Shown here: in pieces, positions 1 to 64,000 of the stretch
Numbering within the stretch: the stretch's first letter is position 1
How the letters are laid out: the number at the start of each line of letters is the position of its first letter
DNA from: Psilocybe cubensis
Lineage: Eukaryota
Assembly (NCBI GenBank): GCA_017499595.2
Contig: CM039005.1
Location: forward strand, 2,728,001-2,792,000
Direction: 5' to 3'
Length of the DNA: 64,000 nt
Position numbers and translations under genes: made by a program
Notes under the pieces: generated by a model
Database searches by the model: none
Seen by the model: the letters and a program-made list of their open reading frames with translations, nothing else
Told to the model about the DNA's origin: nothing

Positions 1-2032
1 CTTCTCACGCACTGCTAACCATCCTAATGGAAAGACAACTCAATGTGGTCTTGCAATCAGTGTAAACGATCTTGTGGCGGCCAGACAAATTAGCCAGTGT
101 GCGAGTCACATAAGCAATCACTTTTGTTCACGTTGCAAGGTTTTCGGACGCGCCAGTCTGGGCAGGGTCGACATCCAGGAAAAAGATTGGGCACCCAAAG
201 AAAATAACACTCTACGAGAGCATGCCGAGAAATGGAAAGCCGCGACCAGCAAAAAGGATAGGGATGATCTTTTCACAAAAAATGGGATGCGTTGGTCTGA
301 GCTATGGCGCCTGCCGTACTGGGATCAGGCGAATATGCTGGTCGTTGATTCGATGCATTGTCTTTTGGAAGGACTGGCTCAGTTTCATTTTAGGAAAGTA
401 CTGAAGCTCCAAGATGTCGATGCTCTCTCCAGAGAGGTGGGCGAAGACGCGTTTGAGCTGGAACCATCGATGCCCAATGAAGCATATATCGAAGCCCAGG
501 AATTAACTGATAATGACCTACAACACATCTCTCAGATCTACAAACTTCTTGTTTCTCCCATCCTTGTGGTCGAGCTAGCGTCTTTGCCCACCATATCATT
601 GGATCTTAATACACGTCTTCAAAGAAAGAACCTCAAGTCGTTACGCTTTGTTGCTGAAGAACTGTACAACGCAGAAGGACTAACTTTAACGGTTGCAGCC
701 ACTAATAGAAAGGCCGAGTACTGTGATGCTCTGGTCCAATGGGTATGATCCAGCATTCTTTTTATGTCTCTTCACTGGCGCTCATTTGAAGCTTCAGCGC
801 ATGGCAAAACCACTTGTCTCAGAGAATGTAAAAGTAAAATTTGGGACTGTGAATGTCATGAAGCATATTCGAGACGTTATTCGAGACACGGAGGTCCCAG
901 CGTGGCTTCCTTCTGTCCCTCACAACTTTGGTCAAGCTGCAGCGGGATCGTTAAAAGCAGATGAGTGGCGTACCATGAGCACAATCTACCTTCCACTTGC
1001 CCTCATTGCTATGTGGGGCGAAGGATCGCAACAGACAAACACATCAACAGCAGCAGTAACGCGTCAAGTCCTTGATCATACTATGCACCTAGTCTCGGCA
1101 ATTAATATAGCATGCATGAGAACAATGACGAAGAAACGTATGGACGCCTACCTCTTTTTTATAACTTCGTGGCTTGAAAGCCTTATTATTCTCCATCCGG
1201 AGGTCAGACCTAGACCAAATTGTCATATGGCGATTCACATATATGAATTCCTGGTCCTATTTGGTCCTGTGCGATCGTGGTGGTGTTTTCCATTTGAAAC
1301 ATTGATTGGTCAATTGCAAAGGCTTCCGCATAATCACAAATTTGGTATGTACTTTTTTGCTATTTAATTTCATGATATTAACATTCATCGCTTGGTAGGT
1401 CAGCTTGAGGCTACAATGCTGTCCTCTCATACAAAATCAACGAGGTTGAGACGTTGGCTTAACCGGGCTGATTGTCCTCCTGCTCTCAAGGAATGCCAGA
1501 AAGCATTCAATGAATGTTTTTCAGATGCTACGTCGCTGCGTTCCATTGAAAAGCAAGTTCCCACATCTGCATTTATCCCCGTCCCAAGCCAATTAAAACA
1601 TCTGATTTCTGATCATGAAGTTGCATTTCGCGCTCGCCATAACTTTGATGATACGATATACACGCGAGCTGAGACCCACATTGGAAATAGTCTGATCTTG
1701 TACCACCATAATGGCAACTTAACCTCCTCTCCGATCCCGGCGTCGATTCAGTATATTGTGGTGAACAAGAAGAACATGGTTACTTACATCGTCCGACGAC
1801 AATTATCTGCACCAACGACAACCGTTGATCCTTACAGGCATTATCCGTATTTCCCTGCCAAAGTATATTCAAATGAACTGTCGGCTGAATTTACTCTCGT
1901 CCAACCAGAATGGGTAATGTCGCATTATGCTCGGATAAGATTGGACGACGAAAGAGCAGTGGTTCTCACTCTTGCTCGTGTATGGTTATTTTTTGTTTTA
2001 AGACACAGATACTGATGCCTGTACAGGACTGA
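1..2032 (+). mobile_element. CACTA/EnSpm (Tnp2/Transposase_21-type) transposase, 3' part, spliced; 5' end lies outside the window
   Basis: ORFs 74-748, 693-1367 and 1392-2015 join through GT-AG introns (~742-798, ~1346-1399, ~1980-2026; last exon GACTGA). Motifs typical of fungal CACTA transposases: NDLVAARQ..ASH..NHFCSRC, SELWRLPYWD..VVDSMHCLLEG, LPSVPHNFG..GSLKADEWR, HMAIHI..FGPVRSWWCFPFETLIG. Confidence 0.88.
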
Positions 2033-2149
2033 TGAAGTTGATAACTCCGAAATGCCTCGCATACTCCCCAAGACATGTACAGTCTATCAAAAAGTCATGC
2101 TATCGGTTTGACTCCAGATGTTTTTCATTTGAGCGGGTTCCGTGGCATT

Positions 2150-3107
2150 GCATCCTCCCGGGGGGATACGAAGAATTCGAGCGCCTGAAAAGTTTGTCTG
2201 TGAAAAAATGCCAATATCTCCCTTATAAGCCTTTTTTGACTAATACCTATGTGCCGAACCTATTGATTTTCTGCCATTCTACCATTTGAAGAACTCGTGC
2301 TTAATCGGAAAAATCTACTAATTGACACTGGATGCCGAAGCCTTTACGCAGTACATCAGGAGTTAGAAGAAGCAGAAGGTTGACGATGTTCTGATTCATA
2401 ATGCATTCAATGTGAATACATCCCGGTGTGGACCCTTGACTGAACGTAGCACGAACTTGATAGCGCTCTCCAACTATGTTGAGCAGGGACATCACAGCTG
2501 ACTCTTCAACACCAATCTTCGGTTTCGTCGTTCATTTGATGAGCACCGAATAGAGCATGAGTGGTACACACTCGGCATCCAACCCGCCACAAAGTATAAT
2601 CGCCCTGGAGATGGACGTAGAAAAAAATTCCATCAAGTTTAACCTCCCTTTTGTCTTGAGGAATGGTGGACTTTCTATGACCCAGAGTAGTTGTCTCTTC
2701 AATGCAAGAAATCAATAATTTCAAAGAGCTTTCGTTGTCCTTATGTGGAGAGAAATCGACTGGTAGAGCGGTACACCCCGGTCTTAGACTATCCTCCATA
2801 GCCGCACCGTCATCAATGAACACATCTGAAGGGCGTCGTCAGCATAGATCGATACGAGAACATAAATCGCAATGAAGCTAGCCTTCCCCCTCGCACTTTC
2901 ATCTTCCTCCGAATCGACTCCTTCGTCTACTTGAGCTTCCATATCCAGAAACTGGCGGATTTCTGGATCGACCTGAGAAACATGTGTGAACGAAACCAGT
3001 CTTAGCCCTGAGGAATTGTTGCATACCTTTTTCATTTTGTCTATGCGAGGAGGATTATGGTTGTGAATGTCTATCGCTTTACTTTTGTTGCGCGTGCGCG
3101 TTACCAT
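2150..3107 (-). pseudogene. Spt5/NusG-like gene relic (acidic N-terminus, NGN, first KOW), with stops and frameshifts
   Basis: Spliced translation IRQFLDMEAQVDEG..|DVFIDDGA..YTLWRVGCR|IGVEESAVMSLL..CIHIECIMNQNIVNLLL..DFSD*..VLVKKG/YKGDIGI aligns exon by exon with the intact gene at 10076-13081. It ends convergent on the transposase. Confidence 0.8.
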
Positions 3108-5055
3108 GTCGGTTTATCACAACAAATAGAGAGCCTACAGTTCTTATTATATCAATGACATAACCTGACGCATTCTGACATTGCACTCTTGGGTGGGAGT
3201 TTATGATATCGACATTGCATTCATTCAATTCTTACAGTTTATGACATCGATGTATACAGATTTTCTTGACTTATCACACTGAACGTAAGAAAAGCGCTAG
3301 AATATTATAAATGGTGATATAACCGTGCAGATGATTGGATGTTGTCAGGCAATGAGGGCATGCAGAGGCGTACGAACACTACGCTCACAGTTGAGGGACG
3401 GAGTGAGAAGGAAAGCGATCCATCATGTCTGGCACCGCAATATGTACCGTCGGAAATTTCAAGCCGCTCAAGCCGGTGGTGATCTGTGTCCGGCAGAGCG
3501 GCATCAAATTTTGAGTGGGATATCATAACGCTGTTGACAAGTTCTCACGCTTTCTTCTCTCTCTCTTCTGACCACCACAGTAGGGTTACTCAGACATCCC
3601 GCCCGCGCGCTCGCGCTCCAGCAAATCCGCCCACCGTTGTATACCAAATAGGAGAACCCGTAAGTGCTATAAATTATCTTTGTAGGCTAATAATATTGAC
3701 GCTCGTTCGAAATCCAGACATGGTATAATCTATACATCCCCGACACTGCGAGTTTGTTCTAGCCAGGTCAACTCTGAGTCTGGCTGCACTCGCATAACCA
3801 TTTGAGGTGCGACAACATCAGGATCAACGAGTCTGCCTGCTTCGTTATTGTCCCCGGATGCCCGCGCCCAAGACGCAGAGGAGTTCTTCGAAACAGTTCG
3901 GGTTATCAGGTACGCGTTTCTCGAAATATCTTTCATGTTTGCTTCGCTGAAATGTATCCATTCAGTTGGTACCCGTTCATAAGTGCTCTCGCGGGAGACA
4001 ACAGGGCCGGCTCGTTGCACCTTTCTGACTCGGAACGAATGCGCTCAGTATAAGCAATCTCTCTGCAATTGACGACGTCTCTCGAAATGCTTGTTTGCGT
4101 CTCTGAAGCGACAATAAACACTCTCGTGTTCCTTGGGCCTTCGACTGTGATATGAACGCAGTCTCTGTAAGTCTTTCCAATTTATCACCGTGTCGCCAGT
4201 GTTCAAAGATCCTCTGCGCCTCTAGTGCCGTATCTATTCTTTTCGAGCACCAGCCGCTTTCAACCTGGGTCTGAGTGAGTTCCTTCCGCTTCATCGCTAA
4301 TTTCTGCATCCGTACTAATGCATACAACAACACACAGGCAGCCATGTTGCCTCTTTGTGGCGATGGAACAACGATCCGCGTATCTGTGTATAGAGACGGA
4401 GAATGTCGCGCTGTTGTTGTGTTTTCATCGATGACTGAAACAGTATGTTATCGGCGGGAAACCGACTTTCCGACGGCTAATGTAGTCTAAATTTTATACT
4501 CAATTGTTTTAGCAAATATACATCGATTACCCCTTTATAGATTCATAATCATTTCGCTCGTAGACGTTACCTACACCCTCTTTTCTTCTGCGCTTTGTCG
4601 ACCCATCCTGTTGTTTCATTATGAATTAGTGCACTTTTAATTAATGCTACCACCATTTGGTCATTCTTTGGATCGGTCGCTGTCACCCCTCCCTCGTTTT
4701 TTGATTTTGGCATATTTGTGCAAACAACACGTTGCCGATGTAGAGTGAGGATTCGCCTGACACCTCAGAGGAATACATTACCCGAAAGACCGGAAAGGTT
4801 CCTATCGTGATCATTACTTCAAACACCGAGAACCCGACCGCAAGTACCTTCCTTTGTTTTCCAGTCTACTATTTTCATCAATTACTTTTTATAACAGATG
4901 TCTGAACACTTCAGGGTTATCGAAGACATGGAAGACGAAGATATGATGGAGGACGGACCACCGGACGATCTCTATTTTCATCCTGAACCAGGGAGAGAGT
5001 CTCTGTCTGGGGACGAACAGTGGGTCCCAGGTAGTAGGAAACCTTATCAGCCAGA
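2882..5055 (+). repeat. Near-identical direct duplication of ~49363-51535 (Spt5 5' exons, promoter, leader, start of coiled-coil gene)
   Basis: Sequence and ORF translations match at an offset of about 46480 with only scattered SNPs. Confidence 0.95.
3404..3570. promoter_or_regulatory. Palindromic putative bidirectional promoter, variant A copy 1
   Basis: Inverted arms 3454-3476 and 3490-3511 (aaatttcaagccgctcaagccgg / ccggcagagcggcatcaaattt). Outward-facing cgctttccttctc (-) and cacgctttcttctctctc (+) tracts. Lies between divergent genes. Confidence 0.6.
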
Positions 5056-8000
5056 TGCCCTGCTCTATGACCCCCGGTCGGAGTATTCGAGCAATACTCC
5101 TCAAGGACAAGCAGAAGAGTTTGAATCGCATGGAACATCTCAACCAAAGCGCCTTCTAACACCTGCCCTAGCCATTCCATTGTCGGCTACCAAGCAGAAG
5201 AAGCGTGCACAGACTACATTGCCGAAACCTCACTCTGATGAAGCAGCTTCAACGGATGTCTCACTGACTGATAGAAGCGGTCGACTTGAAACCTTGCCAA
5301 CTGTTCAAAGCCTTGTCGAAGCCGCGGCCGGTCCTTCATCTGACGATCCACACCGGGATCAGCTGATTGACTTCGGGGTTCCTCACAACAAAAGACGTCG
5401 CAGGCATTTAAAGGTGCCTCAAGAGGCGAAAATTGTCATTTCTAATGAGAAGTTAAGGAAGCAGGTTCGCACTTTGCAGCATTTAGTGCACACTACAGAA
5501 GCAGTAAGTGATAGATCTCTCCCATGAATTCTGCAGCCAATTTTTGCTACAGGGAGAAGTATTGAAAGTAAGACAAGAGAAGGCCGTTCTGCAATCGGGT
5601 CTTCATGAGGCCCAAACTCTAATTTCTTCACAAGAGGTGGGTGTAACATCATTCCCATTTCCCTTAAACTAAATATTTTGCAGGACCGGACGGCTGATGT
5701 CTCTTCGGAACGAGATGACCTAGAGGTAAAGTTGAATACTTCTGAAGTAGGTTTAACCTTTCTGATTGAACTAAATGTATTCACGCTTACATACGCCACC
5801 GTAGAGACAACTGGAGACTGTCGAATCAGAGCTAACAGAGGCCCGAGTGAGTAGTAGTGTTTCTTGTCTCTTGATCAGTCATCCTTCATGATGCTTTTGC
5901 AGAACAACGTACGAAATTTACTTGCCGAGACTGAATCGAAGGACCACATTATATCCAATCTCAATACCGCTATAACCCTAAAGAGTGAAGAGATTTCCGT
6001 CTAATAGAGGCGGTAAATCTGAAGGATAAAGAAATCTATGACCTCAACACCGCTGTGGTAATGAAGGTTACGGATCTTTCCCGCCTGCACACGAACATAG
6101 CACTCAAGGATGCCGAAATATCTAAATTACGTGCAACTATCAACAAGAAGGATAATGCCATCTTCAATTTACGGGCTATGATTCATTCCGCTAAAAGCGA
6201 TCTCAAATATTTAGACATGCTGAAGGTACGCCTGATCCGCATTTGCGTCGGCCCGCCCTAAAAATCTGTGTGGGAAGTCCGATCTCAGGGACACGGAAAG
6301 TAAACTGGCTGAAGCAAATCGTCTTATCAAACTGTTGAGCGACACAAAGGAAGCCCACACCAGCTATAGGCAGGAACTCGATACCCTACGCAGCGATCTC
6401 GAGTCCGATCGCAAATCATTGCAGCATAAAATGCAGGAGCACCTGGAGGCGGTTCAAACACATGAAATCACAAGACATCATCTAAACTTGCTCACCAAGA
6501 CGGCAGAGGATACTGTCGATCATGGAAAGTCTAGACTCTTTAAAGCCAACTCTATTCTGGCCGACGCCTCCAAAACCTTACAGAAGGCACATGAGTTGCA
6601 TACCGTAGCTTTTGAAAGGTTGAAAGATGCGTCTGAGTTGCGCGATTCAGCTTTGGCAATGAAGGCGTTTTATGGGACTTATGACAATTCTCTTGGCGAT
6701 TACAAAGCTACGGAGACTATTATTCGTTCTACGGAGGGTTCGTCGAAGGGAGAAAGCCATGCAGACAATTTGGTTGCCCCTACATATTCGAGAAAGACAA
6801 GAGGATCAAATGAACAACACACAAAGGCCAGTTGACTATAATCCAATGCTATTGCCTCAACGTCCGCTTATCGAATCCTAGACCTTTGGATCAAAAGTTG
6901 AAAATGTTTCTGTCGACTTCCCCGTTGGTAACGGAAAGGGGTTGCAAATTGAGGAGGATGAAGACCAGGAAAGCGCAGTTAATAGTAAGATCGCAAACAC
7001 AGACGCTACCGTTGGTTCTGCACTCCGGGCATCTCTTAGTGGTCCACGTTCAAAGGAAGAGAAAAAAGACTCTATGGATGGATATGCGAGTGAGAAGGAA
7101 AACAAAGAGCTTCAAGACGAATATCTAGTCAGTGCCGTTTAGTTCTAGTCAATGCATACTGATTGTTGGAGGTAGGCACTTGTTCGAAGCATCATGAAGG
7201 ATAAGTTTGGCATAGAAAGGGATACAGATTTCATTGATCACATCCCGCCAAATCCCTCCGATATTGCTCTGTTCATGAGCACAAAGAGTCCAGATGATGG
7301 TCCCAATGCAGCAGATCTTCGCATTGACATGAAAGGGGATACGTCCAGCAATTGGAACGAAGCACTCATTTCTATCCTAGTAACATGTGCAGCCAACAGC
7401 AAGGTTTCACAACTCCCGGATGTTCCTGATTGGTCCAAGGATTACCTGTCACAAAATTTCTACCAAGAAATAGAGCGCGCAAGGACCATCTGGGGGGATA
7501 ACCAATCTAAAGTTAAAGCAAGAGTAAACTTGAAAAGAGAGAAGGAAGCAAAAAGGAATCGAAGGAATAGCAGACGTTCAAATGTGAGCATTTCGGAGTC
7601 TACGTAGTTCAACAACTAATATAAGCATACAGAAATATTCCAAGCGTTTGTTCACAGTGAAAAGAATGATCGCAGAAAGTGAGAAAAGGGACGACACCGC
7701 AATATTTAACCTATGGAGTCGTTTGCTATCACTTCTCGAGGCCCTAGAGGAAGATGGAATGAGCTCGGAGGACTCTGAAGCTGACGATGATGGGGATACC
7801 GTATATCATGTCAGGCAGATGCCGTATCGTCGCAGCGTTGACAAGCATATGGCAATCATCGACGCTGAAACAAAGCGTTATAAACGCACCATCGCTACTC
7901 AAGGCTCGAACAAATCACGAAGAATCAGAGGGGAAGATATATTTTCGCTTTGCAGACCTTTCGTCGGGAAACCGAGACCACTTTATGCACCACCTTGGTT

Positions 8001-8097
8001 AAAACAGCAGACCCAAACGACTATCAACAGTCTGAAAATTCCAGAAAAACATCCATTCAAATTTTTCGAGATCAAGGTGCCGGACCCGAGTGCATGA
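4898..8097 (+). CDS. Multi-exon acidic/coiled-coil protein with C-terminal GMSSEDSE domain, copy 1 (apparent 1-bp frameshift near 5997)
   Basis: Homologous to 16634-20735 and 51377-55187; all three end HPFKFFEIKVPDPSA*. Many short GT-AG introns. The exon starting ~5903 reads ..KSEEISV* unless one C is restored. Confidence 0.75.
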
Positions 8098-8404
8098 GTA
8101 ATAGCGTGGTAATAATAGTTAGCGTTCCAGATAGGAAACAACGCGGTTCGACCTAAATTTAATGTTGGTAATGATTACACGCAGAGCGTGCAAAATATAC
8201 TTACTTGAGTAACGAGCGACTTTTGGTGTGTGTATTCCCTTAAGGACGGCTGGCAAGTAGTCATTGACCTTGCCTATTGAAAGTTAGACTGTAGTTGCGA
8301 TTCTCCAAGAGATGTTTTGTTCGCTGAACTGTGTGGTACTAACAGCTCATTTGACATTCCCATGTTTTAGCCTTTCGAGTCTTCTACTATTCTTTGTTCA
8401 AGGA

Positions 8405-8465
8405 CAACAACACCTGTCCGAGGATAGCAACACCTTATCCGAGGACAGCAACATCCTATCTGCAC
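8405..8465 (+). repeat. Short ~21-bp tandem repeat (aacacct.tccgagga.agc) x2.5
   Basis: Seen directly; encodes LSEDSN repeats in ORF 8312-8641. Confidence 0.7.
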
Positions 8466-10075
8466 GTTTCAGCTACATGGATCCCAAAACAACGATCATC
8501 GACTACGATGAAGTCGACAATCCAATTTTACTGAACATATTCACGTCTTCCAGGAAATACGGCATCAAAGCTGCTGTAGATTCCCGTAGCCTGTATAATC
8601 CAGTTGGTGCGGTCCAAGGATTGTTCTCTTCTTTACACTGATGAAACGACTTCCAGGTTCGCTATCAAAGGAGATGGGACCTGATGTTCAAAACGACCAT
8701 TGCCGAAATTGGCTATTTTGTCAGGGCTACTGAGCAAGAGTGCCACATATGCTCAGCTATTGATGAACCAATTTCTATCTGCGATTCTTGCATATACTCA
8801 TTACTGATTTTGGTCACGGCTTTTGGAGGGTATTAAAGATTTCAGTGCATTGGAATTTGCGCTAAGGGTGGGTGAGAGGCGCGACCATGGGGCGCTGTGC
8901 CATCAACTGGAACGTGATTGCAGGCAACATACTTAGGCGTATCGACGATCTCCAATATTATTCGGCTTTGGAGGAATCTTATTAGTGCTGACTCTTGAAC
9001 CAATTCACTTTGTTCCATTTGGTGTACTTGTTGTTGAGGGAGGAATTTGATGTAGACAAGGCATACGACGACCAATAGCATTCCGCTGATATGTCAAGAT
9101 TACAACAGTTTACTGACTTGTTACCAACAAAGTTGCGGCGATGATGGGTCAAACCTTCCTTGAATATCATCTGCACCCATTGGAATTCACTCAATTAGTA
9201 CCTTAGATATTAGGTCTTGACACTCGTGTTAATGAGTAGACTGTAAATATTGAATGCTTACACATCTCCAGCGGCTTATCCCAGTCAGTTAACTTTACCG
9301 AGCTGTTGGGAATACAGCTCGGTTTTGGATTGGGGATGAGCAGAGTTGGATGGCGTGATTGGAATTTGAAGGATGCTGGTTGTTGTTATTTAATGATTGG
9401 AAGGTCAGGAGATTCATATATAATTTTACGGGTGTATACGCTTTCCAGCCCCGTCCCGAGAAAGACTTTACGGAGACTCCACAAGGCCTTGCCATCCTAA
9501 TTAAGTACCGCTCGCCTGGTCGTTCTCATGTATACACCTGTCGATACGTCGTTAAGTTTGAGAATGAGAATCAGGGTGAAGGGGGGAGGGGTCTCGCCGC
9601 CAGGGTGAAGGTACCGGTTTAACAAACATAGATCACAGATATACGGAGTTTTATTATTCAGAAACAAATATCCATGTTGAACGAGGGTGATACAAATATA
9701 GTGTGATTGAGAAGGCGAATTTTAGGGAAATATGTACAATCATTGTGGAACCGATAGCGACAAATCGAAAGCAACGAGAAAAATGACACGGGAAACGAAA
9801 GCATAACGGCACGCGAAAACAATAAAAAAATCCGCCAGGACGACTCGGACAGGAGGAACATTGTATGTTGCACATTGACAAGACGACCTCAGAATAAGAC
9901 CACAGGGTTTCTTGTGATTGTGCTTGTTGCGAACTAGTCGAAGATGAGCCGCTGCTATTGGTTGTAAATGCATATGGTGATCATATAAATAATTAGCAAA
10001 TTAAGAATGCGCTAATATATTACATACCATGATTCAAATAATTTTCACCAAATTGAAGAAATAGCAAAAAACAAG

Positions 10076-13000
10076 TCATAGTGTCTTTTTCTTGTACCGT
10101 TCTTTTAACTGAGTCATAACGTTAGAGTTAAGGTCTCTGTCTTTTTTGGACTCGGGAACTGAACATAGGAAATCCGTGCTGAGTGTAAATCGCTCCCCAG
10201 TCAAAACGTCTACACAACCTTTGGATACGGTGACTACAGCGACCAAGACTGTTGGATTGTCCGAGAGACTTTCATGATGAATGCGACGAACGAATTTCCC
10301 GCAATGTTCCCCCTTGATAACCACTAGAAGCCCGTTGTCATGTATCGGATTCGCATACTTCGGAGTGACCCAAGTGGGGTCCACCACAGTCCATGAACTG
10401 TACTTTTTGCACTTTAGCACGAGGTTGTTGACCTCCCAAGCAGTTGTGGCAACTACCGCTTTCTTGTTGTACTGTCCGCCGTCAACTATGACGTTCAGGC
10501 TGATACCCACCAGTTTCGGGTTCAAGAGAACATGGTTGCATGTAGGGGGATTTAGAGAGTGACTGGTTTCAGTCATAGAGGAAACAGATTCAGACGGATC
10601 TGATAAGGCAAGACTTGTAGAATGTATAGCCGGGTCAGGTGTCCTTGAGGAGGGGTCCCAAGCTAGAGTCATAGACTCTTGGGAGTACATCGGTGTGTCG
10701 CTCCCTGACGCGATCGTTTGCGGTACGTCAGGGAGAACTTCGCGGATGTGCTTCAGGGAAGACTTCGGCTTAGGCCGGAAAAAATTTGGCCCAGGATCAA
10801 GGAAAAGAACAAGCTCGTTGAAGGACCTTGCATTCAAATTAGACAGAGGATATCCACGTTAAAAACAGACTTACGACATTTCAACAACATCATCATAATC
10901 CACAACAATTGTTTGAAACGGTGCAAAGGGATTAAAACGGGTGAGTTGAATAACAAGTTGCAGTTCAGCGTTGTCTATATGGTGAAGGACGTCTTTGATT
11001 CGTCCAGTCTCGCCCTTGCGCGCGTGACGATATTTTTGTATAATGACCTCTAAGCCACACCATGGATGTTTTGAAGGCCTTTTTTCAATTGGATTTAACT
11101 CCGATATGAGAGGAGATAGGGGCTCAGAAAACGCGGTGTCCAAGAGATTGACATACACCGAAAAATGCTGTTAAAAGGTAAGGACACGCTATGAGAAAAC
11201 CGGTGAATATGTCAAGCCGCAAATTTACTCACTTCCACCGTCTCAAACTTGTCATTGTCTGCCCCATAGTTATTCTGATTAGATACTGTTGCGATATTGA
11301 CCACAGCGCCAGATACTTCCCCCTCTTCTGCCTGCAAACTCCTTTCCGTAATCAATGTTTCTTCCAGTTCTGACGTTACACCTGATTGATCCAGAGTTTG
11401 AGCGATTTCTTCCGAATGCACCACCATATTCCCTAGCGTCATCTGCGAATCTATTGACATGGCTGCGTCCGTTCCTACATCCGTCTCTGTTGAATCTTTT
11501 TGAAGATCATCATCCTCTGTCGGTACGTGGCGTTGTTCTTTTCCATTGATGGGCGCCGAAGGTATTTCAGCCCTTGTTTCCACGATCGAAATGAGACCAT
11601 CCGCTGAACTTCTCGTTATTAGTGCATGATCTTCGTGGACCCCAACGACCCAACCCGTGTAATCCAAATAGGGGCCGCTCACAACTCGAACGAATTGTCC
11701 AATTTTTGGCGATTTGCGAATATCTAGCCATGTTCCCCTAACAGTGCGGGATATTTCATGTCCACCTTTGATTGTTGACTGTTCTGCTTCCACGTCATAT
11801 GTGCCTAGCATTTTCAAAACCGCAGGTTCCCACTTTGCGGGCCTATCCGCAATGCCTGGGGTACGAAATAAAACCTCTTCTTCCAGTTGTAGGCACCATT
11901 CCCGAGGACGTGGCATACGCGCTCGCATTATGTCGGGATGATTGCTGCTCCTAAACATGGAGAAATGGGAATACGGAATATCCATGACCAAATTAGCAAT
12001 GGAGGCAAAGTCAAATTCTTTTTCCAACAGTCCATGATCAAACTTGAGAAGTCCAAGCGTGTAAGATCCATCCGCATTGCAAATAATAGGTGTGGAAATG
12101 AGTTTGCGGGCTTCTTCGGGTTCGAAAAGTTTTGCTGGAGGCACCAGTACCGATGACTTTCTCTTCCGTGACTTTGCAGATTGTAAGTTTAACCGAGGAA
12201 TGAGAAGAACCTGAGCGCCCCAGGAGAAAGTTGCTGAAACCAACCCAACGTCCCCCTTGTATATTCCTTTCTGAATCAAAACCCAGCTCCCAGCGTCAAA
12301 ATCCTTCTTGACATCCCTCATAGTCAGAAGCTCGTGTTGATGGCTCCGATCCACTATTTCGCGCTTGATTCCGAGGTGGTTACGAAGGATCCCAGGCGTG
12401 GACAAGAGAAGGTTTACGAGTGCTGAATCCATGATCTCCTCAACATAGATACTGCCACGTATAGAGCCGCGAGTGAAAGCGGAACGAATGTGATGGATCT
12501 CCCTTGCGCTCTGGAGAAGAGATATAACAGCCGCATCCTCGGAACCGATCTTGAAAACTTATTACAGAAATAATCAAGGCAAAATATACAAACTTACCCG
12601 GCATCCAACCCTCCAGAGAGGATAGTCAGTGTCAAGCGGAAGGCGCGCAATCGTCTCCTGGAGCTTGGTCATGCTATCCTCTTCCTCCAAACGTCTATCC
12701 AAGCGTGGGCGACGAGGACCTGTTGCTTGAGCCTCTAGGCGTGCAAGTAGTCGGTCAAATTCATCCTCCTCGACGCCATCTTCGATACTGTGGAATGCCA
12801 GAGAGCCTCTATGGTCATCCCCGCCTATTTCCGCCCCGTCGTTGATGAAGGCGTCTGTACACAGAGTCAAAACAAGTCTATCGTGACACTATGTACAGCT
12901 CACCTTCTAGATCCCGTTCTGCAGACGTAAACTGCTCCTCGTCAGAAAGTTCTCCATCATCAGCTACCTGTGCCTCCATATCCAGAAATTGGCGGACGCT

Positions 13001-13081
13001 CCTCATGGCCTAAGGAATAAACCATCAATATCAAATATCGAAATGGTCTGAACGTTGATCATGCATACGCACCCGTTTCAT
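10076..13081 (-). CDS. Divergent Spt5/NusG-like protein (acidic N-term, NGN domain, several KOW motifs), ~900 aa, about 6 exons, apparently intact
   Basis: MKR|AMRSVRQFLDMEAQVADD (Spt5-type N-term), LWRVGCR|IGSEDAAV..IRSAFTRGSIRGSIYVE (NGN), GSWVLIQKGIYKGDVGLV and IGQFVRVVSGPYLDYTGWVVGV (KOW), AWDPSSRTP (resembles a CTR repeat), LVVIKGEHCGKFVRRI. Canonical splice sites between ORFs 12574-12870, 11212-12432, 10871-11158 and 10076-10837. Confidence 0.85.
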
Positions 13082-13364
13082 CCTTTGGGGTATGTCGTTC
13101 GATGAAATGATCAATTTAATTAGATGAATAAATTAGCTCGAACTTAGGAATCTATATGATGTTGGGGTGTGTTCAGTATCTCTTCATTTCTAAGCACTGG
13201 CAGGACAATTGCGATCTCATTTTTTCTTTCATTGTCCAACAATGTCTATTTCTACCACTTCTACCACTGAGCTACTGCGTAATAGTATATATTCTGGTTC
13301 TTGTTCAACATCTTAAATCCATGCCATATCTTACCTGAAAGTTAGTCTGAGCAGAGACAAGTGG

Positions 13365-13495
13365 TGGAGAGAAGAAGAAGAGGAAAAGCGTGACAGTGAG
13401 TCAGGTCTGAATAAAAGGCGCAGAAGTTTGATGCCGCACAAGCCGTGTACGTGATCACAGGGTTTATCTCCCAGGTCTCAGCATCTGCGGAATTA
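13365..13495. promoter_or_regulatory. Diverged half-degenerate copy of the palindromic promoter upstream of the intact Spt5-like gene
   Basis: gcagaagtttgatgccgcacaagccg at 13420-13445, with a minus-strand tcacgcttttcctcttc..ccaccac..ctcagac tract at the same spacing as in the other copies. Confidence 0.55.
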
Positions 13496-14111
13496 CTTAA
13501 TCTACCTTACAGTGGCCACAGACAGCAACAGGAGAACGGTCCGAAGTCAAGGATTGTTAGGATATCCACAACCAGAATGTTTGAAAATGTGAGAGAATGG
13601 AGATTAGACACATCCCACCTAATTGATCATAATATAGCGTCGGTCGAAATAATAAACGCAGCATCACGAGCTAGGTAAGGGGGCGCCGCACAATACTTAT
13701 ATGTATACTTCGAGATAAAAGATACCTGGAAGACCTTACGAGAGAGACTCATAACCTAGAGCTTGAGATGGCAGCACTAACATCCTCGCAAACCTTTCAG
13801 CATCCAGAATATCAAATTTAGACTTATTATTGTAAAAACCCTGTCTGTTATGTGAAATCAAAGTGACTGTGTACTGCAAAGATAATCAAGTGACTATTAA
13901 ATTCCCATATAGACTCTAGTTAAAAGAAGAAGTGAAAAGAGAAGAGTACAAGATAACATGGAGACAGTACAAACGAATAAAAGAGCAATGGTACACTGGA
14001 TTGACTTGTAAGCATCTGGTACATTCCTCACTACAAAGGAACATTAATTAGATTTGGTTAGCAATCTGTTAATAAATACGAACTGGTTGGAGATTTGCCC
14101 TGACAATCTAC

Positions 14112-14564
14112 TCAAGCTGAAGCGAACGTGAAGCTTCGGGAGAAAGGCCGTTTGGGTTGACATCTGTAACGAGATATATATTTCGGCCAGATCGGTGAAG
14201 AAAGCGATACCGATATGGGTTTCGGAATCCATGAACTCTCTAAAAAGACGCTGTGGTCAAAGAGCCTGAAACTGTAATCAACGTACATACATACCTCCAT
14301 GATCTCGATGTCCCTCTGCGACCAGATATGGTCCAGTGCTTCCAAGATGTTTGTAGCCGACGGCGTGAAAGAGTTATCGAGGAGTGCGCGGACGGTAGCG
14401 ACAGATACTGGCATTATAGCTATGTAAAGCCGTTCGCCTTGCTGCCCAGAACGAAGGAATGGAGCGGGTGTCGAAGTGAGATTGCTTAGATTAAGTGGAT
14501 GTGGTGCATGACGGAACCATCTATATGGCTCTTGGTGGGTCATTTGTAGAAGCCTTAAAGACAT
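14112..14564 (-). CDS. Small hypothetical protein (probably 2 exons)
   Basis: 150-aa ORF with an internal GTATGT..CAG intron-like segment. Positioned as the leftward gene of the 15.2 kb promoter. No recognisable domain. Confidence 0.3.
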   Translation of the reverse strand: MSLRLLQMTHQEPYRWFRHAPHPLNLSNLTSTPAPFLRSGQQGERLYIAIMPVSVATVRALLDNSFTPSATNILEALDHIWSQRDIEIMEVCMYVDYSFRLFDHSVFLESSWIPKPISVSLSSPIWPKYISRYRCQPKRPFSRSFTFASA

Positions 14565-15102
14565 GAGGAGGGAAAGTACGACTATAACAACGTTCCATGA
14601 GATCGACCGTGATAGATAGTACGATGAATGGCATGATGGTAGAGGTGACGGGCGACAGTAAAAAAGGCTGGCTTCGCGTTAGCCTCTTTTAAGCCTCTTG
14701 GAGGCTTTCAACATGAAGGACAAAGGACGAGATGGCACGTTTCATTCGAAACAAAGAGATGTAATTCGGGCCATTTAAGCGGGGCTAGATTTCCATGCAA
14801 CTGTGCGTGACTCGCTCCAAAGTGAGTCTGACGCGACTGCTACGCGACCTGCGATTAAAGGGAGCTCGTGCTTGGTGTCAAAATTTCTCCCCTGGCATTG
14901 AAATGACAGTATTGACTATTATATCAGACAAGGGTGACGTGAATAAAATTCTCCAATAAAACACTCCAAATCTGCGCTTAAAGATGTTGATACCACGGGA
15001 GGCGTTTTGCTTGACTTTCCCATACCGAAGTGCTTTTGCAACAAGCCAGATGTCGTACAGAAGTGGTCCGCGGAACATACAATGTTCAGAATGGAATAAG
15101 TG

Positions 15103-16106
15103 CCAAGAGTCAACTATAGTGGAGGGACGGTGGTTGAGCAAGAAAGCGTTCCATCAAGTCTGGCACCGCAATAAGTACCATCGGAAATTTCAAGCCGCTC
15201 AAGCCGATGATATGTGACCGGCAGAGCGGCATGAAATTTTGAGGAGATATCACAACGCTGTTAGCAATTTCTCACGCTTTTCTCTCTCTCTTCTGTCCAC
15301 CACAGTAGTGTTACTCAGATATTCCGCCCGCGCGCTCGCTCCGCCTCCAGCAAATCCCACCCACCGTTGTATACCAAATAATAGAACCCGTAAGTGCTAT
15401 AAATTATCTTTGTAGGCTAATATTAACACTTGTTCAAAATCCAGACAAGGTATCATCGATACATCCGCGACACGGTGCGATTTCGTTCCAGCCATTGCAA
15501 CCAGGTCAAGTACTCTGAGTCTGGCTGCACTCGCATAACCGTTTGAGGTGCGACAACACCTGGATTGACGAGTCTGCCTGCCTGCTTCGTTATTATCCCG
15601 GATGCCCGCGCCCAAGGGGCAGAGGAGTTCTTCGAAACAGCTCGGGTTATCAGGTACGCGTTTCTCGAAATATCTTTCATGTTTGCTTCGCTGAAATGTA
15701 TCCAACCAGTTGGTACCCGTTCATAAGTGCTCTCGCGGAGGCTATGGGCTGTCTCGTTGCGCCTTTCTGACTCGGAACGAACGCGCTCAGTATAAGCAGT
15801 CTATTTCATTCTCTGTAACTGACGACATAATTTACACAGATCTTCTGTGTCTGACCAAAGCATTCTTACAGATAGTCGTTTTGATAGATGACATGCCTTT
15901 TCTCCAAGGCAAGTTTCACCTCACTTCACTCCGAGCTTCACCTGACCGTCGTCAAATTCTTTCCAGGTGTCTCTCCATTCTCTCAGTCTCAGACCACTAG
16001 CCGCTTTCCACCGATTTCTGGTTCTTGACATCTAGTGCGCCATGACACCTCACTCGGGCGATACATCAAGAATCCAAGCATCTGCGTACGAAAAGCAGAG
16101 AATGTC
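15103..16106 (+). repeat. Variant B promoter plus spliced leader (1004 bp); left arm of a near-perfect long inverted repeat with 23089-24092
   Basis: Reverse complement of 23089-24092 with a few SNPs. Palindrome at 15185-15239. Confidence 0.95.
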
Positions 16107-16633
16107 CTAATATTTTGTAACAAGCTTTCATGGCCAACATATCCGCTCTGGTGACTCGCACATCCCTTGTCTGTCACAACAGATGGTAAGACAACCTGCC
16201 CAAGTTCACATTTCCCTTTGAAGAGACTTAAAACTCCTCGCTTGGGTCAAATAATTCAGTAGACACGACAGCATGCTTAGCTTGATCTTGTTCTTCCTAC
16301 TATCTAAAGTTGACCAGGTTCTCCGGAATGTGAAGGTGTGCGAATCTCTTTCGGCTTAAATACTAGTAACAATATTAGCTAAATCTTTGGAATCCCAAAC
16401 ACATCATTTTCATTCCCATAAACATTGTTGATGCATATGAGTGAAGCATAGCATATATGACAAACTGACTCGCTTAATTGCCTAACTGACTTCTCATTGA
16501 TGCAGGCAGGCAGCCTTGGACCTCTACCCGAAGGATCGGAAAAGTTCCTATCTCAATTATTACCCGAACACCGAGATCCCGGCTGTAAGCATCTCCCTTT
16601 GTTTTCCAGTCTATATTAACTCTTTATCGCCAG

Positions 16634-19600
16634 ATGCCTGAACACTTGGAGGTTATCGAAGAGGTGGCAGATGAAGATATGCTCGAGGAGAATGAGCTAC
16701 CAGAAGAATTATATTATGCCCCAATATCTAGGAGAGAATCTTTTTCTGGGGACGAGCAGTGGGTCCCAGGGGTTAGAGAGCCTTATCAGCCGGATCCGTT
16801 ATTGTATGACACAGAGTCTGAACGTTCAAGCCATACTCCTCCTCGGGCACAGTCAAATGAGTTCGACTCATTTGAGACACCTCGACCAAGGCGAATTCTA
16901 GCGCCTGGCCAGGAACCAAGTCAACCAACACCGTTTTCGCCTACTAGGAAAAAACGTACACGGGGTACATCACCTGAAGGTGACTCGGGCGATGAATCGG
17001 AAGCCTCTTCAATGGAGGTGTCCCCAACTGATAGTAGCGGTGATCAACTTTCAACGTTGCCAACAGTTCAAAGCCTTGTCGCAGCCGCGGCCGGTCCCTC
17101 ATCTGATGGTCCAACACCACACCAGGATCAGCTGATTGACTTTGGGGTTCCTCACAACAAAAGACGTCGCAGGCATTTAAAGGTGCCTCAAGAGGCGAAA
17201 ATTGTCATTTCTAATGAGAAGTTAAGGAAGCAGGTTCGCACTTTGCAGCATTTAGTGCACACTACAGAAGCAGTAAGTGATAGATCTCTCCCATGAATTC
17301 TGCAGCCAATTTTTGCTACAGGGAGAAGTATTGAAAGTAAGACAAGAGAAGGCCGTTCTGCAATCGGGTCTTCAGAAAGCCACCACTCTAATATCTTCAC
17401 AAGCGGTAGGTGTAAAGCTTACACCGGCCTTTCCTGATTGATCATATTTCTAGGACCGCACTGCTGATGTCTCTTCGGAACGAGACGATTTTGAAGTGAA
17501 GTACAACACTGCAGAAGTAGGTCTGATTTCGTTGTTTGTCATAAACATATTCACATTACATACGCCACAATAGAGTGAACTAGAGGATGCCAGGTTAGAG
17601 CTAGCAGCGGCCCAGGTAAGTGGAACGTCTTCTTTGCTATCAGTCATTCTCATGCCGCTTTCCTAGAACGACATAAACACTCTTTCTGCCGATGTCGAAT
17701 TGAAAGACAAAGTTATATCTGATCTCAATGTCTCTTTGAAGTCAAAGACCGAAGAAATTTCCAAATTAAACGAAATGGTGCAAGCAAGGGACAAAGATCT
17801 CTTTGATAAGGATGTTGAGCTCCGCAAACTCAAGTCCGATATGATCTCAGTTGAAGCCAAGAAGACATCAGACGTACGTCTTAACTCTATTTCTTTTCCA
17901 TCTCGTTAATTGAATGCGCAGTTTGACATTCGGAATCTCAAGGAGGAATTACAAGAAGCAAATCGTCAAATACAACTGCTGATCAAGACAAAGGAAACAC
18001 AGATCGCTTATAAAAACGAGGTTGACGAGCTACGCAAAACTCTGGAGGTCGATCGAGAACTCTTCGCCGAAGATTTACTGATGCACACCAAGGAGTTAGA
18101 ACTAGTTGAAGTGGCTAAAAATCGAGCACTGTCGGAGACCGAAGAGGCGAAAAAGGCAATTGCAGATTCTGAAGCTCGAATTTCAAAAGCTAAAATCATG
18201 GAGGAAAATGCTACCGAAGCTACGACCAGAGCAAATGAATCGTTGAAAGCCGCATCCCAAGATTTACAGGAAGCCAGGAAATTGTGTAGTGCTGCAGAAG
18301 AAGCGAAGATTGCTACCGAAACTTTGAAGGCACAGATCCTTTCTGAAAAATCGTCTGTGGAGGCTTTGAAACGTTCAGCCGAGGAGTTGCAGAAGAAAGC
18401 ATCTGAAGAGATGAAAAAGGCAAACCAATTGAGGGTACATTACACAAGTGTAAGTAGGATGTATTGTATCAGGAAGCCTTTCTTACCTCAATCTTAGTGT
18501 ATGGCGTCTCTGGATAACTTGATTGCAAAAGAAAGAAATAACCATGACAACTGTTCTGGATTTCAGAGAGCTACCCAGGAAGCCTCGGCGCAGATTGCAG
18601 AACTGAAAGCAAAGCTAAATGATGCAGAAATCAAACTCAAATCAATGACGGCCTCCGTCAATGCAAATAATGGGCCAATGGTTGTAGTAAGGCAAAATTT
18701 CTCTTTGCTGATTGGTTACCGTAATCTAATGGCACTTGATTTAGGACTCCATTAACACCAGTAAGGGTAAAGAAAAGGCACCCACCGACGCTCCAATGGT
18801 TGTAGTAAGGCAAAATTTCTCTTTGCTGATTGGTTACCGTGATCTAATGGCACTTGATTTAGGACTCCATTAACACCAGTAAGGGTAAAGAAAAGGCACC
18901 CACCGACGCTCCAATGGTTGTAGTAAGGCAAAATTTCTCTTTGCTGATTGGTTACCGTGATCTAATGGCACTTGATTTAGGACTCCATTAACACCAGTAA
19001 GGGTAAAGAAAAGGCACCCACCGACGCTCCAATGGTTGTAGTAAGGCAAATTTTTCCTTCTAGATTGTTACCACAATCTGATACACTTCGCAAGGATCGT
19101 GAGACGGATATCCCAAGCAGAGCTGATGTAAGTCATTTTCGTGCTAGTTTGAATGGTTTTGGACAATGAAACCCAAAAAATGCCGCAGGTGCAGACGCAA
19201 ATTCGCCAAAACTTTCTCTCAAAGTACAAGTCTATCAAACCTTTAGTGAGGTTAGGCCATAGCAGCGCCAGCTCTGGTCCGAGCGTTACACGGCCAGTCA
19301 ATGAGGACGAAGATGATCCTAAGGAAGGGGGGAACAGACAGGGTCTCCAAAATATTTCGAAGAATAAAGCTAGCCAGTCGACCATTCCGGCCAATTTCCC
19401 TGTTCGTAGTGGGAAGGGATTACATATTTACGATATTGAGGACGAGGAGATGTCAGACACACAGCGCGCAAAAGGTGACGATGATGACGCTAATGGAGAT
19501 GACGAGAACAATCAAGAGGGCGAAGAGGATGAAGAGGACGAAGAGGACGAAGACGACGAAGAGGACGAAGAGGAAAGGGCTGTAACCAGTATCCTCACCA

Positions 19601-20735
19601 GAACAGGTTCTGCTTCCGCACCGAAAGGCCGGTACTCAAGCAATGTGTCGTTTATGAGGGAAGCCAAGAAAGGAACAAGGGGAGGAAAAGGTGCATTAGA
19701 GAAGGATGATAAGGAAGTGCGAAAACAATACCTTGTGAGTTTTCTTTTGCATATGTCAACGGGTGCTGACTGGGAGGTAGGCTCTTGTTCGAAGCGTTGT
19801 GAAGCGTAAGTTTGGTATAGAACGAGACGCGGATTTTGTCAATCACATACCACCAAGTCCCGGCGACATTATTCGATTCGAAACCACGAAGAGCCCAGAA
19901 GATGGCCCACAAATAGCAGACCTTCGTATTGATATGAAAGGCGAAATATCCAGCAAATGGAACGAAGAACTCGTATCTATACTGGTTACATTTGCAACCA
20001 ACAGAAAGGTCTCACAATTCCCAGATCTCCCTCATCGGCCTCAAGACTACCTAGCTCAAATGTTCTTACAAAAGCTGGAGCGCGCAAGAACCTTTTGGAG
20101 AAATCACCAGCCCAAGGCTACCGAACTGGGAACAATAGAAACCGACGCCGAAAGGAAAGCAAGAGTGGAGGCAAAAAGGAAAAAAGATGAGAAAAGGAAT
20201 CGAAGGAATAGTAGACGTGCAAGTGTGAGTATTTCATGGTCTATGTAGTTCAACAACTAATATAAGAATACAGAAATATACCGATCGTTTGTTCACAGTA
20301 CAGAGGATGATCGAAGAAAGCGAGAAAAGGGGCGACACTGCGATGTTTAACTTATGGAGCCGTTTGCTATCACTTCTCGAGGCCCTAGAGGAAGATGGAA
20401 TGAGCTCGGAGGACTCTGAAGCCAACGATGGGGATACCGTATATCATGTCCGGCAGATGTCGTATCGTCGCAACGTCGACAGGCACATGGAACTCATCGA
20501 CACTGAAACAAAGCGTTATAGACGCAATGTCTCCACTCAAGGCTCGAACAAATCTCGAAGAATCAGAGGAGAAGATTTACCGTCGCTTCGCAAACCCTTC
20601 ATAGGGAAACCAAGATCACTTTATGGCCCAGCCTGGATAAAGCAGCAGACACAGACGACCATTAACAGGTTGAAAATCCCTGAAAAACACCCATTCAAAT
20701 TTTTCGAGATCAAGGTGCCGGACCCGAGTGCATGA
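16634..20735 (+). CDS. Multi-exon acidic/coiled-coil protein with GMSSEDSE domain, copy 2
   Basis: ORF segments 16634-17296, 17700-17909, 17910-18497, 18501-18755, 19153-19809, 19799-20248 and 20289-20735 are linked by short GT-AG introns. Long heptad-rich middle region and a poly-E/D tract. Confidence 0.8.
18675..19050 (+). repeat. 118-bp tandem repeat x3.2 (58-nt intron plus 60-nt exon DSINTSKGKEKAPTDAPMVV)
   Basis: Units start at 18675, 18793, 18911 and 19029. Each has a GTAAGG..CTAAT..TTTAG intron and an in-frame phase-0 exon. Confidence 0.92.
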
Positions 20736-21139
20736 GTGGTGATTCTTGTTAGCTCAAACCGTGCAGCTACTAGTAGCCAATGAAAATGATACTGCCTAAT
20801 ACTATATACCCTACTATAGCGAGTCGCATGTGTCTTGAAAGAGTCATGCCGCTTGAGGAACACATATTTCCTATTCAGTTTCCTGCCATGATCAAGATTT
20901 TGCCATGCAACATCTTCTTTCAGAGTTACTGCTGCCGTTGTGTCTCTGAAAAAAGTAAACCCACATACATGATGCAACTATATACTCGTCTGATCCTATT
21001 CACGAGGGGGCCTGTGCTCCCTCTTTCCACAGCTTTCGCCGCAGTGGGAGGAGGTTAGAGGTTTGTTTTAGGAAATGCATTTTCAAGGTTGGTTATAAAA
21101 GTTACAATTAGAGACTTATTTTCCGCCCTTGCCTCTCAA

Positions 21140-21650
21140 TCGTGCACAGCAAAATGAAAACACAGTCCAAAACCTTCTCTGATACCTCGCCTCAGGCAGT
21201 ATCCCCGAGCTACTGTCCAGTCACAGAAACGAAATGCTATTGGCAACGTCATCATTTTCATCATGCAGCATCCTAGCGCGATTAACCTGTAGTTGCCTGG
21301 TTTGACCGCGCTATTTCTCTGTTTGAGGATCCCAACCTGTTTCGTCTTTAGCCATATCTCTGGCACCTCCTGTCCCCTAACAAAAAGTTAAATAGCTCGG
21401 CTAATTCTTGCGATGGGATGTGTGGTATATTTGGGAGTATCCGACAATATCGAAGCACTGTATATCGGTGGGCTCGTCTGAACGATCCGGCAATGTGTCA
21501 TTTCAAGCCTTGTTGTACTCAAATTGAGGGGCATGAACTGAGGGTGAGATCTCCTTTGGGGGTTCATTCGTATTTTAAACACCTTCACCTCTGTTAACTC
21601 TTCCATTGACACGGCAACACCTCTTCTTACCATCTATCTTTTCTCTTAGG
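21140..21650 (-). mobile_element. Degenerate non-LTR (LINE) reverse transcriptase fragment, N-terminal RT subdomains
   Basis: PEIWLKTKQVGILKQRNSAVKPGNYRLIALGCCMMKMMT matches the LINE W....I.K......NYR.I.L....K motif. Confidence 0.75.
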
Positions 21651-23088
21651 AACTTCCAGTATTTTGCAGGGTCCTGTGAGAGACTGAGCGCGGTCTGTAG
21701 ATTCTGCCACATCTGTTTTTTTTTTCGGACCGGACGTTGTCTGTGCGACTCTCTAGCTGCTTAGGAGTCTTTGCTTGTCGAGCCTTTGTCAATCATGCAC
21801 GGCTTAGTTTTGCAACGGCTTTCGAAGCTTGACAGTCTCGTTTTCCATATCGCGTAAATGGCTTCATTCAACCCAATCAAATTTTGCCTGTTTCCAGCGC
21901 ATCATGACTCGTGTTAATATCTCAGTGCTCAACTATACATCCGGGAGATGTCACAATGATTCATGATGTTGCTTCGCCGTAGAACACTACCAAACAATAT
22001 GGTTGTCATGACCAACGTCTATCTACTCGTTGCACGATTTCAACACGGGCCGATCGGAAAGCGTCGAGCGGTTAAAGAAACAGTGACAAATGAGGATGTG
22101 GAACAAGTTCAAACCCTGCAACGAAACTTCAAATTTGCGGGCTCAAATCATGTTTTCTAAGCAGTGTAAGGGCATGTTGAAGATTATCTACGCCGACTGT
22201 CACGGGAGAAGACGACATCGAATTTGTATCAGGTTTGCGCTATACAACGGAACTACAGGCTATTGTGCATTAAATACCTTGTCGTACTCACGCGGCGTCC
22301 CAATACCTGAATAAGTCGTTGGCACAATTGTTCAGAAAAGCCCGCAGGCACGAAGAGAGCGAACATGACAGGAAACCTATCAATACTGAACACCTTCAAC
22401 GTGCATGGCTAGTTCGCAAACCAACTTTCGGTGCTCATAGTTTTGCTTTGGTGGCTCTTGTTGCCATTTTGATCAGATTCAGGACATAAAATTACTGCAA
22501 AAAACGGGCATTGGCCCAGTTTTGAACATGCAGGATGAGTCATATGACGAAGGTGTTTAATTACATTGGATCCAAGCTCGCTGCTAGCTGTCATGTAATT
22601 TGTGAAAATGCATTAATTAAGCTGATATTTCGTAAGACCAACATCCATCAGCATATGTATAGGGATTTGTTTGAACACCATGAATTGCGCAATGTCACAG
22701 AACCACCTCCGATGTGTGAAAATATGATGATAAGTACATTGAGCAAGAACTTAAAGGCTGATTCTTACCTGTGAATATTCGCGAATGAATCGGTCTTCAT
22801 TTAGCTATTGTTTTCGCTGTTGGGAGATCTGGCTACATCTAGGACACCCTTAGAGACCATCGATCATATGAATGAAAAGAGATGCACACCTTTACATACG
22901 CTAGAATTAGCAGATCTAGGTACAAGGTACCGGTTGTTTGAAAGGATTCTCCAAGGATGATATTTGTATATCATTGAATATGTATCGACGTATGCGATTC
23001 TGGGAACAACGTAAGCGACACCGCACCTCTTGGACGGTGAACATGAGAGATGTGCCGGTGAAAGATGAATGAAATTGAACGACTTGTT

Positions 23089-24092
23089 GACATTCTCTGC
23101 TTTTCGTACGCAGATGCTTGGATTCTTGATGTATCGCCCGAGTGAGGTGTCATGGCGCACTAGATGTCAAGAACCAGAAATCGGTGGAAAGCGGCTAGTG
23201 GTCTGAGACTGAGAGAATGGAGAGACACCTGGAAAGAATTTGACGACGGTCAGGTGAAGCTCGGAGTGAAGTGAGGTGAAACTTGCCTTGGAGGAAAGGC
23301 ATGTCATCTATCAAAACGACTATCTGTAAGAATGCTTTGGTCAGACACAGAAGATCTGTGTAAATTATGTCGTCAGTTACAGAGAATGAAATAGACTGCT
23401 TATACTGAGCGCGTTCGTTCCGAGTCAGAAAGGCGCAACGAGACAGCCCATAGCCCCCGCGAGAGCACTTATGAACGGGTACCAACTGGTTGGATACATT
23501 TCAGCGAAGCAAACATGAAAGATATTTCGAGAAACGCGTACCTGATAACCCGAGCTGTTTCGAAGAACTTCTCTGCCCCTTGGGCGCGGGCATCCGGGAT
23601 AATAACGAAGCAGGCAGGCAGACTCGTCAATCCAGGTGTTGTCGCACCTCAAACGGTTATGCGAGTGCAGCCAGACTCAGAGTACTTGACCTGGTTGCAA
23701 TGGCTGGAACAAAATCGCACCGTGTCGCGGATGTATCGATGATACCTTGTCTGGATTTTGAACAAGTGTTAATATTAGCCTACAAAGATAATTTATAGCA
23801 CTTACGGGTTCTATTATTTGGTATACAACGGTGGGTGGGATTTGCTGGAGGCGGAGCGAGCGCGCGGGCGGAATATCTGAGTAACACTACTGTGGTGGAC
23901 AGAAGAGAGAGAGAAAAGCGTGAGAAATTGCTAACAGCGTTGTGATATCTCCTCAAAATTTCATGCCGCTCTGCCGGTCACATATCATCGGCTTGAGCGG
24001 CTTGAAATTTCCGATGGTACTTATTGCGGTGCCAGACTTGATGGAACGCTTTCTTGCTCAACCACCGTCCCTCCACTATAGTTGACTCTTGG
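23089..24092 (-). repeat. Variant B promoter plus leader, inverted copy (right arm)
   Basis: Reverse complement of 15103-16106. Palindrome at 23956-24010. Confidence 0.95.
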
Positions 24093-25351
24093 TAAAGTTC
24101 AGGTAGTCTTTGAAGTAGAATGTAGATATATCTAATTTGATACTTTATTTATTTTTATCACGAACCGAACAGTAAATGGATGCTAGTGTTCTCAGAATGG
24201 CCTTCCTCGGCAACATCAATTGTTTGAAGACGAGGCCAAGCTGTTGGGAGGTTCCTTACCGTTCATGTTCTGGCTGTCTCTTGCATCCACGACACCCAAA
24301 ACACTATTTCCTCCAAATTTACACATCCGCTTTTTGGGTAGGCCACTGTCAGCAAGCTGCAGGACCATATTTAATGACACGAGCTGTTGGCCCGTCGGCG
24401 CGTAGCGACGGGTCATAAAGCTCGGATTTCTGGCACCGGTTATTTGAAATATTTTTGATCTCCGACTTTCAAATCATTTTTTTTTGGAATCACGGGTGAG
24501 TGTTTCTCACCTTTCTACGCTAAGGTACCTACTGTGTCCTAAGAATAGCGGGGTTTGCATATCCATATCTAAGGGATCAGCTGTAGGTGAAAGCTTGTAT
24601 TATCCGTGGATTGTATGTCGCGTTCATAATAGAAGAAAGAATTAGATGTAAGAATGTGGATGAAAGAATTATGAGAAGAAAAAAGGTGAAGGAATTACAG
24701 AAGGATGTAATGTATAAAATAGAATAGGGTTCATCGGGGAGTTGTTAGTAGGGTGTATTCTGTGGTCGTTACTCGTTCCGACAAATCACAGGTCGACTTC
24801 CAAATCATTGACCTTTGATAACTGAGGAAAACCATTATCGAAACCATGGTCGCAACAAGACAAACGGCGCACCTTCGAATTAAACTTTCCTTCTTCATTC
24901 TGATCGATTTGAAGGATTATATTGGGAAGCCGATCGACATGGTGAGATCAACAGCCTTTTCGTCATTTATTGGATATCAAATTTATAATAGTTAGTCCAT
25001 TGGATTGGTATATACAATGGGAAAGCTTGACCAATATATCGCGCTACTACGCCAGAGGCCTGAAATAAAAAAATACCCCTGATATCCTCGACATCTCCTT
25101 GCTAGACCTGACCAAGTATCGGTATCCGTACAGAGGGCAGTAGCAGTTGTGATCTCTGGCACGTACCGCGACTTCAACTACTTGAGAAATTCAGAGACGC
25201 AGCAGCATGTACCATCAACATTGTTTCTTCGCAAACTGGGACTATCATGATCATGTGTAGAAACAGTCATATGCAACAATTGTACAATGTATAGAAGATA
25301 ATCGCGCTGTCAATTGATACGCGTACGGGTACGCCAGTTGTTTGATAACTT

Positions 25352-26081
25352 TCAAGCCGTAAGAAGAGGCCCTGGTTTGATGACCCTGTGACGTTTGCGA
25401 CCCGCCAAATACGTGAAACGGGCGCGTACCAATTCCTCAATCGGCCAACAATTTTCATAATTGATCAAATGAGGATATTTCTGCGTGGTCTGGGGATTTC
25501 TTAGTCGCGACACTCCATGATATTAATTTATCAAGATACTGTACCAGGTGTTTGATATCATCCAGCCTGTCAGCGGGTTGCTCAGAGAAAGGCTTTGTTG
25601 CATCCAGAACGTTTGCAACGTGTTCGTTGACCAAGGTCTGCCCAGAATAACATCAGACTTCGTTCTAAAGTATGACGGAACATATAATATTGAATTCACA
25701 TACCTTTAGCGCATTAAAATCCTTTTTCTCCCACCCAAGCTCTTGTTCAACACTGAATCCACCGCGGCGAGGAGAACCCATCTCTCCCGCAGGCCGTGGA
25801 ACAAGGAGACTGGTCCTTGCAATCGCAGGGGTCAATTCCCGACGATATGGGGCTGGTCGTGGAGGCTTAGCAGCGGCGTCAGGTGGGGTCCGGCGCACAG
25901 GGGGAAGGATATCGATATCCTCGGGTGGTCGGTGGGGAACCTGGCTAAGTCCTATTTCGTGTTGTGACATTAAATGATTGCCATTGTCGGTGGGTAGCTC
26001 GGTCAAAGCAAGTAGTGTGCCCTTATCAGCGCGGAGGCTACCAAGGGCATAGAAGGGAGGAATAGATTTGAAGGTCTGCAT
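25352..26081 (-). CDS. Stand-alone PxPxGExGxPxRGG...YENCWP domain protein (3 exons); near-identical to the N-terminus of the protease gene
   Basis: 25381-26192 duplicates 35429-36240. Reads MQTFKSIPPFYA..VPRPAGEMGSPRRGGFSVEQELGW..|..|..YENCWPIEELVRARFTYLAGRKRHRVIKPGPLLTA*. Confidence 0.7.
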
Positions 26082-26195
26082 CGCATGAGCGTGTACTGGG
26101 ATGCGGGCAATCGTGTAGGTGAGACTCTTGCCGAAAAGCATGCTTATAAATTCTTCGGTAGTAAAAGCCAAAAATGATAACAAAGGGGCCTCGTG

Positions 26196-26405
26196 GCCAA
26201 TCACATCGCTTGCATTTTCTCCTAGTGGAAAATATCTTGCTAGCGGCTGATGGTCTCCTGAACTTCCAATATGCTAGTATTGACAGACCTTCGTTGATCA
26301 GGAATTTCGCAGCGAACAATTTGGGACTTAGAGAAGAGACGGGTCTTGGAGACGTCCCCTCAGAGCTACTATGAAAGGTCTGAAATCTCGACTATTTGTT
26401 GGGTC
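26196..26405 (+). pseudogene. Truncated copy of the first WD40 exons (cf. ~36423-36633)
   Basis: ccaatcacatcgcttgcattttctcctagtggaaaatatcttgctagcggc..tctcgactatttgttgggtca matches the WD40 gene. Start region missing. Confidence 0.8.
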
Positions 26406-27385
26406 AATCGGACCAATACAGCGAACACAAAGTAAATGACTACGAGGCCAACTCTGCCGTAACACCTCAATCTAACTGTCCGAACCCAATAACCATATCA
26501 TCACCATCCTCCAACTCAGAGAGACCGGCAATTTGGAGGACCGGGCATTCTTGTTGGTTTACAGTCATTGAGCAGCAGAAACGAGGGATGGGTGACGGTG
26601 CTTACAAGGTTGAAAGGGATGGGAGGATGGGGATGGAGTGTGGCAGGCGAAGGCAGGCGGATTTGAGCGAATGTCGTACTCGGTGGCGTCCCTGTCAAGG
26701 CACTCGCATCGCACGCTGCAGTTGAGATCTTGTTAGCATGCGGTACAGACTCCACAGTCACCGTGAAAAAGAGAGCGCAAACGTCAAAATACTCGTCGGG
26801 TAACGTCGCAGAGAGGCAGAAACGTCGAAGAAAGGTCATAGGTCATAATTTAGGCACGAACATCTTGCATATGCTTCGAGTACAAAACAGCTTCCTCGAC
26901 CACGACAAAAGTCTACCGTTGGCTTGGCCGTTGCGCGGTCAACAGATGGAGTAGTATGCCCGACGAGGAAATCGTTATGCCGCCAAAAATTCGGCTGGGA
27001 ATGGGGCAAGACTTCAAAACGGCTGCGCGGATTGTCCTGAATGTACCATGAATGAGAGAATGGACATAAACGGGGCAAAGTACCATGATACTAGGGTTGA
27101 TCATCCGAAACTGCCAAGATTGTGGGCCCCTGTTGTGGTCAATATTATATAGGCAAGTACGGGTCCAATGGTTAGTTGTTGTGGTGATTTTACGGACCCT
27201 AAAAAGATTACTCACCGATTTCATTCGGTAACCTGACAGACCTGTCAACTTTCAGGCTCCAATGGGGCTCTCAACTCCCTTACAGGTTTGAATGCAGAGT
27301 GTCGTGAGGACATTCTGCTGGATCTCACTGGATCAGGATGAAGGGAACCCTTTTTATAGTTATTTATCCCGGTTTTTGAGTCTAA

Positions 27386-28630
27386 CTAATCGTACATGAA
27401 CCAGACGTTGGCGGGTCTGAGAACATCGACCTGGTCAGATTCTTCCAGTGTATGGTAAACGTACGCCGCAAAAGCAGGTAAGGTTAATTCTTGATCTCTG
27501 AGTTGTCGGATTAAATCGGAGCTTTCTCTGTCGTTAGTAAAAAAACCATTCGGTTTGAGGAGCTGCGTCGGCCAGTAACTGCATAGTTTCTCTACGGCGA
27601 GAGTATGTGTTGAGCAGAGAAGTCTAGTAAGTGCTGTGAAGTCTAGCCACGCTGCATGTACGAATCTTTCCTTGGGAGCTTCCAGCAGATAAGCTAAGAA
27701 TTTCAGGGCCAGGATAATTCTCCTGTATTCAATGGAAAGAACACCCGTTTTGGTAAACAAGGGTGCCCTCATACACATCGGCCCTAGGCCCTAAACTCTT
27801 CTAAGGCATGTAGTTTGTTCGTCTTCCGGGAGTCTGATTGTATGAGGGTCAAACCCGGGCCATGGAGAGTTGCAGATCTAGTTTGGGCCAGATCGTCGCA
27901 AAGACGGAGTCTAGGATAAAGAAAGATGTGATTCCGTTGTGCGCGGCTATGGCCTTAGCGACGTAGTGGTCGATAAAGATGTTTTTCTTCGTCGAGTTAA
28001 AGGTGTAACCGACGTGCTTAAATGAGGCCACGGGTTCTATAGGTTCGTCGTACACCAGGAGATGAGGAAACGACTCGGGTAATGGGCCAAAGATCATAAA
28101 CTTGGTTTTGATACGTTTAGCTTCAGAAAGTTCCTTTTTCCTCATATGTGCGCGACGTAGTTCAGTTTTCTGCCATTGCGCCTGATCTCCAGTGCTCCAG
28201 TAAGGCCATGTCATCCGCAAGTAATAAGTGAGTGATCGCTGTCAGGGCCAGGGTGACATCATTTGATGAAGACAGTGGGGAGTAATCCGGTGCGTAGAAC
28301 GTAAAGAGATCAGGAGAGAACTTGTCGCCGGCCAAGATTCCCATAACGCTCAGAAAACGTCAGGAGTTTATCTACTGCACATCTGATAGGCCAACCACGA
28401 TTGTTAGTATGCTTGTGTTGCTTGATAGAAAATCGCCGTCAACCTTAGAATAAAGACACAGTTTGCTGTTCGGATGCCTTCTCGGAAGCCATTTTGAGTG
28501 AGGCTCTGGGAACGCATTCGTCAGCGACGACCGTTTACGAAATCTATTTCCAAGCTTTTGTCAGACTTGTAATGATATAGACGTGGGCATCTAAATACTG
28601 TGTGGCAATTAGGAGCATCATGGTTTACGC
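27386..28630 (-). mobile_element. Degenerate LINE reverse transcriptase fragment (RT core to C-terminus, internally deleted)
   Basis: IALECCL, QNGFREGIRTANCVFILR, GILAGDKFSPDLF, LLLADDMALL, KTKFMIFG, FKHVGYTF, RAPLFTKTGVLSIEYRRIILAL; frameshifted. Confidence 0.85.
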
Positions 28631-28944
28631 AAGCAGCATTCTAAGGCTATCATGCGATAGCTGTCATCGGTTTCACAGGTGTGCCGGAGATAGATGAGAT
28701 GGGGCTGTGATCAAGTATGCGCAGTGTATGTGTTTGGGTTCGAGTTTGAGGTGTAGTGAACAGTAGCTGGTGTAGGTGCGGGTATAACCTCGCAGCCGCA
28801 CTCGCACTCCTCCTAACCACCTCCACACCCACCGAACTCGCCATGCCCGGTGCCTATACCCGTCTAATGACACAATCCGCAGTCCCTAAACCTAGGTCGT
28901 AAGTAAGAGGGAAAGGATACGAAAAAATACCCTCGAAAAATTGA

Positions 28945-29170
28945 ATCTCGCGTGCCCGACACATCGTATTTTTAGTATAGTCTGGCACACAACTTTCAGA
29001 GCGCAATTTTGATGTAAGCCAATTCGACAGGAATGCTGATTAAGCTGTCCGTTCGAGTAGTATTTGGCCAGATCACTGAGGAGACCATACGCCAACCTCA
29101 CTAGAGAATCAGAGCGTTCCTCGTCGTGAACAAGCTCCAACTTAAGTAGTGAAGAGCAGTCGAGCACGCC
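28945..29170 (-). pseudogene. Captured fragment of the importin-beta1 (Kap95-like) C-terminus
   Basis: DEERSDSLVRLAYGLLSDLAKYYSNGQL, then after a frameshift FLSNWLTSKLRSE..YTKNTMCRARE. Resembles the last HEAT repeats of fungal importin beta (recalled, not searched). Confidence 0.65.
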
Positions 29171-29809
29171 AAAGATGTCGCTAGCACGACTTGCCTGGCG
29201 AGGTGACGCACATGGACGACAATGCTCTCGTCTTTGCTGTGCCGCTCCGCCGCGAAACGGAGGCGAAACAGTTGCAGAAGTAGCCGATGGCGTAACAGCA
29301 GAAGCAGAAGGTGAATAACCAGAGATATTAAGTGAAGCGGCAGCGAACCAGAGATGTCAGTAGGAATTGTTAGTTTTCCGGATAGGAAATGTACTATAGG
29401 AAATTAGGTAGACAGAACGGAAATACCTGTGTAGAACAAGAGGAAGGAAACGGTGTAACGAACGACTTGAGTGAGAATCGTGTGTGTCTAATCGCACAGT
29501 TAGCAAACAGCGGGTACACGACTTACCAGACATGCTTCAACAAAAGTTTTGCGGTGTCTTGTTCACTGAACTGGATCTGCGCTGAATGACTGACCAAATA
29601 TACAACATTGTGAAGAAAATTGAGTTACTTACGGCGAGCCTACGCGCTTAACATCTGTGTTGGCACTGTCTTATCTTCGATTACACCTTACGCACAATAT
29701 CGTTCGGTTTAGCTCCCTGTAGTATTTACATGGTACACTACGCTAGACTGTTTACATGGATTGCTGCGCTAATGTGCTACTTCACCCGCTAGATGTGCAT
29801 GGATGGAAC

Positions 29810-29997
29810 AGAAGAAGAAAGCGTGAGAATATGGCCAGCTCGCCAACAATGTACCGCAGAAGTTCGATGCCGCTCATGCCGTCGCCAAATTGGTGATGCG
29901 CGTGATTGTTGGCACGGCATCAGCGGCAGGAGACTTCTGCTCTGTATCAAGGGGATTTTGTGACGGTGTGACGCCCTTCCTCTTCTCTCTCAACACT
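29810..29997. promoter_or_regulatory. Diverged variant C of the palindromic promoter
   Basis: Arms 29856-29882 (gcagaagttcgatgccgctcatgccgt) and 29914-29940 (acggcatcagcggcaggagacttctgc). Flanking agaagaaagcgtgagaa on the left and cgcccttcctcttctctctc on the right. Confidence 0.6.
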
Positions 29998-30245
29998 CAC
30001 ACCTATGAAGTACGTCGTACGGCATAGATGGTTCGAATAATTCGAATACGAGCTTAACTGTAGTAGCACTTTAGTGTAGACTCTAATACCATAAACTTGG
30101 TGAAGCTAGCTGCGTGCTAGCAATACAATTGTAGTTCAAGTGACATTGTGCAGATAGACCCGGCTCGGGAGGGCAGAGCAAATAGTCGCCGGGTGAGCGA
30201 CACAAAACGGAGGGGAACTACAATTCATATGGATAGTGAATTACA

Positions 30246-30445
30246 CAGAAACATAGGTGCAAATCGTATTTGTATGTGCTACAGGCAGAAAACACGTTCT
30301 ACAGCACATCCGCCGCCTCTTCGCCTGCCAGACCCGTATACGAGCGTCACAAACATAGGTGAGGAGTCATCTTTGCTATTAGTGCAGAAAACTTATTCTA
30401 CAGCATATGTGCCGCCTCATTGCCCTACAGACCTCAATTATTCAA
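30246..30445 (+). repeat. Diverged ~102-bp tandem duplication
   Basis: aaacataggtg..gcagaaaac..ttctacagca..gccgcctc..cagacc occurs twice. Confidence 0.7.
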
Positions 30446-30595
30446 CGAAGCATCCACCTACATTCAAGGATTGAACGTTGAATGCTGCCATAAATTTACG
30501 TTTTGTACGACGCTGCCTACTGTAGGCACCCTCTCTGCGAGCTACCCTCTTTGCATGTTGCCGTTTTTATTTGGATTGCACGATGTCGGGACTTG

Positions 30596-30666
30596 TTATA
30601 AGGGAGATGTTGGCATTGTTTCACAGACAAACTTTTCAGGCGCTCGAATTCTTCATATCCCCCGGT
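30596..30666 (+). pseudogene. Isolated ~70-bp KOW-coding scrap of the Spt5-like family
   Basis: YKGDVGIVSQTNFSGARILHIP. Nearly identical to the reverse complement of ~2157-2228. Confidence 0.8.
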
Positions 30667-31099
30667 GACTGCCAGCATCGAGAGTCATGGTCATGAAATG
30701 CCCCGACCAAACGCGTGCCGTGGTAGCGTATTCAGAAAGAGATTAAGATAGGCTAGCGTATCTTTGTGAGGGGTGGCGTTCACATAGGAAAGAAGGGTTG
30801 GGCTGGACAAAATCGAAGAAGATAGAGCTATATTGTGAGTAAAAGTTGGAGGGTGAGGTACCCACATATCTCAAAAATGGTAACAATGCTATTGAGGTGT
30901 GTGGTCTGAACTCAGGGTGTATCAGTGAATCTTATAAGCTTAACCGATTATACATGACAGTCGATCGAGGCCCTTGTCACTTTTGCTGTAATCCACCACA
31001 ACAGCAAGCCAGAAGAACATGCTGCAATTGTATATGCGCGTGAGCCCGAATATGGCCCAATCCCTTAAAATATAGCCCGACACCCTTGGTTGTAAACAA

Positions 31100-31850
31100 C
31101 ATCACCCACGCAAAGGCGGCATTGGAACAAATCTGGAAGTTGTAGAAAACCGCGATGACAACGCCATAACTTTCCATCTTCAATTAACACGATACGACCC
31201 TAATGCCCCGTTTCATTGACTGTTGGTTCTATATGATGATATCATCGAGGACTCGTATCATAGTCACAGTAATGCCCAAAAACGATGCTGAATAACGACT
31301 TTGTAGCACCTGCCACGAACTTGTCGTTTTCTTGATCCCGGTGAGCGCTATATTCGGCCTAAACCAAAGCAACCCATCTGAGTTTCGACTGCCCTCAACG
31401 GCGTACGTGAATCATACATAGATAAAGTTGAGGTCGAAGATTCGAAAGGCAGCGTGCTCGAAGGATCTCATGCTGCGCTCGGAGGTGAAGATATTGAATG
31501 ATTGGGTGTGGGCAGAGGGGTGCCCCTTCCGGAGTGCTGCTTAGAAAATGCGGGCAAGGCGTAAAGAGGGTCACCATAGCCATACTTAGGCAGCTCCTCC
31601 ACATGTACTCTTAAATCGAAGACTAGTAGGAGTCACGCTGAATGCTATAATCAACAGAGGGGCATTTTCCAAGCAGAAAATTACAATATCGACAGACCTT
31701 CACGACAACCAGGTCGCCACAACAAATACCGCACGTGGATTTTCTTGGAGCCTGGTTGGGTCACCCCTAAATATCCCCATCCTGTATATGACAACAGCCA
31801 TCTCTTTATTATAGTATTGCAGGAAATCATTGCGGAAAATATATCCGCCG
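31100..31850 (-). pseudogene. Possible highly decayed C-terminal part of another Spt5-like gene
   Basis: SGRGTPL..SAA*DPSS..YDSRTP resembles SGSDTPM..LAWDPSSRTP. GRIVLIEDGKLWRCH loosely resembles GLLVVIKGEHCGKFVRRIH. Many stops. Confidence 0.35.
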
Positions 31851-32267
31851 CATCCATCACCAATAAGACAAATTAAAATGAAACATCTGTCAACATGCTT
31901 TCATCTGTGGTGAATACGATCCCTGGTTCGTGCGACTCTTTATCTGGGAGCGGTTGGAACTCGACGCACAATCACTATGTACCGCATTCGAAACTAAAAA
32001 AGAGAGAGAACTCAAAACGGAGGGTAATGAACTCCGTCCGAACTATGAACTTATTCCTCAGCGTCAAAATTTGATTATATACAACAAGACTGTACACTCC
32101 GAATTCTGGACTAATACTCATGTAAAACCGAAGTTCAGTACATCATTTCTAAATCGTTGCATCGTCTGTTCTGTGCAAATTGAATTTGTCAGACGCAGAC
32201 GCATGACCCGTCCCCGCCAATTATTTGGTAGTGCGAATGTCATTGTCTCAATGAGGCCGTTCGCTGA

Positions 32268-33067
32268 CTACACTACCGTTGCCGACGAGGAGGTTGATGT
32301 GGGTGCCGCTCTTGCTGTTCGCGTCACCAAAGCGTCGGCTCGGATTTTTTGCTGCCGGCCTTTCTGAGAAGTGTACTTGAGATGCGAACGTATTAGGTCA
32401 GACACTGGCCAACAGTCTTCGTAAACTTTCAGACGAGAAAATTGCTTTGAGGTCTGAAGGAATTTTAGTCGCCCTTTCAAATCTGATGCATGAAATCACA
32501 ATACCAGGCGTTTGATGTCAGCTATGTTCTCTGGGGTTTGTTTAGAAAAGGGCATCGTCTCATCCAACAGACTGTCAACTCGCGAATGGACAAACGACTG
32601 GAGGTCGCGTCAGATCATTGGAAAACATCGTTGATATACCAAATGATTTATACCTTGAGCTCCATGTAGTCTCGCTTATTCCAACCTAATTGTTTTTCAA
32701 GATTATATCCACCACGACGAGGACGACCGACTTCGCCATCAGGTTTTGGAATGAGCCCAGTGCTGAAAGGCTGTTTGAAAGACTGTTGTGCGGAAGAAAG
32801 GTTCGTCATTGAAGTTGGTGGAGTAGCTGATGGAAGAGTATGGAGAATAGGATCATTATCTGGCTCAGGTGCGAATTGTACACAAGTACGAGGACTATTC
32901 TTGCACGGGCCTGCTAGAATCTCACTGAAACCAATTTCTTGCTGTGATATCAAATAGGTGGAGGGTTGGACGGGAAGCGCTGTCCGAGCAATAAGGCTAG
33001 TTTCATTGGCACAAGGGCTGTCTGGTGCATAGAAAGGAGGAATGGGTTTAAAAGCATTGGTGGACAT
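32268..33067 (-). CDS. Paralogous stand-alone IPKPxGEVGRPRRGGYNL...YEDCWP domain protein (3 exons)
   Basis: MSTNAFKPIPPFYA..LIPKPDGEVGRPRRGGYNLEKQLGW..|SFVHSRVDSLLDE..|..FSRLKVYEDCWPVSDLIRSHLKY. Same exon layout as 25352-26081. Confidence 0.75.
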
Positions 33068-34134
33068 TTAGGAGGAGAGACTTAGACATGCACTCGACGC
33101 ACGGACACTGAGTACTTCTAGCCCGCGCATTGACCTCGCTTATAAAATCGTCCGAGGTTCAGTGCGAACAAAGGGCCTCGAGGCCAGATTAAACCTCTTG
33201 GAAACTATTCAAATTGCTAAATCATGTTCAATTCACGGCCCGGTCAATCGATAGAGACTATGGAGCACGTGCTATTCGTAAATGTCCACGGAAAGAAAGG
33301 TGGTGTGGTCATCACTGGCGAAAGAACTTTGGGATCTTAGGAAAGACACCTGCGAAACTGAATGGCCAGCCACCTCCACATGGTCCCGGATAGCGGCAGA
33401 CAAGGCTATCTTCAAGTCACTGTTGAATAGACTCCAAACCGACAACGTCCACAGAGTCGGCGTACTATTTGATATGGAAAACTCAATATGACAGGGTCAT
33501 CAATCGCAATGGCGGACCCTCCGCCTATTCATTGAAGGAATGCATCAACACCTCAAACTGGAAGTCACGATGTGTAACCTGAAATACGGACAAAGGTCAC
33601 AAGTGCATGGCTGGTACCGGAAACTTGGCGAGGAACGATAAAATACGAGGCAAATTCCCATGCGAGTGGATGAGGAACAGCAGAGGAGTTTTAGTGGGTA
33701 TTGATCCAGCAAAGGATAATGGCAGAACGAGGAGGTTACTCACCACCCGTCCATCACCTAACCCTATAGCTATCCACCTGATATAGGGCTGGACTAGAGT
33801 GCTTTCGGTATGGTGGCTACTTGTCGCCGCCGACGAGCCGAAAATGCTCCACCAAAAAAAACAATCAGCTCATCCGACGATGGTTGGCTTTGACTACCCC
33901 AAAGGTTTCACTTATTATTCCTGCCTCAACAGCTCATAGGTGCATTGTTTGATGTGGGCACCTATATGATTAATTCATTGAATGCGTGAAATAGGAATAT
34001 ATGATGATATTTGTTGTAAGTTAATAATTTCTTGCATTCTTCATTCTTCTTCTTTCATTTGATGATATCGCATTCTTGCACCCATCATACCGAGGTCTCC
34101 AACTGAGAAATTATAGCAACACAATTAGCTATTT

Positions 34135-36129
34135 TTAGGAGGCTCCAGAGTCTTCAGAGTCACTGTCTGAAGAGTGAATATATTTGTCATCAGTTTGTTG
34201 ACGAATCAATGCCAAATGTCGTCCTTGCTTATAATCAGTCATAATGTCGCGAACGCTGCGTGTCGTCTGATATTCCAGATGAATAAACATAAAATATGGT
34301 TTAGGGGATTTAAATACCGTCGATTTAGAGGATGACCGGTGGTATACGAAATACACCGAGCGATCGTCGTGTTCTTCCAAAATGCCAGGGTTTGGGGCCA
34401 AGGTAAGATGTCCATTCTCCTTCATGTCATCATAGACGTAAACGTCGTTTTCCAATCGAAGCTGTGCAGTGAAATGGTTGTTAGAAAAAAGGATTCGCCC
34501 AACCAAGGTGTATGTCACTTGATCGGGAGATTGCGAGTCGGAAACTGTGAATGATTTTGTAAATTGTAGAAGCCGTGAATCATATGCGTATTCGGCTTGG
34601 AGGGTCAACACCCGCGGCCATAAAGTGGTGATGCTGGTTAGGTTGCAATCAAATGTACAAGCTGCATCACAACATTTGATATCTTTCTGAAGGTGAAGCG
34701 GATTGGTATGTATTACTCCATTGGCCTCAGTTATTTGCTCTATCGGAATATGTCGCAAAAAATAGGTTGTTAGGGTGGATGAGCCAAATCCAGTGTCCTG
34801 AGATAGAATGGATTGTAAATGGTATATTGGAACAGGCACTAGGGGTGCATTGGACGAGAAGGAGTCCTTGGTGTGTCCGGCAGCGCAAGTCCAACTCAGT
34901 AAACTGTAAAGGCCAAAATATTGCTTAGTTTCAATTGAGGGATCGCCATCCTGAAACGTATCAGCGTAGTAATCGGATAAGAGAATGACAAAAAAAATAC
35001 CATTACTGCTTCTCTAAGCCATGATGTACACGACCCGAAGGCATCAGGGCTTGTGTATAATTTCCATTTATGAAAGATGGAATATCTCGTCACTTGCTGC
35101 ATCTTCTCCAAATTAAGAGTTAAAAACGACGCTTCAGTAAACAAACAAATTGCCTTCTGGCGCGATTTAAAGTGAAGTACAAGGCAGGCGAGAAAACAGT
35201 CAGTGGGTTCCGTGTTATTGAACTGGTTCACTGTGTGGGATCCCCAGAGGTCAAAAGCACGAAACCATAGTTCAAGTCCATGATCAAAGAAACAAGAGTT
35301 CGGAGCGCTCCAGGCATACGATTTGAGAGCGCTCACGTTGCTTTGGCCCCGGTCATGGACTCCATTTAGTTGGTGAGTAGTATCAACGTGTGTAGACCTT
35401 GACCTTATAACAAGTGGTCTTAAGTCATTGACCCTATGACGTTTGCGCCTCGCCAAATACGTGAAACGGGCGCGTACCAATTCCTCAATCGGCCAACAAT
35501 TTTCATAATTGATCAAATGAGGATATTTCTGCGTGGTCTGGGGATTTCTTAGTCGCGACACTCCATGATATTAATTTATCAAGATACTGTACCAGGTGTT
35601 TGATATCATCCAGCCTGTCAGCGGGTTGCTCAGAGAAAGGCTTTGTTGCATCCAGAACGTTTGCAACGTGTTCGTTGACCAAGGTCTGCCCAGAATAACA
35701 TCAGACTTCGTTCTAAAGTATGACGGAACATATAATATTGAATTCACATACCTTTAGCGCATTAAAATCCTTTTTCTCCCACCCAAGCTCTTGTTCAACA
35801 CTGAATCCACCGCGGCGAGGAGAACCCATCTCTCCCGCAGGCCGTGGAACAAGGAGACTGGTCCTTGCAATCGCAGGGGTCAATTCCCGACGATATGGGG
35901 CTGGTCGTGGAGGCTTAGCAGCGGCGTCAGGTGGGGTCCGGCGCACAGGGGGAAGGATATCGATATCCTCGGGTGGTCGGTGGGGAACCTGGCTAAGTCC
36001 TATTTCGTGTTGTGACATTAAATGATTGCCATTGTCGGTGGGTAGCTCGGTCAAAGCAAGTAGTGTGCCCTTATCAGCGCGGAGGCTACCAAGGGCATAG
36101 AAGGGAGGAATAGATTTGAAGGTCTGCAT
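34135..36129 (-). CDS. USP-like (papain-fold) cysteine protease / putative deubiquitinase fused to the PxPxGE...CWP domain, ~5 exons
   Basis: Cys box YAWSAPNSCFFDHGLE, His/Asp box YTLVGRILFSNNHFTAQL..VYVYDDM, and possible Zn ligands (WTCAAGH, KCCDAAC). Canonical introns keep the frame. Confidence 0.7.
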
Positions 36130-36344
36130 CGCATGAGCGTGTACTGGGATGCGGGCAATCGTGTAGGTGAGACTCTTGCCGAAAAGCATGCTTATAAATT
36201 CTTCGGTAGTAAAAGCCAAAAATGATAACAAAGGGGCCTCAAGGTCAGGCTGAAGCGCCATGATACCATGCGCCGTCGAGTGATCGTCTTCCTATCTACC
36301 ACCACTTGCCTTCTACACCTCAGCCCAAGCTATCCACAACCTCA

Positions 36345-38378
36345 ATGCCTTTTTCTTTCAACATTTGGCCATTTTCTATGAGCCGCCAAAGGTTTCTTGT
36401 GTCGCTGCGGGACCAAAAGGGCCCAATCACGTCACTTGCATTTTCTCCTAGTGGAAAATATCTTGCTAGCGGCGGTTGGTCTCTCCTGAACTTCCAATAT
36501 GCTAGTGTTGACCGACCTTCGTTGATCAGGAATTTCGCAACTAACAATTTGGGACTTGGAGAAGAGACGGGTCTTGGAGACGTCCCCTCAGAGCTACTAT
36601 GAAAGGTCTGAAATCTCGACTATTTGTTGGGTCACACGGACCAAGGAAGGCTTTGATATCTTGAGCTACGGTAATGCAAAGGGATTCTTGGTCTTTTTAA
36701 TTCATCGTCCATCGCAGGTACGTGGAAACATGGTCATATACTATCAAACACACTGATTCAATTTGATAGGATCGCTTCGATGTTCTGCATGCCGCTCGCG
36801 TAGCTCTAGGCGGCGAGATTACGTGCATCGCTGTTAAGGCGGAATCTTCCAATGTAGAAATCAGCCGTATTGCTCTGGGGACAAGAGATAAGTGCATCAT
36901 GGTCTTTACCTTCAATCCGACGACCAAAGAGTTGGTTCCCATACACTCCATTACCTACGGAGACGGGCAAGGCACAATCCCTAAAGCAATGGCATTTGAC
37001 AACAATACGAGGGCCGACTTGTACGTCTTTGGACTTTACGATGGAGGGCTTTACCGTTACGATGGCAAGGATATGTCCGAAATCTCCAAGCATCAGTTAG
37101 GATCACAAATGTGAGTGTGGATTTACCTTAATGAACTGTATTGTCTAATGAAATTTTATAATCGAGTGGGAATGCTGTGATCGACATCGAAAGAAAAATT
37201 TGCGTCATTGACAACGTCAGAAATGGTTTTTCTGTGTATCAGGTGGATTCGGGAAGTTTCGTACGAGATTTAACAACCCGAGACGCTAAACACACATTTC
37301 CCAAGCAAGTTGCGTTGGGAAACGATTCGGGCTTGGTAATAGGGGGGAGTGACCACGGCCTGATATATATATTTGAGCGGGATACGGGCAAATGTTTAAA
37401 GGCTTTCAAGCATGGGCGTACGAGGGGAGTCGAAACTATTGCGGTAAGATTGTCAACCAATAACACACTAACAATAAACCCTGAACTAACCTGCGACCAG
37501 TCACACGATAACAACGATGGAACCATTACAATCGCCTCCGCCTCTTCGTCAGTTTCGGTCAACGATCAACAGGCGTTACACATCTGGCAGTGGAACACCA
37601 ACAAGACTGATTACAGAGGATGGTCCCTGAAAGAAGTATTCGAATTCTTCTGGAAACTGACGTTGATCTTTTTACTGGCATACGGCATCCGCCTCTTGCA
37701 TATCAGCGTGTCCTCTGGCAAAGAGCTAATGTACCCAAGTTTACGTCAGAACGACGGCAATACTGGAGAAGGACACGCACAGGGAACTGTCAAGCCCTCC
37801 TTCGTTGCGAATACAGGTGGAACAGCCGATCGAGCCTATATGAAAGATGGTGATGAGTACAGCGAGAAACTTGATGACTCGGAGTATGAAAGCTGCCAAC
37901 CGCAAAGAACTCGTCATACGAGAGCAGAGCGCAGTGTTAGGGATCGAAATGAACAACTGGAGGAAGACCGCAACGAAAAAGGCAATGGTCACCGTTTTAA
38001 AGAAGGCCAGCGTTCGAGGAAGGCAGCCAGTCGTGTTTGGAACGAGGAACAAGATACTGATGATGCAAACGAAGACGATGGTCTGTATCTTAGATTTGTT
38101 CAGACAATTTTATAACAAACGCACCTTGACTCTGCACAGACATCGAACTTCCGGAAGGAAGACGCCAAGCAATCGTCAACAAGGACAAGGCAGTTGGCAA
38201 GAGTGACAATGAAGAGACCAGAAACACGAACATCCCCAGGAAGCATATGAAAAAAAAATCGAAAAAACTGGAGCATCCTATCAGAGATGAGGACTTCTAT
38301 GAGAGCAAGGACAGACGATCGGGGGTAGCAGAGAATATCGAGAAATACACGAAGGATTTAATGATTAGAGAGGATTAA
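36345..38378 (+). CDS. WD40-repeat protein with a predicted TM helix and charged C-terminal tail
   Basis: QKGPITSLAFSPSGKYLASG|GISQLTIWDL, VIGGSDHGLIYIFERDTG, LHIWQW; hydrophobic FFWKLTLIFLLAYGI; GT-AG introns. Divergent from the protease gene. Confidence 0.8.
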
Positions 38379-38800
38379 CGGTGTACGTCAACAAAAACTT
38401 CGATCTTTGTACGACATTATAGTGAACACAATTTAAGCAACAAACCGGGATGTTACAGAATGCTTGCAATTACCGGACAGTTAAGCTAAGGTAGATACAG
38501 GCGTGATGTGGTTATATGAATAAGACTTGAGGTGAAGAAAAGATTGAGCAACAAACAATGAAGAAAAGGGATAGTTATGCATGCCATGGATGAGGATACC
38601 AATATCGGGGCACTTTGCAGTAGGAGAAAACGGAAATTACACGATCTGAGGGGTAAAGCGGCTCGTTCTCGGAGAGAATGGGAATAATAGGAGACAGCAT
38701 TGAAAGGATCTGACAATAATGAGCTGAAGCCAAGAGTCTGAGTGAAGGTGGGTGAAACTTACCAAAAGGAAAGGCCTGTCATCCAGAGATTGTTTAGTCG

Positions 38801-39617
38801 GGCGCAGAGGATCTTTGAACACTGGCGACACGGTGATAAATTGGAAAGACTTACAGAGACTGCGTTCATATCACAGTCGAAGGCCCAAGGAACACGAGAG
38901 TGTTTATTGTCGCTTCAGAGACGCAAACAAGCATTTCGAGAGACGTCGTCAATTGCAGAGAGATTGCTTATACTGAGCGCGTTCGTTCCGAGTCAGAAAG
39001 GTGCAACGAGCCGGCCCTGTTGTCTCCCGCGAGAGCACTTATGAACGGGTACCAACTGAATGGATACATTTCAGCGAAGCAAACATGAAAGATATTTCGA
39101 GAAACGCGTACCTGATAACCCGAACTGTTTCGAAGAACTCCTCTGCGTCTTGGGCGCGGGCATCCGGGGACAATAACGAAGCAGGCAGACTCGTTGATCC
39201 TGATGTTGTCGCACCTCAAATGGTTATGCGAGTGCAGCCAGACTCAGAGTTGACCTGGCTAGAACAAACTCGCAGTGTCGGGGATGTATAGATTATACCA
39301 TGTCTGGATTTCGAACGAGCGTCAATATTATTAGCCTACAAAGATAATTTATAGCACTTACGGGTTCTCCTATTTGGTATACAACGGTGGGCGGATTTGC
39401 TGGAGCGCGAGCGCGCGGGCGGGATGTCTGAGTAACCCTACTGTGGTGGTCAGAAGAGAGAGAGAAGAAAGCGTGAGAACTTGTCAACAGCGTTATGATA
39501 TCCCACTCAAAATTTGATGCCGCTCTGCCGGACACAGATCACCACCGGCTTGAGCGGCTTGAAATTTCCGACGGTACATATTGCGGTGCCAGACATGATG
39601 GATCGCTTTCCTTCTCA
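38801..39617 (-). repeat. Variant A promoter plus leader, 817-bp inverted copy of 3404-4220
   Basis: Near-identical reverse complement. Palindrome at 39510-39567. The F-box gene starts ~260 bp to the right. Confidence 0.95.
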
Positions 39618-39880
39618 ACAACGACAAGATCTAACAAGGTTCACCTTCACCGTTTAGCAAGTTCGCGTTTTCTTGTGAGTCCCGACAAATGCAAGCATCA
39701 AAATCAAACAATGACCTTACCCAACTAGAACATTTCACACTTTCTTTTAATACTCTACTTTTTCTCAAGGGCCTCAACCTATCAAGGTCGGCCTCAGATC
39801 TAGTCACGCAATTAATTTACTGAAAACACATATCGAACCTTTTTTCCCCTCAGAAACCTATATCTAACACAGTGAACAGC

Positions 39881-41335
39881 ATGCCCAACAGTGCAATCAA
39901 CGTATCACAAACCCCAAAAAGAGGAAAAATTGTTAACATGGCCCCAGAACCTTTGAAAATCGAATCGTCGCTTATATCCCGTCTAAACGCCGATATTGTC
40001 GGTGAAATATTTACCGTTTACGTCGACCAGTGGATAAAAGACAACCGCCAAGGAACGACACCCACTCAGCCAGCTATTTATGTTCTTTGCAAAGTAAACC
40101 AAGAATGGAGAAGGCTTGCCCGCCGAACGCCGCGACTTTGGAGATGTATAATCATATGGTATTCGACACGAACATGGAACACCTGTGAAGCTCTCTTATC
40201 TGACTGGATACAATGCGCCGCATCATCACCTCTTCAAGTTTATGTTTTCTCTACAGAAGCGCCTGACACAGAACTGCATCCGTTTCTGCGCGAAACCCTG
40301 ATGCTAAATGCATCTAAATGGTCTTCTTTCATATGTTTAGGACCCACGCCATTTTGGGGCACACCCGTCAAGGAATATTGGTCGTTCCCACAGCTCAAAT
40401 CCATTGCGATTAGTTTAGACGACGACACATACTGTAATTTCAGCGATGCACCACTTCTTAAGGAGTTGGTCGTGAGAAATTTGCAAAAGAACGTCAGTGT
40501 CCATTGGAGCCAACTAACACTAGTTGACATAGCAGTCGAGAAGCTTGAATATGCGATTTTACCGCTAAAGGAACTTAAAGTTGTACAGGATCTTAGGTTA
40601 ACGGTTGAACAATGGCTACTTGAAGACCAGTTAACCGTCGTGACGCCAAAGTTGCACCCCCACCTAAGAAAGCTCTCTTTGCACATGCCAAAACAGACAT
40701 CGGTCATTATATTCAATGCGCTCTCGACCCCCGCCCTGACCGATGTCTCTTTATACTTGCAATCAGACCCCAACAAAAGCGACGAAGATTGGCTACGTTC
40801 CTTTTTAGCATTGATCTCCAGACCAGGGCGACTTCAATCTCTGACAAGTCTAAAACTCGGCCGCCTTGGTAACATCACTGAAGCAAAGTTTGTCAGTCTT
40901 CTGGCACAGATTCCTTCAATCATCAATATAGAGATACTCAACCCTGGATTTGTGATCTCTGATACTATCGTTGATGCCATGAACCCGCAAAACGGCATAC
41001 AGGGAAGATGCATGCTTCCCAACGCGACACACGTGATGTTCAAGAATGTGAAGATCCAATTCGATGGTTTTCTTCTTCTCAACATGCTCAAACAAAGGAA
41101 AAAATGCACAGAACACCCGAACGATTCGAATGCAGTACTACTCAACAAAATACCTGTCATCACGTCCTTCAAGAAAATCGAGTTTTGGTACAACAACCCT
41201 GAATGGATTAGGTCAGATTCGTTCGAAGACCCGAACCTAGTCATGTTATTCTTCTACGAGGTCTTCAAGCTCAAAAATTCCAACAAAATCCTTCTTAAAT
41301 TCTGCTGCCTGCATGACGATCCGTTTGAGGACTAA
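39881..41335 (+). CDS. F-box protein with LRR-like C-terminus (agaric type), intronless CDS
   Basis: ISRLNADIVGEIF..IYVLCKVNQEWRRLARRTPRLW (F-box), followed by LxxL repeats (FPQLKSIAI, APLLKELVV, HPHLRKLSL, TPALTDVSL). Confidence 0.85.
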   Translation: MPNSAINVSQTPKRGKIVNMAPEPLKIESSLISRLNADIVGEIFTVYVDQWIKDNRQGTTPTQPAIYVLCKVNQEWRRLARRTPRLWRCIIIWYSTRTWNTCEALLSDWIQCAASSPLQVYVFSTEAPDTELHPFLRETLMLNASKWSSFICLGPTPFWGTPVKEYWSFPQLKSIAISLDDDTYCNFSDAPLLKELVVRNLQKNVSVHWSQLTLVDIAVEKLEYAILPLKELKVVQDLRLTVEQWLLEDQLTVVTPKLHPHLRKLSLHMPKQTSVIIFNALSTPALTDVSLYLQSDPNKSDEDWLRSFLALISRPGRLQSLTSLKLGRLGNITEAKFVSLLAQIPSIINIEILNPGFVISDTIVDAMNPQNGIQGRCMLPNATHVMFKNVKIQFDGFLLLNMLKQRKKCTEHPNDSNAVLLNKIPVITSFKKIEFWYNNPEWIRSDSFEDPNLVMLFFYEVFKLKNSNKILLKFCCLHDDPFED

Positions 41336-42833
41336 AGTCAAATTTGTTTCCATTTCTGATTTCTTGACCTTTTTGTCGTTCCATGATCACGTACAGTCAA
41401 AAGTAAACAGAATTAGATCAATCGAGCTAGAAACCATGTAAATTGTTCCATTGACCAAATGTTGAAGCACACAATACAATACAGTAGATATGGTGGGTCT
41501 CAAAACAATGATGAGAAAGTATAAAAACGAAAGCCATCTGTGCAATCACTACCCAGGTTGTGCCGACGATGCCATGCAGGAAAAAAAAAATCGCCAGATC
41601 AGAGCGCTGACATCACTCGGTCAAAATCAGCAAAAAAACAGTTGCTTGTTAATCTTGACCCGACCGCGAACAAGGCTCACGCCGTATCGTCTTCACATCA
41701 GACCAGGGCAAAGAGAGAGCATTGTAGGGGATTAAGTGCAAACTAGGTTTATGCAGCGTCCGGTACATACGTGAACGACGGACTGCCATTGAGAACGGAG
41801 AACGGAGCGTACATCAATCAAACTTCTCGTGCTTGTAGGTGCTGAAGTTTTCTCAGGAGAAGGGCGGCGTGGTGTGGACTTTATGGACTCGTCCGTTTTA
41901 CCGGGTTCCATTTGTCTTGTGTGATTCAGGCTGCTCATCATGGTAACTGACGTGGATGAGTCTCTCCAATCACGAATGAGGCGATTTTCTGCCAGTCTTT
42001 CTACAAGCAACCTGTTCAGAATGAGATAGGTGTCGAGTTTAAAATGCAAGATTTAAGGCAAAGATTACACACTTGTAATGCATATAATCAGTCTTCAGTT
42101 CGACAATACTCACTAAGTACGCTTCCCGGTTGAGACTGCCAAATTTGTAACTTGAACCTGCAGTTAACACAATCCGCTTAATTTGAAGCTCTTCAAGATA
42201 CAGGAGGGTCTGGAAAAGCCAAGTATATGCACTTTCGTTTAAAACAGTGGGAATGTAGTGCTCAGCACCTGTTTCACCGCAAACACCATTTTGACAAGGT
42301 GTTCAGGACGATATTACGGAAGTAATCTGTCTACTCAAATTGTCCTTTGCCCAAGTTGGGCACAGCATGCTAGGCTATGCTAGGAAATACCGCACTGATG
42401 GGATTAATCCCGAAGATCCTGCAGGGCATGTAAGCTGTTTTAGCTCTGAGCTACCAGTGGTCCTCTGCCGGTGGCCGCGACGCGACGCGACGCTTCGCTT
42501 AACGAGGAACGTAGAACATTTCTCCAAGTCGAAGAAGACGACCAAAGATGGCGTCGTATTTTCCAACGTACGATGAATGCAATACAACGGAGAAGTGTGC
42601 AGGCCAACAAAAAGCTGAGAATATGAAAGTTTGTCGCCCGTGATGCTATAGTGAGGACCGACCTGCAGCATCAAATGGTTGTTAAATTATCTGCTTGTAT
42701 AATCAGTCTACCCGTGCCTCAGGCATCGATCACATCAGCCAATGAGAGTGAGATGGATCTATCACATTTGCATGGAAATTTACAAGATGGCCATATATCG
42801 CTAATAGCTAACCGCAGTCCGAATCAGCAAACT

Positions 42834-43888
42834 CTAGTCCGAATCAACCAGCATCGCTATCTCGCGCCGGACGAAGTCGAAGGTAGGAAGCTCGTTGTCG
42901 ATGATATCCAGGCACTTTGCAGCAATGAGCGCTGTAAGTTGAGCAGGCACTGAGGAAATGAATGTGAAACAAGGTAACTTGAGGTCCTTTCTGCCCGCAA
43001 GTCGAAGAGATTCCTTCATTTTCCCTATATCGGCCATCTGATCCAACACACAGATCCATCCGTAGAGATCAGCTTTGCACCCGTTGCATATCTTTATGGG
43101 ATTCTCCGCCTCCAAGTCCCTCTCCACCCCATGGCATTCCTTCTCGACGCACAACGGAAACTTCGAAATGAACTCGACAATAGGCTGAAACTTTTCTGAC
43201 CAAACCTTTTGCAATTCAACCTAATCGATATAACAATCATTAGTGCACGGCTAAGTATAGCCATAAATGTTATTGTTACCAAAGGTAACAGAAGGTCCTT
43301 AGAAACCCTCACGGCCAGGCTACCGAAGCTGTATTCGGAGCTGCAGAGGTAAGTTGCAGCCTCATCCAACAGTTTCGTTTGCTTATGGTCAGCAGCGAAA
43401 CAAAATACAAATAGCGGGTAGTGTGGCATGAGAGCTCTATAGTTCAATGCGTGCATCAATGAAGAGCCAAAACAATGTTTGCGTGGAGGTTTGCGCACCT
43501 CATTCTCGCCAAGCAAGTGTTCATCCCGGAGAAGACTTCATACTTGAAGACAGCATTCGCGACATCGATCAGCATCTCGATATTAGTGATTTGCTCAAGA
43601 TTTGGGTGACGTTCGCGCTTCATGAAAGAAAAGACGACATCGAGGACAAATCCATATTCTTCGACTATAGTTGTTCGGGATTCAGCAAGCGTTCCTGGTA
43701 TGGGTTCCTCTGCCAGCCTGGCTAAACCGGGGGCAAATGCCACAACATCTGAAGTCTGGATTTTGTAATATTTTCCATCGATGGAGCGAAACGCCTTCTG
43801 TTTGAAGTGGTCAGTAAGCATTGCAATATTAATCTCAACATCAACTCACATAGTTTTTATCTCCATTTTCTTCGTTAGAGGTGGGCAT
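42834..43888 (-). CDS. BTB/POZ-like protein (agaric type), ~4 exons
   Basis: MPTSNEENGDKNY|KAFRSIDGKYYKIQ..VEEYGFVLDVVFSFM..HPNLEQI..LIDVANAVFKYEVFSGMNTCLARM|R..HYPLFVFCFAADH..LLDEAA. Confidence 0.7.
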
Positions 43889-43933
43889 TGCGACGGTAGT
43901 TGAACTGTAAGTTGAACTGTAAGTGGTAGAAAG

Positions 43934-44386
43934 TAAGGCTCCAACCGTTTAGTTTCCGTTTAAATTTTATTACAAACTAAACGGAAACGGTAATAAACAG
44001 TTTACAAACGTTTATAAACGTTTGTAAACAGTAAGCTCGAGGGTGGCTACAAGGGCAGGCGTTCAACAGCGTTCAACGCATCATTTGTCCTAATGCGGCC
44101 GATTTGCCAAGGAAGATAATAGTTGGCACCTAATTGGTACAAAAATGGGACCAAAACAAGAGTGCAAATGAGTTAGTTTGGTGTAAAGAATAAAAGATGA
44201 ATCATTTGATGTAATACGCACCCAATATTGTCCAAAAAAGAGATATACTTTAGCACAAAAATCTGTTACCGTTTGAACCGTTTATAAACGTTTGTAAACT
44301 GTTTAGCAAGGCTCGTAAACTAAACGAAACGGTAAATGGTATATACCGTTTACAAACGATAAACAAACGAAACGGTTGGAGCCTTA
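43934..44386. mobile_element. hAT-family MITE, 453 bp, 8-bp TSD GTAGAAAG
   Basis: TIR taaggctccaaccgttt ... aaacggttggagcctta. TSD at 43926-43933 and 44387-44394. Many subterminal AAACG(G) repeats. Confidence 0.93.
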
Positions 44387-44718
44387 GTAGAAAGCACAAA
44401 GGCGACACAATTTAAAGGAGTGTTATTGCCGGCGTTTTTAGTGATTTTGGTCAGGTGCTAGGCCGGTGCAAGTGGGTGTACTGAATTGATCAGGCATCGT
44501 AAGTTATACTACTTGGGCAACATGTTTAATTGGTGATATATAAATATAGACTTCAAAAAGAGAGTAGGTACACACCCCCTACCCTTTTGTTTCTCTCTGT
44601 ACCAGCAGAGGTTACCCCCGCCCAAAGGCCAGACAGGGGTGACCTCTGGGTAAAATCAACATCCAGACGTACAACAGATGGCTTCAGTCATGGCCGTAAG
44701 TACAAGTCTGGCGGGTCA

Positions 44719-45016
44719 AATATTATTAGCCTACAAAGATAATTTATAGCACTTACGGGTTCTCCTATTTGGTATACAACGGTGGGCGGATTTGCTGGAG
44801 CGCGAGCGCGCGGGCGGGATGTCTGAGTAACCCTACTGTGGTGGTCAGAAGAGAGAGAGAAGAAAGCGTGAGAACTTGTCAACAGCGTTATGATATCCCA
44901 CTCAAAATTTGATGCCGCTCTGCCGGACACAGATCACCACCGGCTTGAGCGGCTTGAAATTTCCGACGGTACATATTGCGGTGCCAGACATGATGGATCG
45001 CTTTCCTTCTCACTCC
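44719..45016 (-). repeat. Variant A promoter core, 298-bp inverted copy of ~3400-3697
   Basis: Identical reverse complement. Palindrome at 44905-44962. Sits between the divergent BTB (-) and nucleotidyltransferase-like (+) genes. Confidence 0.93.
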
Positions 45017-46149
45017 TTCACTGCATACTGTGCCACTTACGGACGCTCCACGAAACGCAGCGCTTAGGACTGCGCGTTCTTTACTCCTCAGCCTATATAT
45101 TTTATCTCAATATTAAAACTGGAATCTCAGTTGTGTTCGCCACAACTCACACTGTAATGTTCTCCTATGATACAGGGCTCTTCACAGAGGTTACAGGAGG
45201 TGCACTTTAATAAATACCTCTCTCATCCAAGAACTTGAAGACATGCGGGAGTCAGCATGATGTAATCAAAATTATCTGCCCTCGCAATCAAGCCTGACGT
45301 CGTTCTTTACTTGACCTCTCTAGACGGCGAGAGAGCTTTTTCGCACTCATATGGTTTACATCCATTCTGACAAAAATAGCCGCTCTTCACCATTGTCATC
45401 ATCTTGATTGCGCAATACTCAGGCGTGGATAAGGCTCCAGGTGCCTAAAATTTCTCCAATGTTTCGAACTCTCAATTGTGTCGGCAAATATCACACATCA
45501 GGTTCAGCATTGGAGAAATATTCGGCAATTGTATCGGGGATTTGGCAGGCACAAAAATTATCTGTTTTATTTCTCAACCAAAATGCACTTCAAGGGTGCG
45601 ATAGGTTCCAATAAACGCGTCAAGGTAATTTGTATTAAATCAACTGGTCGTTTTCCGTTAAACGCACCACGCTGAAACTGTGGGTGAACCTGAAGATGAT
45701 CATAATGTAGGAACGTTTTGGGGCATATATAAACTACAATCCGCATCTTTGCCAAGTGATCAAACGCCAAGATTTGAAATAAAAGTGCCTCATTCTCTTC
45801 CCTGTCGGATTTAAACCGGAAGGTCATCTTACGTCCTGAGAAATCCATGTGGGCCGCCTTAAATGTTATCCTTTGCGTTGACCTTGAGGCGCTCATCCAC
45901 CCAGCACCATGTCAAAAGAAACAAAGAAGTTTCGGCTGATGGCACCAGCGCCGTAGACGAACCCTCGTTTTCGCCATCTTCTACAGGTTTGATCTTGGAC
46001 ATGTGTTCTGAATCTCACTTCTATCCAATCAAAGGACATTCAGATATCTCTACTGAAACGGCAAACGTGCTTTCAAGCTTGAGAACGGCAAGGAATACAG
46101 CGATATAAATGGTATCATTTTATAGCTGCTCTTAGATAGCATTGCCTTA

Positions 46150-49010
46150 ATGCAACCTTTTACTAGCCTACCGTATCGTATCTCTTCATTACCCGCCGTG
46201 GCGTCCTTGCTTTTGATTATATCTAAACTTCTGTATAAAAAAGAAGAGCAAGATTCTTCTCCTGAAACTATCTCTCCACTGGTAAACGGGAACCCCAATC
46301 CTCCTTCTATTGATATACAGGCTGTGATGACTCCTCCTGTTGTTACCGATCCCGCCGGAGATCCTGAAGTTCAATCAAGTTTAGGGACGTTGAGTGTGTA
46401 TCTTGCATTATTTCTCATGATTCAACTGACCATAGATCATCATTCATGTACTTAGCGCTGCAAGTGGATGCTCCAATTAATGGTCCAATTTCAATCGCTG
46501 ATGAGTCAACGTCAGTCAACAGACCAAACGTGGAAAACCCACTCCAGTCATACCTAGGCGAGTTTCTTCTCCGTGTAACCCAGCTTTCCAACGGTTATTA
46601 ATCAATTGTTTTCAGAGTCTATACACCCGGAGCCATCCAACCATCAGAGGCTTGAGAGTCCACTGGCTGCGCCTTCAACAGATGTCCCCAACGATGGAAT
46701 AGGTATTTATACTTTCAAGCACTACAAATAAGTAAGCCTACTCATCGATTGTTTTCAAGAGACATCCTCTGGTAATAATGCTTCTACCGAGACACCTCCC
46801 GATTACCGTGGCGAGGATGCCGAGAGAGCATACGTTGGTGGAAATACGTCTGATGACGGTGATGAAGACGACGAGAGAGCATTCTTTAGCGCAAATGCGT
46901 CAGAGGACGGTGAAGGCGAGAGAGCATTTGTTAACCAAAATATGTCAGAGGAACCTCGTGAAGATATGATGTTGGGTGTGTATTTTAATATCACATACAA
47001 TGCCAAGTCACTTATTTGTTCGGCACAAGTTATCGAAGACGCCTACGCATCTACTAGTAATGAAAGTGAGGACGGACTCCATGCGTCGAGAACTGCGCGC
47101 GACGCTCTCGAATCTTCGTTGAGAATCATCTTTCATGCCGTCGATAGCAGCAAAAACCGATTCATTGAAGCTTTAGAGAGGCTCCCTGACCGTGCAGGGC
47201 AGGATTTAAACCCGCTCATTCATTCGGCGCTGGCTGATGAGAAAATCTTAAAATCTATGTTAAGCGTCATCCGCCAGCACAAAATATCGTTGCCCATCTA
47301 CATGAATCGATGTGGCCTTGTCGATGTTTTTGACTCAGACCTCTCTCCAACCTTCCGACGCACTCAGCATCCACGAGCTTCAACGGATAGGATCCCTTTT
47401 TATCCCTGTCGTATTCCAGAGATGCGAGGGCTTCCGTCACATTACTTATTCCCACTTTCACCAACAACCAGAAGAGAGCAAGGAAGTCCCGCTTTGGTCA
47501 CAACCTATGCAATGTTCGCGCGAAATTTCGACGTATTCACTGGTGGCGCTTTCACAAAACTGACCAGTTGGGATAACATAATAGTTGCAGGAGGGTCTAT
47601 CTTGGCGTGCGCCACTACCCATTCTGCGAATATTACCGAACGTGACCTGAGGAATTTGTTCCTCATGTCCTCAACGTTTGAGCATGCGAACATTGATGTC
47701 TTTCTTTATGATATGTCTGAGGCAGAAGTAAGTTGCTTTACCATATGAATTCACAACCACTTACTTTTGATTTAATATTCAGGCTAAGAGTCGCATTCTC
47801 CAGCTCCAGTGTGAGATCGACTCTGCCCTCACCTCGAATTCAATCTGCGTTCGCCGCAAACATTCTATCATGGTTTATTGTCAGTATATTTTCTCATCTA
47901 TATCTGTATATACCCTGATATCTTTGTTAGCGAGCTGGCCTCAAAAACCTATCAAGATTGCTTTCAGAGTGTATAACTCTCCTGCGGAGATTTTGACAAG
48001 CATTGATGTTGATTGTGCAGCAATCCTTTATGATGGTAGTTTTACACATCCAACGCCATAGCGTGAACTTATAAGCGCTAATTACAGGCATTTCGGTCTA
48101 TGTTACTCCTCGTAGTCTAGCGGCAATCGTAAGGCAATGTAACATGATCGACCTTCAACGATGGTCGCCCGAATACGAATTTAGACTTGCAAAATACGGT
48201 GCAAGATCCTACGAAGTTTATATTCCACAGATGGAACGGCGAAAGTTTGTCTACGAAGACGTGAGTCATGTTTGCGCAGATTTGTTTGTAATACGACACT
48301 CAAAGGCATGCCTTACTTACAGCACGTCAGTCCAATGGCTCTCTTTTTTAGGCAGAAGGGACTTGCCTTACTGAAAACACTCGAGATGGAATTTATGATT
48401 CCATCTCGCTTTGAACGCATGAATCGCATTGCCTGGACTGGACGCTCACAGCCTTTCTTATTCCCTGATAGCTCTCCTACGTCCCAATTTGCAGTCCGTG
48501 TCAAGGAGACCATTACCGCAGAAACAATCCTTGCAGATGTTCAGGATTTTGTAAGTTATTTTACTGAGATCCAAAATATACCAATGCTAAAATGTGAGAA
48601 TGTATAGGATATGCGACTCAGTTCGCCACAGGCGACGATAAACGAGGGTCGTCGGTTGCACCGTCATACAATGTTCGCAGGCTCAATGGAACAATGTCTC
48701 GACCAATTTTGCCACGTATGTCCCGATTCTTATGAGAATTCTATTATTCATATTACTATATTTTCTAATATATAGGATTGCCCGGAGCCATTGAGCCGCG
48801 AGGAGAAAGACCAAGTTCAAAGAGAAAGAGCCTACATCAGAGGGCCGGTTCAGTATGTTTCTTACTCAACATTGATAGGTGGATAATGACGTCCTTCTAA
48901 GGTTCCGTACAGATGACCCAGGTCGTTTTTTTGTGATCCGAGACGACAAAGAAAATGAGGCGCCGGATTTTGACACTTGGCTTATGAGTGCATATGAGAG
49001 AGCATGTTAG
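46150..49010 (+). CDS. Pol-beta-fold nucleotidyltransferase-like protein with low-complexity N-terminus; many exons; 5' end uncertain
   Basis: WDNIIVAGGSILAC..ANIDVFLYDM, IKIAFRVYNSPAEILTSIDVDCAAILYDG, VTPRSLAAIVRQCNMIDLQRWSPEYEFRLAKY, LHRHTMFAGSMEQC, FRTDDPGR..W..AY. Resembles the NTase domain of a fungal family often annotated 'ankyrin repeat protein'. Confidence 0.7.
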
Positions 49011-49299
49011 GTCCTGAGTTCTTAGACTGAGCGTTCAACCGCATCATGGGAGTCGTTGCGCTCAACCGCATGGCGAGATCTCTTCGCGGACGACATGGGA
49101 TCCCTTACGCGTTCAACCGCGTTCTTTGGCTTTAGTACGTGCTCAACCGCGTTGGTGGAGCCATGTCCGCTTAAGTGGATACATTTTCTGTTATGGATTT
49201 TGCTTGCGTACAATTATTTGATGTTGATATAAACTAGTCCTCCGAGTCCCTCTTCGACGAACCTAACATGAAACACCAGAACATTGGGATCTTGCTTTA

Positions 49300-49587
49300 C
49301 TATTCATACATCTAAGAAATTGAGAAAGATTGATACCAGAAAATAAATCACAGTGTAACTCACCTTCCCCTCGCACTTTCATCTTCCTCCAAATCGACTC
49401 CTTCGTCTACTTGAGCTTCCATATCCAGAAACTGGCGGATTTCTGGATCGACCTGAGAAACATGTGTGAACGAAACCAGTCTTAGCCCTGAGGAATTGTT
49501 GCATACCTTGTTCATTTTGTCTATGCGAGGAGGATTATGGTTGTGAATGTCTATCGCTTTACTTTTGTTGCGCGTGCGCGTTACCAT
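49300..49587 (-). pseudogene. Spt5-like 5' exons only (truncated)
   Basis: MVTRTRNK..|VDPEIRQFLDMEAQVDEG..| then DV* in exon 3. Confidence 0.75.
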
Positions 49588-49883
49588 GTCGGTTTATCAC
49601 AACAAATAGAGAGCCTACAGTTCTTATTATATCAATGACATAACCTGACGCATTCTGACATTGCACTCTTGGGTGGGAGTTTATGATATCGACATTGCAT
49701 TCATTCAATTCTTACAGTTTATGACATCGATGTATACAGATTTTCTTGACTTATCACACTGAACGTAAGAAAAGCGCTAGAATATTATAAATGGTGATAT
49801 AACCGTGCAGATGATTGGATGTTGTCAGGCAATGAGGGCATGCAGAGGCGTACGAACACTACGCTCACAGTTGAGGGACGGAG

Positions 49884-50050
49884 TGAGAAGGAAAGCGATC
49901 CATCATGTCTGGCACCGCAATATGTACCGTCGGAAATTTCAAGCCGCTCAAGCCGGTGGTGATCTGTGTCCGGCAGAGCGGCATCAAATTTTGAGTGGGA
50001 TATCATAACGCTGTTGACAAGTTCTCACGCTTTCTTCTCTCTCTCTTCTG
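49884..50050. promoter_or_regulatory. Palindromic promoter, variant A copy (palindrome 49934-49991)
   Basis: Identical to 3404-3570. Confidence 0.6.
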
Positions 50051-51376
50051 ACCACCACAGTAGGGTTACTCAGACATCCCGCCCGCGCGCTCGCGCTCCA
50101 GCAAATCCGCCCACCGTTGTATACCAAATAGGAGAACCCGTAAGTGCTATAAATTATCTTTGTAGGCTAATAATATTGACGCTCGTTCGAAATCCAGACA
50201 TGGTATAATCTATACATCCCCGACACTGCGAGTTTGTTCTAGCCAGGTCAACTCTGAGTCTGGCTGCACTCGCATAACCATTTGAGGTGCGACAACATCA
50301 GGATCAACGAGTCTGCCTGCTTCGTTATTGTCCCCGGATGCCCGCGCCCAAGACGCAGAGGAGTTCTTCGAAACAGTTCGGGTTATCAGGTACGCGTTTC
50401 TCGAAATATCTTTCATGTTTGCTTCGCTGAAATGTATCCATTCAGTTGGTACCCGTTCATAAGTGCTCTTGCGGAAGACAACAGGGCCGGCTCGTTGCAC
50501 CTTTCTGACTCGGAACGAACGCGCTCAGTATAAGCAATCTCTCTGCAATTGACGACGTCTCTCGAAATGCTTGTTTGCGTCTCTGAAGCGACAATAAACA
50601 CTCTCGTGTTCCTTGGGCCTTCGACTGTGATATGAACGCAGTCTCTGTAAGTCTTTCCAATTTATTACCGTGTCGCCAGTGTTCAAAGATCCTCTGCGCC
50701 TCTAGTGCCGTATCTATTCTTTTCGAGCACCAGCCGCTTTCAACCTGGGTCTGAGTGAGTTCCTTCCGCTTCATCGCTAATTTCTGCATCCGTACTAATG
50801 CATACAACAACACACAGGCAGCCATGTTGCCTCTTTGTGGCGATGGAACAACGATCCGCGTATCTGTGTATAGAGACGGAGAATGTCGCGCTGTTGTTGT
50901 GTTTTCATCGATGACTGAAACAGTATGTTATTGGCGGGAAACCGACTTTCCGACGGCTAATGTAGTCCCAATTTTATACTCAATTGTTTTAGCAAATATA
51001 CATCGATTACCCCTTTATAGATTCATAATCATTTCGCTCGTAGACGTTACCTACACCCTCTTTTCTTCTGCGCTTTGTCGACCCATCCTGTTGTTTCATT
51101 ATGAATTAGTGCACTTTTAATTAATGCTACCACCATTTGGTCATTCTTTGGATCGGTCGCTGTCACCCCTCCCTCGTTTTTTGATTTTGGCATATTTGTG
51201 CAAACAACACGTTGCCGATGTAGAGTGAGGATTCGCCTGACACCTCAGAGGAATACATTACCCGAAAGACCGGAAAGGTTCCTATCGTGATCATTACTTC
51301 AAACACCGAGAACCCGATTGCAAGTACCTTCCTTTGTTTTCCAGTCTACTATTTCATCAATTACTTTTTATAACAG

Positions 51377-54300
51377 ATGTCTGAACACTTCAGGGTTATC
51401 GAAGACATGGAAGACGAAGATATGGTGGAGGACGGACCACCGGACGATCTCTATTTTCATCCTGAACCAGGGAGAGAGTCTCTGTCTGGGGACGAGCAGT
51501 GGGTCCCAGGTAGTAGAAAACCTTATCAGCCAGATCCGTTATTCTATGACGCACTATCGGAACGTTCGAGCAATACTCCTCTTCGAGAACGTTCAGAAGA
51601 GCCCGACTTGCTTGATACACCTCGACCAAACCGAATTCTAGGGCATGGCGAGGAACCAAATCAACCTATGCCGTTGTCGCCTACCAAGCGAATGAAGCGT
51701 ACACGGAGTACCTCGCCTGGGCCTGACTCTGAAGACGGCTCCGTTGAAGCAGCTTCAATGGAGGTGTCACCGACGGATAGCAGCGGTCAACTTGAAACGT
51801 TGCCAACTGTTCAAAGCCTTGTCGAAGCCGCAGCCGGTCCTTCATCTGACGATCCAATGTCACACCGGGATCAGCTAGTGGATCTCAGGATTTCTCGCAA
51901 CAAACGGCGTCACAGGCATTTAAAGGTGCCTCAAGAGGCGAAAATTGTCATTTCTAATGAGAAGTTAAGGAAGCAGGTTCGCACTTTGCAGCATTTAGTG
52001 CACACTACAGAAGCAGTAAGTGGTAGATCCCACCCGATGAATTCTGCAGCCAACTTTTGCTACAGGGAGAAGTATTGAAAGTAAGACAAGAGAAGGCCGT
52101 TCTGCAATTGGGTCTTCATGAGGCCCAAACTCTAATTTCTTCACAAGAGGTAGGTTTAACATCACTCCCATTTCCCTTAAACTGAATATTTTGCAGGACC
52201 GGACGGCTGATGTCTCTTCGGAACGAGATGACCTAGAGGTAAAATTGAATACTTCTGAAGTAGGTTTAACCTTTCTGATTGAACTAAATGTATTCACGCT
52301 TACATACGCCACCGTAGAAACAACTGGAGACTGTCGAATCAGAGCTAACAGAGGCCCGAGTGAGTAGTAGTGTTTCTTGTCTCTTGATCAGTCATCCTTC
52401 ATGATGCTTTTGCAGAACAATGTACGAAATCTACTTGCCGATACTGAATCGAAGGACCACATTATATCCAATCTTAATGCCGCTGTAACGTCAAAGACCA
52501 AAGAAATTTCCAAGCTAAACGAGATGGTGCAAGCAAGGGATAAAGATCTCTCCGGCCTACTTGCCGCTTTCGAATCCAAGGACGTTGAACTGCGCAAACT
52601 CAAGTCTGATATGGTCTCAGCTGAAGCTCACAAGAAGCAATCAGACGTCATTATCGTACGCTTTGGCATCCTTTCTCTTGACCTCATTAATTTTGTTTGC
52701 AGTCTGACCTTCGGAAAGAAATGAAGACTACCACCGAGACCTTGAAGGCAGAGGTTCTTACCCAAAAAGCGTCTGTCGAACTTTTGAAACGTTCAGCCGA
52801 GGATTCGCTGGAGCAGGCAAAGCGATTGAAAGAAGATGCCTCTACAGAGATGAAAAAGGCGAACCGATTGAGGGAACATTACACCAATGTGAGTAGATTA
52901 TATCGTGTTTAAGTCATATGCTCCTTACATTTAATTTAGAGTATGAAAAATCTTGACCGACTGATTGAAGAAGCAAGCAACGAAGTGGAAAACGCCCACA
53001 ACAATTGTTCTGGATTCCAGAGAGCCAGTCAGGAAGCCTCGGCACAGATTGCAGAGTTGAAAGCAAAATTAAAGATCGCCGAAATCAAGCTCCAAGCAAT
53101 GGCCGTTCCCGTCGACGCAAGTAAGGGCAAAGATAAGGCGCCTACCACCACCGCACCAACGAACGTGGTAAATCGTAAAGTTACCTCCGTGATTAGTAAC
53201 CGTGGTCTAATGTTTGTCTTTCAGGCCTCTGTCAATACCGGTCAGGATAAAGAAATGCAATCCTCCAATATACCAACAACAGCTGTGGTAAGACAGTTTT
53301 CCCCCTGATTGGTAACCGTGATTTAAAGTCCGTTGTGATTTAGGACCACGTCAATTCCGGTAAGGGTAAAGAAAAGGCATCCACCAGCACAGCAACGGTT
53401 GTGGTAAGGTGACAATATTCTCCCTGGTAACTGTGATATAACTCTTTTTGCAAGGACGATCATGATTCGAGTATCCCAAACAGAACTGATGTAAGTCGTT
53501 GTCTAGCTATTTTGATTGGGTCTGGGACACTTAGGGCCGCAAGGCGGATCATGACACACAAAGAATGGTGCAGGTGCAGATGAAAATACGCCAAGGTTGG
53601 CTCTCAAAGTACAAATCTATCAAACCTTCAATGAGTTTCGGCCGTGGAAACGCACAAGCTGGTCTGAGCGGTACACAGACAGGCGAAGATGAGGATGATC
53701 CCATGGAAGGGTGGAATGGAGAAATACTCCAGCATGCCTATGATGATAACGACACTTTGAGTGTTAATAAAAAGGGTCAGAAAGGTAAAACGAGTCAATC
53801 GATTATTTCCGCCGATTTCTCCATCCATAGAGGGAAGGGATTGCAGATTGTAGAAAGTGAGGACGAGGTTATGTCGCACATGCAGAGCGCAAACGGTGAC
53901 GACGCTGATGTTGATGGCGATGACGACATTGATCAAGAAGAAGAGGATGAAGAGGAGGATAACGAGGAAGGAGATGAGGATAACGAGGACGAAGATGGGG
54001 GTAATGAAGACGAAGGGGAAAGAGCACAAACCGATATCCTCACCAGGACAGGTTCTGCCTCTACACTTGGAGGCCGATACTCGAGAGATGCCTCGCTATC
54101 GTTTGTGATGAAAGGCAAGAACGGTACAAAAAGGGAAAAAATTGCGTTAGAGAAGGACAATAAAAAAGTCCGAAAACAATATCTTGTAAGATTTTTTTTT
54201 GCCAATGTCAATGGATGCTGACCGGAAGATAGGCCCTCATTCGCAGCGTCGTGAAGGACAAATTTGGCGTAGAACGAGACCCGGATTTTGTCAATCACAT

Positions 54301-55187
54301 ACCACCAAGTCCCGGCGACATTATGCGATTCGAAACCACGATGCGCCCAGAAGATGGCCCCAAGATAGCAGATCTCCGCATTGACATGAAGGGCGAAATA
54401 TCCAGCGATTGGAACGAAGAACTCGTATCTATACTGGTTACATTTGCGACCAACAGAAAGGTCTCGCAATTCCCTGACCTTCCTCATCGGCCCCAAGACT
54501 ACCTAGCTCAAATGTTCTTTCAAAAGCTGGAGCGCGTAAGGACCTTTTGGAGGAATAACCAGCCTCGGGCTACCGATCTGGGAACAATAGAAACCAACGC
54601 CGAAAGGGAAGCAAGAGTGGAGGCAAAAAGGAAAAAAGATGAGAAAAGGAGTCGAAAGAATAGTAGACGTGCAAACGTGCGTGTTTCACGGTCTATGTAA
54701 TTCAACAACTGATATAATCATACAGAAATATTTCGACCGTTTATTCACAGTCCGAAGGAAGATCGAAGAAAGCGAGAAAAGGGGCGACACCGCGATGTTT
54801 ATCCTATGGAGCCGTTTGCTGTCACTTCTCGAGGCCCTAGAGGAAGATGGAATGAGCTCGGAGGACTCTGAAGCTGACGATGGGGAGGCCGTATATCATG
54901 TCAGGCAGATGCCGTATCGTCGCAACGTTGACAAGCATATGGCAATCATCGACGCTGAAACAAAGCGTTATAGAGGCGCCGTCACTACTCAAGGCTCAAA
55001 CAAATTACGACGAATTAGAGGGGAAGATATATTTTCCCTTCGCAGACCTTTCGTCGGGAAACCGAGACCACTTTATGCACCGCCTTGGTTAAAACAGCAG
55101 ACCCGAACGACTATCAACAGGCTGAAAATTCCAGAAAAACATCCATTCAAATTTTTCGAGATCAAGGTGCCGGACCCGAGTGCATGA
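51377..55187 (+). CDS. Multi-exon acidic/coiled-coil protein with GMSSEDSE domain, copy 3
   Basis: Homologous exons to copies 1 and 2, shorter coiled coil, identical C-terminus. Confidence 0.8.
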
Positions 55188-56614
55188 GTAGTCATTTCTG
55201 TTAGCTCAAATCGTGCAGTCATTAGTAACTATTGAAAATGATATGATCTTCGGCCTGATAATATGTACCTGTAATTATACCGCCAGTTGCATGAACCTTT
55301 GATCACGAATCATGTTAGACAAAAGAGGTACGATACTTAGTACGATGGTAGAATCGACTGAATTAGACTATATGCTACCTGTTAGACAAAACAGGTATGA
55401 TACTGTGTATGCGTAAGTAATGGATTTCAATAAAAATTATGTATTCAAGTATGTAGAAAGCATATATACACATCAGTGCCTTTAAAATTTGAGTAAGTGC
55501 TATCAATTCAGTAGAATCCGTCTGGATGTTATCTGCCAGCCGAGGTGCCGCAACACAGCCACATTTATGTACTTGTGCATTCAATTCACGCTCGACGGGC
55601 ATTCTGGTTTGTTTTTTTTGAGGCTTTTTGGGTGATATTATGGATTGTATGGACATTAAATGATACCCATGGGTAAAAAAATATCATAGCAATTCACAGT
55701 ACAGACAAAGTAAAAGATACATATTTACTTAGACTACTTCTCAGATGCGCATCAGTGCGAAATTTTGAAAATTAGCCTCTTGTTTCACACAATATTTCAC
55801 AAAATTTGTGTTTGTGACAATCCATACATATTGTCAAGCACTTTCAACTCATTTTTCTTCAAAATTTTGATTGAAAGAAAGCATTGTGACATCAACTAAA
55901 CAGACAGTAGATTACAATGCAATATAAACCAATACAATAATTTTTTAGTCTTACAAATCCACCCAATTTTTGGGGCCCGGTTTACAATGTCAAGCAATAT
56001 CTTTATTAGCTTTAAAATATCCAAACAATTATTTGTTTTACCCTGCAAATTCAAGTAAGAATTTTTGTATGTTTATGACAAGTCTGGTTGACTGACCATT
56101 ACATAACCGGTTGACATAGGGGCCGTATGTCTTGGCCTGGCGCATGTGTTAAATATAACATATGATCGCTCATTTGAAGTTCCAATCACGGTAGGTGTTA
56201 TATTTCTATACGTATACATCAAATAAGAATACTAATCTGTTCAAAATTTGTCAATATCAAGCTCATTGTCGACAATGATGACCAAAAAGGGCGTGGAAAA
56301 GCGTGCCGCAGTTGTCAACAATGGTGGCGCACCAAGGGGGTGCCGGTGTTCAAAATTTGGACACCACCTAGGTAGGTAGGTTGGCTGATCAGCCCCCCAA
56401 AAAAAATGTACCATATTTTTTTTGTCTAATTTCTGAGGAATTTTACGGTCCAAAGTTGTCTGTAATCAAGTTTAGAGCATTTTGGACTATATTTCATAGA
56501 TAAATTATGTTTTTTAAACAAACACAATACCAATCTCGTTGAAATTTAGGTTAAAATCTTCATGATAGGTGGCTGGGCTTCAAGCAACACAGATATTTGA
56601 CCTAATTTTGACTG

Positions 56615-56990
56615 AGATCATTGATTTACCATCTGGACGACTGCTCAATCTGGTGGATGCATACACAATCTGCCCTGACTGCCAAAAGGCTATTAAGTGT
56701 GGTTTCGGAGGATCAAAGAACCTAAATCTACGCCATTGAGGAACAGCCAAATGTAAAGCCGCAGCAGCAAAGCTATCCACAAAGCCCAAGTTGAAGGACT
56801 CGTCACTCAAAGGTTTTTTTATGAAACAAGGACCAGCATTAGTCTGTATACCTACTACAACAGCTCTTCTAGTAATCCTACCCAAAGACACTCCACTTTG
56901 CGAGGCTACAACAACAGACAATGTTCCGAGCCAGCCATCTCTCTCTGTAACCCCAGAACCCAAACTTTTCAATGTCTTGGCCCTTGGCAA
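56615..56990 (+). pseudogene. Decayed CxxC..H..C zinc-finger ORF, probably transposon-derived
   Basis: CPDCQKAIKCGFGGSKNLNLRH*GTAKCK..KLKDSSLKGFFMKQ, with an internal stop. Confidence 0.4.
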
Positions 56991-57136
56991 TTCCCATTTT
57001 AGGCAAATTTGATTGTTATGTAATGGTCACGAGGTAGGTAGGTTGCCCAAATTACCTCGAAATAAAAAATATGAGGTCATGTTTTTTTTTTGAATCCAGT
57101 ACCCCCTTGCGGTGCGCTTTTTCTTTTTAACACCAC

Positions 57137-58718
57137 TGTTAGGAATTGACTTAAGTCAAGAGAGAAGAGTGTCCAAAGACCAAGTTGATATCAAAGCTGG
57201 GGTCTGACTACTGACCCCAGGACCCTATATATACATGGAGACCAGAGTAACTACTTCCCGGACCAGAGTACTCGACATGTGACAACTATCAATAGATGAA
57301 ACAGGAGAACAATAGACGTGGGACCAAACACAAAGATAGAACAAGGCATGACAGCGTGGGACCATAACAGATAACGATAACGGATAGGGGTGGCACCAAT
57401 ATGTACCCTGACATTACCTCCCCTCTAAAGGTTGGTGTCCCAACGACCTGGTCTTCACCGTGGACGGTTTGCACCAAAGACACGAGGCGGTCCACCGCCA
57501 CGACGCGCGGTCTGAATTCCCTCCCTAGGCTGAATAGGCCCAAGACGAGAGTAACCGTCAGAGTGTTGCTGCGGAGCCCTGAGAGCGTCCACCTCCATAG
57601 GCAAACCAGGGGCGAGTGACAAAGATAGGCTGGAGCGAGTGTTAATAGCCGTAGGAGTGGGCGAATGCGGAAAAGCCATCCCGGAACGGGATGTCTGCGT
57701 AGTTGGGGTAGAGCTTGAGGTTGGAGTAGGAGAAGGAGGTTCAACGACAAGGGTAGGAGGGGTGGCAGTGGGCGCAGGAGGCTGTTTAGGCTTCTTGGAC
57801 CTAGGGTTGCGGATGCGACAACGGGCAATCCGCTTGCTGATAGCAGAAAGAGCATCACCAACTTTACGAGTGGTGCCCCTGATAGTAACGGCACGCAACC
57901 GGAGGTGACAACGGGGGAGACCGAGATCTTTGCATGCAAGATGTCGTGGATTTGGCATAAGCCAGTTTCCGCGTGCTCTATGATGTGGCCAGCCTGTTCG
58001 TCCGCAATAGACAGGGTAGCGACAATCTTCTCAAGGGCGGCTTTGGTAGTAGTAGAGCGGATGGATTAGGAGTGCGGGGGCCCTGTAGTAGGGGTAGAGG
58101 TAGGTGCAGCCGGGTGTTCCTTCCTAGAGGTGCGTCAAGCGCGAGATGCGCGAGCAGAGGGAGTGGGAGCGGCAGGCGGTTTGGGTAGGGAGGCCGTGAG
58201 GTGTTCAAGTTTAGACTTGATGGCAGACAGTCGGTCATCAACCTTTTTATTGGCATCAAACCTGACTTGCTACGCCCTAAAGCGGAGGGCAAAACGGTCC
58301 TTGAGGGACATTGTTATAAACCCATCGTAAGGCGAAGGAGGGTTGGCCATAGAGTATAGTAGGTGGAGGCAAGGTAGAATGGAGTAGACGAGCGCTGCAG
58401 TGGATAGAGTACTAGGGCAATATTGGGTAGCTTCGATATGCTGTTAGGAATCGACTTAAGTCAAGAAAGAAGAATGCCCAAAGACCAAGTTGATATTGAA
58501 GCTGGGGTCTGACTACTGACCCTAGGACCCTATATATACATGGAGACCGGAGTAACTACTTCCCGGACCAGAGTACTCAACATGTAACAACTATCAATAG
58601 ATGAAACAGGAGAACGATAGACGTGGGACCAAACACAAAGATAGAACAAGGCATGATAGCATGGGACCGTAACAAATAACGATAACAGATAGGGGTGGCA
58701 CCAATATGTACCCTGACA
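57137..58718 (-). mobile_element. Non-autonomous Ty3/Gypsy (Tf1/chromovirus-like) LTR retroelement, 1582 bp, 277-bp LTRs, TSD ACCAC
   Basis: LTRs 57137-57413 and 58442-58718 (TG..CA). TSD accac at 57132-57136 and 58719-58723. PPT agaggggaggtaa on the minus strand next to 57413. Internal ~1 kb has only broken Pro-rich ORFs and no pol. Confidence 0.93.
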
Positions 58719-60209
58719 ACCACCACCACAACTACCACAACCAAAACCCGCCACAGCGTGCCAGCAACTTGTCACCACCACCATATAACGGCATCAGCAG
58801 AGATAACCAAAGACTGGAAATGGATGAGAATGGTGAGTTTTTAATATTAAAAGCATGAACTCACTGTTAATTTTTTTTTGTACTCCAAGGAGTACAATTC
58901 GGCCTTGCAATCAATCGCGACAGCCTCAGGCTTAACATTGCCGTTAATGGCCACAACAGGCATACCAACATTGGTGTCAATATCGATACCGACAACAAGA
59001 TTGAGATAGTGCTCAGTGTCAATGAGCCAGCAACCAGGCAAGTCAACACCAAACCCATCACTTTGACCAATGGCCAAATTCAAGAGTGGGAGGGAACAGG
59101 TCAACCAGTAGTTGTTGTCGCAAATTGTATTGAGACATTGAGGACCGTCAAAGGCAGCAACATCGAGATGCATGATGGGGAGGGGGATGATCAAGACATC
59201 GAGATGGAATAAATGAACTGTTGGACAGGCACTCAGAGTTTAATGTATAGTGCACAGGTACAACAATGAAAACTTGTTTTATTTTTCAAAATACATCCAT
59301 GTGAGATTTGTATACCCCTCCCTCCCCATATCAATGCCTCTTTGTGTCTGGACAAACACGCAGATGTAGACCGCTGTGTGCTGTACCACAGATTAATGCC
59401 ATATTTCTCTACCACATCCAATTTGCACAGCGTAATGCTGTTGTTGGTGCTGTGCAAGAATCACTCTGGATGAACAGTTAGTGTGCAGAGGCGGGTTCAG
59501 GATGCAGGGTTGACTCTACAGCAGATGGTGAATGGCACAGGATGCGCAGTAAGTGCACAGTTGTGATGGGTGTGAACAGAGATACTCACAGCAGGAGCTG
59601 CTGCTGCAGTATTTTCCTCAGGACTTGATGTCAGGAGTCGTCTTTTCACCTTGAGCCGTTGTCAACGCTGTTTGATATGTTTCTGTTGCGTCTTTGGAGT
59701 TTCATTGGCAATAGAAGCACTGGTGGAGAGTGTTAACGCTGAGTGGGAGGGTTGATGAGTATTGGGTGGGAGTAGTGATATAGGAGGGGCAGATTGAAGG
59801 GACTGGAGACACAATGAGCAACATTAAGCATCACAGTGAGCATGATTGACACACCTTGGAAGTGCACTGCTGCTATCCTGCTTCCACAGATGTTGAGTCA
59901 ACAATGTGCCAACGCCGACGCTTGCTCGTCGCTACGCAGAGAGGCAAGTCGGGCCCTACACAACGCACTGGATAAGTAAGGATAGAAGGGGAAATGCATG
60001 GCAAGTGAAAGGAGAGAGAGATAGCAGTATTAAAAAAAGAAGAGGCAGGTGTAAAAGAACTGAACTACAACTTGACAATCTCAATGAATTGGGTGAAAAT
60101 GCTGAGCATGTTGAAAAAGAGGTCGGCAGCAGTTGCGGTAATTCAAGTCACCTCCTTTGTCAATGAGTATTGGTAGCACAATTTCTTCCCAAAAAGAGGA
60201 TGTACCTTT

Positions 60210-60500
60210 CCACATGTAACCTCACTTGCATCCGCAACCATTGCAAGCGTTGTGATTGCCTGCTCCTGCACATACCACCTCACCTGCGTCTGGTCACTGC
60301 TTGGATTCAACAACTTCAGCAATTGTTCAACAATTGGCTCAAGGTAGAGAAGAAAGGTATCACGCTCGACGCCCTTGCAGAAGTTGATAAGTGCCAACAC
60401 GGTGTGCACATAGACTTGTGGTTCAGGGTCTTTGAGGGCAGGGATGAGGACAGCAAAGAGTTGGCGGTGGAAGCAGTCTTGGATGATTGCCTGGCCATGT
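60210..60500 (-). pseudogene. Captured fragment of importin-5 (Pse1/Kap121-like)
   Basis: LINFCKGVERDTFLLYLEPIVEQLLKLLNP..YVQEQAITTLAMVADASE resembles mid HEAT repeats of Pse1/IPO5. Flanked by intron-like sequence; rest of the gene absent. Confidence 0.75.
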
Positions 60501-61549
60501 AATGATATCAGAATTTATTACTCTTAATTCTCATCAAAGAATAGAGGAGCGTACCTTAAGATCTGTACACAATTGTCCTCTACGTGTAGTAAATCCAGTC
60601 AGTCAACATCCAAGGTGGCAATCCAAAGATATAACAAGAAAAACAAAAAAATTGATGCAAAATGCACAGTGACATTGCTAAAGAGGCAAAACAAGAAAAA
60701 TCAAAAACTTACATATACTGGCACGCTGTATACTGGACGCGAGGATGTGAATTGTTAAACATGGGTGTCACAAGGCTACATCACACAGCATTAGCACTGG
60801 CCAGAAAACCAAAAACATTAAATTTTAATACACTCAACAATTTTCTCCAGTTCCTTATGCATAACCTGCAAGTACAGAATTCAGTACAGTAAGATAACAA
60901 GTAAACTGTGGCTGCACAAACGTACCTTGCCAGTCTCTTCTCCAAATCAACCCAGCATGCCTCATGCGCCAATCATAGCTTGCCATACTGCTGGCGCTGA
61001 TACATATTTGATAGAAAAATATGTATTGGTAATTATGTTTCCTGTTAGTTTTTGACATATTTTTCTTGTATATAGAGTCTGGGGTTACCCAATTAGGGAA
61101 GCCCAAAGCCTATATTCCAATAAAATACGTCAAAAAAATGTAGGAAACATAATTACTAGGTCTTATTTTCTTTGAAAATATATATGAGCACCAGTGGTGC
61201 CATCATCAATGGAATATACTGTACAAGCAAAATAGTGAATATACATGCAGTTAAAACACGCAAAAAATTGAAAAATCAAGAAGTACAGCATACCTGGAAC
61301 ACAAGTGGCAAAATTGCATGTCCACCCATCACACACGCGAGCCTGTCCAAACTCTGCTTGTACAGTGTGGGAGGTGCATCTGTCTCTGCTAGACTTGAAG
61401 CAGTCAAGGGCTGTCAAAGATTGCATAAGTCAAAGATGCAAAGACAAAGTCAGAGCCTGACAAAACATGTGTTTCTTGTGCACCCGCCACCACCCAACGT
61501 CCCGGATCAATCAAGGAGAGCAGTGATGAAAGCGCAGAAGTGCGGGTTT

Positions 61550-61826
61550 TGTCAGGGTACGTATTGGTGCCACCCCTATCCGTTATTGTTATCTGTTATG
61601 GTCCCACGCTGTCATGCCTTGTTCTATCTTTGTGTTTGGTCCCACGTCTATCATTCTCCTGTTTCATCTATTGATAGTTGTCATATGTCGAGTACTCTGG
61701 TCCGGGAAGTAGTTACTCCGGTCTCCATGTATATATAGGGTCCTGGGGTCAGTAGTCAGACCCCAGCTTCAATATCAACTTGGTCTTTGGGCATTCTTCT
61801 CTTTTGACTTAAGTCGATTCCTAACA
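61550..61826 (+). mobile_element. Solo LTR of the same family, TSD GGTTT
   Basis: 277 bp tgtcagggtac..cctaaca, the reverse complement of the 57137 and 58442 LTRs. ggttt at 61545-61549 and 61827-61831. Confidence 0.95.
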
Positions 61827-62589
61827 GGTTTAGACTCTCAAGAGCGCCACATCTTCTGGTGGGGGCAAGGAAGATATCAAGAATTGTCCTGGCAGCATTG
61901 TCACAAGAAGGATTACATTTGACTGTGTGTGTGAGGATACAAAAACAATGACAACACAGATGCGGATGCGTTCTACAAGTCATGTGTGGTGTCTGGTCTG
62001 AATGAATAGGTTTGGGGGTGCTCTCAGAATGCAGGCTATAATGCGCAGTGAGGCAGAAGAGATGCCGCATTGGGGGCATTTGCATTGCCACGGTGCGCAT
62101 CAAGAGTAATCTTGGATGCACATCAAATGTGTTGCTACTGCTAATGCACATCAGCCATATTGCCAATGTGCGCATTAGCGGGATACGCATCAAACGCCGT
62201 GGCGCGCGCATACACAGCACACACGTGGTGCGCGCATACACATTTGATGCGTATCTGTTCCCACTCCCCCTATATTCATGAGAAGGCAACAAAGACATGA
62301 CACCAAACTCTGAATAGTGAGGATGTGGGGGTGGGGACACATATGAGCTTGTCCTATAGTTCTGGTTCTGGGTTGAAAAAGAAGGCAGAAACTGTGATTC
62401 AGGGCATGGATACATATATGGGTGTGGATATTGTTGTTGAGTATAAATACATTGTGAGTAGTGGTGTAAATCCGTGAATAAAGAAACAAGAAAAAAGTGC
62501 TACCTATCTACAAGGATTCTTGGTTACAGGGATATGTTTATGGACAAATGCCGCTGACCAAGCTTGCACCAATTCCCTTAGAACACAGA

Positions 62590-63200
62590 CTGGCTTATTT
62601 TTGAGAAGGCTCTTCTAGTCTTGAAGTGTTAAAGGTTGCGCTTTGCCATTTTGAATTAATTCCAGCCTAGTTTGGTACTAGTACTTGTTGTGTTCAGTCT
62701 ATTCTAGCCATCCTATCCCATTTCTGTTGATTTCATTCCATACCGCAGGGGGAGGAAACCAAGACTTGACTCCAACCTGATTTTTAAAATCTAAAAACTA
62801 CATTAAATAGAGCTGTTAGTTAAATGTAGTGAACACTTACCCGTCATGAGAGAATACGACCCGATAATAATTGCAATTTCGTGTTTTGTAAGCCCGTCAT
62901 TGCAGTAAGCCAGCAACTTGGCCTCTGGATTAGCAACATATCTGCGTCCATTTCTCAGTAACTCTACTGATGGGCCTTGCAGAACAGACTCTGTGCTCAG
63001 AAACTCTTTGGCTATTTGTCCTATTATTCTACCCATGAGTAGCGCCACACAACCGTGTTGTTGGTCTAATATCCATCGCGAAAACCGCCAAAAACATGCA
63101 TTGCCTTTGTACCCTTTTAAGGTAAGTCAGGAATTAGCCGACCTTACCAAGCCAATCAAAACATTTGTTGACCTTGGATTGCCTTTGAAAGGTTAGTGAA
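62590..63200 (-). pseudogene. Decayed hypothetical-protein gene (ALLMGRII..LQGPS..DGLT..IIIGSY|..KSWFPPPAVW..GWLE*)
   Basis: Protein-like spliced translation with several stops. Family not named. Confidence 0.4.
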
Positions 63201-63844
63201 TTATTAACTGATCTTTGCTTGGGATTTTAATATCTGTTCTTATTGTAAGTCATAGCAAAATATTTCAGATGTATGTATAATCAGAGAATTATAAATTCTA
63301 CCTTATTTTCCAATATAATTATATGCTTTGCCTTATATTGTGTTGTAAAGCTTTAGAAAAATATTTCCTTGTTAATGAAATCTTACCTGAAAATTGAAAG
63401 GCAAACCAATATCTAGATTAGTAGTGTAGGTTATTCATTGATTTTTAGTTATTATATTGATTGTTCAATATTTATAACCACGGGGCGCTCCTCACTGCTC
63501 AGAGCAAGCTCAGAGACAAAGTTCCGTGAGAGATCACATGACATAGAGTCAGACATTGGGGCCACGGAAATTGGGGACGGGGACTCTAAAAGACCGTCGC
63601 ACAACTCAAAACAACTCTGTCAAGGCTTTTCACTTCCCCATCTTCAAGAAATTAAATGGTAAGAATTTCTTCCTAACTTGTGAGATTCCTGCCGTATAAC
63701 CTCTAGCAAGTATACAGTTCCAACAGTACTAGCACACATGTGGGACTGGGTTTGGCTGGTCAGATAGTAAGTGCACATCATATTCTGTACCATCTATTCC
63801 ACAATGTACTCATTTTCAACACGAAGGTGACCGACTATCTGATT

Positions 63845-63935
63845 CTCGCACTCGGTCTCGTTCTTGCACTTGGTCTCATTCTCGCACTCGGTCTCGTTCT
63901 CGCACTCGCACTCGCACTCGGTCTCGTTCTCGCTT
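63845..63935 (+). repeat. Minisatellite ctcgcactcggtctcgtt (18-mer, ~5 units)
   Basis: Seen directly. Confidence 0.85.
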
Positions 63936-64000
63936 TTAGCATAGTTTTTTTGCTCTGCTGTTTTGACTTCTACAGTAGCTTTTTTTACTACACGTGTATT

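Follow-up and report, generated by a model that had tools for sequence, protein, structure and literature searches.

Genes and element copies in the window

The window, by which we mean the whole 64-kb stretch of DNA that was analysed, carries a recurring palindromic element in seven full copies (c1 to c7) and one half copy (h), each found where the first-pass annotation had placed it. In c1 (variant A), the left arm lies at 3454..3469 on the minus strand (GAGCGGCTTGAAATTT in the outward reading), and the left core lies at 3391..3417 on the minus strand, where CGCTTT (3417..3412) and a pyrimidine tract form the predicted start region of a leftward Spt5-like gene. The right arm (3496..3511, plus strand; GAGCGGCATCAAATTT) is followed by the right core (3548..3571, plus strand; CGCTTT and a CT tract) and by a leader (3572..3665, plus strand) which has GTAAGT at 3660 as its end and is common to all six copies of variants A and B. 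Variant A is also represented by c5 (39450..39617) and c6 (44845..45022), both in reverse orientation, and by c7 (49871..50051). The right core of c5 is at 39473..39468, its arms are at 39510-39525 and 39552-39567, and its left core is at 39604-39609; c6 sits in a shared block of merely 298-318 nt by blastn (44715-45012 / 44715-45032), and c7 lies in a duplicated form of the c1 locus, near-identical to it for ~2.1 kb. Variant B comprises c2 (15137..15299), with the left core at 15148..15143, arms at 15185-15200 and 15224-15239 and a right core at 15275-15280 followed by a CT tract, and c3 (23896..24058), which is the reverse complement of c2 and lies inside a 1004-nt inverted repeat (15103-16106 / 23089-24092). 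Variant C is c4 (29801..29992), with the left core at 29823..29818, arms at 29860-29875 and 29921-29936, and a right core at 29972-29977 that reads CGCCCT and is followed by a CT tract. The half copy (13361..13439, minus strand) consists of an arm (13439..13424), a 33-nt spacer, CGCTTT (13390..13385) and a CT tract, and has no partner arm.

Outward from each half of the element run a short leader and a GTAAGT resembling a 5′ splice site; three halves are followed ~280-380 nt on by a correctly oriented ATG, which homology supports in two of them. To the left of c1 lies a fragment of an Spt5-like gene (2304..3035, minus strand), with an ATG at 3035, MKK, a 54-nt intron (GTATGC..CAG), VDPEIRQFLDMEAQ and an NGN-like exon. 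After the intron the frame reads VDPEIRQFLDMEAQV, and the gene, on the left of c1 and c7 alike, is apparently truncated after the NGN-like exon (near 2300 at c1). Another Spt5-like gene lies past the half copy (10079..13334, minus strand), where a leader of ~50 nt is followed by GTAAGA at 13334, a ~325-nt 5′-UTR intron with a TTAG end, an ATG at ~13006 (MRSVRQFLDMEAQ) that opens the frame MRSVRQFLDMEAQV, and NGN and KOW exons. The N-termini of both genes match MKKIDPRIRQFLDTEAQV, the N-terminus of a Psilocybe SPT5-like homologue. Furthermore, the open reading frame at 11215-12558 (minus strand) contains Pfam KOW and KOW1_SPT5 domains, and among named proteins it is closest to SPT5-annotated ones from Psilocybe and Pholiota (41-44% identity), so that the earlier label of this neighbour as Spt5-like is upheld by domains and homologues. 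The distance from the CGCTTT core to the ATG is 377 nt at c1 (3412 to 3035) and 379 nt at the half copy (13385 to 13006), and the intervening sequences are unrelated.

On the left side of c5, GTGAGT at 39675 precedes an ATG at 39882 or 39938 and a 503-codon frame (39675..41332, plus strand), which had been called an F-box gene and is without a Pfam match. Indeed, the F-box, BTB and NTase-like labels proposed for neighbours of the element all lack a Pfam match, even at E ≤ 1, and we do not retain them. Three paralogues of a coiled-coil family lie on the right side of c1 (4895..8094, plus strand), c2 (16589-20732) and c7 (51374-55184), and their C-terminal part resembles Basidiomycota-wide hypothetical families (Atlas 0.97). 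In 6/6 right halves of variants A and B, GTAAGT is reached 112-115 nt past the core via the common leader. The coiled-coil ATG is ~1.35 kb from the right core, a long stretch for a 5′ intron in a fungus, and the leader is presumably joined to the coiled-coil gene. The second paralogue contains a tandem repeat (18675-19072) of a 118-nt unit in ~3.4 copies at 96-100% identity, and at 53336-53409 a coiled-coil paralogue has this unit once only. The right half of c4 faces a degenerate Spt5-like copy, while fragments or nothing obvious are faced by c3 on both sides, by c5 on its right and by c1 and c7 on their left, where the Spt5-like gene is truncated. Genes are arranged head to head at c1 (Spt5-like on the minus strand; leader and coiled-coil gene on the plus strand) and at c5 (leader on the minus strand; 503-codon frame on the plus strand).

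The window contains several further features. Three consecutive open frames (2-2012, plus strand) border on the truncated Spt5-like gene to the left of c1. They gave no Pfam hit, and their likeness to Plavaka-type transposases comes from Atlas features alone, with a score (0.89) short of the 0.9 line. Three paralogous frames (25668-26273, 32651-33067 and 35716-36291, all on the minus strand) have in common a C-terminal ...GxPRRGGxxxEx(x)LGWxKxDxxxLKV motif and also gave no Pfam hit; two of them lie in an 812-nt duplicate (25381-26192 / 35429-36240, 99.6% identity). A ~280-nt repeat, unrelated to the dyad, occurs in three copies (57136-57418, 58441-58719 and 61545-61827; 94-96% identity, one inverted). 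A reading of 27389-28241 as a reverse-transcriptase fragment found no Pfam hit and was dropped. Between the c6 leader and the gene to its left, the contigs of both DNA-like runs skip 461 nt (43926-44386) and join 43925 to 44387, where 8 letters fit either side; this stretch has internal inverted repeats (43994-44034 / 44266-44305) and resembles a polymorphic insertion of the MITE type with a target duplication of 8 nt. Contig depth in both runs is ~21-24 at ~27000-35000 versus ~42-50 at 36800-43500, and the former region may be present in only one haplotype of a dikaryon (hemizygous).

Segmental duplication and the number of independent copies

In an alignment of the six full copies of variants A and B, c1, c5, c6 and c7 are identical over the element (variant A), as are c2 and c3 (variant B, which is ~87% like A). 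All six lie inside near-identical segmental duplications of 298-3188 nt at 95-100% identity, both direct and inverted. By self-comparison, 2846-5998 pairs with 49327-52511 (95%), 38801-39617 with 49884-50700 (99.6%) and 39321-39617 with 44715-45012 (99.7%), and the inverted blocks pair 3404-4220 with 38801-39617 (817 nt, 99.9%) and 15103-16106 with 23089-24092 (1004 nt, 99.6-100%). Several block junctions are reproduced in the contig sets of two DNA-like runs from the same organism (among them the left side of c5 at 39588, c6 at 44700, and a c1/c7-type continuation at 38801), which shows that the duplicates are not an assembly artefact. Gene conversion focused on the element was rejected, since c1 and c7 are near-identical over ~2.1 kb (2890-5000) and not just over the element. 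Variants A and B diverge by ~13% over ~700 nt, uniformly and with many indels that are not multiples of three; this difference appears to behave like neutral divergence between duplicates and is uninformative on constraint. A coding test of the right module found 5 substitutions in the longest ungapped block, too few to inform.

The apparent abundance of the element is mostly the product of recent duplication. Six of the eight copies counted in the first-pass annotation are explained in this way, leaving three dyad variants and one half copy, and once duplication is removed there are five independent half-site lineages, namely the left halves of A and B (A_L/B_L), their right halves (A_R/B_R), the half copy h, and the left and right halves of c4 (c4_L and c4_R). 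Variant letters at 29909-29941 point to at least one extra c4-like copy elsewhere in the genome. The lesson is that recurrence inside one window can arise by duplication, eight copies here coming down to about five independent half-sites.

We consider it distinctly unlikely that these copies belong to a mobile element, either a portable cassette or, for example, a DNA transposon whose long terminal inverted repeats carry the module subterminally and whose inward-facing promoters drive internal genes. In that case the dyad would be acted on by a transposase or recombinase, or would be a promoter inside the terminal inverted repeat. Such an origin would suit the inward-facing 1004-nt inverted repeat of c2 and c3, which encloses 6982 nt with a coiled-coil gene, and the inward-facing 817-nt inverted repeat of c1 and c5, but inverted segmental duplication explains both equally well. 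It would also suit the common boundary of three duplication events within ~50 nt of the left core, the other boundary being variable, and the repeat-rich surroundings with their Plavaka-like transposase lead (0.89, below the 0.9 line). However, target-site duplications are lacking, the sequences that flank c2/c3 and the A copies being unrelated and having no duplicated word; the block boundaries have no TG..CA, CACTA or CTRR termini and vary between events; the left side is flanked by unrelated single genes; and no relatives were found among the metagenome contigs scanned. Furthermore, the summed contig depth is 169-183 over the A block against 23-49 over unique sequence, i.e., ~3.5-8x single-copy by this rough measure, which is about what the window's own copies account for and argues against a high-copy repeat. 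A Helitron 3′ end, which has a hairpin ~10 nt ahead of CTRR, and an LTR, which has TG..CA ends and direct repeats, were also rejected, given that the block end is 50-70 nt from the palindrome, there is no CTRR and the right ends vary.

Conserved islands, fixed spacing and the unit of function

The arm consensus AARTTYGATGCCGCTC has 14 matches at up to two mismatches in the 64-kb window, against 0.16 expected, and none of 100 shuffles gave 14 matches; the 15th half-site is the diverged right arm of c4. A weight matrix derived from the arms and applied at a threshold of 12 bits (true arms score 21-27 bits) recovered 15 half-sites in the 64 kb, against 0.7 expected by chance, and found no further or weaker half-sites in the window. 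Other genes of the window, for example the WD40 and HEAT-repeat genes, thus have no weak copies. The recurring motif is a real, well-delimited cis-element, and what the first-pass annotation had observed is partly confirmed, its arm consensus being real and its count of copies reduced by duplication.

Outside the window, a metagenome scan with GCGGCWTSRAAYTT-N31-37-CACGCTTT returned 23 loci, none of which has the flanking CGGC, the CT tract or a dyad; these are chance matches, mostly resembling bacterial coding sequence. A text search of the literature with four 10-nt arm words gave, among the matches listed, primers or unrelated sequences only, and no description of the motif was found among them. 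Among the papers listed for Spt5 paralogues of Agaricomycetes and for bidirectional promoters of basidiomycetes, nothing specific was found.

Reading outward from the dyad centre, all five lineages have the same layout, in which a CGGC-NN-GAGCGGCWTSRAAYTT arm is followed by a spacer of 33-36 nt and then by CGCYYT and a pyrimidine tract. Compared in pairs, these lineages, which are paralogues of one genome and do not amount to a between-species test of the footprint, have a mean identity of 77% in the arm (22 nt) and likewise 77% in the core (18 nt). In the spacer the mean is 49% versus 46% in shuffled spacers, with the length held at 33-36 nt. Conservation is limited to two sequence islands, between which length alone is kept. 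The outward CGCTTT/pyrimidine tracts described earlier are indeed present, with CGCYYT past the arm in 15/15 half-sites, although at 33-36 nt and not at the 35-45 nt first estimated. Among all CGC+pyrimidine cores in the window, 13/24 stand at the fixed distance from an arm; the remaining 11 are without an arm, where 5.4 are expected. The two cores of a dyad are 131 nt apart in c1 and c5, and the CT tract runs into CCACCACAG in the right-hand leaders and the leader of the half copy alike.

Within the spacer there is an A/T-rich patch ~9-16 nt past the arm (gATATCa, cATATTg, tTTATTc, cATTGTt and gTATCAa in the five lineages), in which one T forms an invariant alignment column; the patch is possibly a weak TATA-like element. 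The paired CGG triplets noted in the first-pass annotation are present in each arm at defined spacing, as a CGG-N6-CGG direct repeat in A_L, B_L, h, c4_L and c4_R and with N5 in A_R and B_R. A GTGAT(C/G) word recurs at 3476-3481 and 29889-29894, within the inner spacers of variants A and C, and at 13452-13457, close to the half copy on its inner side; its distance from the arm varies, and it is too short to distinguish from chance.

The footprint also bears on whether the element is a relic without present function, i.e., an old promoter or repeat fragment passively duplicated in a decaying, repeat-rich and possibly silenced region, a reading that we regard as unlikely. In its favour, duplications at 95-100% identity explain 6/8 copies, several flanks are gene fragments, and two possible RNA runs gave no contigs on 26450-44700 (c4, c5 and the WD40 gene), a blank that is silent on expression. 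However, five lineages have kept the islands of arm and core and the distance of 33-36 nt between them while their spacers became random in sequence, which argues for constraint, and intact-looking genes lie past the half copy and on the left side of c5.

As single-stranded DNA, the full copies fold better than shuffled sequences (z −3.4 for c1, −6.7 for c2 and −4.4 for c4), whereas the half copy does not fold (z +0.7). The proposal that the palindrome extrudes as a cruciform and serves as a recombination or replication site, which the first-pass annotation offered as its alternative, draws on this folding (z −3.4 to −6.7) and on the clustering of duplication boundaries near the element. We think it very improbable and disfavour it, because the half copy keeps the conserved flanks without a hairpin, the arms hold to a consensus instead of co-varying, the loop length varies, and the duplication breakpoints fall outside the palindrome and not at its centre. 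The arms are also imperfectly complementary, at 14/16 positions in variant A and 11/16 in c4 (counted by eye). A structured RNA gene is not supported either, Rfam having no match to any described family (none at gathering score in the 64 kb, and none at E ≤ 1 in 3300-4300).

Several observations address whether the dyad or the half-site is the unit of function. The arms are conserved and the inner spacer varies, as had been reported, with the GAGCGGC heptamers separated by 26 nt in variant A, 23 nt in B and 45 nt in C (c4), and such variation is ill-suited to a single symmetric dimer across both arms. Arms of the left and right types keep their own differences in both A and B (TTCAAGCC versus TTGATGCC or TTCATGCC), and no compensatory change is seen between the arms of a dyad, which show instead the consensus with lasting arm-to-arm mismatches. 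Furthermore, the half copy lacks the palindrome but still has arm, spacer, core, leader and intron, together with an intact-looking gene. The simplest account of these observations would be that function resides in the half-site, and not in the dyad. The earlier interpretation, a dedicated dyad driving transcription in both directions, is partly supported: the geometry is promoter-like both ways, but the half copy, the variable arm distance and the lack of co-variation do not favour the dyad as such.

A half-promoter model and its relation to known promoters

On balance, we favour a model in which the element is a pair of half-promoters, each unidirectional and set head to head with the other, within an Agaricales gene cluster that is lineage-specific, repeat-rich and recently duplicated. 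The model is built on the motif, its spacing, the footprint pattern, the duplication structure, the gene orientation and the N-terminal homology as observed here, and from these we infer factor binding, start sites and two-way activity. Points that weigh against the model are the several copies with fragments or no obvious gene beside them, the length implied for the coiled-coil 5′ intron, the restriction of the footprint to paralogues, and the ascomycete origin of the start-site comparison. Each arm would be an upstream factor-binding box of ~22 nt, CGGC-NN-GAGCGGCWTSRAAYTT with its CGG-N5/6-CGG direct repeat. The spacer of 33-36 nt that comes next would matter by its length and not by its sequence, possibly with a weak A/T-rich TATA-like patch, and would be followed by CGCTTT and a pyrimidine-rich start region and then by a short non-coding leader up to the 5′ splice site. 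A factor bound to the arm would position initiation ~45-70 nt away, in or just past the CT tract, and would do so independently for each direction. Two such halves head to head would make up the palindrome and drive divergent transcription both ways in a lineage-specific, repeat-rich cluster of Spt5-like paralogues, the coiled-coil family and other genes, in which very recent segmental duplications would have carried most copies along, sometimes beside new genes or gene fragments. By analogy, the CGG triplets of the arms offer a lead towards Zn2Cys6 factors, and no Zn2Cys6 (Zn_clus) gene or domain was found among the window's 122 ORFs of at least 95 aa.

We also raise, as a doubtful extension, that the ~320-nt module (left core, dyad, right core, leader exon and 5′ splice site) might be a portable promoter-plus-leader cassette. 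Segmental duplication would then have repeatedly put the module before genes unrelated to one another, namely the Spt5-like gene, the coiled-coil gene, the 503-codon frame and the gene left of c6, a course of events that we put forward with reserve, and the near-fixed block boundary at the left core could, equally tentatively, be the edge of the cassette. If this were true, the regulon would grow by promoter capture, and a fast-evolving, possibly hemizygous cluster would be tied to one dedicated transcription factor.

Should the half-promoter model hold, the 22-nt box, fixed spacer and CT-rich start region would form a compact module with which to find the factor and its regulon in a mushroom-forming fungus, from a group with few defined promoter elements, and would also offer tool building a small bidirectional promoter. 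The element would also illustrate the spread of a promoter and leader to new genes by recent segmental duplication. As a kind, a divergent promoter with upstream boxes, it is already known.

MuDR is a DNA transposon with promoters inside its long terminal inverted repeats. Similarly, the inward-facing, near-perfect inverted repeats described here (c2/c3 and c1/c5) each contain a promoter-like module, but unlike MuDR they have no target-site duplications and no shared termini, occur in few copies and enclose no transposase.

In Aspergillus nidulans, the sense strand around start sites is TC-rich between −50 and +25, the start itself carries CA, and TATA occurs 30-45 bp upstream (PMC4046813). 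As far as the accessible part of this survey describes such core promoters, the predicted start region here resembles them in its TC-rich sense strand, in the CA after the tract (CCACCACAG) and in the A/T-rich patch ~22-27 nt upstream of CGCTTT. It differs in having the CGCTTT word at a fixed place, which that part of the survey, concerned with an ascomycete, does not describe.

Zn2Cys6 sites are composed of CGG triplets, arranged as CGG-N6-CGG direct repeats in the Hap1 type and as inverted CGG-N11-CCG in the Gal4 type. Each arm here has the Hap1-type CGG-N6-CGG (with N5 in A_R and B_R), but the conserved box extends well past the CGG triplets (WTSRAAYTT).

The yeast GAL1-GAL10 UAS is a divergent promoter with shared upstream sites. 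Aspergillus histone genes have bidirectional promoters of the divergent fungal type (PMC6900853). To the extent that the accessible part of the histone account portrays them, our element resembles both in that genes lie head to head, with ~130 nt between the cores and the boxes between outward start regions. Within the same limits, it differs from both in that each direction has its own box, 33-36 nt from its own core, and in that the module, as predicted from sequence, is confined to a lineage-specific duplicated cluster.
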